From Dendrobates tinctorius (taxonomy: Eukaryota): a stretch of DNA of 64,000 bases. Numbering within the stretch: position 1 is the stretch's first letter; every line of letters starts with the position of its first letter. The notes under the pieces are model-generated. The model was not told where the DNA came from and ran no database searches. It worked only from the letters and a program-made list of their open reading frames with translations. The stretch spans positions 620,001-684,000 of the forward strand of contig NW_027362024.1 in NCBI RefSeq assembly GCF_039654945.1. The letters run 5' to 3'. The position numbers and the translations under genes are program-made. Shown one piece after another: positions 1-64,000 of the stretch.

Positions 1-3000
1 GGATTGTATGAGAGACTTTGTCAAATGCTTTGCTGAAGTCAAGATATACTATATCTACAGCATTTCCTTGATCTACCCAATCAGTGATACCGTCATAGAA
101 GGAAATTAAGTTAGTCTGACATGACTTATTAGTTACAAACCCATGCTGACTCTGTTTAATCACTTCATTCTTATCCAGGTATTGACATACATGTTGTTTA
201 ATAATTTGTTCAAAGATCTTTCCTGGTATAGAAGTCAGACTCACCGGCCTATAGTTACCTGGGTCCACCTTCTTCCCCTTTTTGAAGATAGGAACAACAT
301 TTGCTCTTCTCCAGTCTTCTGGCACTTCTCCTGTTCTCCAAGAATTTTCAAAGATTATAGAGAGGGGTTCAAAAATTTCTTCTGCTATCTCCTTCAGTAC
401 TCTGGGGTGTAATTCATCTGGACCTGGAGACTTGAATTCATTTAGGTTAGCTAAGTGTTTCCTCACTATCTTTCTGTTTATAGATATCCTGGATTCTTCT
501 ATTCCCTTAATAGGACAGTGAATAACAGTTGATGTTACATTTCCTTTCTGAGAGAAAACACATGCAAAATAGGAATTTAAAAGTTCAGCCTTCTCAACAT
601 CCTGTCTTACCATTTCATCATTTTCATCCTGTAAAAATCCTATAGCATCTTTGACTTTTCTTTTACTTTTGACATATCCCCAAAATCCTTTATTATTGCT
701 TTTGACATCTCTTGCAAGCCTCAATTCATTTTCAGCTTTAGATAATCTGATTTGTGCCCTGCAGGTTCTGCAGACAGCATTATATTCTTCTTTAGATATG
801 CCTCCCTCTTTCCATTTTATAAACATTTTTTTCTTCCTTTTTAGCATGTGCTTAAGTTCTGTGTTCATCCATCCTGGTTTCCTTAACTGCTTCCTATTCT
901 TCCCTCTTTTCGGAATTAACAACTGTGCTTTGAGAATTTCATTTTTCAAGATTTCCCATCCTTCCTGGACATTTTTGTCTTTAAGGATATCCAGCCATTG
1001 GATCCCTCCAATTCTCTTTCTGAATCCCTTAAAATCTGCCTTTCTGAAATCTAACCTTGACGTCTGAGTCTTCACAGGTCTTCCGCCTCTAGTTATCCAA
1101 AATTCTAAAATAGCATGGTCGCTACCTCCTAGGGTCCCAGCCACTTTTACCTCCTCAACCATTTCCTCCCAGTTTATAAGGATTAGATCCAAGGTAGCAG
1201 TTCCCCTTGTTTTCTCCCTTACCTTTTGGAAGATAAAGTTGTCAGCAAGAGAGGATAAGAATTTCCTTGACCTGTTAGTTTTGCCTGAGAGAGATTCCCA
1301 ACAAATGTCTGGATAGTTGAAATCTCCCATGACAACTATGTCATATTTTTTGGAGAACTTGGCCATTTGATGCATAAAGAGTTCATCCATAGCTTCAGCT
1401 TGCACAGGCGGCCTGTAGTAAATGCCTACAATGGTGTCCTTTCCGTTGTTCTGTCCTTGTATTCTTACCCAAACAGTTTCCACAGAACTCCCAGTCTCTG
1501 AAGCTTCAATCTCTGTGCAGATATACGCGTTTCTAACATACAATGCGACACCCCCTCCTCGTTTATCAAGTCTGTTTCTTGCAAATAAGTTGTATCCTTC
1601 TAGTCTTGTATTCCAATCATGTGTATTGTCCCACCAAGTTTCAGTGATTCCAATGACATCATATTTCTTTTCCTGTGTTAGTAGTTCCAATTCTCCTTGT
1701 TTGTTGCCCATGCTTTGTGCATTAGTATAGAAACATTTTAGTTTGTGATTGGTTTCTCTTTCTCCAATATTTTTATTAATTAGATTCTTTCGTCTTTGTT
1801 CTTCCTTTCCACTTCTAATAGCAGAGTTCTCAATAGCATTTGTCAGGTGTATGGCTTTTTCTGGTCTTTTGCTTCCCTTCCCATGTTGTTCTAGTTTAAA
1901 GCTCTCCTTACAAGTGTAGCAAGGCGACTTCCAAATACATGCTTACCAGTCTTCGTAAGGTGCACCCCATCTCTAGCAAGTAGTCCATCGTATAAGTAGT
2001 TCACTCCGTGATCCAGAAATCCAAATCGTTGCTGACGGCATCATCGACGTAGCCAGTTGTTCACCTGCAGAATCTTATTCCACCTCCTTGTTCCATGGCC
2101 ATCCACTGGGAGGATGGAAGAGAAGACCACCTGCGCTATCCAGTTCTTTCACTTTCTTGCCTAAGTCTTCAAAGTCTCTGCAGATGGTTTCCAGGTCGTT
2201 TCTTGCGGTGTCATTTGTCCCCACATGTAGTAGCAGGAATGGGTAGTCATCTGTAGGTCTGAAGAGTCCTGATATCCTGTCAGACACATCTTTAATTTTT
2301 GCACCTGGAAGACAACACATTTCTCTTGAAGTTATATCCGGTCTGCAGATAGCGGCCTCAGTTCCTCTCAACAGGGAATCCCCCATGACCACCACTCTCC
2401 GTTTCTTCTTCACAACATTTTTCTTTCTCCATCCAGGAGGACTCTGAAGGCGTACAAGGTTGCTGCTTGTTAGCAAAGTCTTATCCTGATGTATTTCTTC
2501 ATTGTTTTCCTGCGTGAGAGCCTGGTACTGGTTTCTGAGCAGTATGGGTGCTGACTGCCTCCTGATCCTCCTGCTTCTCTGGGTCACATGTCTCCATTTC
2601 TCTGTTTCTTCAGGTGCACTTCGAATTTCTTCTCTTTCTGTAACATGAAGAGATAATTCTGCTCTGTCCAAGAACTCTTCACCTTCCTTAATGATCTTCA
2701 ACGTAGCTAACCTCTCTTCGAGATTTTGCAACTTTTCCTCCAACAGGGACACAAGCTTGCATTTGTGGCATGTGAAGTTTGGCTTTTCCACTGGTAAATC
2801 TGTGAACATGTAGCAAGAAATGCAGCTCACCAAATGGCTCCTGGCCTCTTCCATCTTGAGATTTCTTAAAAACGATGAAAGATGAGCCCAAATTTTTCCG
2901 ATTTCCTCTTTTCAGCTGCAACGGCCAAAACCCAGTGATCGTTGAGCTCGCGGAGACTCTTCACTTATCCCAGAAGGCACTGGGAATATGCAAATGATCT
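1..3000 (-). mobile_element. CR1-clade LINE (5' part: UTR, ORF1, APE endonuclease and start of RT; runs off the left edge)
   Basis: ORF 2075..2854 has CxxC..CxxC, a leucine zipper and SGNH-esterase motifs (VMGDSLLRG, CCLPGAKI, LHVGTND), the typical CR1 ORF1. The minus strand of 1-1750 encodes the APE motifs ITETWWD and VMGDFNYPDICW and the RT motif YLDFSKAFDKVSH (about 10-55). Confidence 0.93.
1892..2854 (-). pseudogene. CR1 ORF1 (zinc finger/leucine zipper + esterase), frameshifted near 2130
   Basis: The ORF track frame ends at 2075. Esterase similarity continues in another frame (FLDHG, DGVHLT, RRALN*) to about 1892. Confidence 0.8.
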
Positions 3001-3019
3001 CCTCAAGACTCTTCCCCTA

Positions 3020-3692
3020 GTATGCATGTATCCCTCATCCCTATCCTGGTATGCATGACCCCATCATCCCTATCCTGGTATGCAGGGCCCCATCTCGTCC
3101 TGGTATGCATGGCCCCATCTCGTCCTGGTATGCAGGGCCCCATCTCGTCCTGGTATGCATGGTCCCATCTCGTCCTGGTGTGCATGGCCCCATCTCGTCC
3201 TGGTATGCAGGGTCCCCATCTCGTCCTGGTATGCATGGTACCATCATCCCTATCCTGGTATGCATGGTCCCATCCCTATCCTGGTATGCATGGCCCGTCA
3301 TCTCATCCTAGTATGCATGTATCCCTCATCCCTATCCTGGTATGCATGACCCCATCATCCCTATCCTGGTATGCAGGGCCCCATTTTGTCCTAGTATGCA
3401 TGGCCCCATCTCGTCCTGGTATGCAGGGCCCCATCTCGTCTTGGTATGCATGGCCCCATCTCGCCCTGGTATGCATGGTCCCATCTCATCCTGGTGTGCA
3501 TGGCCCATCTCATCCTGGTATGCAGGGCCCCATCTCGTCCTGGTTTGCATGGTACCATCATCCATATCCTGGTATGCATGGTCCCATCCCTATCCTGGTA
3601 TGCAGGGTCCCCTATCTCCTCCTAGTATGCATGGTACTATCATCCCTATCCTGGTATGCATGTCCCCATCCTTATCCTGGTATGCATGGCCC
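3020..3692. repeat. ~29-bp minisatellite (TCCTGGTATGCATGGCCCCATCTCG-like)
   Basis: More than 20 degenerate tandem units are visible. The array resumes at 4557 after an LTR insertion. Confidence 0.9.
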
Positions 3693-4556
3693 TGTAGGAG
3701 GAAGGACCGGAACAATAAAGGCAACAGTGTGGGAATGCCACTAGTGTGGCAGGGGAACAGAGAACCTGACCGGGACAGACCTGTGACCTCTGCTGCAAAG
3801 GGCGAGTCTGATATAAAAAGGGGGGTGCGCTGGAACCTGGGGCTTCTGGCGGGAAGACAGGAGGTGCAGCAGAGGAAGGTTTGCTCCCTCCCTGCGGATA
3901 ACACTACTGACGACAAACTGCGCTTGTGTGCGCACCCCCCAACATCCAGCAACAGCACCAGTGACCACTTACTGCTGCCGGATGCCGACCCTACGCGACT
4001 GCAGGCAGGAAGCGCTGACCATACTGTGCAACGCTTAACAGCAGACAGTGTAGAGTGCATGACTCCCGTCGGAGACTTTCACTTTACATCTGCGGCTGCG
4101 GCCTTGATACTAGAACCCTCCACCTCATCTGGACATACAGCAGCCCACCAAAAGGTCCCGGACTCTTCTTCGCCGCTAAGAGACAGCGCCTCCGGTACAT
4201 CGAGGACCGCTTCCTCAACGTGACGCGGCGTCTGCGGCGCCATCGTGGAATCTTTCAACCACCTCCCTTCGGACAACAGAGTCTGATAAGTTGAACCCTA
4301 CCGTTTTTTCCTCTCCCGCCGTTAGCAATTCTTTTTTTGTTGTTACCACTGTTGACAGCTGAAGTCAAGCTGTCACTGCATAATACTGAACTTCCACATA
4401 TTTGCCCGCCCAATACTTCTGTGCATCTTGTATATATTAACTCCCTGCATGGAGAAAGCGTTGTTATCTTTTCCTCTGGGTATATAAAAACACCCATTAA
4501 CACTTGCTCTGTTTTCTGCTCGTCACTGCATCCAACGCACCTGCTGGTAGCCTACA
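3693..4556 (+). mobile_element. solo LTR (864 bp)
   Basis: TGTAGG...CCTACA inverted ends, 4-bp TSD GCCC (3689-3692 / 4557-4560), TATA-like ATATAAAA near 3811. Inserted in the minisatellite. Confidence 0.75.
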
Positions 4557-4599
4557 GCCCCATCCCGTCCTGGTATACAGGGCCCCATACTTATAAGTG

Positions 4600-5372
4600 G
4601 CCCCCACCCCCATTCCTATCCTGGTATGCATGGCCCTATCAGAAAACATTAAAAAAACAAACCATTACACTTACCTACCCGGCGCTCCCTTGCAGCCTCC
4701 TGCTCCGGTGCCAGCAACTGCTTTATGCTTGTAAGCAGCGCTGAGAACAGTGAGAATTCATGAATATTCATTTCTCTTACGTAGTGGCACACGTGACCGC
4801 CAGTAGCAGCAGGAAGCCGGTGGCTGACACTGCGCGCTACTGAAGAGCAATGAATACTCACTGTCCTTTGTGTCCACAGTCCTGGCAGCTGTGCTCTGCT
4901 TGTGAGCAGTACATGACGTCCCTGCCATGCGCTGCTTACAAGCATATAGCAGTTCCTGGCACCAGAGCAGGACGCTGCGAGGGAGCACGGGGTAAGTAAG
5001 TGTAATGATTTGTTTTTTAATGTTTTCTGATGGGGCCATGCATACAAGGATTTGGATGGGAGCCAATTATAAGGATGGGGCCATGCATACCAGGACCGAG
5101 GTGGGGGGTGTAATCAGATCAAGATACTATTATTAAAGAGAAATGAATATTCATTGCCCTTCAAGCCCATGGGAGTGGAATGCAGTGAATATTAATTTCT
5201 CTTTAGCAGCGGGAACAGGAGTTAGCCGCAGCCACCGGCTCCAGCCTCCTGTGACCCGATGCTCCGCCGATGCCGTTCCCCCACCTACCCATCATAGCCA
5301 GAGTCGGTACATCCGGACTATAAGATGTACCCCCCATTTTCCTCAAGCATCTTATAGTCCGAAAATTATGCT
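4600..5372. mobile_element. non-autonomous palindromic DNA element (MITE-like; Tc1/pogo-type end)
   Basis: About 130-bp imperfect inverted repeat (4615-4741 vs 4929-5052). The right end CTTATAGTCCGAAAA (~5350-5366) resembles the ends of the MITEs at 31113 and 56416. Confidence 0.6.
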
Positions 5373-5955
5373 ACTTTTAACACAAATTGAAAAGTCAGGA
5401 TAAAGAGAAACTCTGCTGTTATTGTACAGAAATTCACACTCGGCCTCACTGCACATTTACTGTTGTCGATCATAAAAGGGAAGTTTGGCCAGAAAGACTG
5501 GACCTGGTCTTGTAGGGACCATGAGACATTCAGCAGCACAGAAGGGAGAGAAGATTCATCCGATAAGATCTCAGGGATCTAGGAAGCCAACAGCATCATT
5601 ACCCTCCGCTTTCTCTTACAGGCCCATCATAATATTTTTCTTCAAGGGATTTTCTAACCTGTCAGCACATTCTACGTACGCTGTCATTAGGCTTTATAGT
5701 TACAGATCTGGGCAGGTAACGGTCAGCGTCTCCTAATCACAGGGGTTAGGTGGATCCTCCAGGTTGTAAGTTCTATAGAAAAGGGCTTTCAATGCCCAAA
5801 GTCATTTGAACAATTTTGGGTGGAGGAGAATGTTGAGGTCTAGAGGCAAAATGGTGATCATGGTAATACGGCTGGACTACACCACCGTTAAAGCAGCCAC
5901 AGCCGGTGACTGAGAGGAATCTGTGACTTCTCTGCATTCAGTGGTTACTACTCAC

Positions 5956-7091
5956 CTGGGTAGTCATATGTGGGAATCTCCTCTTTACACCGCTCATCAC
6001 CCCTCACATATGTCTCTGTAGTATTAATATGGGTCAGATCTTCTCCCTGAAACAAATATTGTAAAAGTCACCGACAGATAGAGAAGTCCCATCTATGATC
6101 AGCTCTAATCCTGCCATCTCCACCGCTCTCATTACACAAGTATAAAACATATAATACTGGTGGATAAAACAAGACTGAGCACAAGACCTTCACAGCCGTC
6201 TACACATCATAGGGGAGATCTCCTGACACCTTCTCTCCATCTACCTGATGATCCTGAGGAGCACTGGGATCTTCTTGGTTACAGTCCTGTGGAAGAAGAG
6301 GACGGGGACATCTCTCTGGTGTTGTCCTCTTACTGGATAGATCTGGAGGAAACACATACAGGGACTGAATTCATTCTCTACATACAGATAATTATAGGCC
6401 GTGTGTATTTAGTCCTGTCTATTACCTGGTGATGTGAGGGGCTGGGGAACCTCCATTATGACGTTCTTGTGCAGATCTCTGTGTCCTTCTAAATACTCCC
6501 ACTCCTCCATGGAGAAATAGACAGCGACATCCTGACACCTTATAGGAACCTGACACATACAATGATACCGTCATCCCCCCGATCCCTTCATAGTGTTACT
6601 GTATAATGTCACAGCATTCCCAGCAGTGTCACCTCTCCAGTCAGCAGCCCAGTCATCTTGTAGGTGAGGTCTAGGATCTTCTGGTCATTGATGTCCTCAT
6701 GGATCAGGGGGTGAGGTGGAGGCCCCGTGATTGGGCTCAGGGGTCTTCCACATCCCTCAGACACAGGGTCCTGAAAGCGATCACTAGAGGTCTTCTTCAT
6801 CACTGTGTAATCCTGGTTATGGAGAGACACATTAATAAATCTCACTACAGACATTTCCAGAGTCCTCACCTCTCCAGTTCTGTCCATCTGTTATTCCCAT
6901 AGATAAGAATGATGTAATGTGACGTCATCAGAATCTCTCACCTCTCCAGTGAGACGGAAGAGGATCTCTAGGGTGAGGAGTAATATCCTCTCCGCCATGT
7001 TGTCTCTGTCCATATCCATCCTTGATGGGGAAATCAGGAAAATTCTCTTTTGTAGAAGATCTTCACTGAGAGGATCCGATATTGTAGAGAC
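5956..7091 (-). CDS. KRAB/FAX zinc-finger gene N-terminal exons, copy A: 7091-6942, 6812-6633, 6549-6426 (KRAB-A), 6342-6245, 6046-5956; finger exon expected left of the window
   Basis: All exons are open with GT/AG sites and the same lengths as the + strand gene (150, 180, 124, 98, 91 nt). KRAB-A reads [33 protein letters not shown]. Confidence 0.88.
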
Positions 7092-7144
7092 CTGAATGAG
7101 AAGAAGATGATCCGATGTAACATCATAAGAATCCTGTGTAATAA

Positions 7145-7873
7145 TACAACGACAGCTGCAATCTGCAGAGTCGGGAGATATGACTCTGACAAATATATAT
7201 ATACATACATACACATATCTATCTATATATATAATTTCACCAAAAAAAGTAAGGACTGCAGCACTCACTGATCCATATTGAAAGTCCGTAGTTTATTTGT
7301 AGCAAAAGTGTAAAACTTCATGGCCGGGAGGCTGAAGAAAGGAGTGAGCAAACTCTGACGACGGCCTAACAGCGCTTCCACGGGTCAGCTATATATAATC
7401 GTCTAATTCTGTCTGTCTGTAACGGAAATCCCGCATCGCTGATTGGTTGCGTCTGGGGACATCACTGAAGGTGGAGGAAGATGGCGCCCGCAGCAGTCCT
7501 CCACTGAAACTTCAACGATGTGCCCTGCCTTAACTTGAGCAGAGGGCGAAAACCCCCCGGTCAGCAAGGGGCAAGCCTAAGGCAGGACGCAGATGCTGTT
7601 CAGAAGGAAATCTCCACACCGCCCGAACACCGGGTAGCGGTGATGTCACCACAGAGTAGGAAGATGGCGCGTGCAGCAGGCAGAGACGGAACCTTCACCA
7701 GCGGTGTGCCCATGGAAAACAAGGTCAGATGAGGGTCCAGCCCCCCAGGTCTGCAAGGGGCAATCCCAAAGTCGATCCCAGAAGCTTTTCCAAAGCAATT
7801 TTCTACACTACCCGAACATATATATTTGGCAGAGTCATAACTCACGACTCTGCAGATTGCTGCTGCCGTTGTA
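7145..7873. repeat. segment bounded by ~55-bp inverted repeats, probably Penelope-like terminal remnant
   Basis: 7145-7200 is the imperfect reverse complement of 7818-7873. A deleted hammerhead-like motif lies at 7357-7388. Confidence 0.45.
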
Positions 7874-8744
7874 GGCCCAGACCAGATGGTATAGAGATGA
7901 ATGAGGGAGACCAAAGTTCAAAATAGACTTTCCTTTATTTAACAAGACCTTGATGAGAAGTATACACATTGTTAGCGAGGGTAGTCTGGAGCCGGAAACT
8001 CCAGGAGTGGACCCTCTGGACCGTGGCACCGAGGGGCCCCGGGCGAGCTGCCAGGTGGAACCGACCCCTATACAGGGACCGTTAGGAGCAGGCCCAGGGG
8101 TTCGAGTACCACGGTAGCCGGTACTGAGAGGGGCGGCTCAGGATGGACCGGAGTAGGACTGTGGGACAGAAGTATAGATGACGGAACAGGAACACTGGAG
8201 GCAGGACTGGAGTAGGACGGCAGGACTGGAGTAGGATGGAACAGGAACACTGGAGGCAGGACTGGAGTAGGACGGCAGGACTGGAGCAGGATGGAACAGG
8301 ACCACTGGAGGACGGCAGGACTGGAGTAGGATGGAACAGGAACACTGGAGACAGGACTGGAGTAGGATGGCAGGAACACCGGAGACAGGACTGAGAGGCT
8401 GCTGCGGAGAGCAGGCAAGAACGGAACTGCAGGAGCTGAGAGCACACGATGCAGCGAGGCCAGTGTGCTTGGAAACACAACAATCAGGCACCTCCCACAG
8501 GGGGAAGCGGCCTGATATGCTCCTGTCTGGTCTGCCATTGGTCAGGGAGGTGCTTCCAGGTCAGGGCATAGCCAGAGCACAAGAAGCTGGAGGGAGGCGC
8601 GGCCGCGGCCTATGGCGCATGCGCATTGCATGCAGGGATGCCGCCGACCGCGCACCTGCCAGAGGCGACCTACGTGGATGTCGGGCAGCGGGGGGCTGTG
8701 GCGTGGGAGCGATGGCCGGGTGAGTACGCAGGGACGGTGTAACA

Positions 8745-10960
8745 GTACCCCCTCCTCTAAGTCGCCCTCCCCGGACATTAGCAAGAAATCTCTTGAGGAT
8801 ACGGGGAGCATTGATATTCTCCTGAGGCTCCCAGGATCTCTCCTCAGGACCAAAGCCCTTCCAGTCAACAAGGAAAAATGTCCTACCTCTAACCTTCTTC
8901 ATGGCGATAATGTCCTCCACTTCAAAGACATCATCGGCACCCACCGGCTGAGGACCAGAAGCAGGCAAGGAATGGAAGCGATTCAGCACCACAGGTTTCA
9001 GGAGAGAGACATGGAAGGTGTTCGGGACCCGGAGCGAAGCAGGCAACCTCAATTTGTAGGCGACTTCATTGATACGTCCAAGAATTTCAAACGGACCGAT
9101 GTAGCGTGGCCCCAACTTGTAAGAAGGCAGTTTCAACCGGATGAATTTGGATGAGAGCCAGACCTTGTCCCCAACACGATAGGGTGGAGGATCCAATCTC
9201 TTCTTGTTGGCAAAGTTCTTCATCCGATCAGCGGATTTCTTGAGTGACGTGTTGGTCTCGGCCCAGATCTTGGAAAACTTGGAGGACAAAGGGTTGGCCG
9301 CGGGTACCTCGGAGGCAGGAGTTATCGGAAGAGGAACACCAGGATGTCTGCCGAACACAATGAAAAACGGAGACTTGGCCGAGGACTCACTGGCATGGTT
9401 GTTGTAAGCGAACTCTGCCCAGGGAAGTAAGTCAACCCAATCGCTCTGGTGTGCGTTGGAGAAATGACGTAGGTACCCAGTCAACGTCTGGTTGGTGCGC
9501 TCCACCTGCCCATTGGACTGTGGATGGTAGGCTGAGGAGAAGTCAAGGGAAATGTTCATGAGCATACAAAGCGATCGCCAGAACTTGGAGGTAAACTGAA
9601 CCCCTCGGTCCGACACTATGCGTTGAGGTAGTCCATGGAGTCTGAAGATTTGGTGGACAAAGACTTTAGCCAGCTCCGGAGCCGAGGGAAGAGCGGGCAG
9701 AGGGACGAAGTGGGCCATCTTGGAAAAACGATCCACCACCACCAAGATGACTGTGCAGCCAGAAGAACAGGGGAGGTCTGTTCGAAGAGACATTTCTCAA
9801 TCTTCGCATACAGGCGGTTCTCCCGAAGACGCTGTAACACCAAGCGGACACTCTTTCTGTGGGACAAGATATCCGGCGAGAAGACGAGGATGTCGTCCAA
9901 GTATACGACCACACAGGAGTACAAGAGGTCCCGGAAGATCTCATTGACGAACTCTTGAAACACCGCAGGAGCATTGCAGAGGCCAAAGGGCATGACCAGG
10001 TACTCGTAATGGCCGTCTCGAGTGTTGAAAGCCGTCTTCCACTCGTCTCCAGCCCGGATGCGGACCAGATTATAGGCTCCTCTGAGGTCCAGCTTGGAGA
10101 AGACCCGGGCTCCTCTAAGACGATCAAACAGCTCCAGAATGAGTGGAAGGGGTACCTGTTCTTAATGGTAATTTCATTCAGACCCCTATAGTCAATGCAT
10201 GGCCGTAGAGCTCTGTCCTTCTTTTTGACGAAGAAAAACCCGGCTCCCGCGGGTGACGAGGATTTCCGTATAAAACCCTTGGCAAGGTTCTCTCGAACGT
10301 ATTCGGACATAGCTGTGGTCTCAGCGGGAGACAGGGGGTAGATTCTGCCCCTTGGGGGAGTTGAACCAGGAACAAGTTCAATTGGGCAGTCAAAAGGCCG
10401 GTGTGGAGGAAGGACCTCCGCTTCCTTCTTATCAAAGACATCGGCGTAGGAACTGTAGGCTGGAGGAAGACCCAGAAGGTCTGGGAGCGGCCTAGGAGCG
10501 GCCACCAGGTGGACAGGAATCAGACAGCGAGCTTGGCACTGGTGCCCCCAGCGGAGTATCGCCCCAGAAGACCAATCGAGGACAGGCTGATGAGTCCTTA
10601 ACCATGGGAGACCGAGTAGAATGGCATGGGAGAGCTTAGGCAAAACGTAAAAGGCTATCTTCTCTCGATGTAAGGCACCAACTTGCAACTCCACTTCCTC
10701 AGTGACCAAGGTGACGGTCACCTGTAGCGGTTTGCCATCCACCGCGGCAATCTGGAGAGGGTTAGATAGGGCAACCACGGGAAATTGGTATTTGTCCACC
10801 TCTTCTGGCCGAATGAAGTTACCTGCCGAACCCGAATCCACGTAGGCCACCTCGGACCCACGTCTCTCCCCGGAAACCAGAAGCACAGAAATAGTAAGAG
10901 GTTGAGAGGGACCATCGTCGCCTAGGGAGGCCTCTCTTACCAGACCTAGGCGGAGGAGTT
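8745..10960 (-). pseudogene. pol: Gypsy pol: protease, partial RT, integrase + chromodomain
   Basis: ORF pieces 9666..10886, 9616..9993 and 8561..9793. Motifs VDRFSK, SDRG, QSNGQVER and chromodomain FLVDWKGFGPEERSWEP. Confidence 0.93.
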
Positions 10961-11946
10961 TCCCTGTCTCTTAGGACAGGTGCGGATATAGTGCGATGAA
11001 GCTCCGCAATAGAGGCACAGACCTTGTGCCCGCCTCTCTTGCTGACGTACCTCGTGAAGTTGAGACGGTCAATCTGCATGGGCTTGACTGACTGAGGACT
11101 GGCAGAACGGATGCAAAAGGGGACTGGCCTGGTGAATCTCCTCTCTCTCGCTGACTCCCGAGCGCGCTCCTGGAAGCGTAGGTCAATGCGGGTAGCCAGC
11201 GAAATAAGGTCCTCTAATGAGTTCGGGGTCTCTCGACCTGCGAGTTCATCTTTTATTCTGCCTGAAAGACCGCGCCAGAACGCCCCTACCAAAGCCGTGT
11301 TATTCCAGCCGAGCTCGGAGGAGATAGTGCGAAAGCGAATAGCGTACTGACCGACCGTGAGAGAACCCTGATGTAGATTAAAGAGTGATTCAGTGAGGAC
11401 AGCTAACCGACCCGACTCATTGAAGACCCTGCGAAAAGTATCCAAGAAAACCGGAAGACTCGAGACAACGGGATCGTCACGTTCCCAGAGGGGATTCAAC
11501 CAGGACAGGGCCTCTCCCTCCAGATGGGACATAATGAAGGCTACTTTGGCCCGGTCAGAGGGATATTGCTGCGGCAACAATTCAAAGTGGAGACTACACT
11601 GATTTAAGAACCCCCTGCAACGCTTAGGATCCCCAGTGAAGCGAGGCGGGGTGTTGGGAGAGCTGTAGGAGCGGGGGGAGGAGTCAGAGCTGCGGCGGCA
11701 GAACATAGGGCCGACAGGCGGCTATCAAAGGAGGCCATGTGAGACAAAATATGACGCTTGGGTATCTTGTTGCTGGACCAGCTCCTGTTGAAGACTGGTC
11801 AGTAACGTGGCAGTTCCAGGATCGGTCACCTGCAGGGCCGACAAACGGGTGTCCATGGACTTCATGATGGACATAATGCGTCCCTGATTTTCCCGCAGGA
11901 AGAGTAACTCTTTCTGGGTGGCAGCTGTGGTACCGGCGGGATCCAT
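10950..11946 (-). pseudogene. gag: Gypsy gag (frameshifted) with CCHC knuckle
   Basis: ORFs 11725..11946 and 10819..11706 (RFTGDPKRCRGFLNQC, QGSLTVGQYAIRF). GLCLYCGASSHYIRTCP lies in a shifted frame near 10975-11025. Confidence 0.88.
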
Positions 11947-13567
11947 GGCCTGATTGTACTGTTAGCGTGGGTAGTCTGGAGCCGGAAACTCCAGGAGTGG
12001 ACCCTCTGGACCGTGGCACCGAGGGGCCCCGGGCGAGCTGCCAGGTGGAACCGACCCCTATACAGGGACCGTTAGGAGCAGGCCCAGGGGTTCGAGTACC
12101 ACGGTAGCCGCTACCGAGAGGGGCGGCTCAGGATGGACCGGAGTAGGACTGTGGGACAGAAGTATAGATGACGGAACAGGAACACTGGAGGCAGGACTGG
12201 AGTAGGACGGCAGGACTGGAGTAGGATGGAACAGGAACACTGGAGGCAAGACTGGAGTAGGACGGCAGGACTGGAGCAGGATGGAACAGGACCACTGGAG
12301 GACGGCAGGACTGGAGTAGGATGGAACAGGAACACTGGAGACAGGACTGGAGTAGGATGGCAGGAACACCGGAGACAGGACTGAGAGGCTGCTGCGGAGA
12401 GCAGGCAAGAACGGAACTGCAGGAGCTGAGAGCACATGATGCAGCGAGGCCAGTGTGCTTGGAAACACAACAATCAGGCACCTCCCACAGGGGGAAGTGG
12501 CCTGATATGCTCCTGTCTGGTCTGCCATTGGTCAGGGAGGTGCTTCCAGGTCAGGGCATAGCCAGAGCACAAGAAGCTGGAGGGAGGCGCGGCCGCGGCC
12601 TATGGCGCATGCGCATTGCATGCAGGGACGCCGCCGACCGCGCACCTGTCAGAGGCGACCTACGTGGATGTCGGGCGGCGGGGGGCTGCGGCGTGGGAGC
12701 GATGGCCGGGTGAGTACGCAGGGACGGTGTAACACACATCAGATGGCAGGCACAACACTTTATTAATGCTTCTTCTGCATTATGCAGTCAGGAACTTTCC
12801 GGTGACATGCGGCAGTACATAACCTTTGTTATAAGCCACAATAGTGCAGCAAACCTGAGCTACTGACCTCTTCCTGCTCTGTGTCTCCGCTATGCTCCCT
12901 GCCTGGAATCCGAATTCTTACTGCCATTATATCTTTGCTTTCCTTCAGAACGTACTATCTGATGTCTCTCTCCTGGCACACAACACCATATCAATTCAGG
13001 AGGACGGCAATCAGATAGACCAAAGGCCTGGATTTCTCACTTTCTATCTGACTCATCACAAGGAAATTGTTCTCCTGTGTGGCCATGTAGCTCAGTATGA
13101 GGTCTCCCACACAGTATGACGGCCCCACAGCACCTCACACAGTATTATGGCGCGAGATGAGCAAATATTTCAATGTTCGGTTCAAGATCGCCGAATTTGC
13201 AATATTTGCCGATTTAATCGCAGAATATAGCGGAAAATGCACAGCACAAAAGCCGGTGTTTCCCAAGCTGTGTGGCAGTGTGGTAAACACTGATGTAGCG
13301 CTTCTGATTGGTGGTAAAATCATCCCTGCCGGTCACAGAGCCGCGGTTCACACACTGTCAGAACACAGCATGACCGCTCAGCTGTGATCGGAAGTAAAAA
13401 GTTTATCTCCGGTCACTGGTGTCACCTCTAATCCTGCCATCTCCACCGTTCTCATTACACAAGTATAAAACATATAATACTGGTGGATAAAACAAGACTG
13501 AGCACAAGACCTTCACAGCCGTCTACACATCATAGGGGAGATCTCCTGACACCTTCTCTCCATCTAC

Positions 13568-16500
13568 CTGATGATCCTGAGGAGCACTGGGATCTTCTTG
13601 GTTACAGTCCTGTGGAAGAAGAGGACGGGGACATCTCTCTGGTGTTGTCCTCTTACTGGATAGATCTGGAGGAAACACATACAGGGACTGAATTCATTCT
13701 CTACATACAGATAATTATAGGCCGTGTGTATTTAGTCCTGTCTATTACCTGGAGATGTGAAGGGCTGGGGAACCTCCATTATGACATCCTTGTACAGATC
13801 TCTGTGTCCTTCTAAATACTCCCACTCCTCCATGGAGAAATAGACAGCGACATCCTGACACCTTATAGGAACCTGACAAATACAATGATACCGTCATCCC
13901 CCGATCCCTTCATAGTGTTACTGTATAATGTCAGTCTGTCATTCCAAGGATGTCGTTCTAAGGATAACATCTGAAATATGCCTGAAAATGACTCCCTGCT
14001 ATAGATGCTTCATTATTATTATTACTATGCTTCACTATTACTATCACTCTGACAATCGATCTGCTTCATCCACAGGTATGTGTTCTGGCTGCAATACCAT
14101 CATCACCCATCTTTCCGAAATCCCAATCACCCCAATATCTGTCTGCTATCTATGGTATGTGTTCTGGCTGCAATACCATCATCACCCATCTTTCCTGAAC
14201 CCCAATCACCCCTGTATCTGTCTGCTATCAATGGTATGTGTCCCGGCTGCAATACCATCATCACCCATCTTTCCGGAACCCCAATCACCCCTGTATCTGT
14301 CTGCTATCAATGGTATGTGTCCCGGGTGCAATACCATCATCACCCATCTTTCCGGAACCCCAATCACCCCTGTATCTGTCTGCTATCAATGGTATGTGTT
14401 ATGGCTGCAATACCATCATCACCCATCTTTCCTGAACCCCAATCATCCCTGTATCTGTCTGCTATCAATGGTATGTGTCCCGGCTGCAATACCATCATCA
14501 CCCATCTTTCCTGAACCCCAATCACCCCTGTATCTGTCTGCTATCACTGGTATGTGTTCTGGCTGCAATACCATCATCACCCATCTTTCCTGAACCCCAA
14601 TCACCCCAGTATCTGTCTGCTATCTATGGTATGTGTTCAGGCTGCAATACCATCATCACCCAGCTTTCCTGAACCCCAATCACCCCTGTATCTGTCTGCC
14701 ATCACTGGTATATGTTATGGCTGCAATACTATCTCCCTTTGCATTTCCTCTTGTGACTTTAATTAATCGTCTCCTGTGTCTGCATCCAGTCTCCCTGCTG
14801 CACCTCCCTTTCTGATCACACCTGGGCCCTTTCATGTGCTGTTAAGTTAGTATAAATTCAGACTTAGAGGTCTGTCTGACCTCGGTCTGTCGTTGCAAGG
14901 ATGTCTTCTAAGGATAACATCTGAAATGAGCCTGAAGTGACCAGAAGGTACGACTAACCGCTGCATTTACATGTTCTAAATTTCTTTTGCCTTCTAAATT
15001 ACTCTCACCATGCTGACATACGCACTAACAGTTTTGGCTCCACTACTCACTCTCCATCGCTATCTGCAAACCCCAGCACCTGCTAACCAAATAATACTCT
15101 CTCCTTCCCTCTTGCCTCCCCACCTGACCTCCTCTGCTGACCTGCTCCTCGACCTCAGAGCTCTCCTAATAAAATACAAAACAAGCCACCAACCCTCCTT
15201 CTCCCATATGCTCTCCCTTTCTCTGCTTCTCCTCACTGCTGGTGACATATCTCCCAACCCTGGACCCCCACAGCCCATACCTCCCATCATTACCCCCTTC
15301 TATCATTTCCAAACCAACACAAACACCAGAAATCTTTCCCACCTCAAATCCGTGCCCTTGACACCCACCACCCTGTTTCCACTCTTTGGATCACTCTGGA
15401 ATGCCCGCTCCGTCTGCAATAAACTCCATGTGATTCCCAACCTCTTTACCTCTCGTAATTTTTCCTTCCTTGGCCTCACTGAAACATGGCTGACACCCTC
15501 CAACACAGCCTCCCCTGCTGTGCTAGGTTACGGCGGCCTCCACTTCATCCATACTCCTCGCCCTGGCCACAGACATGTCGGAGGAGTGGGCCTTCTCCTT
15601 TCTTCCAACTGCACCTTCAACCCAATCCCACCTCTTCCCTGCCTTGTCCTCCCCTCTTTTGAAGTCCACTCTGTCCGCATCTACTCTCCCTCCAACCTCC
15701 AAGTGGCCGTCATATACCGACCTCCAGGCCCGACCACTGCCTTCATTGACCAATTCTCCACCTGGCTCCTTCACTTTCTCTCCGCTGACATTCCCACCAT
15801 CATCATGGGTGACTTCAACATCCCCATTGACACCCAACATTCAGCAGCCTCCAAACTCATGTCCCTTACTTCATCTTTTGGACTCACTCAGTGGTCCTCC
15901 TCAGCCACCCACACAGACGGACATGCATACATTAGACCTGGCCTTCACCCGCCTCTGCTCTCTTTCTAACTTCACCACCTCCCATCTCCTATCTGACCAC
16001 CCTCTACTCAGTTTATCATCCCTGTCCACCTCACCTGTCACCGATGTCCAGAAGCATGCACACCCCCGCAGAAACCTCACACATCTAGACACTCGCACAC
16101 TCTCTGACTCTATTCTACCACTGTCCTCCATATCTTCACTCCACGACACTGACACTACCACTACTTTCTACAATGCCACTCTTGCATCAGCCATCAACTT
16201 GGTCGCCTGTTGTGAATTCGCTTTCTGGCCTGCTTTTGAGTACCCTAGGATCTGCGGTTTAGGCTGGTGAACTAAGACCTCAGGAGGCACCGCAGATCCT
16301 AGGGTACTCAAAAGCAGGCCAGAAAGCAAATTCACAACAGTTGTGGTCAGCCAGCCCCGGCGGGGGCTGTGCTGAATTTCCATCCTTATGTTACTGTTTG
16401 TGCCAGTTTGTTTTTGTCCCTTATTAGATTGGCCTCTTTTTGCTCTGCTTTCAGAATATACCAGAGTGCTGATATAGTGGGCGAAGTTTAGTGACTTCAG

Positions 16501-19500
16501 TATTTTTCCATCAGACGTGTTGGGCATTTTTTGCAGGGTTTTTTGCGTGATTGCAGACAGTGTCTTTCCATTCCTGTCCTGTCTAGTTAGTGTGGGCCCC
16601 ATCGTTTGCTCAGTCTATTTTCCTACCTGCATTTGTGTTTTCATCTTGTCTCACCGACAATATATGTTTGGGGGCTATCTATTCCTTTGGGGTCTGCTCT
16701 GGGGCAGTTTAGATTTCCCCTTTCTTGCTTTAGGCTTATTTAGTTCTCCGGCTGTGTCGAGGCGTCTAGGATCATCGTAGGTACGCTCCACGGCTACTGC
16801 TAGTTGTGTGGATAGCATCAGGGGTCTGCAATCCGCTTAGTTACCAACCTCTCTGGTTTTCTGTGGCTTAGCTTGGGCCTGCTCTCCTCCTCGGTGACCC
16901 AATCATAACAGTCGCCCCTGTCATGCATAACAGAGTGCGACGAATCAATAGACAACCCTGGCACAATAACACCACCAAAAAGCTTCGGCAAGCATCCAGA
17001 ATTGCAGAACGGCGCAGGAAGAAAACACATTCCCAAGACGACTTCACTGCACTCAAACAAACAACACTTGCATTCATATCGGCTCTCACCTCTGCTAAAT
17101 AGGCCTACTTTACATCCCTTGTATCTTCCTTATCCCACAACCCCAAACAGTTGTTCAATACTTTTAACTCCCTCCTCCGCCCACCACTGCCCCCTCGACT
17201 TCCCTAATCTCTGCCGAGGAATTTGCCGCACCACAACCCCTTTGTATACCAGACCAATGCCCAAACCCCATAACCTCCCTATATAACATCACTGAAGGGG
17301 AGCTTGCTCATCTTCTCTCCAAATCACACCTCACCACTTGTGCACTTGACCCTATCCCATCCCACCTCCTCCCCAACATCACCACCACCCTTATCCCCTC
17401 CCTAACCCACCTCTTCAACCTATCACTAACTTTGGGTACCTTCCCTTCTGCTTTCAAGCATGCCACAATCACACCTATCATTAAAAAGCCAACCCTCGAT
17501 CCAACAGCCACGTCCAGCTATTGCCCAATATCGTTGCTCCCATTCGCTTCTAAACTCCTGGAGCAGCATGTCCACACTGAATTTTCCACCCACCTCTCAT
17601 CTAACTTGCTCTTTGACAATCTACAATCTGGCTTCTGCCCCCATCATTCTACTGAGACAGCCCTGACCAAAATTACCAATGACCTACTTACAGCCAAAGC
17701 TAACCCACAATACTCTATACTCCTCCTTCTAGACCTGTCCTCTGCTTTCGACACAGTTGACAACTGCCTCCTACTACAGATCCTCCTCTGCCCACCACTG
17801 CCCCCTCCAACCTCCCTCATCTCTTCGCGCACACTTCAAAACCAAGATAGACCAAACACGGCATGTCTTTGTTGCTCAACCACCACAACCCCTTTGCACA
17901 CAAGACCAATGCCCAAATCCCATAACCTCCCTATCTAACATCACTGAAGGGGAGCTTGCTCATCTTCTTTCCAAATCACACCTTACCACTTGTGCACTTG
18001 ACCCTATGCCATCCCACCTCCTCCCCAACCTCACCACCACACTTATCCCATCCTTAACCCACCTCTTCAACCTATCACTAACTTCTGGTACCTTATCTTC
18101 TGCTTTCAAACATGCCACAATCACGCCTATCCTTAAAAAGCTAACCCTCGACCCAACAGCCATGTCCAGCTATCACCCAATATCGCTGCTCCCATTTGCT
18201 TCTAAACTCCTGGAGCAGCATGTCCACGCTGAACTTTCCTCCCACCTCTCATCTAACTTGCTCTTTGACAACCTACAATCTAGTTTCCGCCCCCATCACT
18301 CCACTGAGACAGCCCTGACCAAAATTACTAACGACTTACTTACAGCCAAAGCTAACGGACAATACTCTATACTCCTCCTTCTAGACCTGTCCTCTGCTTT
18401 CAACACAGTTGACCACTGCCTCCTACTACAGATCCTCTCCTCCTTCGGCATCAAAGACCTCGCCCTATCCTGGATCTCCTCATACCTCTCCAACTGCACA
18501 TTCAGCGTCTCCCACACTACCTCCTCATCCCACCCTCTCTCTGTTGGAGTCCCCCAAGGCTCTGTTCTAGGACCCCTACTCTTCTCAGTCTATACACTTG
18601 GCCTGGGGCAACTCAAAGTCCCACGGATTCCAGTACCACCTTTATGCCGATGATACTCAGATCTACCTCTCTGGCCAAGACGTCACCTCTCTGCTCTCCA
18701 GAATCCCAGAGTGTCTATCAGCCATATTCTCCGTCTTCTCCTCTCGCTTCCTCAAACTCAATGTGGACAAATCTGAACTAATCATCTTTCCCCCATCTCA
18801 AAGATCTTCCTTACCCGACCTTTCTATAACAATTGACATCACGCTTTCCCCCCTACCGGAGGTCCGCTGCCTCGGAGTAACCCTTGACTCTGCCCTGTTC
18901 TTCAAACCGCACATCCAAGCTCTCTCCACCTCCTGCCGCCTCCAGCTCAAAAATATTTCCAGAATCCATCCTTTCCTCAACCTGCTAAACTACTTGTGCA
19001 TGCCCTCATCATCTCCCGCCTCGACTATTGCAGCATCCTTTTCTGTGGCTTCCCTGCTAACACCCTTGCACCTCTCCAGTCCATCCTTAACTCTGCCGCC
19101 TGACTAATTCATCTCTCTCCTCACTACTCCTCCGCTTCTCCCCTTTGCAAATGTCTTCACTGGCTCTCATTCACTCAGCGTATCAAATTCAAATTACTAA
19201 TACTGACCTACAAGGCCATCTATAACCTGTCTCCTCCATATATCTCAGAACTAATCTCCCGATACCTTCCCTCACGTAATCTCTGGTCCTCCCAAGACCT
19301 CCTTCTCTCCTCCACACTTATTCACTCCTCACCCAACCGCTTCCAAGACTTCTCCCGAATAGCCCCCATCCTCTGGAATTCCCTGCCCCAACACGTCCGG
19401 CTATCATTCACACTCAGATCCTTCAGACGGAACCTGAAAACCCACCTCTTCAAAAAAGCCTACAGCCTGCAATGATCCCGCTGCCTCCTCATCACTACTG

Positions 19501-20207
19501 GAGCTACCGCCTAACCATCACTGGAGCTACTGCAACCCCCTAACCTACTGTCTCCTTCCCCACCATCCTGTAGCATGTAAGCCCAAAAGGGAAGGGTCCT
19601 CTCTCCCCTCTGTATCAGTCTGTCATTGTTAGTTTGCTTACTGTAAGTGATATCTGTAATTTGTATATAACTCCTTCTCATGTACAGCACCATGGAACCA
19701 ATGGTGCTCTATAAATAAATAATAATAATAATGTCCCAGCAATGTCACCTCTCCAATCAGCAGCTCAATCATCTTGTAGATGAGGTCTAGGTTCTTCTGG
19801 TGATTGATGTCCTCATGGATCAGGGGGTGAGGTGGAGGCCCCGTGATTGGGCTCAGGGGTCTTTCACATCCCTCAGACACAGGGTCCTGACAGTAATCAC
19901 TAGAGGTCTTCTTCACCACTGTGTAATCCTGGTTATGGAGAGACACATTAATAAATCTAACTACAGACATTTCCAGAGTCCTCACCTCTCCAGTTCTGTC
20001 CATCTGTTATTCCCATAGATAAGAATGATGTAATGTGACGTCATCAGAATCTCTCACCTCTCCAGTGAGACGGAAGTGGATCTCTAGGGTGAGGTGTAAT
20101 ATCCTCTCCGCCATCTTGTCTCTGTCCATATCCATCCTTGATGGGTAAATCAGGAAAACTCTCTTCTGTAGAAGATCTTCACTGAGAGGATCCGATATTG
20201 TAGAGAC
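13568..20207 (-). CDS. KRAB/FAX zinc-finger gene N-terminal exons, copy B: 20207-20058 (ATG 20135), 19928-19749, 13872-13749 (KRAB-A), 13665-13568
   Basis: Four open exons with intact splice sites. The intron after the 180-nt exon is expanded by an L2 insertion. Homology to the other copies stops at ~13427, so the 91-nt exon is absent. Confidence 0.85.
14075..14733 (+). repeat. 79-bp tandem repeat, ~8.3 copies, in the L2 5' region
   Basis: Unit GGTATGTGTTCTGGCTGCAATACCATCATCACCC... recurs at 14075, 14154, 14233 and so on to 14707. Confidence 0.92.
15190..15267 (+). other. 2A-like ribosome-skipping peptide upstream of the L2 APE domain
   Basis: [18 protein letters not shown] in ORF 15010..15969 matches the D(V/I)xxNPG/P signature. 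Confidence 0.75.
16208..16910. mobile_element. solo LTR (703 bp) nested in the L2
   Basis: TGTTGTGA...TCATAACA ends, 6-bp TSD GTCGCC (16202-16207 / 16911-16916). L2 sequence resumes after it. Confidence 0.85.
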
Positions 20208-21209
20208 CTGAATGAGAAGAAGATGATCCGATGTAACATCATAAGAATCCTGTGTAATAATACAATTACTGGAGATAATAAGGGAAACATATGAGATTTA
20301 TTATTTTACAGGGTTTAGTTTTCTCCCCTGACATCTACTAATAAAACCTATATATTTAGGCCACAGACAAGAAGTAGTTTCCTCCTCGGAGTCGGCAGCT
20401 GAACACGTTCCTCATAGACTCATCTTCCATAACGCTAATTCTCGTCTCATTACCGACACTGGAATCCGCATTAGCAATACTGCAGGAGATATTCATTACA
20501 CGCGACATGAGAAATAACTCCTTCATGATGAGGACGACATCTTCATCTTCTACTACGGCTCTAGAGACAGATTTGGCCAGAGTCGGTCACTGCCTCCATC
20601 CCCACCGGCCGTCTATATGAAGGTTTCCCGTCTTCCCCGCACTGGAATCTTCTATCCCGTTAGATCTCAGCTCTGAGTCACACACAGAAGTTTGAGGCTT
20701 TTAGAAAAGATTTTTAGTTTCCACAATCAACGCGGACAGAAATGATCTGATCCCAAAGTCTCCATGTACAGTGATTTATGGGGTTTATTTCTGGCCTTAG
20801 GCTTTCCTACATTACAAGAAAAACTCCAGAAAAAGCCGATATTAAAATGTTTCTCATGTGTATGGGGCCGTTAGTATTACACTGACAGGCAGTGATCATA
20901 CACGGCACTACAGTAGTACAGGGCATCACTGGAGCCATCAGAGGCTTGTATGTTGTATGATCGCACTGATCAGAGGGGTTTAAAAAAAGATTTAAAGTGG
21001 AAAAAAAATCACAGTTTCAGCAACAAGAAATATCCATTACTATATGGAAAGCAGAGTCACTGCACAATGTTAGTTACGTCACCTCCATAACTACTTTATT
21101 ATACTCTATTATCCTGTACACAGTGGAGTAGATAGAAATCACAGATCCCACAGCAATAGCTGGAATTGGACCCTCCAACGTAAAGAAAAAAAATCTCTCT
21201 ATCTATATA

Positions 21210-22435
21210 CACTATTCAAAAAAAATAAAGGGAACACTTAAACAACAGAATATAACTCCAAGTAAATCAAACTTCTGTGAAATCAAACTGTCCACTTAGA
21301 CCTGTTTCACACTTCAGTTTTTTGAAGTCAGTCAAAATCCGCCAGTTTTAGAAAAAACGGATCCGCCCCTTTTTTGGCGGATCCGTTTTCTTTCCCCCTT
21401 AGACTTGCATTAGCGGCGGATTTTGACTGACAGTCGCTCTCTCTCTCTCCTTTTTCAGACCGCGGTTCCTTTAAATTTCCTGCCCTTTGCAACTTCGGTG
21501 GATCCGTCCAAAAAACTGTCCGCTGACATCCGTTTGTTCCAAAACAGAAACGGATCCGTTTTTTTCATCTTTGGCGGATTTCAACTGATTACAAAAAACT
21601 GAAGTGTGAAAAAGGCCTTAGGAAGTAACACTGATTGACAATCAGTTTCACATGCTTTCGTGCAAATGGAATAGACAACAGATGGAAATTATTGGCAATT
21701 ATCAAGACACCCTCAATAAAGGAGTGGTTCTGCAGGTGGGGACCACAGACCACATCTCAGTACCAATACTTTCTGGCTGATGTTTTCATCGCTTTTGAAT
21801 GTTGGTTGGGCTTTCATACTCGTGGTAGCATGAGACGGACTCTACAACCCACACAAGTGGCTCAGGTAGTGCAGCTCATGCAGGATGGCACATCAATGTG
21901 AGCTGTGGCAAGAAGGTTTGCTGTGTCTGTCAGCGTAGTGTCCAGAGGCTGGAGGCGCTACCAGGAGACAGGCCAGTACACCAGGAGATGTGGAGGGGGC
22001 CGTATGAGGGCAACAACCCAGCAGCAGGACCTCTACCTCCAACTTTGTGCAAGGAGGAACAGGAGGAGCACTGCCAGAGACCTGCAAAATGATCTTCAGC
22101 AGGCCACAAATGTGCATGTGTCTGCACAAACCATTAGAAACTGACTCCATTAGGATGGTCTGAGGGCCTGAGGTCCACAGATGGGGGTTGTACTCACAGC
22201 CCAACACCGTACAGGACGCTTGGCATTTGCCACAGATCACCAGGATTGGCAAATTCTCCACTGGCGCCCTGTGCTCTTCACAGATGGAAGCAGGTTCACA
22301 CTGAGCACATGTGACAGACGTGACAGAGTCTGGAGACACCGTGGAGAGCGATCTGCTGCCTGCAACATCCTTCAGCATGACCGGTTTGGCAGTGGTCAGT
22401 AATGGTGTGGGGTGGCATTTCTTTGGAGGCCACAC
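21210..22435 (+). mobile_element. Tc1-like transposon, 3'-truncated, decayed transposase (ATG 21830)
   Basis: Begins TA|CACTATTCAAAAAAAATAAAGGGAACAC. Paired-like HTH ([23 protein letters not shown]) and WRPVLFTDGSRF, with several stops. Confidence 0.88.
21299..21617. mobile_element. PIF/Harbinger-type MITE nested in Tc1
   Basis: TTA TSD on both sides. Long imperfect TIRs G(A/G)CCT.TTTCACACTTCAGTTTTTTG. Confidence 0.8.
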
Positions 22436-22576
22436 GATGTTGGGCTGTGAGCACAACCCCCATGGAGACACAATTGTGCCTTTACCTGGAGATAAATTCC
22501 CAGTGGGGGGCAATCTCCAAAATGCAATAACTTAAGTGGGGAATTCAGCTCTTTTCTCACTTAAGGGATCTGTATA

Positions 22577-23630
22577 TCAATCAATCAATCAATCAAATTT
22601 ATTATCGCCAAGTACATATTACATATATACAAGGAATTCTTTGTGGCAAAGAGGCAACATAATATATAACAACAGATACAACAAGTAACATCTAACAAGA
22701 CAGATACAGTATATAGTCTACACATGACGATTCAATTGTTGAACAGAGAGTGGATAGAAGCTGTTCATATGGCGGTTGGTACTGCATTTGGGGACTCTGA
22801 AGCGACGTCCTGAAGGGAGTAGTTGGAATGAGGAGTGTCCCGGGTGAGAGGGATCGGATGAAATTTTCAATGCGTGGGATCGAATACTCTTATCATAAAG
22901 ATCCTGGATTTTAGGCAGGGGGAGCCTATAATTCTCTCTGCTGTTCTGAAAGTGCTTTGTAAGCGGAGTTTGTCATGCGCAGTGGCTCCCCCATACCAGA
23001 CTATCAGAGAGGAACAAATCACAGATCTGATGACAGCATTAAAGAATAAGATCAGGAGATTCTTAGACAAACCATATCTTTTCAGCTGACGCAGGAAGAA
23101 CATCCTCTGTTGTGCTTTTCTTATAACAGCATCCACGTTTTTCCCCCATTTAAGATCATGAGAGATGATAACACCAAGGAATTTGGTCTCTGTGACCCTA
23201 AGAACCACTTCGTCATGGATGTAGATTGGAAGTATCTCATGTTGATCTTTCCTAAAATCCACAACCATCTCAGCAGTTTTTTTAGTGTTGAGTACAAGAT
23301 TATTGGCTTTACACCAGTCACATATTCTTTCCACCTCACTCCGATACAAGTCTTCAGCATTTCCCCTGATGAGACCAATCAGTGTCATATCATCGGCAAA
23401 TTTCAAGATTTTTACTGAGTCTGCTGAAGAGATGCAATCATTCGTATAGAAAGAAAACAGTAACGGGGACAAAACACACCCCTGAGGTGCCCCGATGTTT
23501 GTGACCAAGGTGTCCGAAGTGAATGGTCCAACTTTTACACTCTGTATCCTGGCTGTCAGGAAGTTATAAATCCACAAGCATAAGTTGAGAGGGACTCCAA
23601 GAGCTACCATTTTCTTATGAAGTAAATTCG
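22577..23630 (-). mobile_element. Rex1/Babar non-LTR retrotransposon, 5'-truncated
   Basis: ORF 22867..23610 has GAPQGCVLSPLLFSFYTNDC, KFADD and KAQQRMFFLRQL. (ATTG)n tail at 22577-22596. Confidence 0.88.
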
Positions 23631-23888
23631 GAGTCTACAAACTACAGTGGGGGAAATAAGGATTTGTTACGCTGACAATTTTGGGGCTAATGTCACATTT
23701 TTGTGAGGAAAAAAAAGTAAAATTGTCATTTTTTCCTTCCACATTGCTTAAATTCCTGTCACACTATCCGGATTCAGATATTGTCCTGTCAGAAAGGAGA
23801 ATACAGAGAGTGAAAGGGTTAATAGGACTCAAAGGAGGAACCGGCCCAGAAAGCAGAAGATCCAGGAGTGTCCGCCACATATATGACT

Positions 23889-23953
23889 GCTCTGTGCGCA
23901 CAGGACCTGTGATGAGGTCACAGGAGGGGAGGAGTCAGGGGTCACATGATCAG
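23889..23953 (-). repeat. dispersed ~65-bp motif, copy 1 (other copies 29615-29674 and 45018-45084)
   Basis: CACAGGACCTGTGATGAGGTCACAGGAGGGGAGGAGTCAGGGGTCACATGATC is near-identical in three places. Confidence 0.85.
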
Positions 23954-24257
23954 CGGCCTCAGTGCGTGCAGGACTCAGTGTGCTGGAGCGCTCCCGATTA
24001 TCAGCTGCGTGTGTCGCGCTGTGTGATAGTCACAGCACCTGCATGGAGGGCGACACATGCAGCTGATTATCGGGAGCGCTCCAGGGATCCGGGGTCCCGA
24101 TGCAGCTATTCGGTAAGCGATATTAGCCAATAACAACTTCTCCGACAATATTCGCTCATCTCTAGTAATAACAGCTCAAAGGAATTCACCAAACTTTTCA
24201 TTAAGTTTAATAGTAAGACCCTATTAAATATTGAGCACCAGCGGGATGAAGCATTGA

Positions 24258-24545
24258 CAGTGGCATGTAAAAGTGTGGGCGCCCCTGGTCAAAATGACCG
24301 TTATTGTGAGCAGTAGTAAGATGAAGATGAAATGATCTCTAAAAGGCCGAACCTCTAAGATGACACATGGCCTTTGTATTTTAGGCAACTATAATAATAA
24401 AAAAATATATAGACTTTTTTACAATTTCATAATTGCAAAAAGGAAAAAGGGCGATGCAAAACTTTGGGCACCTTTAGAGATTTGTGTACTGAGATAATTT
24501 TGATCAAGATTTCACACCTTAATTAGCTTGTTAGGGTTATGGTGA
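24258..24545 (+). mobile_element. Tc1-like left-end fragment
   Basis: CAGTGGCATGTAAAAGTGTGGGCGCCCC terminus with an internal direct repeat (GCAAAACTTTGGGCACC). Confidence 0.55.
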
Positions 24546-24558
24546 GATCACATGGTGA

Positions 24559-27500
24559 CCAGGAGCTACAGTCTGAGGAATGGGCTAAAAAGAGTTCACT
24601 AGACCCATGCACAGCTGTATAATGAGGCCCAGGCTTTATAGTGAGGGGACAGGAGTGAGGGCCTGTGCCCAGGAGCTACAGTCTGAGGAAAGGGCTAAAA
24701 AGCCTTCACTACACCGCTGTTCAGCTGTATAATGAGGCCCAGGCTTTATAGTGAGGGGACAGGAGTGAGGGCCTGTGCCCAGGAGCTACAGTCTGAGGAA
24801 AGGGCTAAAAAGCCTTCACTAGACCCCTGTACAGCTGTATAATGAGGCCCAGGCTTTATAGTGAAGGGACAAGAGTGAGAGCCTGTTCCCAGGAGCTACA
24901 GTCTGAGGAAAGGGCTAAAAAGCCTTCACTAGACCCCTGTACAGCTGTATAATGAGGCCCAGGCTTTATAGTGAAGGGACAGGAGTGAGGGCCTGTGCCC
25001 AGGAGCTACAGTCTGAGGAAAGGGCTAAAAAGCCTTCACTAGACCCCTGTACAGCTGTATAATGAGGCCAGGCTTTATAGTGAAGAGACAGGAGTGAGGG
25101 CCTGTTCCCAGGAGCTACAGTCTGAGGAAAGGGCTAAAAAGCCTTCACTAGACCCCTGTACAGCTGTATAATGAGGCCCAGGCTTTATAGTGAGGGGACA
25201 GGAGTGAGGGCCTGTGCCCAGGAGCTACAGTCTGAGGAAAGGGCTAAAAAGCCTTCACTAGACCGCTGTACAGCTGTATAATGAGGCCCAGGCTTTAAAA
25301 TGAAGGGACAGGAGTGAGAGCCTGTTCCCAGGAGCTACAGTCTGAGGAAAGGGCTAAAAAGCCTTCACTAGACCCCTGTACAGCTGTATAATGAGGCCCA
25401 GGCTTTATAGTGAAGGGACAGGAGTGAGGGCCTGTTCCCAGGAGCTACAGTCTGAGGAAAGGGCTAAAAAGCCTTCACTAGACCCCTGTGCAGCTGCATA
25501 ATGAGGCCCAGGCTTTATAGTGAAGGGACAGGAGTGAGGGCCTGTTCCCAGGAGCTACAGTCTGAGGAAAGGGCTAAAAAGCCTTCACTAGACCCCTGTA
25601 CAGCTGTATAATGAGGCCCAGGCTTTATAGTGAAGGGACAGGAGTGAGGGCCTGTTCCCAGGAGCTACAGTCTGGGGAAAGGGCTAAAAAGCCTTCACTA
25701 GACCCCTGTACAGCTGTATAATGAGGCCCAGGCTTTATAGTGAAGGGACAGGAGTGAGGGCCTGTTCCCAGGAGCTACAGTCTGAGGAAAGGGCTAAAAA
25801 GCCTTCACTAGACCCCTGTACAGCTGTATAATGAGGCCCAGGCTTTATAGTGAAGGGACAGGAGTGAGGGCCTGTGCCCAGGAGCTACAGTCTGAGGAAA
25901 GGGCTAAAAAGCCTTCACTAGACCCCTGTACAGCTGTATAATGAGGCCAGGCTTTATAGTGAAGAGACAGGAGTGAGGGCCTGTTCCCAGGAGCTACAGT
26001 CTGAGGAAAGGGCTAAAAAGCCTTCACTAGACCCCTGTACAGCTGTATAATGAGGCCCAGGCTTTATAGTGAGGGGACAGGAGTGAGGGCCTGTGCCCAG
26101 GAGCTACAGTCTGAGGAAAGGGCTAAAAAGCCTTCACTAGACCCCTGTACAGCTGTATAATGAGGCCCAGGCTTTAAAATGAAGGGACAGGAGTGAGAGC
26201 CTGTTCCCAGGAGCTACAGTCTGAGGAAAGGGCTAAAAAGCCTTCACTAGACCCCTGTACAGCTGTATAATGAGGCCCAGGCTTTATAGTGAAGGGACAG
26301 GAGTGAGGGCCTGTTCCCAGGAGCTACAGTCTGAGGAAAGGGCTAAAAAGCCTTCACTAGACCCCTGTGCAGCTGCATAATGAGGCCCAGGCTTTATAGT
26401 GAAGGGACAGGAGTGAGGGCCTGTTCCCAGGAGCTACAGTCTGAGGAAAGGGCTAAAAAGCCTTCACTAGACCCCTGTACAGCTGTATAATGAGGCCCAG
26501 GCTTTATAGTGAAGGGACAGGAGTGAGGGCCTGTTCCCAGGAGCTACAGTCTGGGGAAAGGGCTAAAAAGCCTTCACTAGACCCCTGTACAGCTGTATAA
26601 TGAGGCCCAGGCTTTATAGTGAAGGGACAGGAGTGAGGGCCTGTTCCCAGGAGCTACAGTCTGAGGAAAGGGCTAAAAAGCCTTCACTAGACCCCTGTAC
26701 AGCTGTATAATGAGGCCCAGGCTTTATAGTGAAGGGACTGGAGTGAGGGCCTGTGCCCAGGATCTACAGTCTGAGGAAAGGGCTAAAAAGCCTTCACTAG
26801 ACCGCTGTACAGCTGTATAATGAGGCCCAGGCTTTAAAATGAAGGGACAGGAGTGAGAGCCTGTTCCCAGGAGCTACAGTCTGAGGAAAGGGCTAAAAAG
26901 CCTTCACTAGACCCCTGTACAGATGTATAATGAGGCCCAGGCTTTATAGTGAAGGGACTGGAGTGAGGGCCTGTGCCCAGGATCTACAGTCTGAGGAAAG
27001 GGCTAAAAAGCCTTCACTAGACCGCCGTACAGCTGTATAATGAGGCCCAGGCTTTATAGTGAAGGGACAGGAGTGAGGGCCTGTTCCCAGGAGCTAGACT
27101 GAGGAAAGGGCTAAAAAGCCTTCACTAGACCCCTGTACAGCTGTATAATGAGGCCCAGGCTTTAAAATGAAGGGACAGGAGTGAGAGCCTGTTCCCAGGA
27201 GCTACAGTCTGAGGAAAGGGCTAAAAAGCCTTCACTAGACCCCTGTACAGCTGTATAATGAGGCCCAGGCTTTATAGTGAAGGGACAGGAGTGAGGGCCT
27301 GTTCCCAGGAGCTACAGTCTGAGGAAAGGGCTAAAAAGCCTTCACTAGACCCCTGTGCAGCTGTATAATGAGGCCCAGGCTTTATAGTGAAGGGACAGGA
27401 GTGAGGGCCTGTTCCCAGGAGCTACAGTCTGAGGAAAGGGCTAAAAAGCCTTCACTAGACCCCTGTACAGCTGTATAATGAGGCCCAGGCTTTATAGTGA

Positions 27501-29136
27501 AGGGACAGGAGTGAGGGCCTGTTCCCAGGAGCTACAGTCTGGGGAAAGGGCTAAAAAGCCTTCACTAGACCCCTGTACAGCTGTATAATGAGGCCCAGGC
27601 TTTATAGTGAAGGGACAGGAGTGAGGGCCTGTTCCCAGGAGCTACAGTCTGAGGAAAGGGCTAAAAAGCCTTCACTAGACCCCTGTACAGCTGTATAATG
27701 AGGCCCAGGCTTTATAGTGAAGGGACAGGAGTGAGGGCCTGTTCCCAGGAGCTACAGTCTGAGGAAAGGGCTAAAAAGCCTTCACTAGACCCCTGTACAG
27801 CTGTATAATGAGGCCCAGGCTTTATAGTGAAGGGACAGGAGTGAGGGCCTGTTCCCAGGAGCTACAGTCTGAGGAAAGGGCTAAAAAGCCTTCACTAGAC
27901 CCCTGTACAGCTGTATAATGAGGCCCAGGCTTTATAGTGAAGGGACTGGAGTGAGGGCCTGTGCCCAGGAGCTACAGTCTGAGGAAAGGGCTAAAAAGCC
28001 TTCACTAGACCCCTGTACAGCTGTATATTGAGGCCCAGGCTTTATAGTGAAGGGACAGGAGGGCCTGTGCACAGGATCTACAGTCTGAGGAAAGGGCTAA
28101 AAAGCCTTCACTAGACCCCTGTACAGCTGTATAATGAGGCCCAGGCTTTATAGTGAAGGGACAGGAGTGAGGGCCTGTTCCCAGGAGCTACAGTCTGGGG
28201 AAAGGGCTAAAAAGCCTTCACTAGACCCCTGTACAGCTGTATAATGAGGCCCAGGCTTTATAGTGAAGGGACAGGAGGGCCTGTGCACAGGATCTACAGT
28301 CTGAGGAAAGGGCTAAAAAGCCTTCACTAGACCCCTGTACAGCTGTATATTGAGGCCCAGGCTTTATAGTGAAGGGACAGGAGTGAGGGCCTGTTCCCAG
28401 GAGCTACAGTCTGAGGAAAGGGCTAAAAAGCCTTCACTAGACCCCTGTACAGCTGTATAATGAGGCCCAGGCTTTATAGTGAAGGGACAGGAGTGAGGGC
28501 CTGTTCCCAGGAGCTACAGTCTGAGGAAAGGGCTAAAAAGCCTTCACTAGACCCCTGTACAGCTGTATAATGAGGCCCAGGCTTTATAGTGAAGGGACAG
28601 GAGTGAGGGCCTGTTCCCAGGAGCTACAGTCTGAGGAAAGGGCTAAAAAGCCTTCACTAGACTCCTGTACAGCTGTATAATGAGGCCCAGGCTTTATAGT
28701 GAAGGGACTGGAGTGAGGGCCTGTGCACAGGATCTACAGTCTGAGGAAAGGGCTAAAAAGCCTTCACTAGACCCCTGTACAGCTGTATAATGAGACCCAG
28801 GCTTTATAGTGAAGGGACAGGAGTGAGGGCCTGATCCCAGGAGCTACAGTCTGAGGAAAGAGCTAAAAAGCCTTCACTAGATCCCTGTACAGCTGTATAA
28901 TGAGGCGCAGGCTTTATAATGAAGGGACAGGAGTGAGGGCCTGTTCCCAGGAGCTACAGTTTGAGGAAAGGGCTAAAAAGCCTTCACTAGACCCCTGTAC
29001 AGCTGTATAATGAGGCTCAGGCTTTATAGTGAAGGGACTGGAGTGAGGGCCTGTTCCCAGGAGCTACAGTCTGAGGAAAGGGCTAAAAAGCCTTCACTAG
29101 ACCCCTGTACAGCTGTATAATGAGGCCCAGGCTTTA
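24559..29136. repeat. 110-bp tandem satellite, ~41-42 copies
   Basis: Unit CCAGGAGCTACAGTCTGAGGAAAGGGCTAAAAAGCCTTCACTAGACCCCTGTACAGCTGTATAATGAGGCCCAGGCTTTATAGTGAAGGGACAGGAGTGAGGGCCTGTTC. Period 110 (for example 24671 to 24781). Confidence 0.98.
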
Positions 29137-29515
29137 GGCTGTGTGCACACGCTGCGGATTTTGCTGCGGTTCCGCAGCGGTTTTGGCCGCTGCGGACCCG
29201 CAGCAGTTTCTACTGCGGTGTACAGTACCATGATTCCCTATGGGAATCAAAAACCGCAGTGCAGACGGTGCGGAATTTTCCGCGCGGATTATCTGCGGTT
29301 TTCAATCCGCAGAAAGAATTGACATGTCAATTCTTTCTGCGGATTCTCCTGCGGTTTGCCATCTCCTCCATTGAGGAGATGAAAAACCGCAGGGCAAAAC
29401 CGCAGAGCAATCCGCAGGTAAAACCGCAGGTCTTTTGACCTGCGGTTTCACCTGCGGATTTTACAAAATCCGCGCGGATGAATCCGCACATAATCTGCAG
29501 CGTGTGCACACAGCC
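29137..29515. mobile_element. PIF/Harbinger-type MITE inserted in the last satellite unit
   Basis: Perfect TIR GGCTGTGTGCACACGCTGC and TTA TSD. The satellite sequence continues at 29516. Confidence 0.88.
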
Positions 29516-29585
29516 TTATAGTGAAGGGACAGGAGGGAGAAAAGTGGGGGAAGGAGCCAGAAGAGCCGGACTGCCCATCACTAAC

Positions 29586-30125
29586 CTGCAGAGCCGCACT
29601 CCACATATATGGCTGCTCTGTGCACAGGACCTGTGATGAGGTCACAGGAGGGGAGGAGTCAGGGGTCACATGATCTCCGAAGTGCAGACCTCCATGGAGG
29701 CTTCTCCTCAGTCAGTGACATTCCCGCCATTATTCGCCCCTCACTACTGGCACAATTACCCCGCGCCGCCTTCTCTACACAGTGTTATGTGTGGAATGTA
29801 ACGTGTGATTTCTCTGGAGGGAAATAGACCCCACACAGGAGGGAATTCTCACCGGTTACCGGCCGTCTACTATATGGCGGCATATGATTGTGCTATCGAC
29901 TCCACACCAGGAGCTAAAATGCCCAAATCTCGGTTATTTCCCCCTTCCGAGTCCGGCTGAGGCCGGGGTCACACTTGGGAGAAACTCGCCCGAGTCTCGC
30001 ACCTCAGGGCCCTTGTGGATTATCCTCTGTAGGGGAAACGACACCGGCTGTCAGGGACAGGGGGCCCCAATATAAATCCAATATTCGTTGTAAGAAAACC
30101 CAACCTGATGCCGCCATTCGGGGTA
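29586..30125 (-). promoter_or_regulatory. candidate promoter/first exon of the minus-strand KRAB gene
   Basis: CpG-richer island with three YY1-like CCGCCAT motifs (~29724, ~29874, ~30111) and a donor-like CAG|GTTAGT at 29586/29585 on the minus strand. Inference only. Confidence 0.35.
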
Positions 30126-30144
30126 ACCAATGCTCCGGCAGTCT

Positions 30145-30445
30145 GTGACAATGTCAGTAATTATATTTTCCTCACTGATTGGTAGATTTGTGGTAATTTT
30201 CCTGGATGATATAGTGAGTTACTCCCGTCCTCTGGAGGAGCATGCTGAGCATGTCAGACAGGTTCTCCAGGTTCTACGTGACAACTATTTATTTGGTAAC
30301 CTGGAGAAATGACAATTTGTGGTCCAGCAGGTCCAGTTCTCAGGACATGTGGCTTCTGCATTGGGGTCTCAGATGGACCCCGTTACGGTCCCAGCAGTCC
30401 CTTCATTGGTTTTATCCAAGTAACCTGAAAGTGTTACAGAGATTT
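30145..30445 (+). mobile_element. decayed Gypsy RT fragment
   Basis: [41 protein letters not shown]. Confidence 0.75.
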
Positions 30446-30716
30446 CTTGTAGTCGAGATACTGAGGAACAAACAAGCGAAAAATAGGGTCTTACCTGATA
30501 ACCAGATGTAATGAGAGTAGGGGAGTATTACACTCACCTGATGGAGTGGCGCCTTTACACCATGCTCAATGCATAAATCAGCTGCTGCAGGACCCGGGGC
30601 CAAAGACCGAGCAGAAGAGCTGATCCGGGTATAATGTGTCTGTACCTGCGCTGCTGATGGAGACGATCGGAGATGGAGATTTTCACTAAAAATGTTTATT
30701 CAAACAGGTTTTCAAA

Positions 30717-30758
30717 GTCAACGCGTTTCACAGTCACACAGGACGTCTTCCTCAGGAC
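30717..30758 (-). ncRNA. minimal type I hammerhead ribozyme motif (Penelope-type)
   Basis: Minus strand reads GTC-CTGAGGA-AGACGTCCTGTGTGACTGT-GAAAC-GC-GTT-GAC, with AATAAA about 20 nt downstream. Confidence 0.7.
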
Positions 30759-30814
30759 GAAACCTGAGAGCGGATAAACATGTCAAGCCTGGAACGTTTT
30801 ATATGCAGTCTTTA

Positions 30815-30948
30815 TAATAATAATAATAATAATCTTTTTATTTATATAGCGCCAACATATTCCGCAGCGCTTTACAGTTTGCACACATTATCATCGCTGT
30901 CCCCGATGGGGCTCACAATCTAAATTCCCTATCAGTATGTCTTTGGAA
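30815..30948 (-). mobile_element. L2-tail SINE/LINE 3' end (another at 32078-32240)
   Basis: (TTA)n tail plus GTAAAGCGCTGCGGAATATGTTGGCGCTATATAAATAAA on the minus strand, also matching 63260-63300 on the plus strand. Confidence 0.75.
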
Positions 30949-31112
30949 GGAAAAATGCCAACAAAGCACAAAATGTCAAAGTTCATGAGAAAGTCCGCCA
31001 CACAAAGATAAATTATAGTTCCTGAGAAAACAGAACACACTTACATACAATAATTATATTATAAAGTGCCTATGAATGAAGTGAGGTCACCTAAAAGAAT
31101 GAATAAAAATAT

Positions 31113-31330
31113 ACTGTATCTTCTGACTATAAGCCGCACCGGACCATAAGACGCACCCCAAATATTCAGAAGGAAAATAGGGAAAAAGTTAATGTGTGAA
31201 ATGGGGGTCTGTCCCACGGTCTGAATTCAGTAAACCCGGGGGGGATCGGCAGCGCTGGTGGAGCCGGGTCACAGGAGGTGTTCGGGGATCCAGCGATGAT
31301 CTGACTTATCCCAGGCTGGTGCAGCAGGAG
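31113..31330 (+). mobile_element. Tc1/pogo-type MITE left-end fragment
   Basis: TA|CTGTATCTTCTGACTATAAGCCGCACCGGACCATAAGACGCACCCC, same family as 56416-57069. Confidence 0.6.
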
Positions 31331-31379
31331 GCCCTGTAACATCTGTAATCTCACTGAGGCCATTTGGAGTAAGGGGGTT

Positions 31380-31850
31380 TAGTTTATAAATCCAGAAGAT
31401 TTCTTCCCGATGTAGTTGTCCAATGCGATTCTGTTCCTGTGGGGGAATCTCCTCTGTGGGGAATATTCTCAGTTGTGTGGAATCTTTCTTGTGTTTGATG
31501 GTGCAGTGACGTGAAAGCCCATGTTGGAGAAAACCCTATGGAGTATTGGAGCGGTGTGAGTTCAGCCTTTTGTGGAGGGGTTGGGTCGTCCTTCCCACAT
31601 ATAATTTCTGGTATGAGCATATAATCACGTGTGTAACACAACTGGTGGGACATGACATGGGAGTTTTGGTCGATAAAATTTCACCAGTAGAAATAAGGGT
31701 GAATTCAGAGAGACCATGGCAGATCGAGTCACAGCAGAGGCAAGTTTTCAGATTGCATGTAATGAGTTTATTCGGGAGACAGGCGATTTTTAGCAAATCT
31801 TCCTTCGTCTCTTTTATGTTTCTTGGTGCTAGGACATTTTTCAATGATAC
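31380..31850 (-). mobile_element. Penelope-like GIY-YIG endonuclease fragment
   Basis: CLCC...MSCPTSCVTHVIICSYQKLYVGRTTQPLHKRLNSHRS. Confidence 0.72.
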
Positions 31851-31879
31851 AAATCTTCAAAATGTCAAAAAGGGATTGC

Positions 31880-32075
31880 TGGGTAATGTTTTTCCCACTC
31901 CAGCTGTCTGACATGCTCATGATGCTCCTGCAGAGGACGTGAGTAACTCAATATATCATCCAGGTAAACTACCGCAAATCTACCCATCGGGGAGAAAAAA
32001 AATGACATTTTTAAAGACTGCTGGAGCATTGTTTAATCTGAATGGCATCACCAAATTTTCACTATGCCCCTCCGG

Positions 32076-32107
<32 letters not shown>

Positions 32108-32268
32108 CAGCGCCAATATATTCCGCAGCGCTTTACAGTTTAACAGTTTCAAAACACAAGTCATAAGTAACAACGTTAACAATACAATAATTAAAGCAAA
32201 ATAAGACGCCCCTGCTGGTGAGAGCTTACAATCTACAATATAATGCGGCCTTCCATTCGTCACCATTG
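31880..32268 (-). mobile_element. decayed Gypsy RT fragment interrupted by an L2 tail
   Basis: Minus strand reads [42 protein letters not shown]. Confidence 0.68.
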
Positions 32269-32418
32269 TGTATAAATGTAAGAGAAATCATAAGAGATTG
32301 AAAGAATTGTCACCCAGATCCTTCTTGCAATTTTATTCCATGGTGAAACGTGACATCAAACCATATTAGAGTGCGGCGTGCAGGTAGCAGGGAGCTATAC
32401 AGATGAGAGAGCCTGACA

Positions 32419-32460
32419 GACTACGGCCGTTTCGCACTTGCTTAGCGCTTCTACCGGTCC
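32419..32460 (-). ncRNA. variant-core hammerhead-like motif at the Penelope 3' end
   Basis: Minus strand reads GAC-CGGTAGA-AGCGCTAAGCAAGTGC-GAAAC-GGCC-GTA-GTC. Confidence 0.5.
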
Positions 32461-34050
32461 ATGCTTGTCAGGGGGTTACACCACTTTTTTTTAACAAGGG
32501 TTAGGGAATGGTTAACTGAGAAGTGCAAAACATTTACAGTGAGTACAGTGAAATGATTAATACAAAAAATGTAAAGAAATATAACATAGATCATAGCCAC
32601 ACAGACATATTCAATGTATCACTGAGGCCAAGGGGAACTTGTGCACCGCAATCCACAATCCATGCTGCTTCTCTTGTTAGTAGTAATCTATTCTGGTCAC
32701 CGCCTTGTACGGGATAATCAGCGGGCTCAATTCCTGCAGATCTCAGCACATTGGGGTCCGCATTATGGACCTCTCTTATATCATTAATGTCACAGATCCT
32801 TTCCCTGTGTGACTGAATGGAAATGTTCTCTGAGCCTGATGTGCCGCGGTCTAATAGTCTGGGCAGTATAATAATTGTCCTGGGCAGTATATGACATAAA
32901 GCACTTGCTCTGTGCGGCCCGTGATTAGTTTATCTAACGTCATCGCACCGATCCTCAGATTTCTCCTGTAAGATGGAGATGACAGAAGGAGCAATCCCCA
33001 CAATGGAAATGGCCTCTTGGGCGTCTTTCATGTAACCAGGTGACTTTATTGTTCTTCTCCTGGAATCTTTCCTGTAGCGATAAGTCATCTAAGTCACCGC
33101 TTCTTCTAGAAGCAATCGAGGGTTGTTCTTTGCTGCTACGGCTAAATCTTTATCTCCTCACAAATGCCAATTCCTTTTTATCGCTGATTTTATTACATTC
33201 ATATTGGGATTAGGTATAAAAGTAACAATAAACCTTTTATTATCTCGTCCTTTTTTCTGATCTTCCTCCTGGATCTTGTAACTAGACCCACATGGGTTCC
33301 TCCATCACTCTAGCAGAGTGTAATACTGTTGGCAGATGACCTCTGTGTAATAAGTCGTCTGTCAGGTCATTCGCTTGTTGTAGGAAACCTTCTTCTCTAC
33401 CATTCATTGTTCTCAGCCTCAGATACCGGCTGTATGGTCGGCCTCTGTTAGTATGTTCCAGGTGCGCATTATTAGAATGGAGGGACATATTGATGGCTGC
33501 AGGTTTTTATAGGTGCTGGTTATTATTCTACCATCCACTATTTTATTATTCACGTCTGAGAAAAAAGTTATTCCATCCAAATTGTGAATAAATCTCATAT
33601 TAACCTTATTCTCCTCGTTCATATATTTAATGAAATCATTAACCCCTTTCTGTACCCCTTTCTGTCCCAGCCCACACCAGAAACACATCATCCACGTACC
33701 GGTGGTCCACACGGAGGTGTCAGGTGGGGGTTTTACACTATAAATATATTTATTTTCAAAGTCTGGCAAGAACAAATTAGTGAAACTGCAGCATCTGGCG
33801 CCCCCATCGCTGTCCCCGTCATCTGGGTGGACCAGCTGCCCCCAAAAGAGAAGGCCTTATGGGACAATATAACATTCAGGCTTTCCAGGATGAATCCAAT
33901 ATAGTCATCTGTTTCAGCAGTTTTTTCCATAGATTTTTTATTGCTTCCAGTCCTGTGATTTGTGGAATTCGTGCATACAAGCTCCCGACGTCGATCAAAG
34001 CCAATTTATAACCCTCCTGCCAATCTATATCGGACACAATTCTCTATAAA

Positions 34051-37000
34051 TGTCATGGGAAGCCTAGGTGACTTTAGGCTAAAACCCCGGGGCCCCTGCG
34101 GTGTCCCTCAGACTAGGGGAAACCCTGTCTGTCCCTCAACCCAGGGTTTACACTGAAGGTGTGCCTGCCTGGGCCTCCACCCTGTCCTTGTCTCCTGTCC
34201 AGCCCTAAGCTGAACCCACCACCCTCCACCCAGTGAGGAGACCAAACACCAGACCCCACAAATAAGTATGGACAGGGATAACGGAAATGCACCACACCGC
34301 GTACACACAGGGGAATACAGTAATGTGCAAGGGCAACCAAATAATACAACACAGGGAGGCAAAATGGCAACAATGGAATATACTACACCAGCAACCGTAT
34401 GCTCCTTAGACCACCACTCCAGACCGGTATCGCTTAGCACAAGGCAAGAGCTATAGTCGGCGACGCCCATAGTCACGCAGGACAATTTAAAGACAGTGGG
34501 CGTGGCTAAGACCTCAGCCAGAATGACAACCTGGTTAACCCAATCCAAGCCGGATCAGAGGAACAACCAGCGCCGCTGAGAACAAAGTGGTAGGATGGGG
34601 TATTACCGCTGTCTGCCGGACACCCTGGTGCGAACAGTGTCCAACATGACAGTACCCCGTCTGCTACGAGGGACCCCAGGAACCTCACAATGTCGAGGAC
34701 CCGGCTTGTCCGGATGGCGGCGATGAAACATTGTAACCAGTCAGTCCGTATGTATGTCCGAAGCCGGCACCCAAGTCCTCTCCTCCGGACCATAGCCACG
34801 CCAGTGGACCAGGTACTGTAGAGTGCGACGCACTACCCGAGAGTCCACCACCTTGGACACCTCAAACTCCAATGTGCCATCCACCCAGACGGGAGGTGGT
34901 GGCACGGGCGAAACATCAACCGCACCCACGGCCTTCTTAAGTAACGCCCTGTGAAACACATTATGTATCTTGTATACGGCAGGTAACTCCAAACGAAATG
35001 CCACAGGGTTGATAATTGCGGAGATCCTAAATAGACCAATGAACCTGGGACCCAACTTAAGCGATGGTATTTTGAGTTTGATGTTCCTTGTAGACAACCA
35101 CATCCAATCACCCACACACAGGTCCGGACCTGGCACACGTCTACCGTCAGCCACACGTTTGTACCTAGAACCTACATTCAGCAAGCGCTGCTTTACTCTC
35201 CTCCAAACGGATGACAATTGTGCTCCCAACTGGTCCTCCTCAGGGATGCCTGCCGAGCACCCTTGGCGCAAGGTACAGAATTGGGGATGTTGACCATAAA
35301 CACAAAAGAAGGGAGATTCCCCAGACGATTCCTGACAATGATTGTTTATCGCGAATTCAGCCAGAGGAAGAAACGCCGACCACTCCTCCTGATTGTCAGA
35401 CACAAAACAGCGTAAGTATTGTTCTAGGTTTTGGTTCATACGCTCAGTCTGCCCATTCGACTGCGGATGGAAAGCCGATGAATGAGACAATTTAATCCCT
35501 AGGCGTGAACAAAAAGCTCTCCAAAATTTTGCCACAAATTGTGTACCTCTATCAGATACAATGTCAGACGGGACACCATGAAGTCTGACCACCTCGCGAA
35601 TAAATACCTGAGCAAGGGTCTTCGCATTGGGCAAAGATGGCAAAGCAACGAAATGCGACATTTTAGAGAACCGATCAACTAATACCAGAATGACCGTGTT
35701 CCCAGCCGAGGAGGGCAAATCAGTAATGAAATCCATGGAAATATCAGTCATTGGCTTACTGGGCACACAGAGAGGATGCAACGTGCCAGCAGGACGGGAG
35801 CGTGGTGTCTTGGCCCGTGCGCACGTGGTACAGGCTGACACATATGAGGCCACTTCCTGCCGGATTTTGGGCCACCAAAAACGACGTGATACAAGTTCCA
35901 GAGTGCCCTTAACCCCTGGGTAGCCCGCCAGGACAGTATCGTGATGTTCCCCTAACACCTTTAAGCGTAGGTGTAGTGGCACAAACGATTTATTAGGAGG
36001 CAGATCCGGCGGTACCTCCTCCTGAGCCTCAGCAATCTCTGCCTCAACTTCTGTCGTGAGAGCCGAGACCACAACACCCTTTTGGAGGATAGGCGATCCT
36101 CACGTGGCTCTCCACCCGGGAAACATCTGGACAAGGCGTCCGCCTTAATATTCTTAGAACCTGGTCGGTATGTCACAAAAAAATTGAACCGGGTGAAGAA
36201 TAACGCCCAGCGAGCCTGTCTGGGGGACAGGCGTTTAGCAGACTCTAAATAAAGCAGTGTCTGTTATAACAGTAATCTGATGGACAGCCCCCTCCAAGAA
36301 GTGTCGCCACTCCTCAAATGCCAACTTGATGGCCAACAATTCCCTGTTACCAATATCGTAATTATGCTCGGCAGGCGACAGCTTCTTGGAGAAGTAGGCA
36401 CACGGATGCAATTTGCCCAAGGATGGACCCTGAGACAGTACCGCCCCCACTCCAACTTCGGATGCATCCACCTCCACAGTAAATGGTAGGGAGACATCAG
36501 GCTGAACCAGGATGGGAGCTGAAGCAAAACTGTTTTTCAGGAATTCAAACGCGCGCACAGCAGCCTCAGACCAGTCAGAAAAATTGATACCTTTTTTAGT
36601 CATGTCGGTGAGCGGTTTAGCAATCATAGAAAAATTCTTAATAAATTTCCTATAATAGTTTGAAAAGCCCAGGAATCGCTGAAGCGCCTTGAGATTATCA
36701 GGCCGTTCCCACTGCAGCACCGCTTGCACCTTAGCGGTGTCCATTTTAAACCCTGCGGCGGAAATTACATAACCAAAAAAAGGTAATTCTTGGACGACAA
36801 ATACACATTTCTCAAGCTTGGCATAGAGCTTGTTTTCCCTGAGTAACTGCAATACCTGCCTAACATGCTCTATGTGTGCATCACGGTCGCGTGAGTAAAT
36901 AAGAATGTCATCAAGGTATATAATAACAAATTTCCCCAAGAGATGAGAAAAGACATCATTTATGAAATGTTGAAATACTGCTGGCGCGCTGGTCAACCCA

Positions 37001-39461
37001 AATGGCATCACCAAACTCTCAAAATGACCCTCAGGGGTATTAAATGCCGTCTTCCATTCATCCCCTTGATGGACTCTTATGAGATTGTATGCCCCCCTGA
37101 GGTCAAGCTTGGAAAACCATTTGGCACCAGACACCTGGTTGAACAAATCGGGTATCAGTGGCATCGGGTATGGGTCACGAACCGTGATCTGGTTGAGTTC
37201 CCTGAAATCCAGACAAGGACGTAATCCGCCATCTTTCTTCTTGACAAAGAAGAACCCAGCCGCCAATGGAGATGATGAGGGCCTGATGTGCCCTTTGCTT
37301 AGACTCTCTGCAATGTATTCCTTGAGCGCTTGCCTCTCAGGACCTGAGATATTAAACATCCTGGCTTTCGGTAACTTGGCCCCCCGTTTTCATCTAATAG
37401 CACAGTCATAGGGTCGGTGCGGTGGCAGCTCAGAACAACCTCTTTCAGAAAATACATCAGCAAAGTCCAGCAGTGGCTCCGGGATGCTGGGAGTCACAGC
37501 GGAGATACACGTGGCCAGACAACTCTCCTGGCAGTATCTGCTCCACTGAATTATGTCCTGGGTTTTCCAATCAATCACCGGATTGTGCATAGACAACCAT
37601 GGAAACCCCAGAGCTATCTGAGCAGGTAAATTACTGAGCACCTTACATGTTACCCGCTCAGAGTGTAGGACCCCAATGTGGAGTTTTACATCAGCCACAA
37701 ACTCTTTAATCTCCCCTTGTGAGAGAGGGGAGGCATTGATGGTAACCACCCGGATAGGATTAGGCAGCTCTTCCACCTTAAATCCCGCTGTACGCGCAAA
37801 CTTTTCATCAATGAGATTAGCAGCTGAACCACTATCTACAAATACAGTAATTGACAGCTCTTGGCCCCCGATAACTACCTTGGCAGGGAGCATGCACTGG
37901 GAGACCACCACGGAGGATATGCAAAGGCTCAGACTAGACTCCTCCAAACCCTCTGAGTCTAGCAGTTTTTCCGCCGACGCGTCCTTCTTAGGTACCAGGG
38001 GGCATGCATTAATAAAATGTCCTTTTTTGCCACAAAAAAACAGACCCCTTGCTTTCTGGGCAAGGGACATTTATGTTTGTTATTATGTGTATGAGATATA
38101 CCAGTGATCTGCATAGGTTCCACGGATTCACCCGAAGCAACCTTACCAGAAACTGCCCCCCCTCCCATAGGCAATGTCTCCTGCGACCTCTGACAAAAGT
38201 GGCGATCAATGCGTACAACAAGTACCATAGCAGCCTCCAGAGAGGCGGGAGTCTCATACATTAGCAGGGCTTGTTTAACCCTTCCAGAAACCCCATGCAA
38301 AAATTGACTTCTTAGAGCAGGGTCATTCCATTGAGTGTCCACAGCCCAGCGACGAAATTCAGTGCAGTAATCCTCCGCCAGTCGCTCACCCTGGAGCAGA
38401 GAGCGTATTTTAGACTCTGCTAACGCCAGTCTGTCTGGATCGTCATAGATTAAACCAAGAGCAGAAAAAAAAATGTCTACGGACTCAAATGCATGTGAAT
38501 CCGGAGGTAGTGAAAAGGCCCATGCTTGTGGGTCACCACCCAGCAAGGAAACTACCAAGCCCACACGCTGAGCCTCATCTCCTGAGGAGAGAGGACGCAT
38601 ATGAAAATACAATTTGCAGGATTCACGAAATACAACGAACTTACAGCGATCACCAGAAAATCGTTCAGGGAGAGGTAACTTGGGTTCAGCTGCCCTGGCT
38701 GCTGTCTCAGTTTGCACAGCAGGAACTGACAGGCCTTGTTGCTGGACCGCCCCCCTCAGTTCAGTGACCTGTGTGGACAGAGCCTCCAGCTGCTTAGTAA
38801 TGGAGACTATGGGATCCATGGTAAATAACCCCTTTTTTTTTTTTTTTGGGCCGACTATAATGTCATGGGAAGCCTAGGTGACTTTAGGCTAAAACCCCGG
38901 GGCCCCTGCGGTGTCCCTCAGACTAGGGGAAACCCTGTCTGTCCCTCAACCCAGGGTTTACACTGAAGGTGTGCCTGCCTGGGCCTCCACCCTGTCCTTG
39001 TCTCCTGTCCAGCCCTAAGCTGAACTCACCACCCTCCACCCAGTGAGGAGACCAAACACCAGACCCCACAAATAAGTATGGACAGGGATAACGGAAATGC
39101 ACCACACCGCGTACATACAGGGGAATACAGTAATGTGCAAGGGCAACCAAATAATACAACACAGGGAGGCAAAATGGCAACAATGGAATATACTACACCA
39201 GCAACCGTATGCTCCTTAGACCACCACTCCAGACCGGTATCGCTTAGCACAAGGCAAGAGCTATAGTCGGCGACGCCCATAGTCACACAGGGCAATTTAA
39301 AGACAGTGGGCGTGGCTAAGACCCCAGCCAGAATGACAACCTGGTTAACCCAATCCAAGCCGGATCAGAGGAACAACCAGCGCCGCTGAGAACAAAGTGG
39401 TAGGATGGGGTATTACCGCTGTCTGCCGGACACCCTGGTGCGAACAGTGTCCGACATGACA
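34051..39461 (-). mobile_element. Ty3/Gypsy chromovirus, near full length, defective
   Basis: 601-bp LTRs 34051-34651 and 38861-39461 (about 6 differences), TSD ATAAA. gag 37959..38819, protease 37390..38070, RT/RNase H 36235..37359, integrase+chromodomain 34741..36072. Confidence 0.97.
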
Positions 39462-39820
39462 ATAAATCTCCGGTGTCCTTGATGTGAGCAGGTGCTATTC
39501 TCAGTAATGGTCTCAGACACCGGTCTATAAATGTAGATAAAGATTCTGTTACTGATCCAACCCCGCACACTATCGGGCGACCTGGTGGGGGCGCTGCGTC
39601 TTTGTGGACTTTAGGAATATAACACCAATGCGGCTTGTGTGGAAATTCAGGGAAGAGTTTCTCTGTTATTTCTTAGACAATCGTCCCTTCTCTATGTGAA
39701 ATCTCAGAGAAGATCTTAGTTGTTCCTTCTCGTTATTTGTGGGATCAGCGCTTGTTTTCCTATCTGCTGCTATCTGATCGCTGTCTTTCTGCTCCTTACT
39801 ATATTGTCCATTGCTACTAA

Positions 39821-40176
39821 AGGTACTGTCACACTAAGCGATATCGCTAGCAATATCGCTGTGTCTGATACTTACCTACGACCCGCTCCCCCGCTGGTTA
39901 TCGCTGATCACGCGAGAACGTCCAGGACTGTTTCTCGTCGTCAGCTTCCTGCGGCACTTCCTGTGGAGAGACGAGCGACGAGCGTGGAGCTGGGCGGGAG
40001 GACGCAGGATCGCCTAGTGTGACAGGTAAGTAGCGACCCCCGTCCCCAGCGACGTCGCTGGTGAGATCTGCCTGTGTGGCAGCTCACTAGCGACCACTTA
40101 GCGATGCACCAGCGATCCTGTCCGCATCATATCGCTGGTCGGGATCGCTGGTGCATCGCTAAGTGTGACAGTACCT
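39821..40176. mobile_element. palindromic MITE
   Basis: TIR AGGTACTGTCACACT.AGCGAT. Flanked by TAA/TTA, with no clean TSD. Confidence 0.75.
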
Positions 40177-40179
40177 TTA

Positions 40180-41940
40180 CAGAGGGAAATGAGATCATTG
40201 GGGGTGAAACATAGAGCCACAAGTCACCTGTGTATAGAGCGAGTGTATAGAGCTGTGAGCCTATAGTGACCCCACTAATATCGGGATTTATACGTAATGC
40301 CACCACTAACTGCTCCATCACCGGTGTGTATAGGAGAAGTGATGAGGGACGCCCTCGCCTCTTCCCATTATTAATAGATAATGTGTCAGATAGAAGGCCA
40401 TCTCCCCTAATTATCAGTTTAGGGTCAGTGTATAAGGAGAGAATGATAGATAACAAGAAAAGGCCCAACCCAATATGTCGTAGGGTGATCTTCAAGAAAG
40501 TCCGGGCTCTATGTCCAACGCTTCTTCAGTGTCGGCAGAAACAAGACACATTGGGATCCCCGGGGTTTCTGCATGTGACATTAATAACAATGTTTTCTCA
40601 CGAGCTTCTCTGTCCTTAATAAAGCCAACCTGATGGTTGGTAACAATTGGGGGCAGGTAGTGGGAGAGCCGGGCTGTAATCACTTTAGAGAATATTTTCA
40701 CATCTACAGTAATTAGTGATATTGGATGAAAATTAGGGCAGACATTTGGTTCTTCTCCAGGCTTTCAGAAACAATGTTATGTCAGCCTCAAGTAATTAAG
40801 GGGCGAAGAGGGAGTCTTCTGAGATATTACTGAACACTTTTCCTAAAATGGTAATAACTGGGGTGCAAACATCTTATAAAATCTATTATTGCCTCCATCC
40901 GGCCCAGGGCTCTTCCCGATAGGGAATGATGTAATGGCCTCTCCGATCTCTTCCTCAGTGACAGCTTTGTCTAGTTCCTCCTGCTCAGGGGTCTGTAAGG
41001 AAGGAAGAGCAGCGTCCATAATATATTTGTCAGTTTTTCTTTCCAGAATATTAGGTGGCATGTCGTGGTATTATCCATGGATATTATATAGCGAGCTATA
41101 ACAGCAACAACATGCCTCAGCTGTGTCAGAGGGGTTATGCATTTCTGGCCCGGGTGCCCCTTTTATTTTGGGTACATATGTCCCTTGCATACATGGATAT
41201 AACCTCCTTGCCAATCAGCGACCACATTTATCAGTGAATTCGTACGAGCACCTTCTCATGTGATCTTGGTATTTTCTATACGTTTCATCTATTAACAACT
41301 TTATCACCTTTCTTTTTTCAATCAGATCCTTTTTATTAAAGAAAACAAAGAATTACTAACATTGTGTTTTTCTTATACAAATATTGTGAGAAAAACAATA
41401 AAAAGAGAGAAAAACCAGTAAACAATACAACAACCGGTTACAATGAGATAAATCCCGATTTCGCTCTATAGTATAAAGCTTTGGAATAGTAATTTTACAT
41501 TTGTACAGACATAATATCTGAATACTTAATGACTGATTATTTTTTCCCTATTGGGGCATCAAAAGAAAAAGAATAGATCTAAGAAGGATCAGTTTTGTGG
41601 TCTGAGAGAATTATTATCTTCGGACATCTTGGGTATAAATATATAAATTCCCAGTTTACTGTAAGGGAATGGAGAAACGGTCCAGTGTAGGATTTCTGAG
41701 AAGGTTTTCTGAAGCAATACCTGGGGTAATGTGGTATGTGGATGGATTTCTTGAGAGCGTTCCATTAATATAAGCTTCCCCTTTCCAAGCATAGAGTGAT
41801 ATATATCCTGGATTTTAGCCCTTTTATCATTGGGTGAGAATTGTGTATCCAATGTAGAGCCAACAACTTTCTGGCTAGAATAATATTCTTGAGCTATTCC
41901 CATATGGAGTCTGGGTCTACACCCTCTCCCAGGAGTCCTA
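40180..41940 (-). mobile_element. decayed L1-clade ORF2 fragments
   Basis: GKSPGPDG, ISLITVDVKIFSKVITARL, QVGFIKDR and LALYTGDL in 40180-41070. A T-rich 3' end of a second piece lies near 41315-41345. Confidence 0.72.
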
Positions 41941-43044
41941 GGAGAAAGATTTTAGGCTCCTACTGAAGTTGTATCCCAAATACAGAATTACAAGAGTGAA
42001 CACCCCCTTCCTGTAGTCGCCAATATTACCACGTCCAGGGCCGGCGTTTGGGGCAGGCAGACCAGGCAGATGCCCAGGGCCCGCACCCACAAAGGGGGCC
42101 TCCTGCATCTGCAGCCCCTTTATGAAGTGCACAGAGGGTGCACAGCAGTGAATAACACTGTGCATCCTCTGTAGTCCTAGAGCTTCTCTCCCAAACCCCC
42201 TCCAGCCTCCCTCTCTCTCTCTTTCTCCCTACAGTCAGGTTAGAAGTTGAGAGTGAGGTGGAGGGGCCAATTACAGCACAGCAGAGATCAGAGCAGGGCC
42301 AGAAAGATGCCTGCAACCCTGTGTCTCTGTGTCATTTCCTCCAAGTGCTCATCATGGCTGCTCATAAAACAATGTCCTGGGAATGGATCTGTACAAGTGA
42401 AGCCACAGAACCTTGTAAGTATACATGTATATGTGTATCTGTGCATGTACATGTGCAGTATATAGTGTGTGTGTCTGTATATAGTATGTGTGTGCATATG
42501 TGTGCATATATATAGTATACAGTATGATTGTGTATATCTGTGGTGCATGTGAGTATATATAATATATATATACAGTATGTTGTAAGGTTCCACCATGTGA
42601 GTGGATGGGGATTACTCTCTTGGCAGGTCTTTGAGGTAAACACTGGCACGCTCAGGGTTAAAATTAAGCCATTCAGTTTATTATTTAGACAGTTCCAGCA
42701 GTCATTTGCACTGTCTGTTAAACCTTCAGCTTTAACACATGGATGCAGATACATGGATGCTTATCCACAGAGGCACCCTATAGCCACTTCTCACACAGTC
42801 TTTCACTGACCCGGTCAGTATAACACACAGTTGTCAATACCGTTACCTGTTGGATCACCACACAGGTTCGCGGATACCTCTTGTCCTCAGAGGCATCCGA
42901 TAGATATCAGTTCACACACAGTCTCTTTCTGACCCCGGTCAGTATCACACGGTTTTCAAGACCGTTAACAGTTGGCCACACAGGTTCCCAGATCCCTCTT
43001 ACCGCAGAGGCACAAACACGTCTCCACTCTGTACACCGTGTACA

Positions 43045-44917
43045 CATGTCTCTGCTCCGTACACCTCGTACACATGCGGCTCCGGTCCGTACACACCATA
43101 CACTCATGGCTCCGCTCCGTACACCTCGTACACACGCGGCTCCGCTCCACACACTCCGTACACTCATGGCTCCGCTCCGTACACCTCGTACACACATGGC
43201 TCCGCTCCGTATACCTCGTACACACACGGCTCTGCTACGTACACCTCGTACACACACGGCTCCGCTCCGTACACCTTGTACACACACGGCTCCGCTCCGT
43301 ACACCTCGTACACACACGGTTCCGTTCCGTACACCTCGTACACACACGGCTCCGCTCCGTACAACTCGTACACGCGGCTCCACTCCGTACACCTCGTATA
43401 CAGGCAGCTCCGCCCCATACATCTCGTACACACACGGCTCCGCTCCGTGCAACTCGTACACACCCGGCTCCGCTCCGTACACCCGGTACACACACGGCTC
43501 CGCTCCGTACACCACGTACACGCGGCTCCGCTACGTACACCTCGTATACAGGCAGCTCCACTCCGTACACACACGGCTCCGCTCCGTACAACTCGTACAC
43601 ACTTGGCTCCGCTCCGTACACCTCGTACACACTCGGCTCTGCTCCGTACATCTCGCACACACGGCTCTGCTCCGTACACCTCATACACTCTCGGCTCCGC
43701 TCCGTACAACTCGTACACACTCGGCTCCGCTCCGTACACCTCGTATACACTCGGCTCCGCTCCGTACACCTCGCACACATGGCTCCGCTCCGTACACCTC
43801 GTACACACTCGGTTCTGCTCTGTACACCTCGTACACATGGCTCCGCTCCGTACACCTCGTACATACTCGGCTCCACTCCGTACACCTTGTACACACTCGG
43901 CTCTGCTCCGTACACCTCGTAGACATGCGGCTCCACTCCGAACACCTCGTACACACTCGGCTCCGCTCCGTACACCTCGCACACACGGCTCTGCTCCGTA
44001 CACCTCATACACACACGGCTCCGCTCCGTACACATGGCTCGGCTCCGCTCCGTACACCCCGTACACACTCGGCTCCACTCCGTACACCTTGTACACACAC
44101 GGCTCTGCTCCGTACACCTCGTACACATGCGGTTCCGCTCCGTACACCTCGTACACACACGACTCTGCTCCGTACACCTCGTACACACGCGGTTCCGCTC
44201 CGTACACCTTGTACACACACGGCGCCACTCCGAACACCTCGAACACACTCGGCTCCACTCCGTACACCTCGTACACACGCGGCTCCGCTCCGTACACCTC
44301 GTACACACACGGCTCCGCTCCGTACACCTCGTACACATGACTCCGCTCTGTACACCTCATACACACGCGGCTCCGTTCCGTACACCTCATACACACACGG
44401 CTCCGCTCCGTACACCTCGTACACACGCGGCTCCGCTCCGTACACCTCGAACACACACGGCTCCGCTCCGTACATCTCGTACACACGCGGCTCCGCTCCG
44501 TACACCGCGTACACACACGGCTCCGCTCCGTACACCTCGTACACACACGGCTCCGCTCCGTACACCTCGTACACACGCGGCTCCGCTCCGTACACCTCGT
44601 ACACACACGGCTCCGCTCCGTACACCTCGTACACACACGGCTCCGCTCCGTACACCTCGTACACAGGCGGCTCCGCTCCGTACACCTCGTACACACAGGG
44701 CTCCTCTCCGTACACCTCGTACACACACGGCTCCGCTCCGTACACCTCGTTCACACGCGGCTCCGCTCCGTACACCTCGTACACACGCGGCTCCGCTCCG
44801 TACACCTCGTACACACACGGCTCCGCTCCGTACACCTCGTACACACAGGGCTCCTCTCCGTACACCTTGTACACACACGGCTCTGCTCCGTACACCTCGT
44901 ACACACGCGGCTCTGCT
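43045..44917. repeat. ~30-bp CpG-rich minisatellite (CACGGCTCCGCTCCGTACACCTCGTACACA), ~60 copies
   Basis: Direct inspection. It produces the long stop-free repetitive ORFs on both strands. Confidence 0.95.
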
Positions 44918-45969
44918 ACATCCACCCTGTAAACCCCTCCTGACCCCACACATAAACTTCCCCTCATCCAGCACCATGACAACCAGCACAGCAGAGTCCT
45001 GCACACACTGAGGCCCCTGATCATGTGACCCCCTGACTCCTCCCCTCCTGTGACCTCATCACAGGTCCTGTGCGCACAGAGCAGCTGTAGAAATCTCCGG
45101 CCTCGGGGGTCTCACCAGACTTCGCTCTTTTCTTGCAGGGGCCGCAGTGGATTTCATCCTGGATCCATAGAGCTGAATAGAGGAGCGATGTTCCTTCACT
45201 CTGATGGGAATTGATGGTGACGTTTGTCCAACGTCCACGTTACCGAGTAAATCCCCCCAGGACTGCAGCCGGTAAAGACCCCGATATCCACAGGTGTCCC
45301 CTCTAATTGGGGGAAAGGGATAGAAAAGCCTCTTATCCCGAGGGGAAACCCTGTACATGGAGACATCGGCCTCAGATCTCTCCTGTCCTGTTCTTCCAGA
45401 AAAGCCTCAAACTTCTGTGTGTGACTCAGAGCTGAGATCTAACGGGAGAGAAGATTCCAGTGCGGGGAAGACGGGAAACCTTCATATAGACGGCCGGTGG
45501 GGATGGAGGCAGTGACCGACTCTGGCCACATCTGTCTCTAGAGCCGCAATAGAAGATGAAGATGTCGTCCTCATCATGAAGGAGTTATTTCTCATGTCGC
45601 GTGTAATGAATCTCTCCTGCAGTATTGCTAATGCCGATTCCAGTGTCGGTAATGAGACGAGAATTAGCGTTATGGAAGATGAGTCTATGAGGAACGTGTT
45701 CAGCTGCCGACTCCGAGGAGGAAACTGCTTGATGTCTGTGGCCTAAATATATAGGTTTTATTAGTAGATGTCAGGGGAGAAAACTAAACCCTGTAAGATA
45801 ATAAATCTCCTCATATGTTTCCCTTATTATCTCCAGTAATTGTATTATTACACAGGATTCTTATGATGTTACATCGGATCATCTTCTTCTCATTCAGGTC
45901 TCTACAATATCGGATCCTCTCAGTGAAGATCTTCTACAGAAGAGAATTTTCCTGATTTACCCATCAAGG

Positions 45970-48900
45970 ATGGATATGGACAGAGACAAGATGGCGGAGA
46001 GGATGTTACACCTCACCCTAGAGATCCTCTTCCGTCTCACTGGAGAGGTGAGAGATTCTGATGACGTCACATTACATCATTCTTATCTATGGGAATAACA
46101 GATGGACAGAACTGGAGAGGTGAGGACTCTGGAAATGTCTGTAGTGAGATTTATTAATGTGTCTCTCCATAACCAGGATTACACAGTGGTGAAGAAGACC
46201 TCTAGTGATCGCTGTCAGGACCCTGTGTCTGAGGGATGGGGAAGACCCCTGAGCCCAATCACGGGGCCTCCTCCTCACCCCCTGATCCATGAGGACATCA
46301 ATGACCAGAAGATCCTAGAACTCACCTACAAGATGATTGAGCTGCTGACTGGAGAGGTGACACTGCTGGGAATGCTGGGACATTATACAGTAACACTATG
46401 AAGGGATCGGGGGATGACGGTATCATTGTATGTGTCAGGTTCCTATAAGGTGTCAGGATGTCGCTGTCTATTTCTCCATGGAGGAGTGGGAGTATTTAGA
46501 AGGACACAGAGATCTGTACAAGAACGTCATAATGGAGGTTCCCCAGCCCCTCACATCTCCAGGTAATAGACAGGACTAAATACACACGGCCTATAATTAT
46601 CTGTATGTAGAGAATGAATTCAGTCCCTATATGTGTTTCCTCCAGATCTATCCAGTAAGAGGACAACACCAGAGAGATGTCACCGTCCTTTTCTTCCACA
46701 GGACTGTAACCAAGAAGATCCCAGTGCTCCTCAGGATCATCAGGTAGATGGAGAGAAGGTGTCAGGAGATCTCCCCTATGATGTGTAGACGGCTGTGAAG
46801 GTCTTGTGCTCAGTCTTGTTTTATCCACCAGTATTATATGTTTTATACTTGTGTAATGAGAACGGTGGAGATGGCAGGATTACAGCTGATCATAGATGGG
46901 ACTTCTCCATCTGTCGGTGACTTTTACAATATTTGTTTCAGGGTGAAGATCTGACCCATATTAATACTACAGAGACATATGTGAGGGGTGATGAGTGGTG
47001 TAAAGAGGAGATTCCCACATATGACTACCCAGGTGAGTAGTAACCACTGAATGCAGAGACGTCACAGATTCCTCTCAGTCACCGGCTGTGGCTGCTTTAT
47101 CGGTGGTGTAGTCCGGCCGTATTACCATGATCACCATTTTGCCTCTAGACCACAACATTCTCCTCCACCCAAAACTGTTCAAATGACTTTGATACAGGAA
47201 AGATATATAACTTTGTACCGTGTTAGCCAGTAGATAGAAGAATATTTAGAATTGAGAGTCCTCAGTGGTTGATACCTTTTAATGGCTAACTGAAAAGGTG
47301 GTAACACATTGCAAGCTTTCGAGACTACTCAGGTCTCTTCGTCAGGCTAGACTAATACAACATCTGAAAAATCACATATTTATACACAAAACAACACAGA
47401 AATATCGCAATAGATAAGACAAGTGACATTTAGCAGAATTGTCATTATGGGAGAGGGATAAACATAAATATTGGAACAGTTCACAGATAAGGAGTGTGAA
47501 AGTTTTATTATCCACTGATTGGGGTCTAGTTCTGTGTTGTGTGATGACCCCAGAAGTTCTGAAGAGCAAATTCCTTAATTGATGTAAAAAGACATAAATC
47601 CATGTGACACATTCATTCCTGCACTGAGTGTGTCAAAAGATGTCACAAATTTATACTCCCAAACCCTCCTGTCTCTCTGAGAGTTGAAGTTACCATTTAA
47701 TACAAGTAATTTAATGTCCATCATGCTATGACCGGGGATACAAAAATGTTTTGCCACAGGTAGATCCCTTCTTTTTTCTCTTATTGTGTGACGATGAGCA
47801 TTCATCCTTGTTCTAAGCTTTTTCCCTGTCTCCCCCACATACAGACCCCCAGTTGGACATTTAGTACAAATAATTAAGTACACCCCATTAGATGTGATGC
47901 AGCTGAGAGTACCTGGGATCTTGTAGTCCTGATGTGAGTTGGGGATCTTTATCTTGTCGGTGGTCATTATAAATGGACAGGCTTTACATTTTTTCTGGTT
48001 GCAAGGAAAGGTTCCTGCAGCTGTTGGAGAGGACAGGGAGCTTCTGACAATGATGCTTCTTAGATTTGGGGGCTGCCTAAAACACAGTAGTGGGGGGTCT
48101 GGAAACATGGATTGTAATCGGGCATCTTTTTGTAGTAAAGGTTGTAATTTCCGTGCCGCTCCCCTTAGCACCTCCAGATTTGGGTTGTAGGTGACCACTA
48201 GAGGCTCCCGGTTATTCTCTTCTTTAGCTTTGTAATGTAGCAGGTGATTCCTTGATATTCTGGTGGCTCTTGTAATTTGGTTTTCTATTGTTCTTGGATG
48301 GTAGCCCTGACTCAAAAAGGTCTTTCTGAGGCGACCAAGGTGTTTGTCTCAATCCATGGGGTTGGAACATACGTTATATGTTATATATTGGTAACGTATG
48401 ATATTCCGATCACACTCAGTAATGCAATACAATGAGTGCGTGGAAAACACCAAACCACTCCGATGACACAATGGAGAAGAGTTTGATCTCCATCTTTTCC
48501 TCAGTGTTCTCTGATTCTCTCATCCTAGACAATCGGACCACACTGTACTGACACTCGGGTCAGATCCTGATCCAAGTGTCAGCTGTACAGTATAATTGGC
48601 CGATTCTCTCAGATCAGGGAATATATATGGCCGTCTGCATTGGCCCTTAGAAATCCATACAATCACAAAATTGGCGCAAAAAGCATGAATCCATGCATAA
48701 ATAATACACCACAGAATCATATTATTACTTTTGTGGTAACAACGTAACAAAAAATGTTGACCCCACACAATAGTGTATACTTGTTAAAAATTTATATTTT
48801 ATTGCACAAAAAGACACAAAAATATATACACAGGAAAAGTGCTGGAACATAAAATAAGGAGGGGGCCTACAAGTCCATGGAATCTCACATCCTAACACCA

Positions 48901-51900
48901 AAATTCACCAAAGAAAAAGTAAGGGGGTAAAAGAACAATGCACCTGATATCCTACAGATCATCACCTTGCAATGGTAAAACATTTGCTGGCCACATCATT
49001 TGTATTATGACATTTCATTGCTGCATAAAAGCAGCTATATCCAATTATCCCAAAAATGAACCTCAATTGAGGTAAAATTAATGCCGGTGAATATAATAAA
49101 GGCTAGACAATTCTATACCTGTAAATGCGGGTGGAGATGCCTGGACGTCCCTCGACCCCAACGCGCGTTTCGCACTGCTTCTTCGGGAGGCGTGTCAGGG
49201 CAGGGGGAGATCCGATTTATATACCAGTACCACGTGTGCATAATCATTAAAAGTTGCGCAAACCTGCGTTCACTATGTCCACCATAATAGATCGCTACTG
49301 GCGCCTGCGCAGAAAACAATTGTACCGTTGTGGGGGATCAGTGGCGGCGCCTGCGCAGCATAGGTCTATAGTCACTATACCAAATGATCAGCTGCACCTG
49401 CGTGCGATGAACACCAAAGGTCCTGCTCAAATCCCAATACTGAGGTGTTTATGACGCATGCGCTGCATCACGTGGGACATAGAGTCCAATGGGAATAATA
49501 CTTTGCGGTCACATGATAAGGCATCGCCAGGTCCTATGTGGAGATGTGCGCACCTAATTCATGAACAGACCGCTTTGCATTTTCCACCGTCCCCGTATAC
49601 CACGCACGCGTGCTACCACAAATGGGTGGGCATGAAATAACACGACCACAATTCCATCATATCATATTAGTGAATACATAGCTATAATAAAGTGACGGTG
49701 CAATTAAAGTATCAGTAAATCGATAAAAGAGCTATGTCTAAATATTCATATCTAGTGCAAACATGAACTCGATTATGATATTCCAATGCCCTGTCAATAT
49801 CAAAAAAGTATATATAACGTTTATACGCTGTACTAGGATTAACCAATACATTTGTTATTAATATCACATGATAATATTCCTCAGTAATATCAGACTTTTG
49901 ATTATAGTATTTAACTGACAAGACAATATCAAAAACTATACATAATATTTGAATGCCGTACTAGAATGGTATTATTAATATCGCATAGCGGTATCACTCA
50001 GCAACATCACCACTCAAGTGCAAAGCACAAGAGATGATAATGTCACACAAGGCGTCACTGCTGCGGTGTCAACCAAAAACAGCATAACACAAGATCTCAT
50101 GGTCATTTCATATCCATAATGGCATCCATCCATCTATTAGTGCAGGACAACGAAACCCCATCGTAAAAAATCCTCTTCATGATCCCATCTGAGGAAAGAT
50201 GTACATCATTCTGCGATATGAACAGGAGTGGAGGCAGGAGTACTAAACAAAAATAAATAAAATTAAAAACAGACACACAAACTAATTGACACATTAAAAC
50301 CCCCTACCCTCAAAGTAGCCACCCCTAAAGTTATCAGAGATAAGCGCTAAAGCCAAAGCTTTCATCTAGACCCTGGGGTGTGAGGGTCCCCAGCCTATAA
50401 ATCCATTGACATTCTTTTTTGGCCAGTATTTTAGAAACATCCCCCCCCTCTAGGGCCAAGGGTCACCATATCATTCCCCTTCACCTTAAGCAGTCTAGAA
50501 TTACATTGATGGAACTTCCTGAAATGCCTAGGAAGGGTCTTTAGAGAGCTGATGTCAGTGGCTGTTTTAGCTTTCTCAGTGGTCTAAACAGTGCTCACGG
50601 ACATGAACTTTGAGCTCACGACTGGTCATACCTATGTAAATTTTTCCACAGGGACACTCTGCATAATACACAACCCCCTTAGATGAACAGGTGATATTGA
50701 CCCTAATGTCAAATTTTCTAGACTGGTCAAAGTTAGAGAAACTAAAGCCCTTTTTCATATTAGCACAACCCTTGCAAAACCCGTAAGGGAAAAACCCTGT
50801 TAAGAGTGGCGGAAGGCACTAAAAAAAATAAATAATTAAAGTGCCTTTGCCACTCGGGGTCCACCGTGCGGCAGATGGCAAAACCGCTGCTAAGGGAGGC
50901 AGTGCACTACAGCGGTAGTGTGCACAGGGTTCTAAATCACCCAAGTGCAAAAGAGGCAGTCTCTGTTATGGGACACAGAGCTGCACAGGAAAATAATAAA
51001 GAAAAGGTAACGCTGAGCCTGTTAAACGCACAGCGGCACACTTACGGTAGCCGAACACAGGAGTAGTTAAAGTGGCACTACAACCAAACGGACTTACCGT
51101 AAATGAGCGTGTGCATGGCGTCGCAACTGCGAATGCCACAGAAGTCTGCAACCGCAATAACGCAAGCGCGATGCAGGACGCTTTGCTGCTGAGATGGCTT
51201 GAAGCTTGAGCGCGCTGGCGCTAGCGCTGCTACTGGCTGACCCAATCACTCACACACTCGTAATAACCGAGGGAAGGGGTTTCATAATAAGTCATCCACC
51301 AGACCAAGCATCCATCAACAAACATACAGCTGCAAGTATCAGAAAATACTAGCGCATGGCATAATGGCCATGCGCACTTTTTATAGTGACCGGGACCTTC
51401 CGGAAATCTCCAGAGACCTCAGCTGAACCAATGGAATCAGGAGCAGGACCTGAGCACCTGACTCCTGAACTCCAATGGGAGCTCATTCCAGGAGCATGCT
51501 CACAAGCTGGCAGAAAGGACTTAGCCTCTGGAGATGAATGTGAGGATCTGGATCTCTGCATTAGTATGGCAGGACACAGATTCCTAACATTACCCCCCCT
51601 CCTAAGGCCCCCTCCTCCCCGAGCCCTGGTAGGAGTTACAGTAACCCGAGACACCTGGAAGGCATCAGAGGAACCGAGGTCACCAGGTTTCAAGAGGGAC
51701 ACTTGGGAGATAGTAGGAGCGGGAGTGACAGAGGCAGTTGTCGCCACCCTCTGTCTAGGAGGGTTAGGCTGAGCACACAAGGTGCAAGCCTGAATATATC
51801 TTTTTATGTCCCGAGCTCAATGGGGCCACCAATACGCACCAGCCAACAGTTTTGAGACCTGCATATAGCCCCGATGGTGGTGCGTGTTAGGTGCATGCGC

Positions 51901-54900
51901 CCAGGCGAGCACCTGATCCCTAAGATGAGGAGGAACAATGGTCTCGATAACTGGTTCAGACTCCAACCTTTGCGGGGAGACGGCTTCCGGAGAAACCGCA
52001 CAGACAGATGACAACCGCAGATGGATTCCTGGTCGGAGTCTGAATTAAGGTTGGTACGAGATATCTCCATGGGCTCAGGAGGTAGAACCTCTGGCTCCGC
52101 CAGCTCAAGGGGTTCAAAAAATTTGGGAGCTGAAACGGATTTGCGCTTGGAGTGCGCCCGCTCCATACCGCGCTCCGAAAAACGGAGGTCAATCCGTGAG
52201 GAGACGGAGATTAGCTCCTCTAAGCTGGTGGGGATCTCTCTAGTAGAGAGAGCATCCTTCACATGCTCCGCTAGACCTCGCCAAAAAACGGGGATTAGGG
52301 CCTTGTCGGACCATTCCAACTCGGACGCCAGTGTCCGAAAACGGACGGCATACTGGCTAACCGAGAGTAACCCCTGAGTAAGGGCGAGTAGCTGCAGGGA
52401 CGTATCATGCGTGACCCGAGGACCGAGAAAAACTTGCCTGATGGCAGTCAGCAAGTTAGCCGCGGACCGAATCTCGGGGTCACCACGCTCCCACAGAGGC
52501 GTAGCCCATTCCAGCGCCTTGCCCGACAGTAGGGAGATGACAAAAGCCACCTTAGCCCGCTCCGTAGGGAATTGCGCAGCCAGCAGCTCTAGGTGTATCG
52601 AGCAATACTGATAAAACCCCTACAGGAGGCGCCATCCCCAGCATATTTATCGGGCAACGGGAGGTGGGTAACTGTCGGCGCAAGGGCGGACATGGACATA
52701 CGCCCTACCGCGTCCGTAAGTGCCTGGACGGCAGCATCTGTGGCCTGCGCAGCTGCGAGAGACCTCTCGAGGGAGGCCAAGCGAGCCTCGAGCTGACGCA
52801 CAAGCTGTAACAGCTGCTGCTGATCCGCCATCTCTAGCCAGACCCTGGCGCTAGTATTATGTTAAGAGTGGCGGAAGGCACTAAAAAAATAAATAATTAA
52901 AGTGCCTTCGCCACTCGGGGTCCACCGTGCGGCAGATGGCAAAACCGCTGCTAAGGGAGGCAGTGCACTACAGCGGTAGTGTGCACAGGGTTCTAAATCA
53001 CCCAAGTGCAAAAGAGGCAGTCTCTGTTATGGGACACAGAGCTGCACAGGAAAATAATAAAGAAAAGGTAACGCTGAGCCTGTTAAACGCACAGGGGCAC
53101 AGCGGCACACTTACGGTAGCCGAACACAGGAGTAGTTAAAGTGGCACTACAACCAAACGGACTTACCGTAAATGAGCGTGTGCACGACGTCGCAACTGCG
53201 AACGCCACAGAAGTCTGCAACCGCAATAACGCAAGCGCGATGCAGGACGCTTTGCTGCTGAGATGGCTTGAAGCTTGAGCGCGCTGGCGCTAGCGCTGCT
53301 ACTGGCTGACCCAATCACTCACACACTCGTAATAACCGAGGGAAGGGGTTTCATAATAAGTCATCCACCAGACCACGCATCCATCAACAAACATACAGCA
53401 GCAAGTATCAGAAAATACTAGCGCATGGCATAACGGCCATGCGCACTTTTTATAGTGACCGGGACCTTCCGGAAATCTCCAGAGACCTCAGCTGAACCAA
53501 TGGAATCAGGAGCAGGACCTGAGCACCTGACTCCTGAACTCCAAAGGGAGCTCATTCCAGGAGCATGCTCACAAGCTGGCAGAAAGGACTTAGCCTCTGG
53601 AGATGAATGTGAGGATCTGGATCTCTGCATTAGTATGGCAGGACACAGATTCCTAACAAACCCCTTACGTTCTGAATTTTTCTTATTTTTTTCTTTTCTT
53701 TTGGGGTCATATGCACTGTGGACCAATATATCCCGCAGGTTGGGGGCCCTTCTTGCCACAAAAGACGGTGCATCTGGCAAGCATTGTTTAAGAATGGGAT
53801 CAGTGAGAAGGATTTTCCAGTGTTTGTCAATAATTCCTCTCAATTCTGGCCACCTACTGTTATAATTGGTAATAAACCTTACCTGCTTGTCCCCCTCATC
53901 ACACGACACCAGGGGCTGATTTTTGTGAAGAAGTGATTCTCTTGGCGTATTTTTGGCTTTATTATATCCCCTTTGAATGGCCTGGTGGCCGTACCCTTGA
54001 TCTTGGAACCGTTTTTAAGAATACTGGATTGTTCCTCAAACTGAGGATCTTCCGAACAAATCCTCCTGATGCGCAGAAACTGGCCAATTGGTATGCCTTG
54101 AATTGTTGATTTAGGATGAGCGGCAGCGGCGGATTAAGTGGACTATGGGCCCGGGGCTGTTCATAAAACCTGGGCCCCTGTACCCCCCTTCCCACCTGAG
54201 CGCTGCGGTCCCCGTGCGGGAATTGACAGCCGTACGGACCGCAGCACTTGGTTTGCTGCGGGTCCATACGGAAAACCCGTCACCATTCCACCATGTGAAG
54301 CCCCCACTCATCCCCCCTTCATCCTGTGAAGCCCCCACTCACCCCCTTCATCCTGTACAACCCCAGTCACCCCCCTTCATCATATACATCCCCCAGTCAC
54401 CCCCCCGTCATCATATACAGCCCCCAGTCACCCCCCTTCATCATATACAGCCCCCAGTCACCCCCCTTCATCATATACAGCCCCCAGTCACCCCCCCGTC
54501 ATCATATACAGGCCCCAGTCACCCCCCCTTCATTGTGTACAGCCCCCACTCACCCCCTCCCCCATTTAATTCATTTTATAAATAAAAAAAAAATAAAAAA
54601 GTTCCCCATACTTACCTCACAGCCGGCTCGCTCCCCAGCAGCGCCTCTGCTTTCAGCATCCTCCGGGACATGTTGGCGCGTGCACGATGACGTCATCGCG
54701 CACGCCCGACATCTGACCCGGAAGTATAGCCGGAGGGCAGAGGCGTATCTAAGCTTTCTGGCACCCGGGGCAAGAATTTGGTCCGGGTGGCATTTGCCTC
54801 TCTGCCACCCGGCCCAGCCCGCCCCTGCCCCTGGGCCCCCAAAAAACCTTGGGCCCGGGGCGACCGCCCCATCCGCCCCTATTAGGATCCGCCATTGATG

Positions 54901-57900
54901 AGCGGAGGATGCATGCAGTAAGTAATTAGTTGATGTTGGTTTACGAAAAACCGTGGTAGACAAACTTCCATCAGGGAGCACTGAAAATGGATAAATCCAA
55001 GAAATTGATCTTTCGTCCAAATTTATAAGATAGTCTGATATTTTCATCGTTATCATTAAGTGCATTCATAAATGTCTCAAGGTCCACAACTGGACCCTCC
55101 CAGATGAACAAAATATCATCAATATAACGAATCCAGTTGTGGACCCGATCAACATTAGGGATCTCCTCACCTTGGACGATGGACCATTCCCAGGCCCCCA
55201 TAAACAAATTTGCATAAGAGGGGGCGCACGAGGCCCCCATTGCTGTTCCTCTTTGCTGCAAAAATATCTTCCCATCGAAAGTGAAGTCATTATGAGTAAG
55301 GATAAACCTCAACAGTTTCTGAATGACCGATAGAAAAATATAATGCCTCCACATCTGCGGTGACATGTACCATTTCCTCAGTAAGTTGAATGTTCTCCAG
55401 ATGACCCTAAGCTGCGCTAGTGTCTTTAATAAAAGAGGGCAGTTGTGTCACAAGAGGTTTCAAAAAGTGATCCACAATAGCACACGCTATTTCACAAAGG
55501 CCTTCATTAGCTAATTTTTTTTTTACTTTCACAAGAGTAACAGGAGAAAATGGACGATACATTTTGTTTTGCAAATTCTCATTTTTTTTTAGTGTAAAAT
55601 ATGCTGGAATAATTAGCGGTTGCCATGTCGCATTTGCAGAGCCCCTGATGTGTCTAAACAGTGGAAACTCCCAACAAGTGACCCTATTTTGGAAACTAGA
55701 CCCCTTAGGGAGCTTATCCAGATGTGTATTGAGCACCTTGAACCCACAGGTGCTTTACAGAAGTTCATAATGTAGAGCCGTGGAAATAAAAAGGCTAAAC
55801 CACTGTATGGGCGCATGGCAGAGCTTGAAAGGGAAGGAGCGCCATATTGGAGAGCAGATTTTGCTGGAATTATTTGTGGGTGACATGTCACAATGACGTG
55901 TCTAAACAGTGAAGTGACCCCATTTTGGAAACTAAACCCCCCAAGGAACTTATCTAGATGTGTGATGGGCACTTTGAACCCCCAAGTGCTTCACAGAAGT
56001 TAGTTACATACAGTTGTGAAAATAAAAAATCATATTTTTTCGACAAAAAATGAACTTTTCGATCTCAAATGTTTTTTCCAAAGGGTAACAGGAGAAATTG
56101 CACCCAGAAAGTTATTTTGCAATTTGTCCTGAGTATTCTGACACCTCATATGTGGGGGTAATCCACTGTTTTGGCGCATGGCAGAGCTCGGAAGGGAAGG
56201 AGCGCCATATTGGAGAGCAGATTTTGCTGGAATTGTTTGTGGGTGACATGTCACATTGTCAGAGCCCCTGAGGTGCCAGAACAGCATAAGCCCCAAAAGT
56301 GACTGCATTTTACCAAATACTTCCCTGAATGAATTCTTCTAGTGGTGCAGTGAGCATACTGACACCACAGCTGTTCCATAGAAAATTATACCATTGGGCA
56401 GTGAAGAAAAAATTACTGTAGTTTTCGGACCATAAGATGCACCCCAAATTTTCAAAACGAAAATAGGGGAAAAAATGTGCAAAATGGGGGTCCGTCTTAC
56501 AGTCTGAATTCAGCTTACCGGGGGGATCAGCACAGGTGCAAGAGTGATCACAGAGGTTGTTCGGTGGTCCATGCTGGTGCAGTGGCCTCCGGAAAATCCC
56601 ATCCCAGGCTGGTGCGGCAGCGGTGCTCTGTGCTGGGGTGGCGGCAGCGCTCTATGCTGGTGCAGCAGCGCTCTACCTGGGATGGTGGCAGCGCTCTGTG
56701 CTGGGGCGGCGGCGCCATTTTGTCAAAGCCGGAGGCCTCTGCAGCTCCATTGCTGCGATGTGGTGGCTTCTGGAAAAATGGCAACTGGGGGCGGTGCATG
56801 CTCAGATTCAGATCTCGGCAACGAGATCTTGGGGCGAGATCTGAATCTGAGCATGAGCCGCCCACAGCGGCCATTTTTCTGGAGACCACCACATCGCAGC
56901 AATGGAGCTGCAGGGGCCTCTGGGCTTTGACAAAATGCTGGCGGAGCCCTCCACGCAGCACAGAGTGCCGCTGCATCATTTGTAAGTATATTCCTACTAT
57001 AAGACACACCCCCATTTCCCAAAAAAAATATTTGGGAAAAAGTGCGTCTGATATTCCGAATAAAATGGTACATTTATGAGACGAAAATGTTTTTTAACCC
57101 CAGATATTACATTGGAAAATAGGTAGATAGGTAAATGGTCACTACACCCATAGATGAATTCCCAGAGGGGTGTCATTTCCAAAATGGGATCACTTCAGGG
57201 GGGATTCTGCTGTTATGGCACTTTGGAGAGCCGCTAAGTAACAGAACAACAGAATCCCCCCTGAAGTGACCCCATTTTGGAAATGACACCCCTCTGGGAA
57301 TTCATCTGTGTATATTGTGACCATTTTCACTACATGGATGATTTCCAGAAACTCGTAGTAGAAGTTTTATAGCAAAAATTGCAGAAATGTCATTGTAGTG
57401 CCCAATATATTGTGCCCAGCTTGTGTCTCTGGAGACCTCCCCCCACCTGCCCCCGGAAATTGTTAAGTCAGCTCTACTCAAATGTGTCTGTCACTAAATA
57501 ATCCAAATGCTTGAATGTCAAAACAGTTCAAAAACGTGGTTCTGTGTGGAAGATTGTAAAGCCGTCATGGAGGCATAAGGCTGGCAGTGATGGGCATTGT
57601 GGGTAATAATAGCGGGGATCATGCATCATTCCTCTCTAGGAACATACACGACATCTTCTCTGGGGGTTCTTTCTTGTTTCAGTTACTGGGATGAGTGCAA
57701 TAAAATGTCGCTCAGTGAGTCTTCTCACATCTTCAGATTCTAAAGGATTGTCGGGGACAACATTGTCAAAAACAAGATTTTCAGTGACCTTTTCCTGATA
57801 ATCAAGGAAAGTATCTGCATTTCCGGCTTTTTTGTATAACACAAAAGAATTATATGTGGCCACCTGAAACAAATACATGACTAACTTTTTATACCAGATA

Positions 57901-60900
57901 TATGATTTTCTTGATACCTGGTATGGCTGTAGAACCTGATCTGCAAGGTCCACACCCCCATATATTTGTTGTAGTCACTGACAGACACAGGTTTTGGAGT
58001 AGTGGATCCCTGTTGGTCTGCAGTGGCCCTTGTGGCATCTGTGTGGATCGAGCTCAGGATAAAAATATCTTTTTTATCCTTATACTTAAGGGCAAGCAGC
58101 TCTCCATTGTGTAAAGCCCCTGACTGCCCCTTTTGGAAATTTTCTTTGACCAATGACTGTGGAAACCCCTGACGGTTTTAGTGAATGGTCCCACAAGCCC
58201 CTATGTTATGTTCAACTAGATTTTTAAATAGAGGTATGCTGGTGTAGTAGTTGTCAACATACAGATTGTAGCCTTTATGTAAAAAAAAAAGGCTCAAAAC
58301 CATTTTTCCAGATGTCCCCAGATAAGTAGGGCATCCTGGTGGGTTTAGTTGGCTGTCTTTCCCCTCATAAATGCGAAAAGCTGATGTGTATCCGGTTGAA
58401 CTCTCGCACATTTTATAGAGCTTTATTCCGAACCTTGCCCTCTTAGAAGGAATAAATTGCTTGAGGTGCAGTCTTCCTTTGAATTTTACAAGGGACTCAT
58501 CAATGGAAATAACATAGGGGTGGCTTGAACAGGGCAGTTGGACCAATGGGACTGAATGCTCATTTTTTTTAACAAGCCCCATAGCGAATGTAAGTCCTAA
58601 AAATGTTTTCATTTCTAGGATATTGGTTGGTCCCATAAATGTGACCTAGCATAATAGGATGGTGGATTCTGGCTGATGAATTGGGAAACACATAAATTTG
58701 TCGGATAATATGCTCTAGCAAGCTATCTGTCAGAAACAAATTAATAAATATAATTAGTCCAAAATTTTCCACCTCCACATTTATACCAGGAATGGCATTA
58801 AAATTAGGGATGAATGGAGTAGCCGAATCCGAAGCCTCCCTTCTGAGAAATGCTACATCAAGAGGCAAAGCCCCTTGGACATTGGTGTGCACCAATTCAC
58901 GAGCACTAGGGACAGCGCTAGTACTGGGCATTGTTTTCTGAGTTGGAGACATTTCTCCAGAAGCGCTATTTGTCCTTCTTGTTGTACTGGTCCTTGTGTG
59001 TGTCAGGAACACCGCACTGCACTTGCTCACTGAACCAGTGCACGTGTCCTGAGTAAGACAAACTGTGCTCAGCGATACCTGTGGAGCGGGCAGCAGCAGA
59101 GAAGGTGCGTGCTTCAGACCAGCAGGACCTAAAGCATGTGACTGCTGGGGGCATGGCCTAAACCTCAGAGAGCTAGGAGCTGCAGGAAAACTCCTAGCAG
59201 GGTAACTACGGGACAAAGTTACCAAGGGGCATAGACAGGCTGGGGTCAAAGCACGAGATAGCACTACAAAACCAGAGGATAGGCAGAACGGTGAGTCAGG
59301 ATGTATCCAATGAGTCATACACAGAGATAGCTGCAAAGTACAAGAGAGGCGAGCAAAGAATAGTCAGGTCACAGGCAAGGAGTCATACACAGAGAGGGTA
59401 GCGCAGTACAGAATCAACAGGCAAATGCACAACGGGGGACAGAACCGGGTCAGAACCATATAAGCAAGCTAGAAGACAACGAACAGGCACACAGGGGTCA
59501 ACACACTCGGCCAAAGGCAAAAGTATAACTGATTGGAGTTTCTCAGGGCTATAAGAAGCTCTCCCTGAACCAAAGAGAGTCCACAATAATTAACCCCAGG
59601 CGTGCAGGTCAAAGCTTGCACTGGGCTCAAGACATTAACCCCTAACTGTGCAGGTCAAAACTTGCACTGGGATCATGACAGTGTGTGAGGATGGACCGGA
59701 ATCACTGCTCATTTCTGAGCTATCACTTCGCTGCTACTAAAGCCCTCGAAATCCACATCGCCATCTGGCACTGCACTTTCTTCACTGTCAGAACATAAAA
59801 GTGCATAAGCCTCCTCTGCACTATAATACTGATGGGCCATTTTATTCGTTTTATTTTTTTTTTCTGTAAATAGAAATCTCTGACATGACCAAATTATTGG
59901 GGAGACAATTGAGAAAAGCCTAATTCTTTACCCTACCCCTTACTTTAGAATAAACCCTAACCCTAACTTTAGCCTAACAGTAACCCTAACCCTAATACTA
60001 ACCCTAACCTGCCTTATCTGTTTTTTTTACTTTCTAGCACAATCGCTGACTGACACAGCTGTTCCCAGCAGCACTTGTAACACTGTTTCTCCTCTAATCT
60101 TTCACTGACAGGAGATCTGAGGAGAAACAGTGTTTTTATGAGGCAGATCGTCCGGGAAAGTTCGCTGCTACAACAAACTTTCCTAGTGATTTGTCTCATT
60201 GGCTGGTGTGATGCTGACGTCATGAGGACCTGAACCAATCAGGTCTCAGTGAGGTCAAGGGTCACAGGATGCATTGTGCGGTGGAATCTCCTTGTTATAG
60301 GATACATGGGGGCCCGATGAGCATAAAACCGCCCACCATAGACAAATGTCGGTACTGCACAAAGCCCTGCTAGCGCCAGCTTTTATCTACCTTTGACAGT
60401 CTGGAAGCGCATAAGTTAAGGGTACCATCATTTCTGTCCAGGCCTATTTCATGAGGTTTAATTTTCAAAAAATACTATGGAATCATGGTTGAAAAGCAAT
60501 GTCTGACTTTCATTTGTTCATTTTCATAGAGTTTTGATTTATTATTACTTTTGTCAGATTCAAGTTATTTCTGTGACCATTGTGGGTTTATCTGTCATTA
60601 AACGAGGGGCACCAACAATTTTGACCATGTGTGTAGGAGGAGTGAATATTTTGACTCCACAGCCACTTTCCAGAAATTAACACGCAGTGGATGTTGGAGA
60701 CTGAAAATTACACATTTGCTATTTTCTTACCCAGCACATAGTGCCCAGATTGTGCTCCAGGAGACACCGCAAATTAAGTGGATTCTTCTCACTATAATAT
60801 TGCTAAATACAGGGATCCTAAATGTTGTTTGCGCACACTGCAAGACTCCGAAGTGAGAGCGGATTTTGCTGGATTGGTTTATAGAAACCTTGTTGGTTTT

Positions 60901-62188
60901 CAATTGAGCCACTAATAGTGCGGGAACCTCTGTTTTCCATTGACAGATAATGGACCTGAGTGGGGACTTGTTTTTTGTGAGATGAGAATTGGTATTATTT
61001 TCGCCTACATAACATTGATTGGTTTCTTTATATGCAATATTTGGGAGGCAGAATGAACAAACAGTTGAACACCGCACACTACTGGTTCATCCAACAAGGT
61101 TTTCTATTAGACTGTGAACTGTCATTGTCTTGGCAAATAATTAATTTTTTTTTTTACATAGCTTGCCATTTTTATGGACAGTTTAAGTAGAAACGTTCAA
61201 AAATATAAAACTCAATGATATTTTATAAAAATAATTGTTTTTTATCTTAGCAGATGACTGTACCAGGAGATCAGAGGGACAGCTGACATCTTCAGTTTTT
61301 AAATCTGATGATCTTGAGATCCTACAAGTTACAACTGAAGTGATTGCTATTACTCCAGATATACCATCATCCATTCACAGCAAAGATCTGTCATCTGATC
61401 CTATGAAACAGGTCCCATCTTCTAATTCATTATTGACTACTAAGGAAAATCAAAGTCACAAAAGAGGCATTAAAAAACAAACTGCTCCTAAAGCAAAGAA
61501 GCCATTTTCATGTTCGGAATGTGGGAAATGTTTTAACAAGAAATCACATCTTGTTAATCACCATAGAACTCACACAGGGGAGAAGCCTTTTGCCTGTTCA
61601 GAATGTGGGACATGTTTTACCCATAAAGGGAATCTTGTTACACACCAGAGAACTCACACAGGGGTGAAGCCTTTTTCCTGTTCAGAATGTGGAAAATATT
61701 TTGCAAATAAATCACATTTTGTTAGACACCAGAGAACTCACACAGGGGAGAAGCCTTTTTCTTGTTCAGAATGTGGGAAATGCTTTAGCCATAATTCACA
61801 TTTGGTTAATCACCAGAGAACTCACACAGGGGAGAAGCCTTTTTCATGTTCAGAATGTGGGAAATGTTTTAGCCATAAATCACATTTGGTTAATCACCAT
61901 AGAACTCACACAGGGGAGAAGCCTTTTTCATGTTCAGCATGTGGGAAATGTTTTAAATGGAAAATAGATCTTTGTAGCCATCAAAGAACCCACACAGGGG
62001 AGCTTTTTAACTGTTCAGAATGTGGGAAATATTTTAACCATAAAGGGAATTTTGTTAGTCACCAGAGAACACACACAGGGGAGAAGCCATTTTCCTGTTC
62101 ACAATGTGGGGAATGTTTTAACCGGAAAGCGCTTCTTGTTAGACATCAGAGCAGTCACACAGAGGAGAAGCCTTTTTCATTTTCTTAA
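45970..62188 (+). CDS. KRAB (FAX-type) C2H2 zinc-finger protein, XlCOF/XlCGF-like, ~501 aa; join(45970-46047,46177-46356,46439-46562,46646-46743,46942-47032,61254-62188)
   Basis: All introns are GT-AG with matching phases (0,0,1,0,1) and the total of 1506 nt is open. KRAB-A reads [33 protein letters not shown]. Eight C2H2 fingers with TGEKPF-type linkers. Confidence 0.9.
47190..48375 (-). mobile_element. Penelope-like element 3' portion (GIY-YIG)
   Basis: ORF 47575..48315 has [34 protein letters not shown] and GMN. The 3' UTR carries a hammerhead. Confidence 0.9.
47311..47347 (-). ncRNA. minimal type I hammerhead ribozyme motif
   Basis: Minus strand reads GC-CTGACGA-A-GAGAC-CTGAGTA-GTCTC-GAAAGCTT-GC: perfect 5-bp stem II and palindromic AAGCTT stem III. 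Confidence 0.78.
49156..49188 (-). ncRNA. variant-core minimal hammerhead-like motif
   Basis: Minus strand reads TC-CCGAAGA-AGCAGTGC-GAAAC-GCGC-GTT-GGGG. Confidence 0.55.
50798..53658 (-). mobile_element. non-autonomous Gypsy LTR element (gag + integrase Zn-finger remnant only)
   Basis: LTRs 50798-51589 and 52860-53658, TSD AACCC, PPT next to 51590. gag pieces 52589..52831 and 51804..52550; [24 protein letters not shown]. No protease, RT or RNase H. Confidence 0.93.
54124..54897. mobile_element. non-autonomous hAT element with internal ~30-bp repeat
   Basis: 8-bp TSD ATGAGCGG (54116-54123 / 54898-54905) and TIR CAGCGGCGGAT / ATCCGCCATTG. Confidence 0.87.
56416..57069. mobile_element. Tc1/pogo-type MITE nested in piggyBac
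   Basis: TA flanks, imperfect TIRs CTGTAGTTTTCGGACCATAAGATGCAC / GTGCGTCTGATATTCCGAATAAAATGG, and an internal palindrome 56715-56937. Confidence 0.72.
59001..59680. mobile_element. solo LTR (680 bp) in the piggyBac transposase
   Basis: TGTCAGGA...TCATGACA ends and 5-bp TSD GTGTG. Confidence 0.83.
59929..60010. repeat. degenerate (CCCTAA)n telomere-like tract
   Basis: About five perfect CCCTAA units among variants. Confidence 0.65.
60420..60635 (+). mobile_element. Tc1-like right-end fragment
   Basis: Ends ...GGGCACCAACAATTTTGACCATGTGTG|TA, with an inner repeat copy at 60421. Confidence 0.55.
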
Positions 62189-62652
62189 TGTGGGAAATAT
62201 TTTACTTGGAAATCAACTGTTAATAAATATCAGAGACGTCACATAGGGGAGAAGTCTTTTTTATGTTCATAATGTTGGAATAATTTTAGCCAAAACTGAA
62301 TTTTCTTAAATGGGTTGTCTGTTGTCATTCCTCATGTTTGCTGACAAAATGATAAAACTAAACTTTATTAATTCCAGATATAAAACTATACCCATAATTC
62401 ACCCCCTGAAGGTTAGTCAGTAGGTGACTAATAGAAAAAAAATGTACACCACATCTCAGTATATAGAGTGAGGTGACGTTTACACACTCACTCTCCAAGC
62501 CTCTCATTTCTATGGGTTTCATCGTCCTCACCGAAGGCGACTCATCAGGAGACTAGTTAATATTGTCCTATATTCAAGCGAAACTAGACAAAAAAAAACT
62601 AAAATCATGTATCATGTTATCCGAAAGAGAAAACTATCCACATATTGGCAGA

Positions 62653-63320
62653 CCCATCCAGTCCAGAATTCAGTATAAACTTATTACCCTCACCCACAAA
62701 GCCCTCCATGGCTCAGCACCACCCTACATCTCCTCCCTTGCTTCAGTATACCACCCATCCCGCGCCCTCCGTTCTGCTGATGACCTGAGGTTAGCATCCT
62801 CAATAATCAGAACCTCCCACTCCCGTCTCCAAGTCTATACACGTGCTGCGCCAATTCTTTGGAATGCACTTCCCAGGTCAATACGATTAGTCCCCAATCC
62901 CTACAATTTTAAGTGTGCTGTGAAAAAGCATTTATTCAGACTGGACTACCGCCTCAATGCATTAACCTAATCTATCCCTGTGTGGCCCAGTCAAAAGTTT
63001 TTACCATGGCCAGGTTCCTCGCATCATGTTCCCACATGCTTTATGCATCCATTAGCCCTCTGTGTCTGTACTGTTACACACTTAACATTATGGCTGGTCC
63101 AAACAATCAGGGCAACTGTTACCACCCACCTTTCGTATCTCCCTCTTTCCTCATAGACTGTAAGATTGCGAGCAGGACCCTCACTCCTCTTGGTATGTTA
63201 TGATCTATGTGATTATTGTTATGCTGTAATGTCTATTGTCGATACAAGTCCCCTCTGAAATGTAAAGTGCTGCAGAATATGTTGGCGCTATAGAAATAAA
63301 ATTTATTATTATATTATTAT
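62653..63320 (+). mobile_element. L2 3' fragment
   Basis: PIQSRIQYKLITLTHKALHGSAPPYIS..APILWNALP..KKHLF, followed by the L2 3' tail and (TAT)n. Confidence 0.85.
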
Positions 63321-63382
63321 CACCTGTAAAAAAAATTAAAATAATAAAGTAACCTACTGTATACTGACCTTTCTGCTGTAAT

Positions 63383-64000
63383 CCCTCAGGGTCCAATTTT
63401 GTGGGTGGGGCCCCTCAGGGTCCGATTTTGTGGCCGGGGACCGTCAGGGTCCGATTTTGTGGGTGGGGCCCTCAGGGTCCGATTTGGTGGGTGGGGCCCC
63501 TCAGGGTCCAATTTGGTGGGCGGGGCCCCTCAGGGTCCAATTTGGTGGGCAGGGCCCCTCAGGGTCCGATTTTGTGGCCGGGGCCCCTCAGGGTCCGATT
63601 TTGTGTCAGGGGCCCCTCAGGGTCCGATTTTGTGGTTGGGGCCCCTCAGGGTCCGATTTTGTGGCCGCGGCCCCTCAGGGTCTGATTTTGTGGCCGCGGC
63701 CCCTCAGGGTCTGATTTTGTGGCAGGGGCCCCTTTGGGTCCGATTTTGTGGGTGGGGCCCCTCTGGGTCCAATTTGGTGGGCGGGACCACTCTGGGTCCA
63801 ATTTGGTGGGCGGGGCCTCTCAGGGTCCGATTTTGTGGTTGGGTCCCCACAGGGTCCGATTTTGTGGTTGGGGCCTCTCAGAGTCCGATTTTGTGGCCGG
63901 GGCCTATCAGGGTCCAATTTTGTGACTGGGGCCCATCATCCGATTTTGTGGCCGCGGCCCCTCAGGGTCTGATTTTGTGGCAGGGGCCCCTCTGGGTCTG
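63383..64000. repeat. ~29-bp GC-rich minisatellite (GGCCCCTCAGGGTCCGATTTTGTGG...)
   Basis: About 21 tandem units running to the window edge. Confidence 0.92.

What the first reader, a model, noticed from the sequence alone, without database searches (positions are those of the whole stretch)
5956..20207. Intragenic duplication could build an in-frame double FAX/KRAB zinc-finger protein
Seen in sequence: copy B has the first four exons but loses homology at ~13427, before the 91-nt exon. Copy A has all five exons but loses upstream homology at ~7149, so it has no 5' end of its own. The last B exon (13665-13568) ends in phase 0. The first A exon (7091-6942) is 150 nt and fully open in that frame ([30 protein letters not shown]...), so normally 5' leader sequence becomes a linker. 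All nine exons are open with intact splice sites. Inference: one transcript B2-B3-B4-B5-A2-A3-A4-A5-A6-fingers with two tandem KRAB-A boxes, meaning a new repressor architecture rather than two pseudogenes.
Basis: partly seen in the sequence, partly recalled or inferred. Interest (0 to 1): 0.72.

Follow-up and report, generated by a model that had tools for sequence, protein, structure and literature searches.

The report
Two-module KRAB zinc-finger gene, frog family
The two partial gene copies are the two tandem front modules of one poison-frog KRAB zinc-finger gene, a layout already annotated at sister loci, so it is an ordinary family member whose own transcript remains unproven.

Summary
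Copies A (7149-5797) and B (20702-19734 plus 13932-13422) lie on the minus strand. Together they carry nine open exons with intact AG/GT sites, and B exon 5 to A exon 2 (13568 to 7091) is in frame.

The architecture is not new. The block e2-e5 is 552 nt and runs phase 0 to phase 0. Exon 2 is coding throughout in paralog models that start in an exon 1. Among 473 fetched family proteins from hyloid frogs, 141 carry this e5-to-e2 junction.

Two Dendrobates tinctorius loci (L005, L006) share A/B's duplication junction. NCBI models there (XP_073417660.1, XP_073422420.1) join e5 to e2 and end in a finger exon about 13 kb after e6. That distance explains why the window shows no finger exon.

For this copy the transcript is unproven:
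- A 4.8-kb Ty3/gypsy element sits in the inter-module intron.
- The closest copy (L002, 98.7%) is annotated as two truncated genes.
- RNA contigs showed no 13568-to-7091 joint and, at two A-only sites, no A letter in two runs.
- dN/dS is about 1 or higher.

An earlier first-reader note in this scan (s1-369625) raised the same idea on another piece of this genome. It has no follow-up.

The parts
29586..29606 (-). Exon 1b of the A/B gene: ATG, MWSAALQ, then a GT donor
   Evidence: Six-frame search and direct reading. The same start is used in P0394/P0213. An RNA contig in run X4 joins a paralog's version (..AALRVE) to e2.
24437..29136 (.). 110-bp satellite array (at least 42 units) inside intron 1
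   Evidence: the repeat finder. The array holds the same position upstream of the first module in L004, L005 and L006, and is also matched in L002 and L003.
20500..20526 (-). Exon 1a (MKELFLMSR plus GT donor), upstream of B
   Evidence: Exact match to C's copy at 45576-45602. It is the N-terminus of P0206; P0409 has the variant MKELILMSH.
20058..20207 (-). B exon 2 (150 nt, phase 0 to 0)
19749..19928 (-). B exon 3 (180 nt, phase 0 to 0)
13934..19733 (+). LINE fragment inserted in B intron 3, antisense to the gene, with internal tandem repeats
   Evidence: Gap between the two B homology pieces. RVT_1 ORFs at 17733-18650 and 18571-19104. The insert is also present in L002, L005 and L006.
13749..13872 (-). 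B exon 4, KRAB box
   Evidence: Pfam PF01352, E 5.5e-10
13568..13665 (-). B exon 5 (98 nt), ends in phase 0, donor GT at 13567
12735..13421 (-). Spacer X2, which replaces the rest of B's intron 5 and exon 6
   Evidence: Homology to A and C stops at 13422. X2 is unique in the window. The same sequence follows the first module in L002, L005 and L006.
7970..12734 (-). Ty3/gypsy chromovirus LTR retrotransposon, in the sense orientation of the gene, inside the inter-module intron
   Evidence: 775-bp LTRs with 10 differences, TG..CA ends and a 5-bp duplication ATGTG. Gag, protease, integrase and chromodomain ORFs. Present in L002; empty site in L005 and L006.
7145..7873 (.). 729-bp element with 56-bp terminal inverted repeats, flush with A's 5' breakpoint, with no target duplication
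   Evidence: Window 3016-7969, which contains it, aligns colinearly to L005 and L006.
6942..7091 (-). A exon 2. Only 58 nt of the family's upstream intron is kept, including the pyrimidine tract and the AG.
6633..6812 (-). A exon 3
6426..6549 (-). A exon 4, KRAB box
   Evidence: Pfam PF01352, E 8.2e-9
6245..6342 (-). A exon 5
5956..6046 (-). A exon 6 (91 nt), ends in phase 1 and needs a finger exon beyond the window's left edge
   Evidence: There is no C2H2 motif on the minus strand in 1-5955 apart from one isolated chance match.
3016..5955 (-). Start of intron 6, colinear with the paralogs L005 and L006
2..2911 (-). LINE: an unassigned ORF at 2078-2911, then an endonuclease plus reverse-transcriptase ORF at 2-1942 that runs off the left end
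45576..47032 (+). Copy C: exon 1a (45576-45602), e2 45898-46047, e3 46177-46356, e4 46439-46562, e5 46646-46743, e6 46942-47032. This is the single-module neighbour gene, head to head with A/B.
61251..62188 (+). C's finger exon (8 C2H2 fingers, NAGNAG acceptor at 61251/61254)
   Evidence: 308 of 311 residues identical to P0279, a 501-aa single-module D. tinctorius model.

Best explanation
A and B are the two tandem N-terminal modules of one multi-module KRAB zinc-finger gene. It belongs to a large, young gene family of poison frogs (Dendrobates tinctorius or a very close relative).

Inferred transcript:
- It starts at exon 1b (29606) or exon 1a (20526).
- It runs through B e2-e5.
- It splices from 13568 to 7091 into A e2-e6.
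- It ends in a C2H2 finger exon left of the window, about 13 kb after e6 in the paralogs.

Why the frame holds (shown): e2-e5 totals 552 nt and runs phase 0 to phase 0. In paralog models that start in an exon 1, e2 is coding over its whole length. Any tandem copy of the block therefore stays in frame. The product would carry two copies of [N-terminal box + KRAB-A] ahead of the fingers.

The duplication is not private to this locus (shown). The same junction (B end, spacer X2, spacer X1 with an inverted-repeat element, A start) occurs in at least three other loci of the D. tinctorius assembly. At two of them, NCBI gene models use the e5-to-e2 splice.

In the lineage of this copy and L002, a 4.8-kb Ty3/gypsy element later landed in the inter-module intron (shown).

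Whether the joint is still used here, and whether the two KRAB boxes recruit more TRIM28, is inferred and not shown.
For: - Exon anatomy, frames and splice sites are intact. KRAB boxes are present in both e4 copies.
- Both exon 1 types are intact upstream of B.
- L005 and L006 are colinear with window 3016-29136 at 94-97% and share the same junction. They lack only the LTR element.
- All nine module exons located in L005 translate to P0394 (XP_073417660.1, 689 aa), which places e5 (ending 25296) next to e2 (starting 27032). Its finger exon lies at about 41.5-43.0 kb. P0394 residues 1-400 give two KRAB stretches.
- Family-wide, 141 of 473 fetched proteins have the e5-to-e2 junction. 150 have two KRAB exons before the fingers and 25 have three.
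- The 24-residue linker is conserved across Dendrobates, Ranitomeya and Anomaloglossus models.
- RNA contigs show every canonical junction of the family, plus an exon 1b-to-e2 junction.
- The arrangement is not a mis-join: the same order is found in L002, L005 and L006.
Against: - The closest copy (L002, 98.7%) carries the same LTR element. NCBI annotates it as two units. P0073 ends by read-through into intron 5 just after B' e5. A separate 317-aa gene has its coding start between A' e5 and e6. In L002 the A' e2 donor is TT, not GT.
- On 5300-8000, none of the 15 joints shown goes back from 6245 to 7091. A-only letters at 7030 and 6649 are absent from the contigs of X1 and X4. The tables are truncated and contigs drop rare variants.
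- dN/dS is 0.95-2.2 for all copy pairs, so no purifying selection is visible.
- The finger exon is outside the window.
- All double-module proteins are computed gene models. I could not see their RNA support.
Confidence: 0.5

Rival explanations
1. The two-module gene is broken in this lineage. After the Ty3/gypsy element landed between the modules, B transcripts end shortly after e5. A e2-e5 are idle and drifting. Only e6 plus the fingers are expressed, from a new start.
For: - L002 shares the LTR element and is annotated in this way: P0073 ends in intron 5, and a 317-aa gene starts between A' e5 and e6.
- In L002 the A' e2 donor is TT.
- A versus A' dN/dS is 0.95 and B versus B' is 1.15.
- A-only letters at 7030 and 6649 are missing from the contigs of X1 and X4.
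Against: - In the window all nine exons and all splice sites are intact.
- The LTR has no AATAAA or ATTAAA on the gene's strand.
- An annotated family member, P0210 at L001, splices across an inter-module intron of about 29 kb.
- dN/dS near or above 1 seems general in e2-e3 of this family, so it does not single out A or B.
Confidence: 0.3
2. The double-module proteins are artefacts of gene prediction. Gene finders chain in-frame exons of neighbouring partial copies, and no such mRNA is made at any locus.
For: - Every double-module protein found is an NCBI or submitter model.
- Despite very high summed contig depth over the family's exons, no e5-to-e2 joint or loose end appeared among the rows shown.
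Against: - Two separate annotation sources (XP_ and KAM accessions) give the same architecture in several species.
- L005 carries isoforms that differ only at a NAGNAG acceptor (P0394 versus P0213). From what I know of NCBI's pipeline, such isoforms usually come from transcript alignments.
- The linker stays open and similar across genera.
- RNA shows exon 1b joined to e2, so the 5' part of e2 lies inside an open reading frame.
Confidence: 0.12
3. The locus is transcribed as one unit but makes mainly single-module proteins by skipping. Examples are exon 1 to A e2, or B e5 to A e6. Both are in frame.
For: - All module exons except e4 and e5 are phase 0 to 0, and B e5 ends in phase 0 as A e6 requires.
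- Annotated paralogs show mixed joints: e3-to-e2 in P0409, P0004 and P0005, and e6-to-e2 in 57 proteins.
Against: No reads bear on this. It does not exclude the best explanation.
Confidence: 0.1
4. The A/B arrangement is an assembly error, such as a haplotype mis-join.
For: The copies are 96-98% alike and sit in a repeat-rich region.
Against: - The same order of A, inverted-repeat element, spacer, B with its LINE, and satellite is found in three separate contigs of GCA_039654945.1.
- The LTR element has a clean 5-bp target duplication, with an empty site in the paralogs.
Confidence: 0.02

Closest known systems
NCBI gene models XP_073417660.1 / XP_073417661.1 (locus L005) and XP_073422420.1 (locus L006), Dendrobates tinctorius, 'uncharacterized protein'
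   Same: - Same order: satellite, first module with the LINE in intron 3, X2, X1 with the inverted-repeat element, second module e2-e6.
- Same breakpoints.
- The first module is B-like ([13 protein letters not shown]..).
- The e5-to-e2 junction has the [18 protein letters not shown].. linker.

   Different: - 94-97% identity to the window.
- No Ty3/gypsy element in the inter-module intron, which is 1.7 kb in L005 against 6.5 kb here.
- The second module is closer to the window's C than to A.
- Their finger exon is known; this locus's is not.
Locus L002 (JAYMGB010000370.1) with XP_073419037.1 (P0073) and a neighbouring 317-aa gene
   Same: It is the nearest copy: 98.7% over window 7202-22577 and colinear over the whole window. 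It has A', B', C', the same LTR element and the same LINE.
   Different: - It is annotated as two truncated genes, not one.
- The A' e2 donor is TT.
- Its copy of C's finger exon is only 87% identical to the window's.

Human ZNF274 (two KRAB domains plus SCAN plus fingers)
   Same: It has two KRAB boxes N-terminal to a C2H2 array. Regions containing either box bind KAP1/TRIM28 in vitro (PMC2999557). KRAB zinc-finger proteins are described as having 'one or two KRAB domains' (PMC11458898).
   Different: It is a mammalian protein with a SCAN domain. From my own knowledge, not tested here, it does not derive from a recently repeated multi-exon module, and no 2-to-6-fold module series has been described for it.
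Xenopus XFIN KRAB-AB
   Same: It is an amphibian KRAB box shown to repress transcription and bind TRIM28 (PMC3912051). A frog KRAB/TRIM28 system therefore exists.
   Different: XFIN has A and B subdomains. Here only e4 matches the KRAB profile, and e5 gives no Pfam match.
Xenopus FAX (finger-associated box) zinc-finger proteins, XlCOF / XlCGF series
   Same: NCBI names several family members 'oocyte zinc finger protein XlCOF..-like' or 'gastrula zinc finger protein XlCGF..-like'. These are frog-specific N-terminal boxes ahead of the fingers.
   Different: I had no FAX profile and no paper in the held library to test against. e2 and e3 give no Pfam match.

Membership tests
KRAB C2H2 zinc-finger proteins | KRAB-A box at the N-terminus | tested here: met
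   PF01352 above its cut-off in e4 of A (35.4 bits), B (39.1 bits) and C (39 bits).
KRAB C2H2 zinc-finger proteins | C2H2 finger array in the same transcript | not testable with these tools
   There is no finger exon on the minus strand in 1-5955. Paralogs L005 and L006 have one about 13 kb after e6. L002 has a gene continuing past A' e6. The left neighbouring window was not available.
KRAB C2H2 zinc-finger proteins | KRAB-B box | tested here: not met
   e5 and e6 give no Pfam match at E up to 1. This looks like a KRAB-A-only type. The feature is not required for membership.
KRAB C2H2 zinc-finger proteins | TRIM28/KAP1 recruitment and repression | not tested
   This needs a bench assay.
Multi-module (e2-e5 repeated) frog KRAB zinc-finger genes as annotated by NCBI | Two or more e2-e5 blocks in the same orientation, with an in-frame e5-to-e2 junction and the conserved 24-residue linker | tested here: met
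   The frame and the linker [24 protein letters not shown] are confirmed. Homologous linkers occur in P0009, P0011, P0012, P0083, P0206 and P0213. 141 of 473 fetched proteins carry the junction.
Multi-module (e2-e5 repeated) frog KRAB zinc-finger genes as annotated by NCBI | Same duplication junction as annotated members | tested here: met
   L005 and L006 align through B's end, X2, X1 with the inverted-repeat element and A's start without a break, apart from the LTR empty site.
Multi-module (e2-e5 repeated) frog KRAB zinc-finger genes as annotated by NCBI | A transcript that uses the e5-to-e2 joint at this locus | tested here: inconclusive
   No such joint appears among the rows shown for four runs of contigs. 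The tables are truncated, the contigs are about 100 nt long, and paralogs pile up on the exons.
Xenopus FAX-domain zinc-finger proteins | FAX box consensus in the N-terminal region | not testable with these tools
   No profile exists in Pfam for e2 or e3, and no paper is in the held library. Only NCBI's XlCOF/XlCGF-like names point that way.

The most novel reading that the evidence does not exclude
The e2-e5 block may be a phase 0-to-0 'plug-in' repressor module that hyloid frogs multiply inside genes. Annotated models carry 2 to 6 copies in Dendrobates, Ranitomeya, Phyllobates, Anomaloglossus and Eleutherodactylus; Bufo gargarizans has a doubled e2-e4 block and Engystomops a model covering the double region. 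Its e2-e3 part diverges several times faster than the adjacent introns across all sampled copies. That would point to selection on the number and sequence of KRAB-bearing modules, for example to tune TRIM28 recruitment or to escape an antagonist. Mere annotation noise or gene conversion would then not be the whole story.
Probability: 0.25. Interest if true: 0.6.

Novelty: new member of a known kind. Interest (0 to 1): 0.33.

Why it matters
For this locus, little: it is one more copy, possibly decaying, of a gene type already present in RefSeq.

For the family, more. Hundreds of frog gene models carry two to six tandem KRAB modules built from a block that keeps the reading frame. I found no paper describing this. 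If the mRNAs are real, they offer a natural series for asking whether the number of KRAB boxes changes TRIM28 recruitment and repression strength. They would also show how zinc-finger repressor families diversify at the effector end as well as at the fingers.

Tried and rejected
- The repeat finder on 1-30000 was swamped by the 110-bp satellite. I used self-BLAST instead.
- RNA evidence: the runs are kept only as Logan contigs, and none is on record as RNA. Laid on 5300-8000, thousands of roughly 100-nt paralog contigs pile on the exons, so nothing could be assigned to this locus. The span from 13568 to 7091 exceeds the 6,000-letter limit. I therefore looked for a 'go back' joint (6245 to 7091) on the A stretch. 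None was among the 15 joints shown; 85 further joints and 409 further loose ends were not shown.
- The loose end CTCTGCGGGTGG upstream of e2 has no match within one mismatch in the window. It was later explained as a paralog's exon 1b (..AALRVE, as in P0210).
- The search of earlier findings by place and by sequence returned nothing.
- Literature searches for the FAX domain returned nothing usable. 'KRAB' plus 'poison frog' found no paper whose title or abstract concerns multi-KRAB genes; I did not open them.
- P0213 is not on record for locus look-up. P0409, on the same contig as C's counterpart, turned out to lie 1.8 Mb away.
- The third word search did not surface a model of the A/B counterpart next to L003, nor the 317-aa protein of L002. 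The finger exon downstream of A' was therefore not reached.
- Considered and rejected: assembly mis-join, because the same junction occurs in three other contigs. Also rejected: that the open linker is pure chance, because it is conserved as coding sequence.
- The breakpoint of L001's first module differs from B's. Not all double genes share one origin, or later insertions blur it.
Exons were searched one by one by reference, and the joined search was left out. Exons were concatenated only inside local scripts, for translation and dN/dS.

Full report
**What is in the sequence**

Self-BLAST of the window finds three copies of the 5' part of one gene.
- C lies on the + strand at 45400-47191.
- A lies on the - strand at 7149-5797 and equals C 45840-47191 at 97.9%.
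- B lies on the - strand in two pieces, 20702-19734 and 13932-13422.

B's pieces are separated by a 5.8-kb LINE fragment (13934-19733) sitting in intron 3. It carries reverse-transcriptase ORFs on the + strand.

- A: e2 7091-6942, e3 6812-6633, e4 6549-6426, e5 6342-6245, e6 6046-5956.
- B: e2 20207-20058, e3 19928-19749, e4 13872-13749, e5 13665-13568. B has no e6.

All acceptors are AG, all donors are GT, and all exons are open. B e5 ends in phase 0. A e2 read from its first base gives a 24-residue stretch followed by MDMDRD. Exon 4 is a KRAB box in all three copies.

The only C2H2 exon in the window is C's, at 61251-62188 on the + strand.

**What lies between and around the copies**

Between B and A, going down the minus strand, are four pieces:
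- 146 nt of B's intron 5.
- Spacer X2 (13421-12735), unique in the window.
- A Ty3/gypsy chromovirus (12734-7970). It has 775-bp LTRs with 10 differences, TG..CA ends and a 5-bp target duplication ATGTG. Its gag, protease, integrase and chromodomain ORFs lie on the gene's strand.
- Spacer X1, which contains a 729-bp element with 56-bp terminal inverted repeats (7873-7145). Its last base abuts A's homology, and it has no target duplication.

A keeps only 58 nt upstream of e2, enough for the pyrimidine tract and the AG.

Upstream of B there are two intact first exons, each with an ATG and a GT donor. Exon 1a (MKELFLMSR) is at 20526-20500; C has its own copy at 45576-45602. Exon 1b (MWSAALQ) is at 29606-29586, beyond a 4.7-kb array of a 110-bp satellite. 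A/B and C therefore sit head to head.

Left of A there is 2.9 kb of ordinary intron 6. After that comes a LINE in the sense orientation that runs off the window.

**The architecture is a family trait, not a new invention**

A profile-free search with A's e3 (60 residues, by reference) against 1.84 billion representative proteins gave 375 hits. Many had 2 to 6 matched stretches.

I mapped A's exons, one by one, onto the hits. This showed the order e2-e3-e4-e5-e2-e3-e4-e5-e6-fingers in models from these species:
- Anomaloglossus baeobatrachus (XP_075207195.1)
- Ranitomeya imitator (XP_069606596.1)
- Phyllobates terribilis (XP_073537591.1)
- Eleutherodactylus coqui (XP_066458345.1)

R. variabilis has a three-module model. 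Bufo gargarizans has a doubled e2-e4 block.

One example is VLTISNPLSGDLLYKRILLINQSR.

Two word searches spanning the junction found thousands of relatives. Among all 473 proteins fetched:
- 141 carry an e5-to-e2 junction.
- 150 have two KRAB exons before the fingers.
- 25 have three.

Several models start in an exon 1 (MWSAALQ.., MKELFLMSR), so e2 is coding from its first base in them. Exon 2 (150 nt) and exon 3 (180 nt) are each phase 0 to 0. The block e2-e5 is 552 nt and also runs phase 0 to 0. A tandem copy of the block is therefore in frame by construction.

RNA contigs support this. Run X4 has contigs that join a paralog's exon 1b (..AALRVE, as in P0210) to e2.

**Sister loci with the same junction**

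The nearest species is Dendrobates tinctorius, judged from these matches:
- C's e2 is 100% identical to several of its proteins.
- C's finger exon matches P0279 at 308 of 311 residues.
- Window 57550-64000 is 99.4% identical to L003.

The window is not identical to any locus I fetched from GCA_039654945.1. It is therefore another assembly, haplotype, paralog or very close species.

Three other contigs of that assembly carry the A/B arrangement.

*L005 and L006* are colinear with window 3016-29136 at 94-97%. The shared order is: satellite, upstream region, first module with the same LINE in intron 3, B's breakpoint, X2, X1 with the inverted-repeat element, second module e2-e6, and intron 6.
- They lack only the Ty3/gypsy element. 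The two flanking alignments abut at L005 26132-26137, which is an empty site.
- The nine module exons I located in L005 translate to P0394 (XP_073417660.1, 689 aa). That protein places e5 (ending at 25296) next to e2 (starting at 27032), then e6.
- Its finger exon lies at about 41.5-43.0 kb, roughly 13 kb after e6.
- Residues 1-400 of this protein give two KRAB stretches.

It is also expected that the window shows no finger exon. Other annotated members splice across even longer introns. P0210 at L001 has about 29 kb between modules and about 25 kb before the fingers.

*L002* is the closest copy: 98.7% over 15.4 kb and colinear over the whole window. It has A', B', C' and the same Ty3/gypsy element. 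There NCBI does not join the modules.
- P0073 (XP_073419037.1) runs from far-upstream exons through B' e3-e5. It then reads into intron 5 ([14 protein letters not shown], stop).
- A separate 317-aa gene has its coding start between A' e5 and e6 and continues past the locus end.
- The A' e2 donor is TT.

This is what one would expect if the LTR insertion had split the gene in this lineage. In the window, however, the A e2 donor is GT. The LTR also has no AATAAA or ATTAAA on the gene's strand.

**Reads**

All runs offered are kept as Logan contigs, and none is on record as RNA. I laid four of them on 5300-8000 (2,701 letters, within the operators' limit) at 92% likeness, so that B-type exons would also lay on A.

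The result:
- Thousands of roughly 100-nt contigs from many paralogs landed on the five exons.
- All canonical joints appeared: e2-e3, e3-e4, e4-e5 and e5-e6.
- A loose end after e6 reads like the start of a finger exon.
- An exon 1b-to-e2 loose end appeared.

No joint going back from 6245 to 7091 was among the 15 shown, and 85 were not shown. At two A-only sites (7030, 6649), every contig of X1 and X4 reads the other letter.

This gives no support for expression of A or for the B5-to-A2 joint here. Contigs drop rare variants, so it is not evidence of absence either.

**Selection**

By Nei-Gojobori counts on the in-frame exons, done in a local script:

| Pair | dN/dS |
|---|---|
| A-B | 1.8 |
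| A-C | 0.98 |
| B-C | 2.2 |
| A-A' | 0.95 |
| B-B' | 1.15 |

No purifying selection is visible.

A separate pattern stands out. Among A, B and C there are 28 differences in 552 exon bases against 7 in 493 intron bases (Fisher p = 0.0009). The excess is in e2-e3 (21/330 against 2/202, p = 0.003) and not in e4-e5.

In e2-e3 the same excess holds for nearly every pair among the 11 modules from five loci (for e4-e5, nine modules were comparable). Many variant letters are shared in a mosaic way between loci. Synonymous divergence (0.02-0.03) also exceeds intron divergence (about 0.01).

Gene conversion between paralogs, diversifying selection on the N-terminal box, or both would fit. The data cannot tell a live module from a dead one.

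**Verdict**

A and B are best read as the two modules of one gene, not as two independent pseudogenes, and the in-frame joint is the annotated splice at sister loci.

The architecture is a common, already annotated feature of this frog family, though I found it unstudied in the literature I could search. Two-KRAB zinc-finger proteins are also known in human (ZNF274, PMC2999557; 'one or two KRAB domains', PMC11458898).

For this particular copy, the state of the joint is open. I give about 0.5 that it is still used. I give about 0.3 that the LTR insertion lineage, to which this copy and L002 belong, has lost it.

An earlier first-reader note of this scan (s1-369625) made the same suggestion for another piece of this genome and has no follow-up.

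Exons were searched singly by reference, and the joined search was left out.

Noticed in passing
window 24437-29136: A 4.7-kb array of a 110-bp satellite (at least 42 units, mostly 94-100% alike). It lies inside intron 1 of the A/B gene, between exon 1b and exon 1a. It holds the same position upstream of the first module in L004, L005 and L006, and is also matched in L002 and L003.
   Followed up: partly
window 6633-7091, 19749-20207, 46047-46356 and the same exons in L001-L004: Exons 2-3 (the N-terminal box) differ 3 to 6 times more per site than the introns around them in nearly every pair among 11 modules, and the changes are mostly amino-acid changes. Exons 4-5 (KRAB) do not show this. Many variant letters are shared in a mosaic between loci, which suggests gene conversion, diversifying selection or both.
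   Followed up: partly
L002 72356-72357: In the closest sister locus, the donor of A' exon 2 is TT instead of GT. The window's A has GT at 6941-6940.
   Followed up: yes
window 34044-39464: A second LTR retrotransposon (611-bp LTRs, 98.7% alike, long ORFs on the minus strand). In L002 most of this stretch is missing: about 1.8 kb stands where the window has about 5.5 kb. It may therefore be a young, polymorphic or copy-specific insertion.
   Followed up: no
window 50798-53658: A pair of 800-bp direct repeats (97.9%) 2 kb apart. L002 has no counterpart for this stretch. It may be another LTR-type insertion.
   Followed up: no
window 42824-45008: A long tandem array upstream of C that stays open in several frames on both strands (for example repeated ..CTRCTERSRV..). 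A related array lies upstream of the P0210 gene in L001, at 4.1-5.9 kb.
   Followed up: no
window 61248-61256: The finger exon of C has a NAGNAG acceptor (tag|cag|). The models P0394 and P0213 at the sister locus differ by exactly this one residue (YDYPADDC against YDYPDDC).
   Followed up: partly
window 62186-62300: C's finger array ends at a stop codon that stands where a finger's glutamate codon would be. Two more degenerate fingers follow it out of the open frame.
   Followed up: no
window 47578-48348 (minus strand): An ORF with a weak GIY-YIG match just below Pfam's cut-off (possibly Penelope-like) lies about 390 nt past the point (47191) where the homology between C and A stops. A's side continues as family-typical intron 6 (matches L001, L004, L005), so C is the copy that was interrupted.
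   Followed up: partly
L002 10001-64169: NCBI's model P0073 starts about 47 kb upstream of B' e3, runs across the C' gene on the opposite strand, and skips B' e2. It looks like a low-quality model or an unusual read-through transcript.
   Followed up: no
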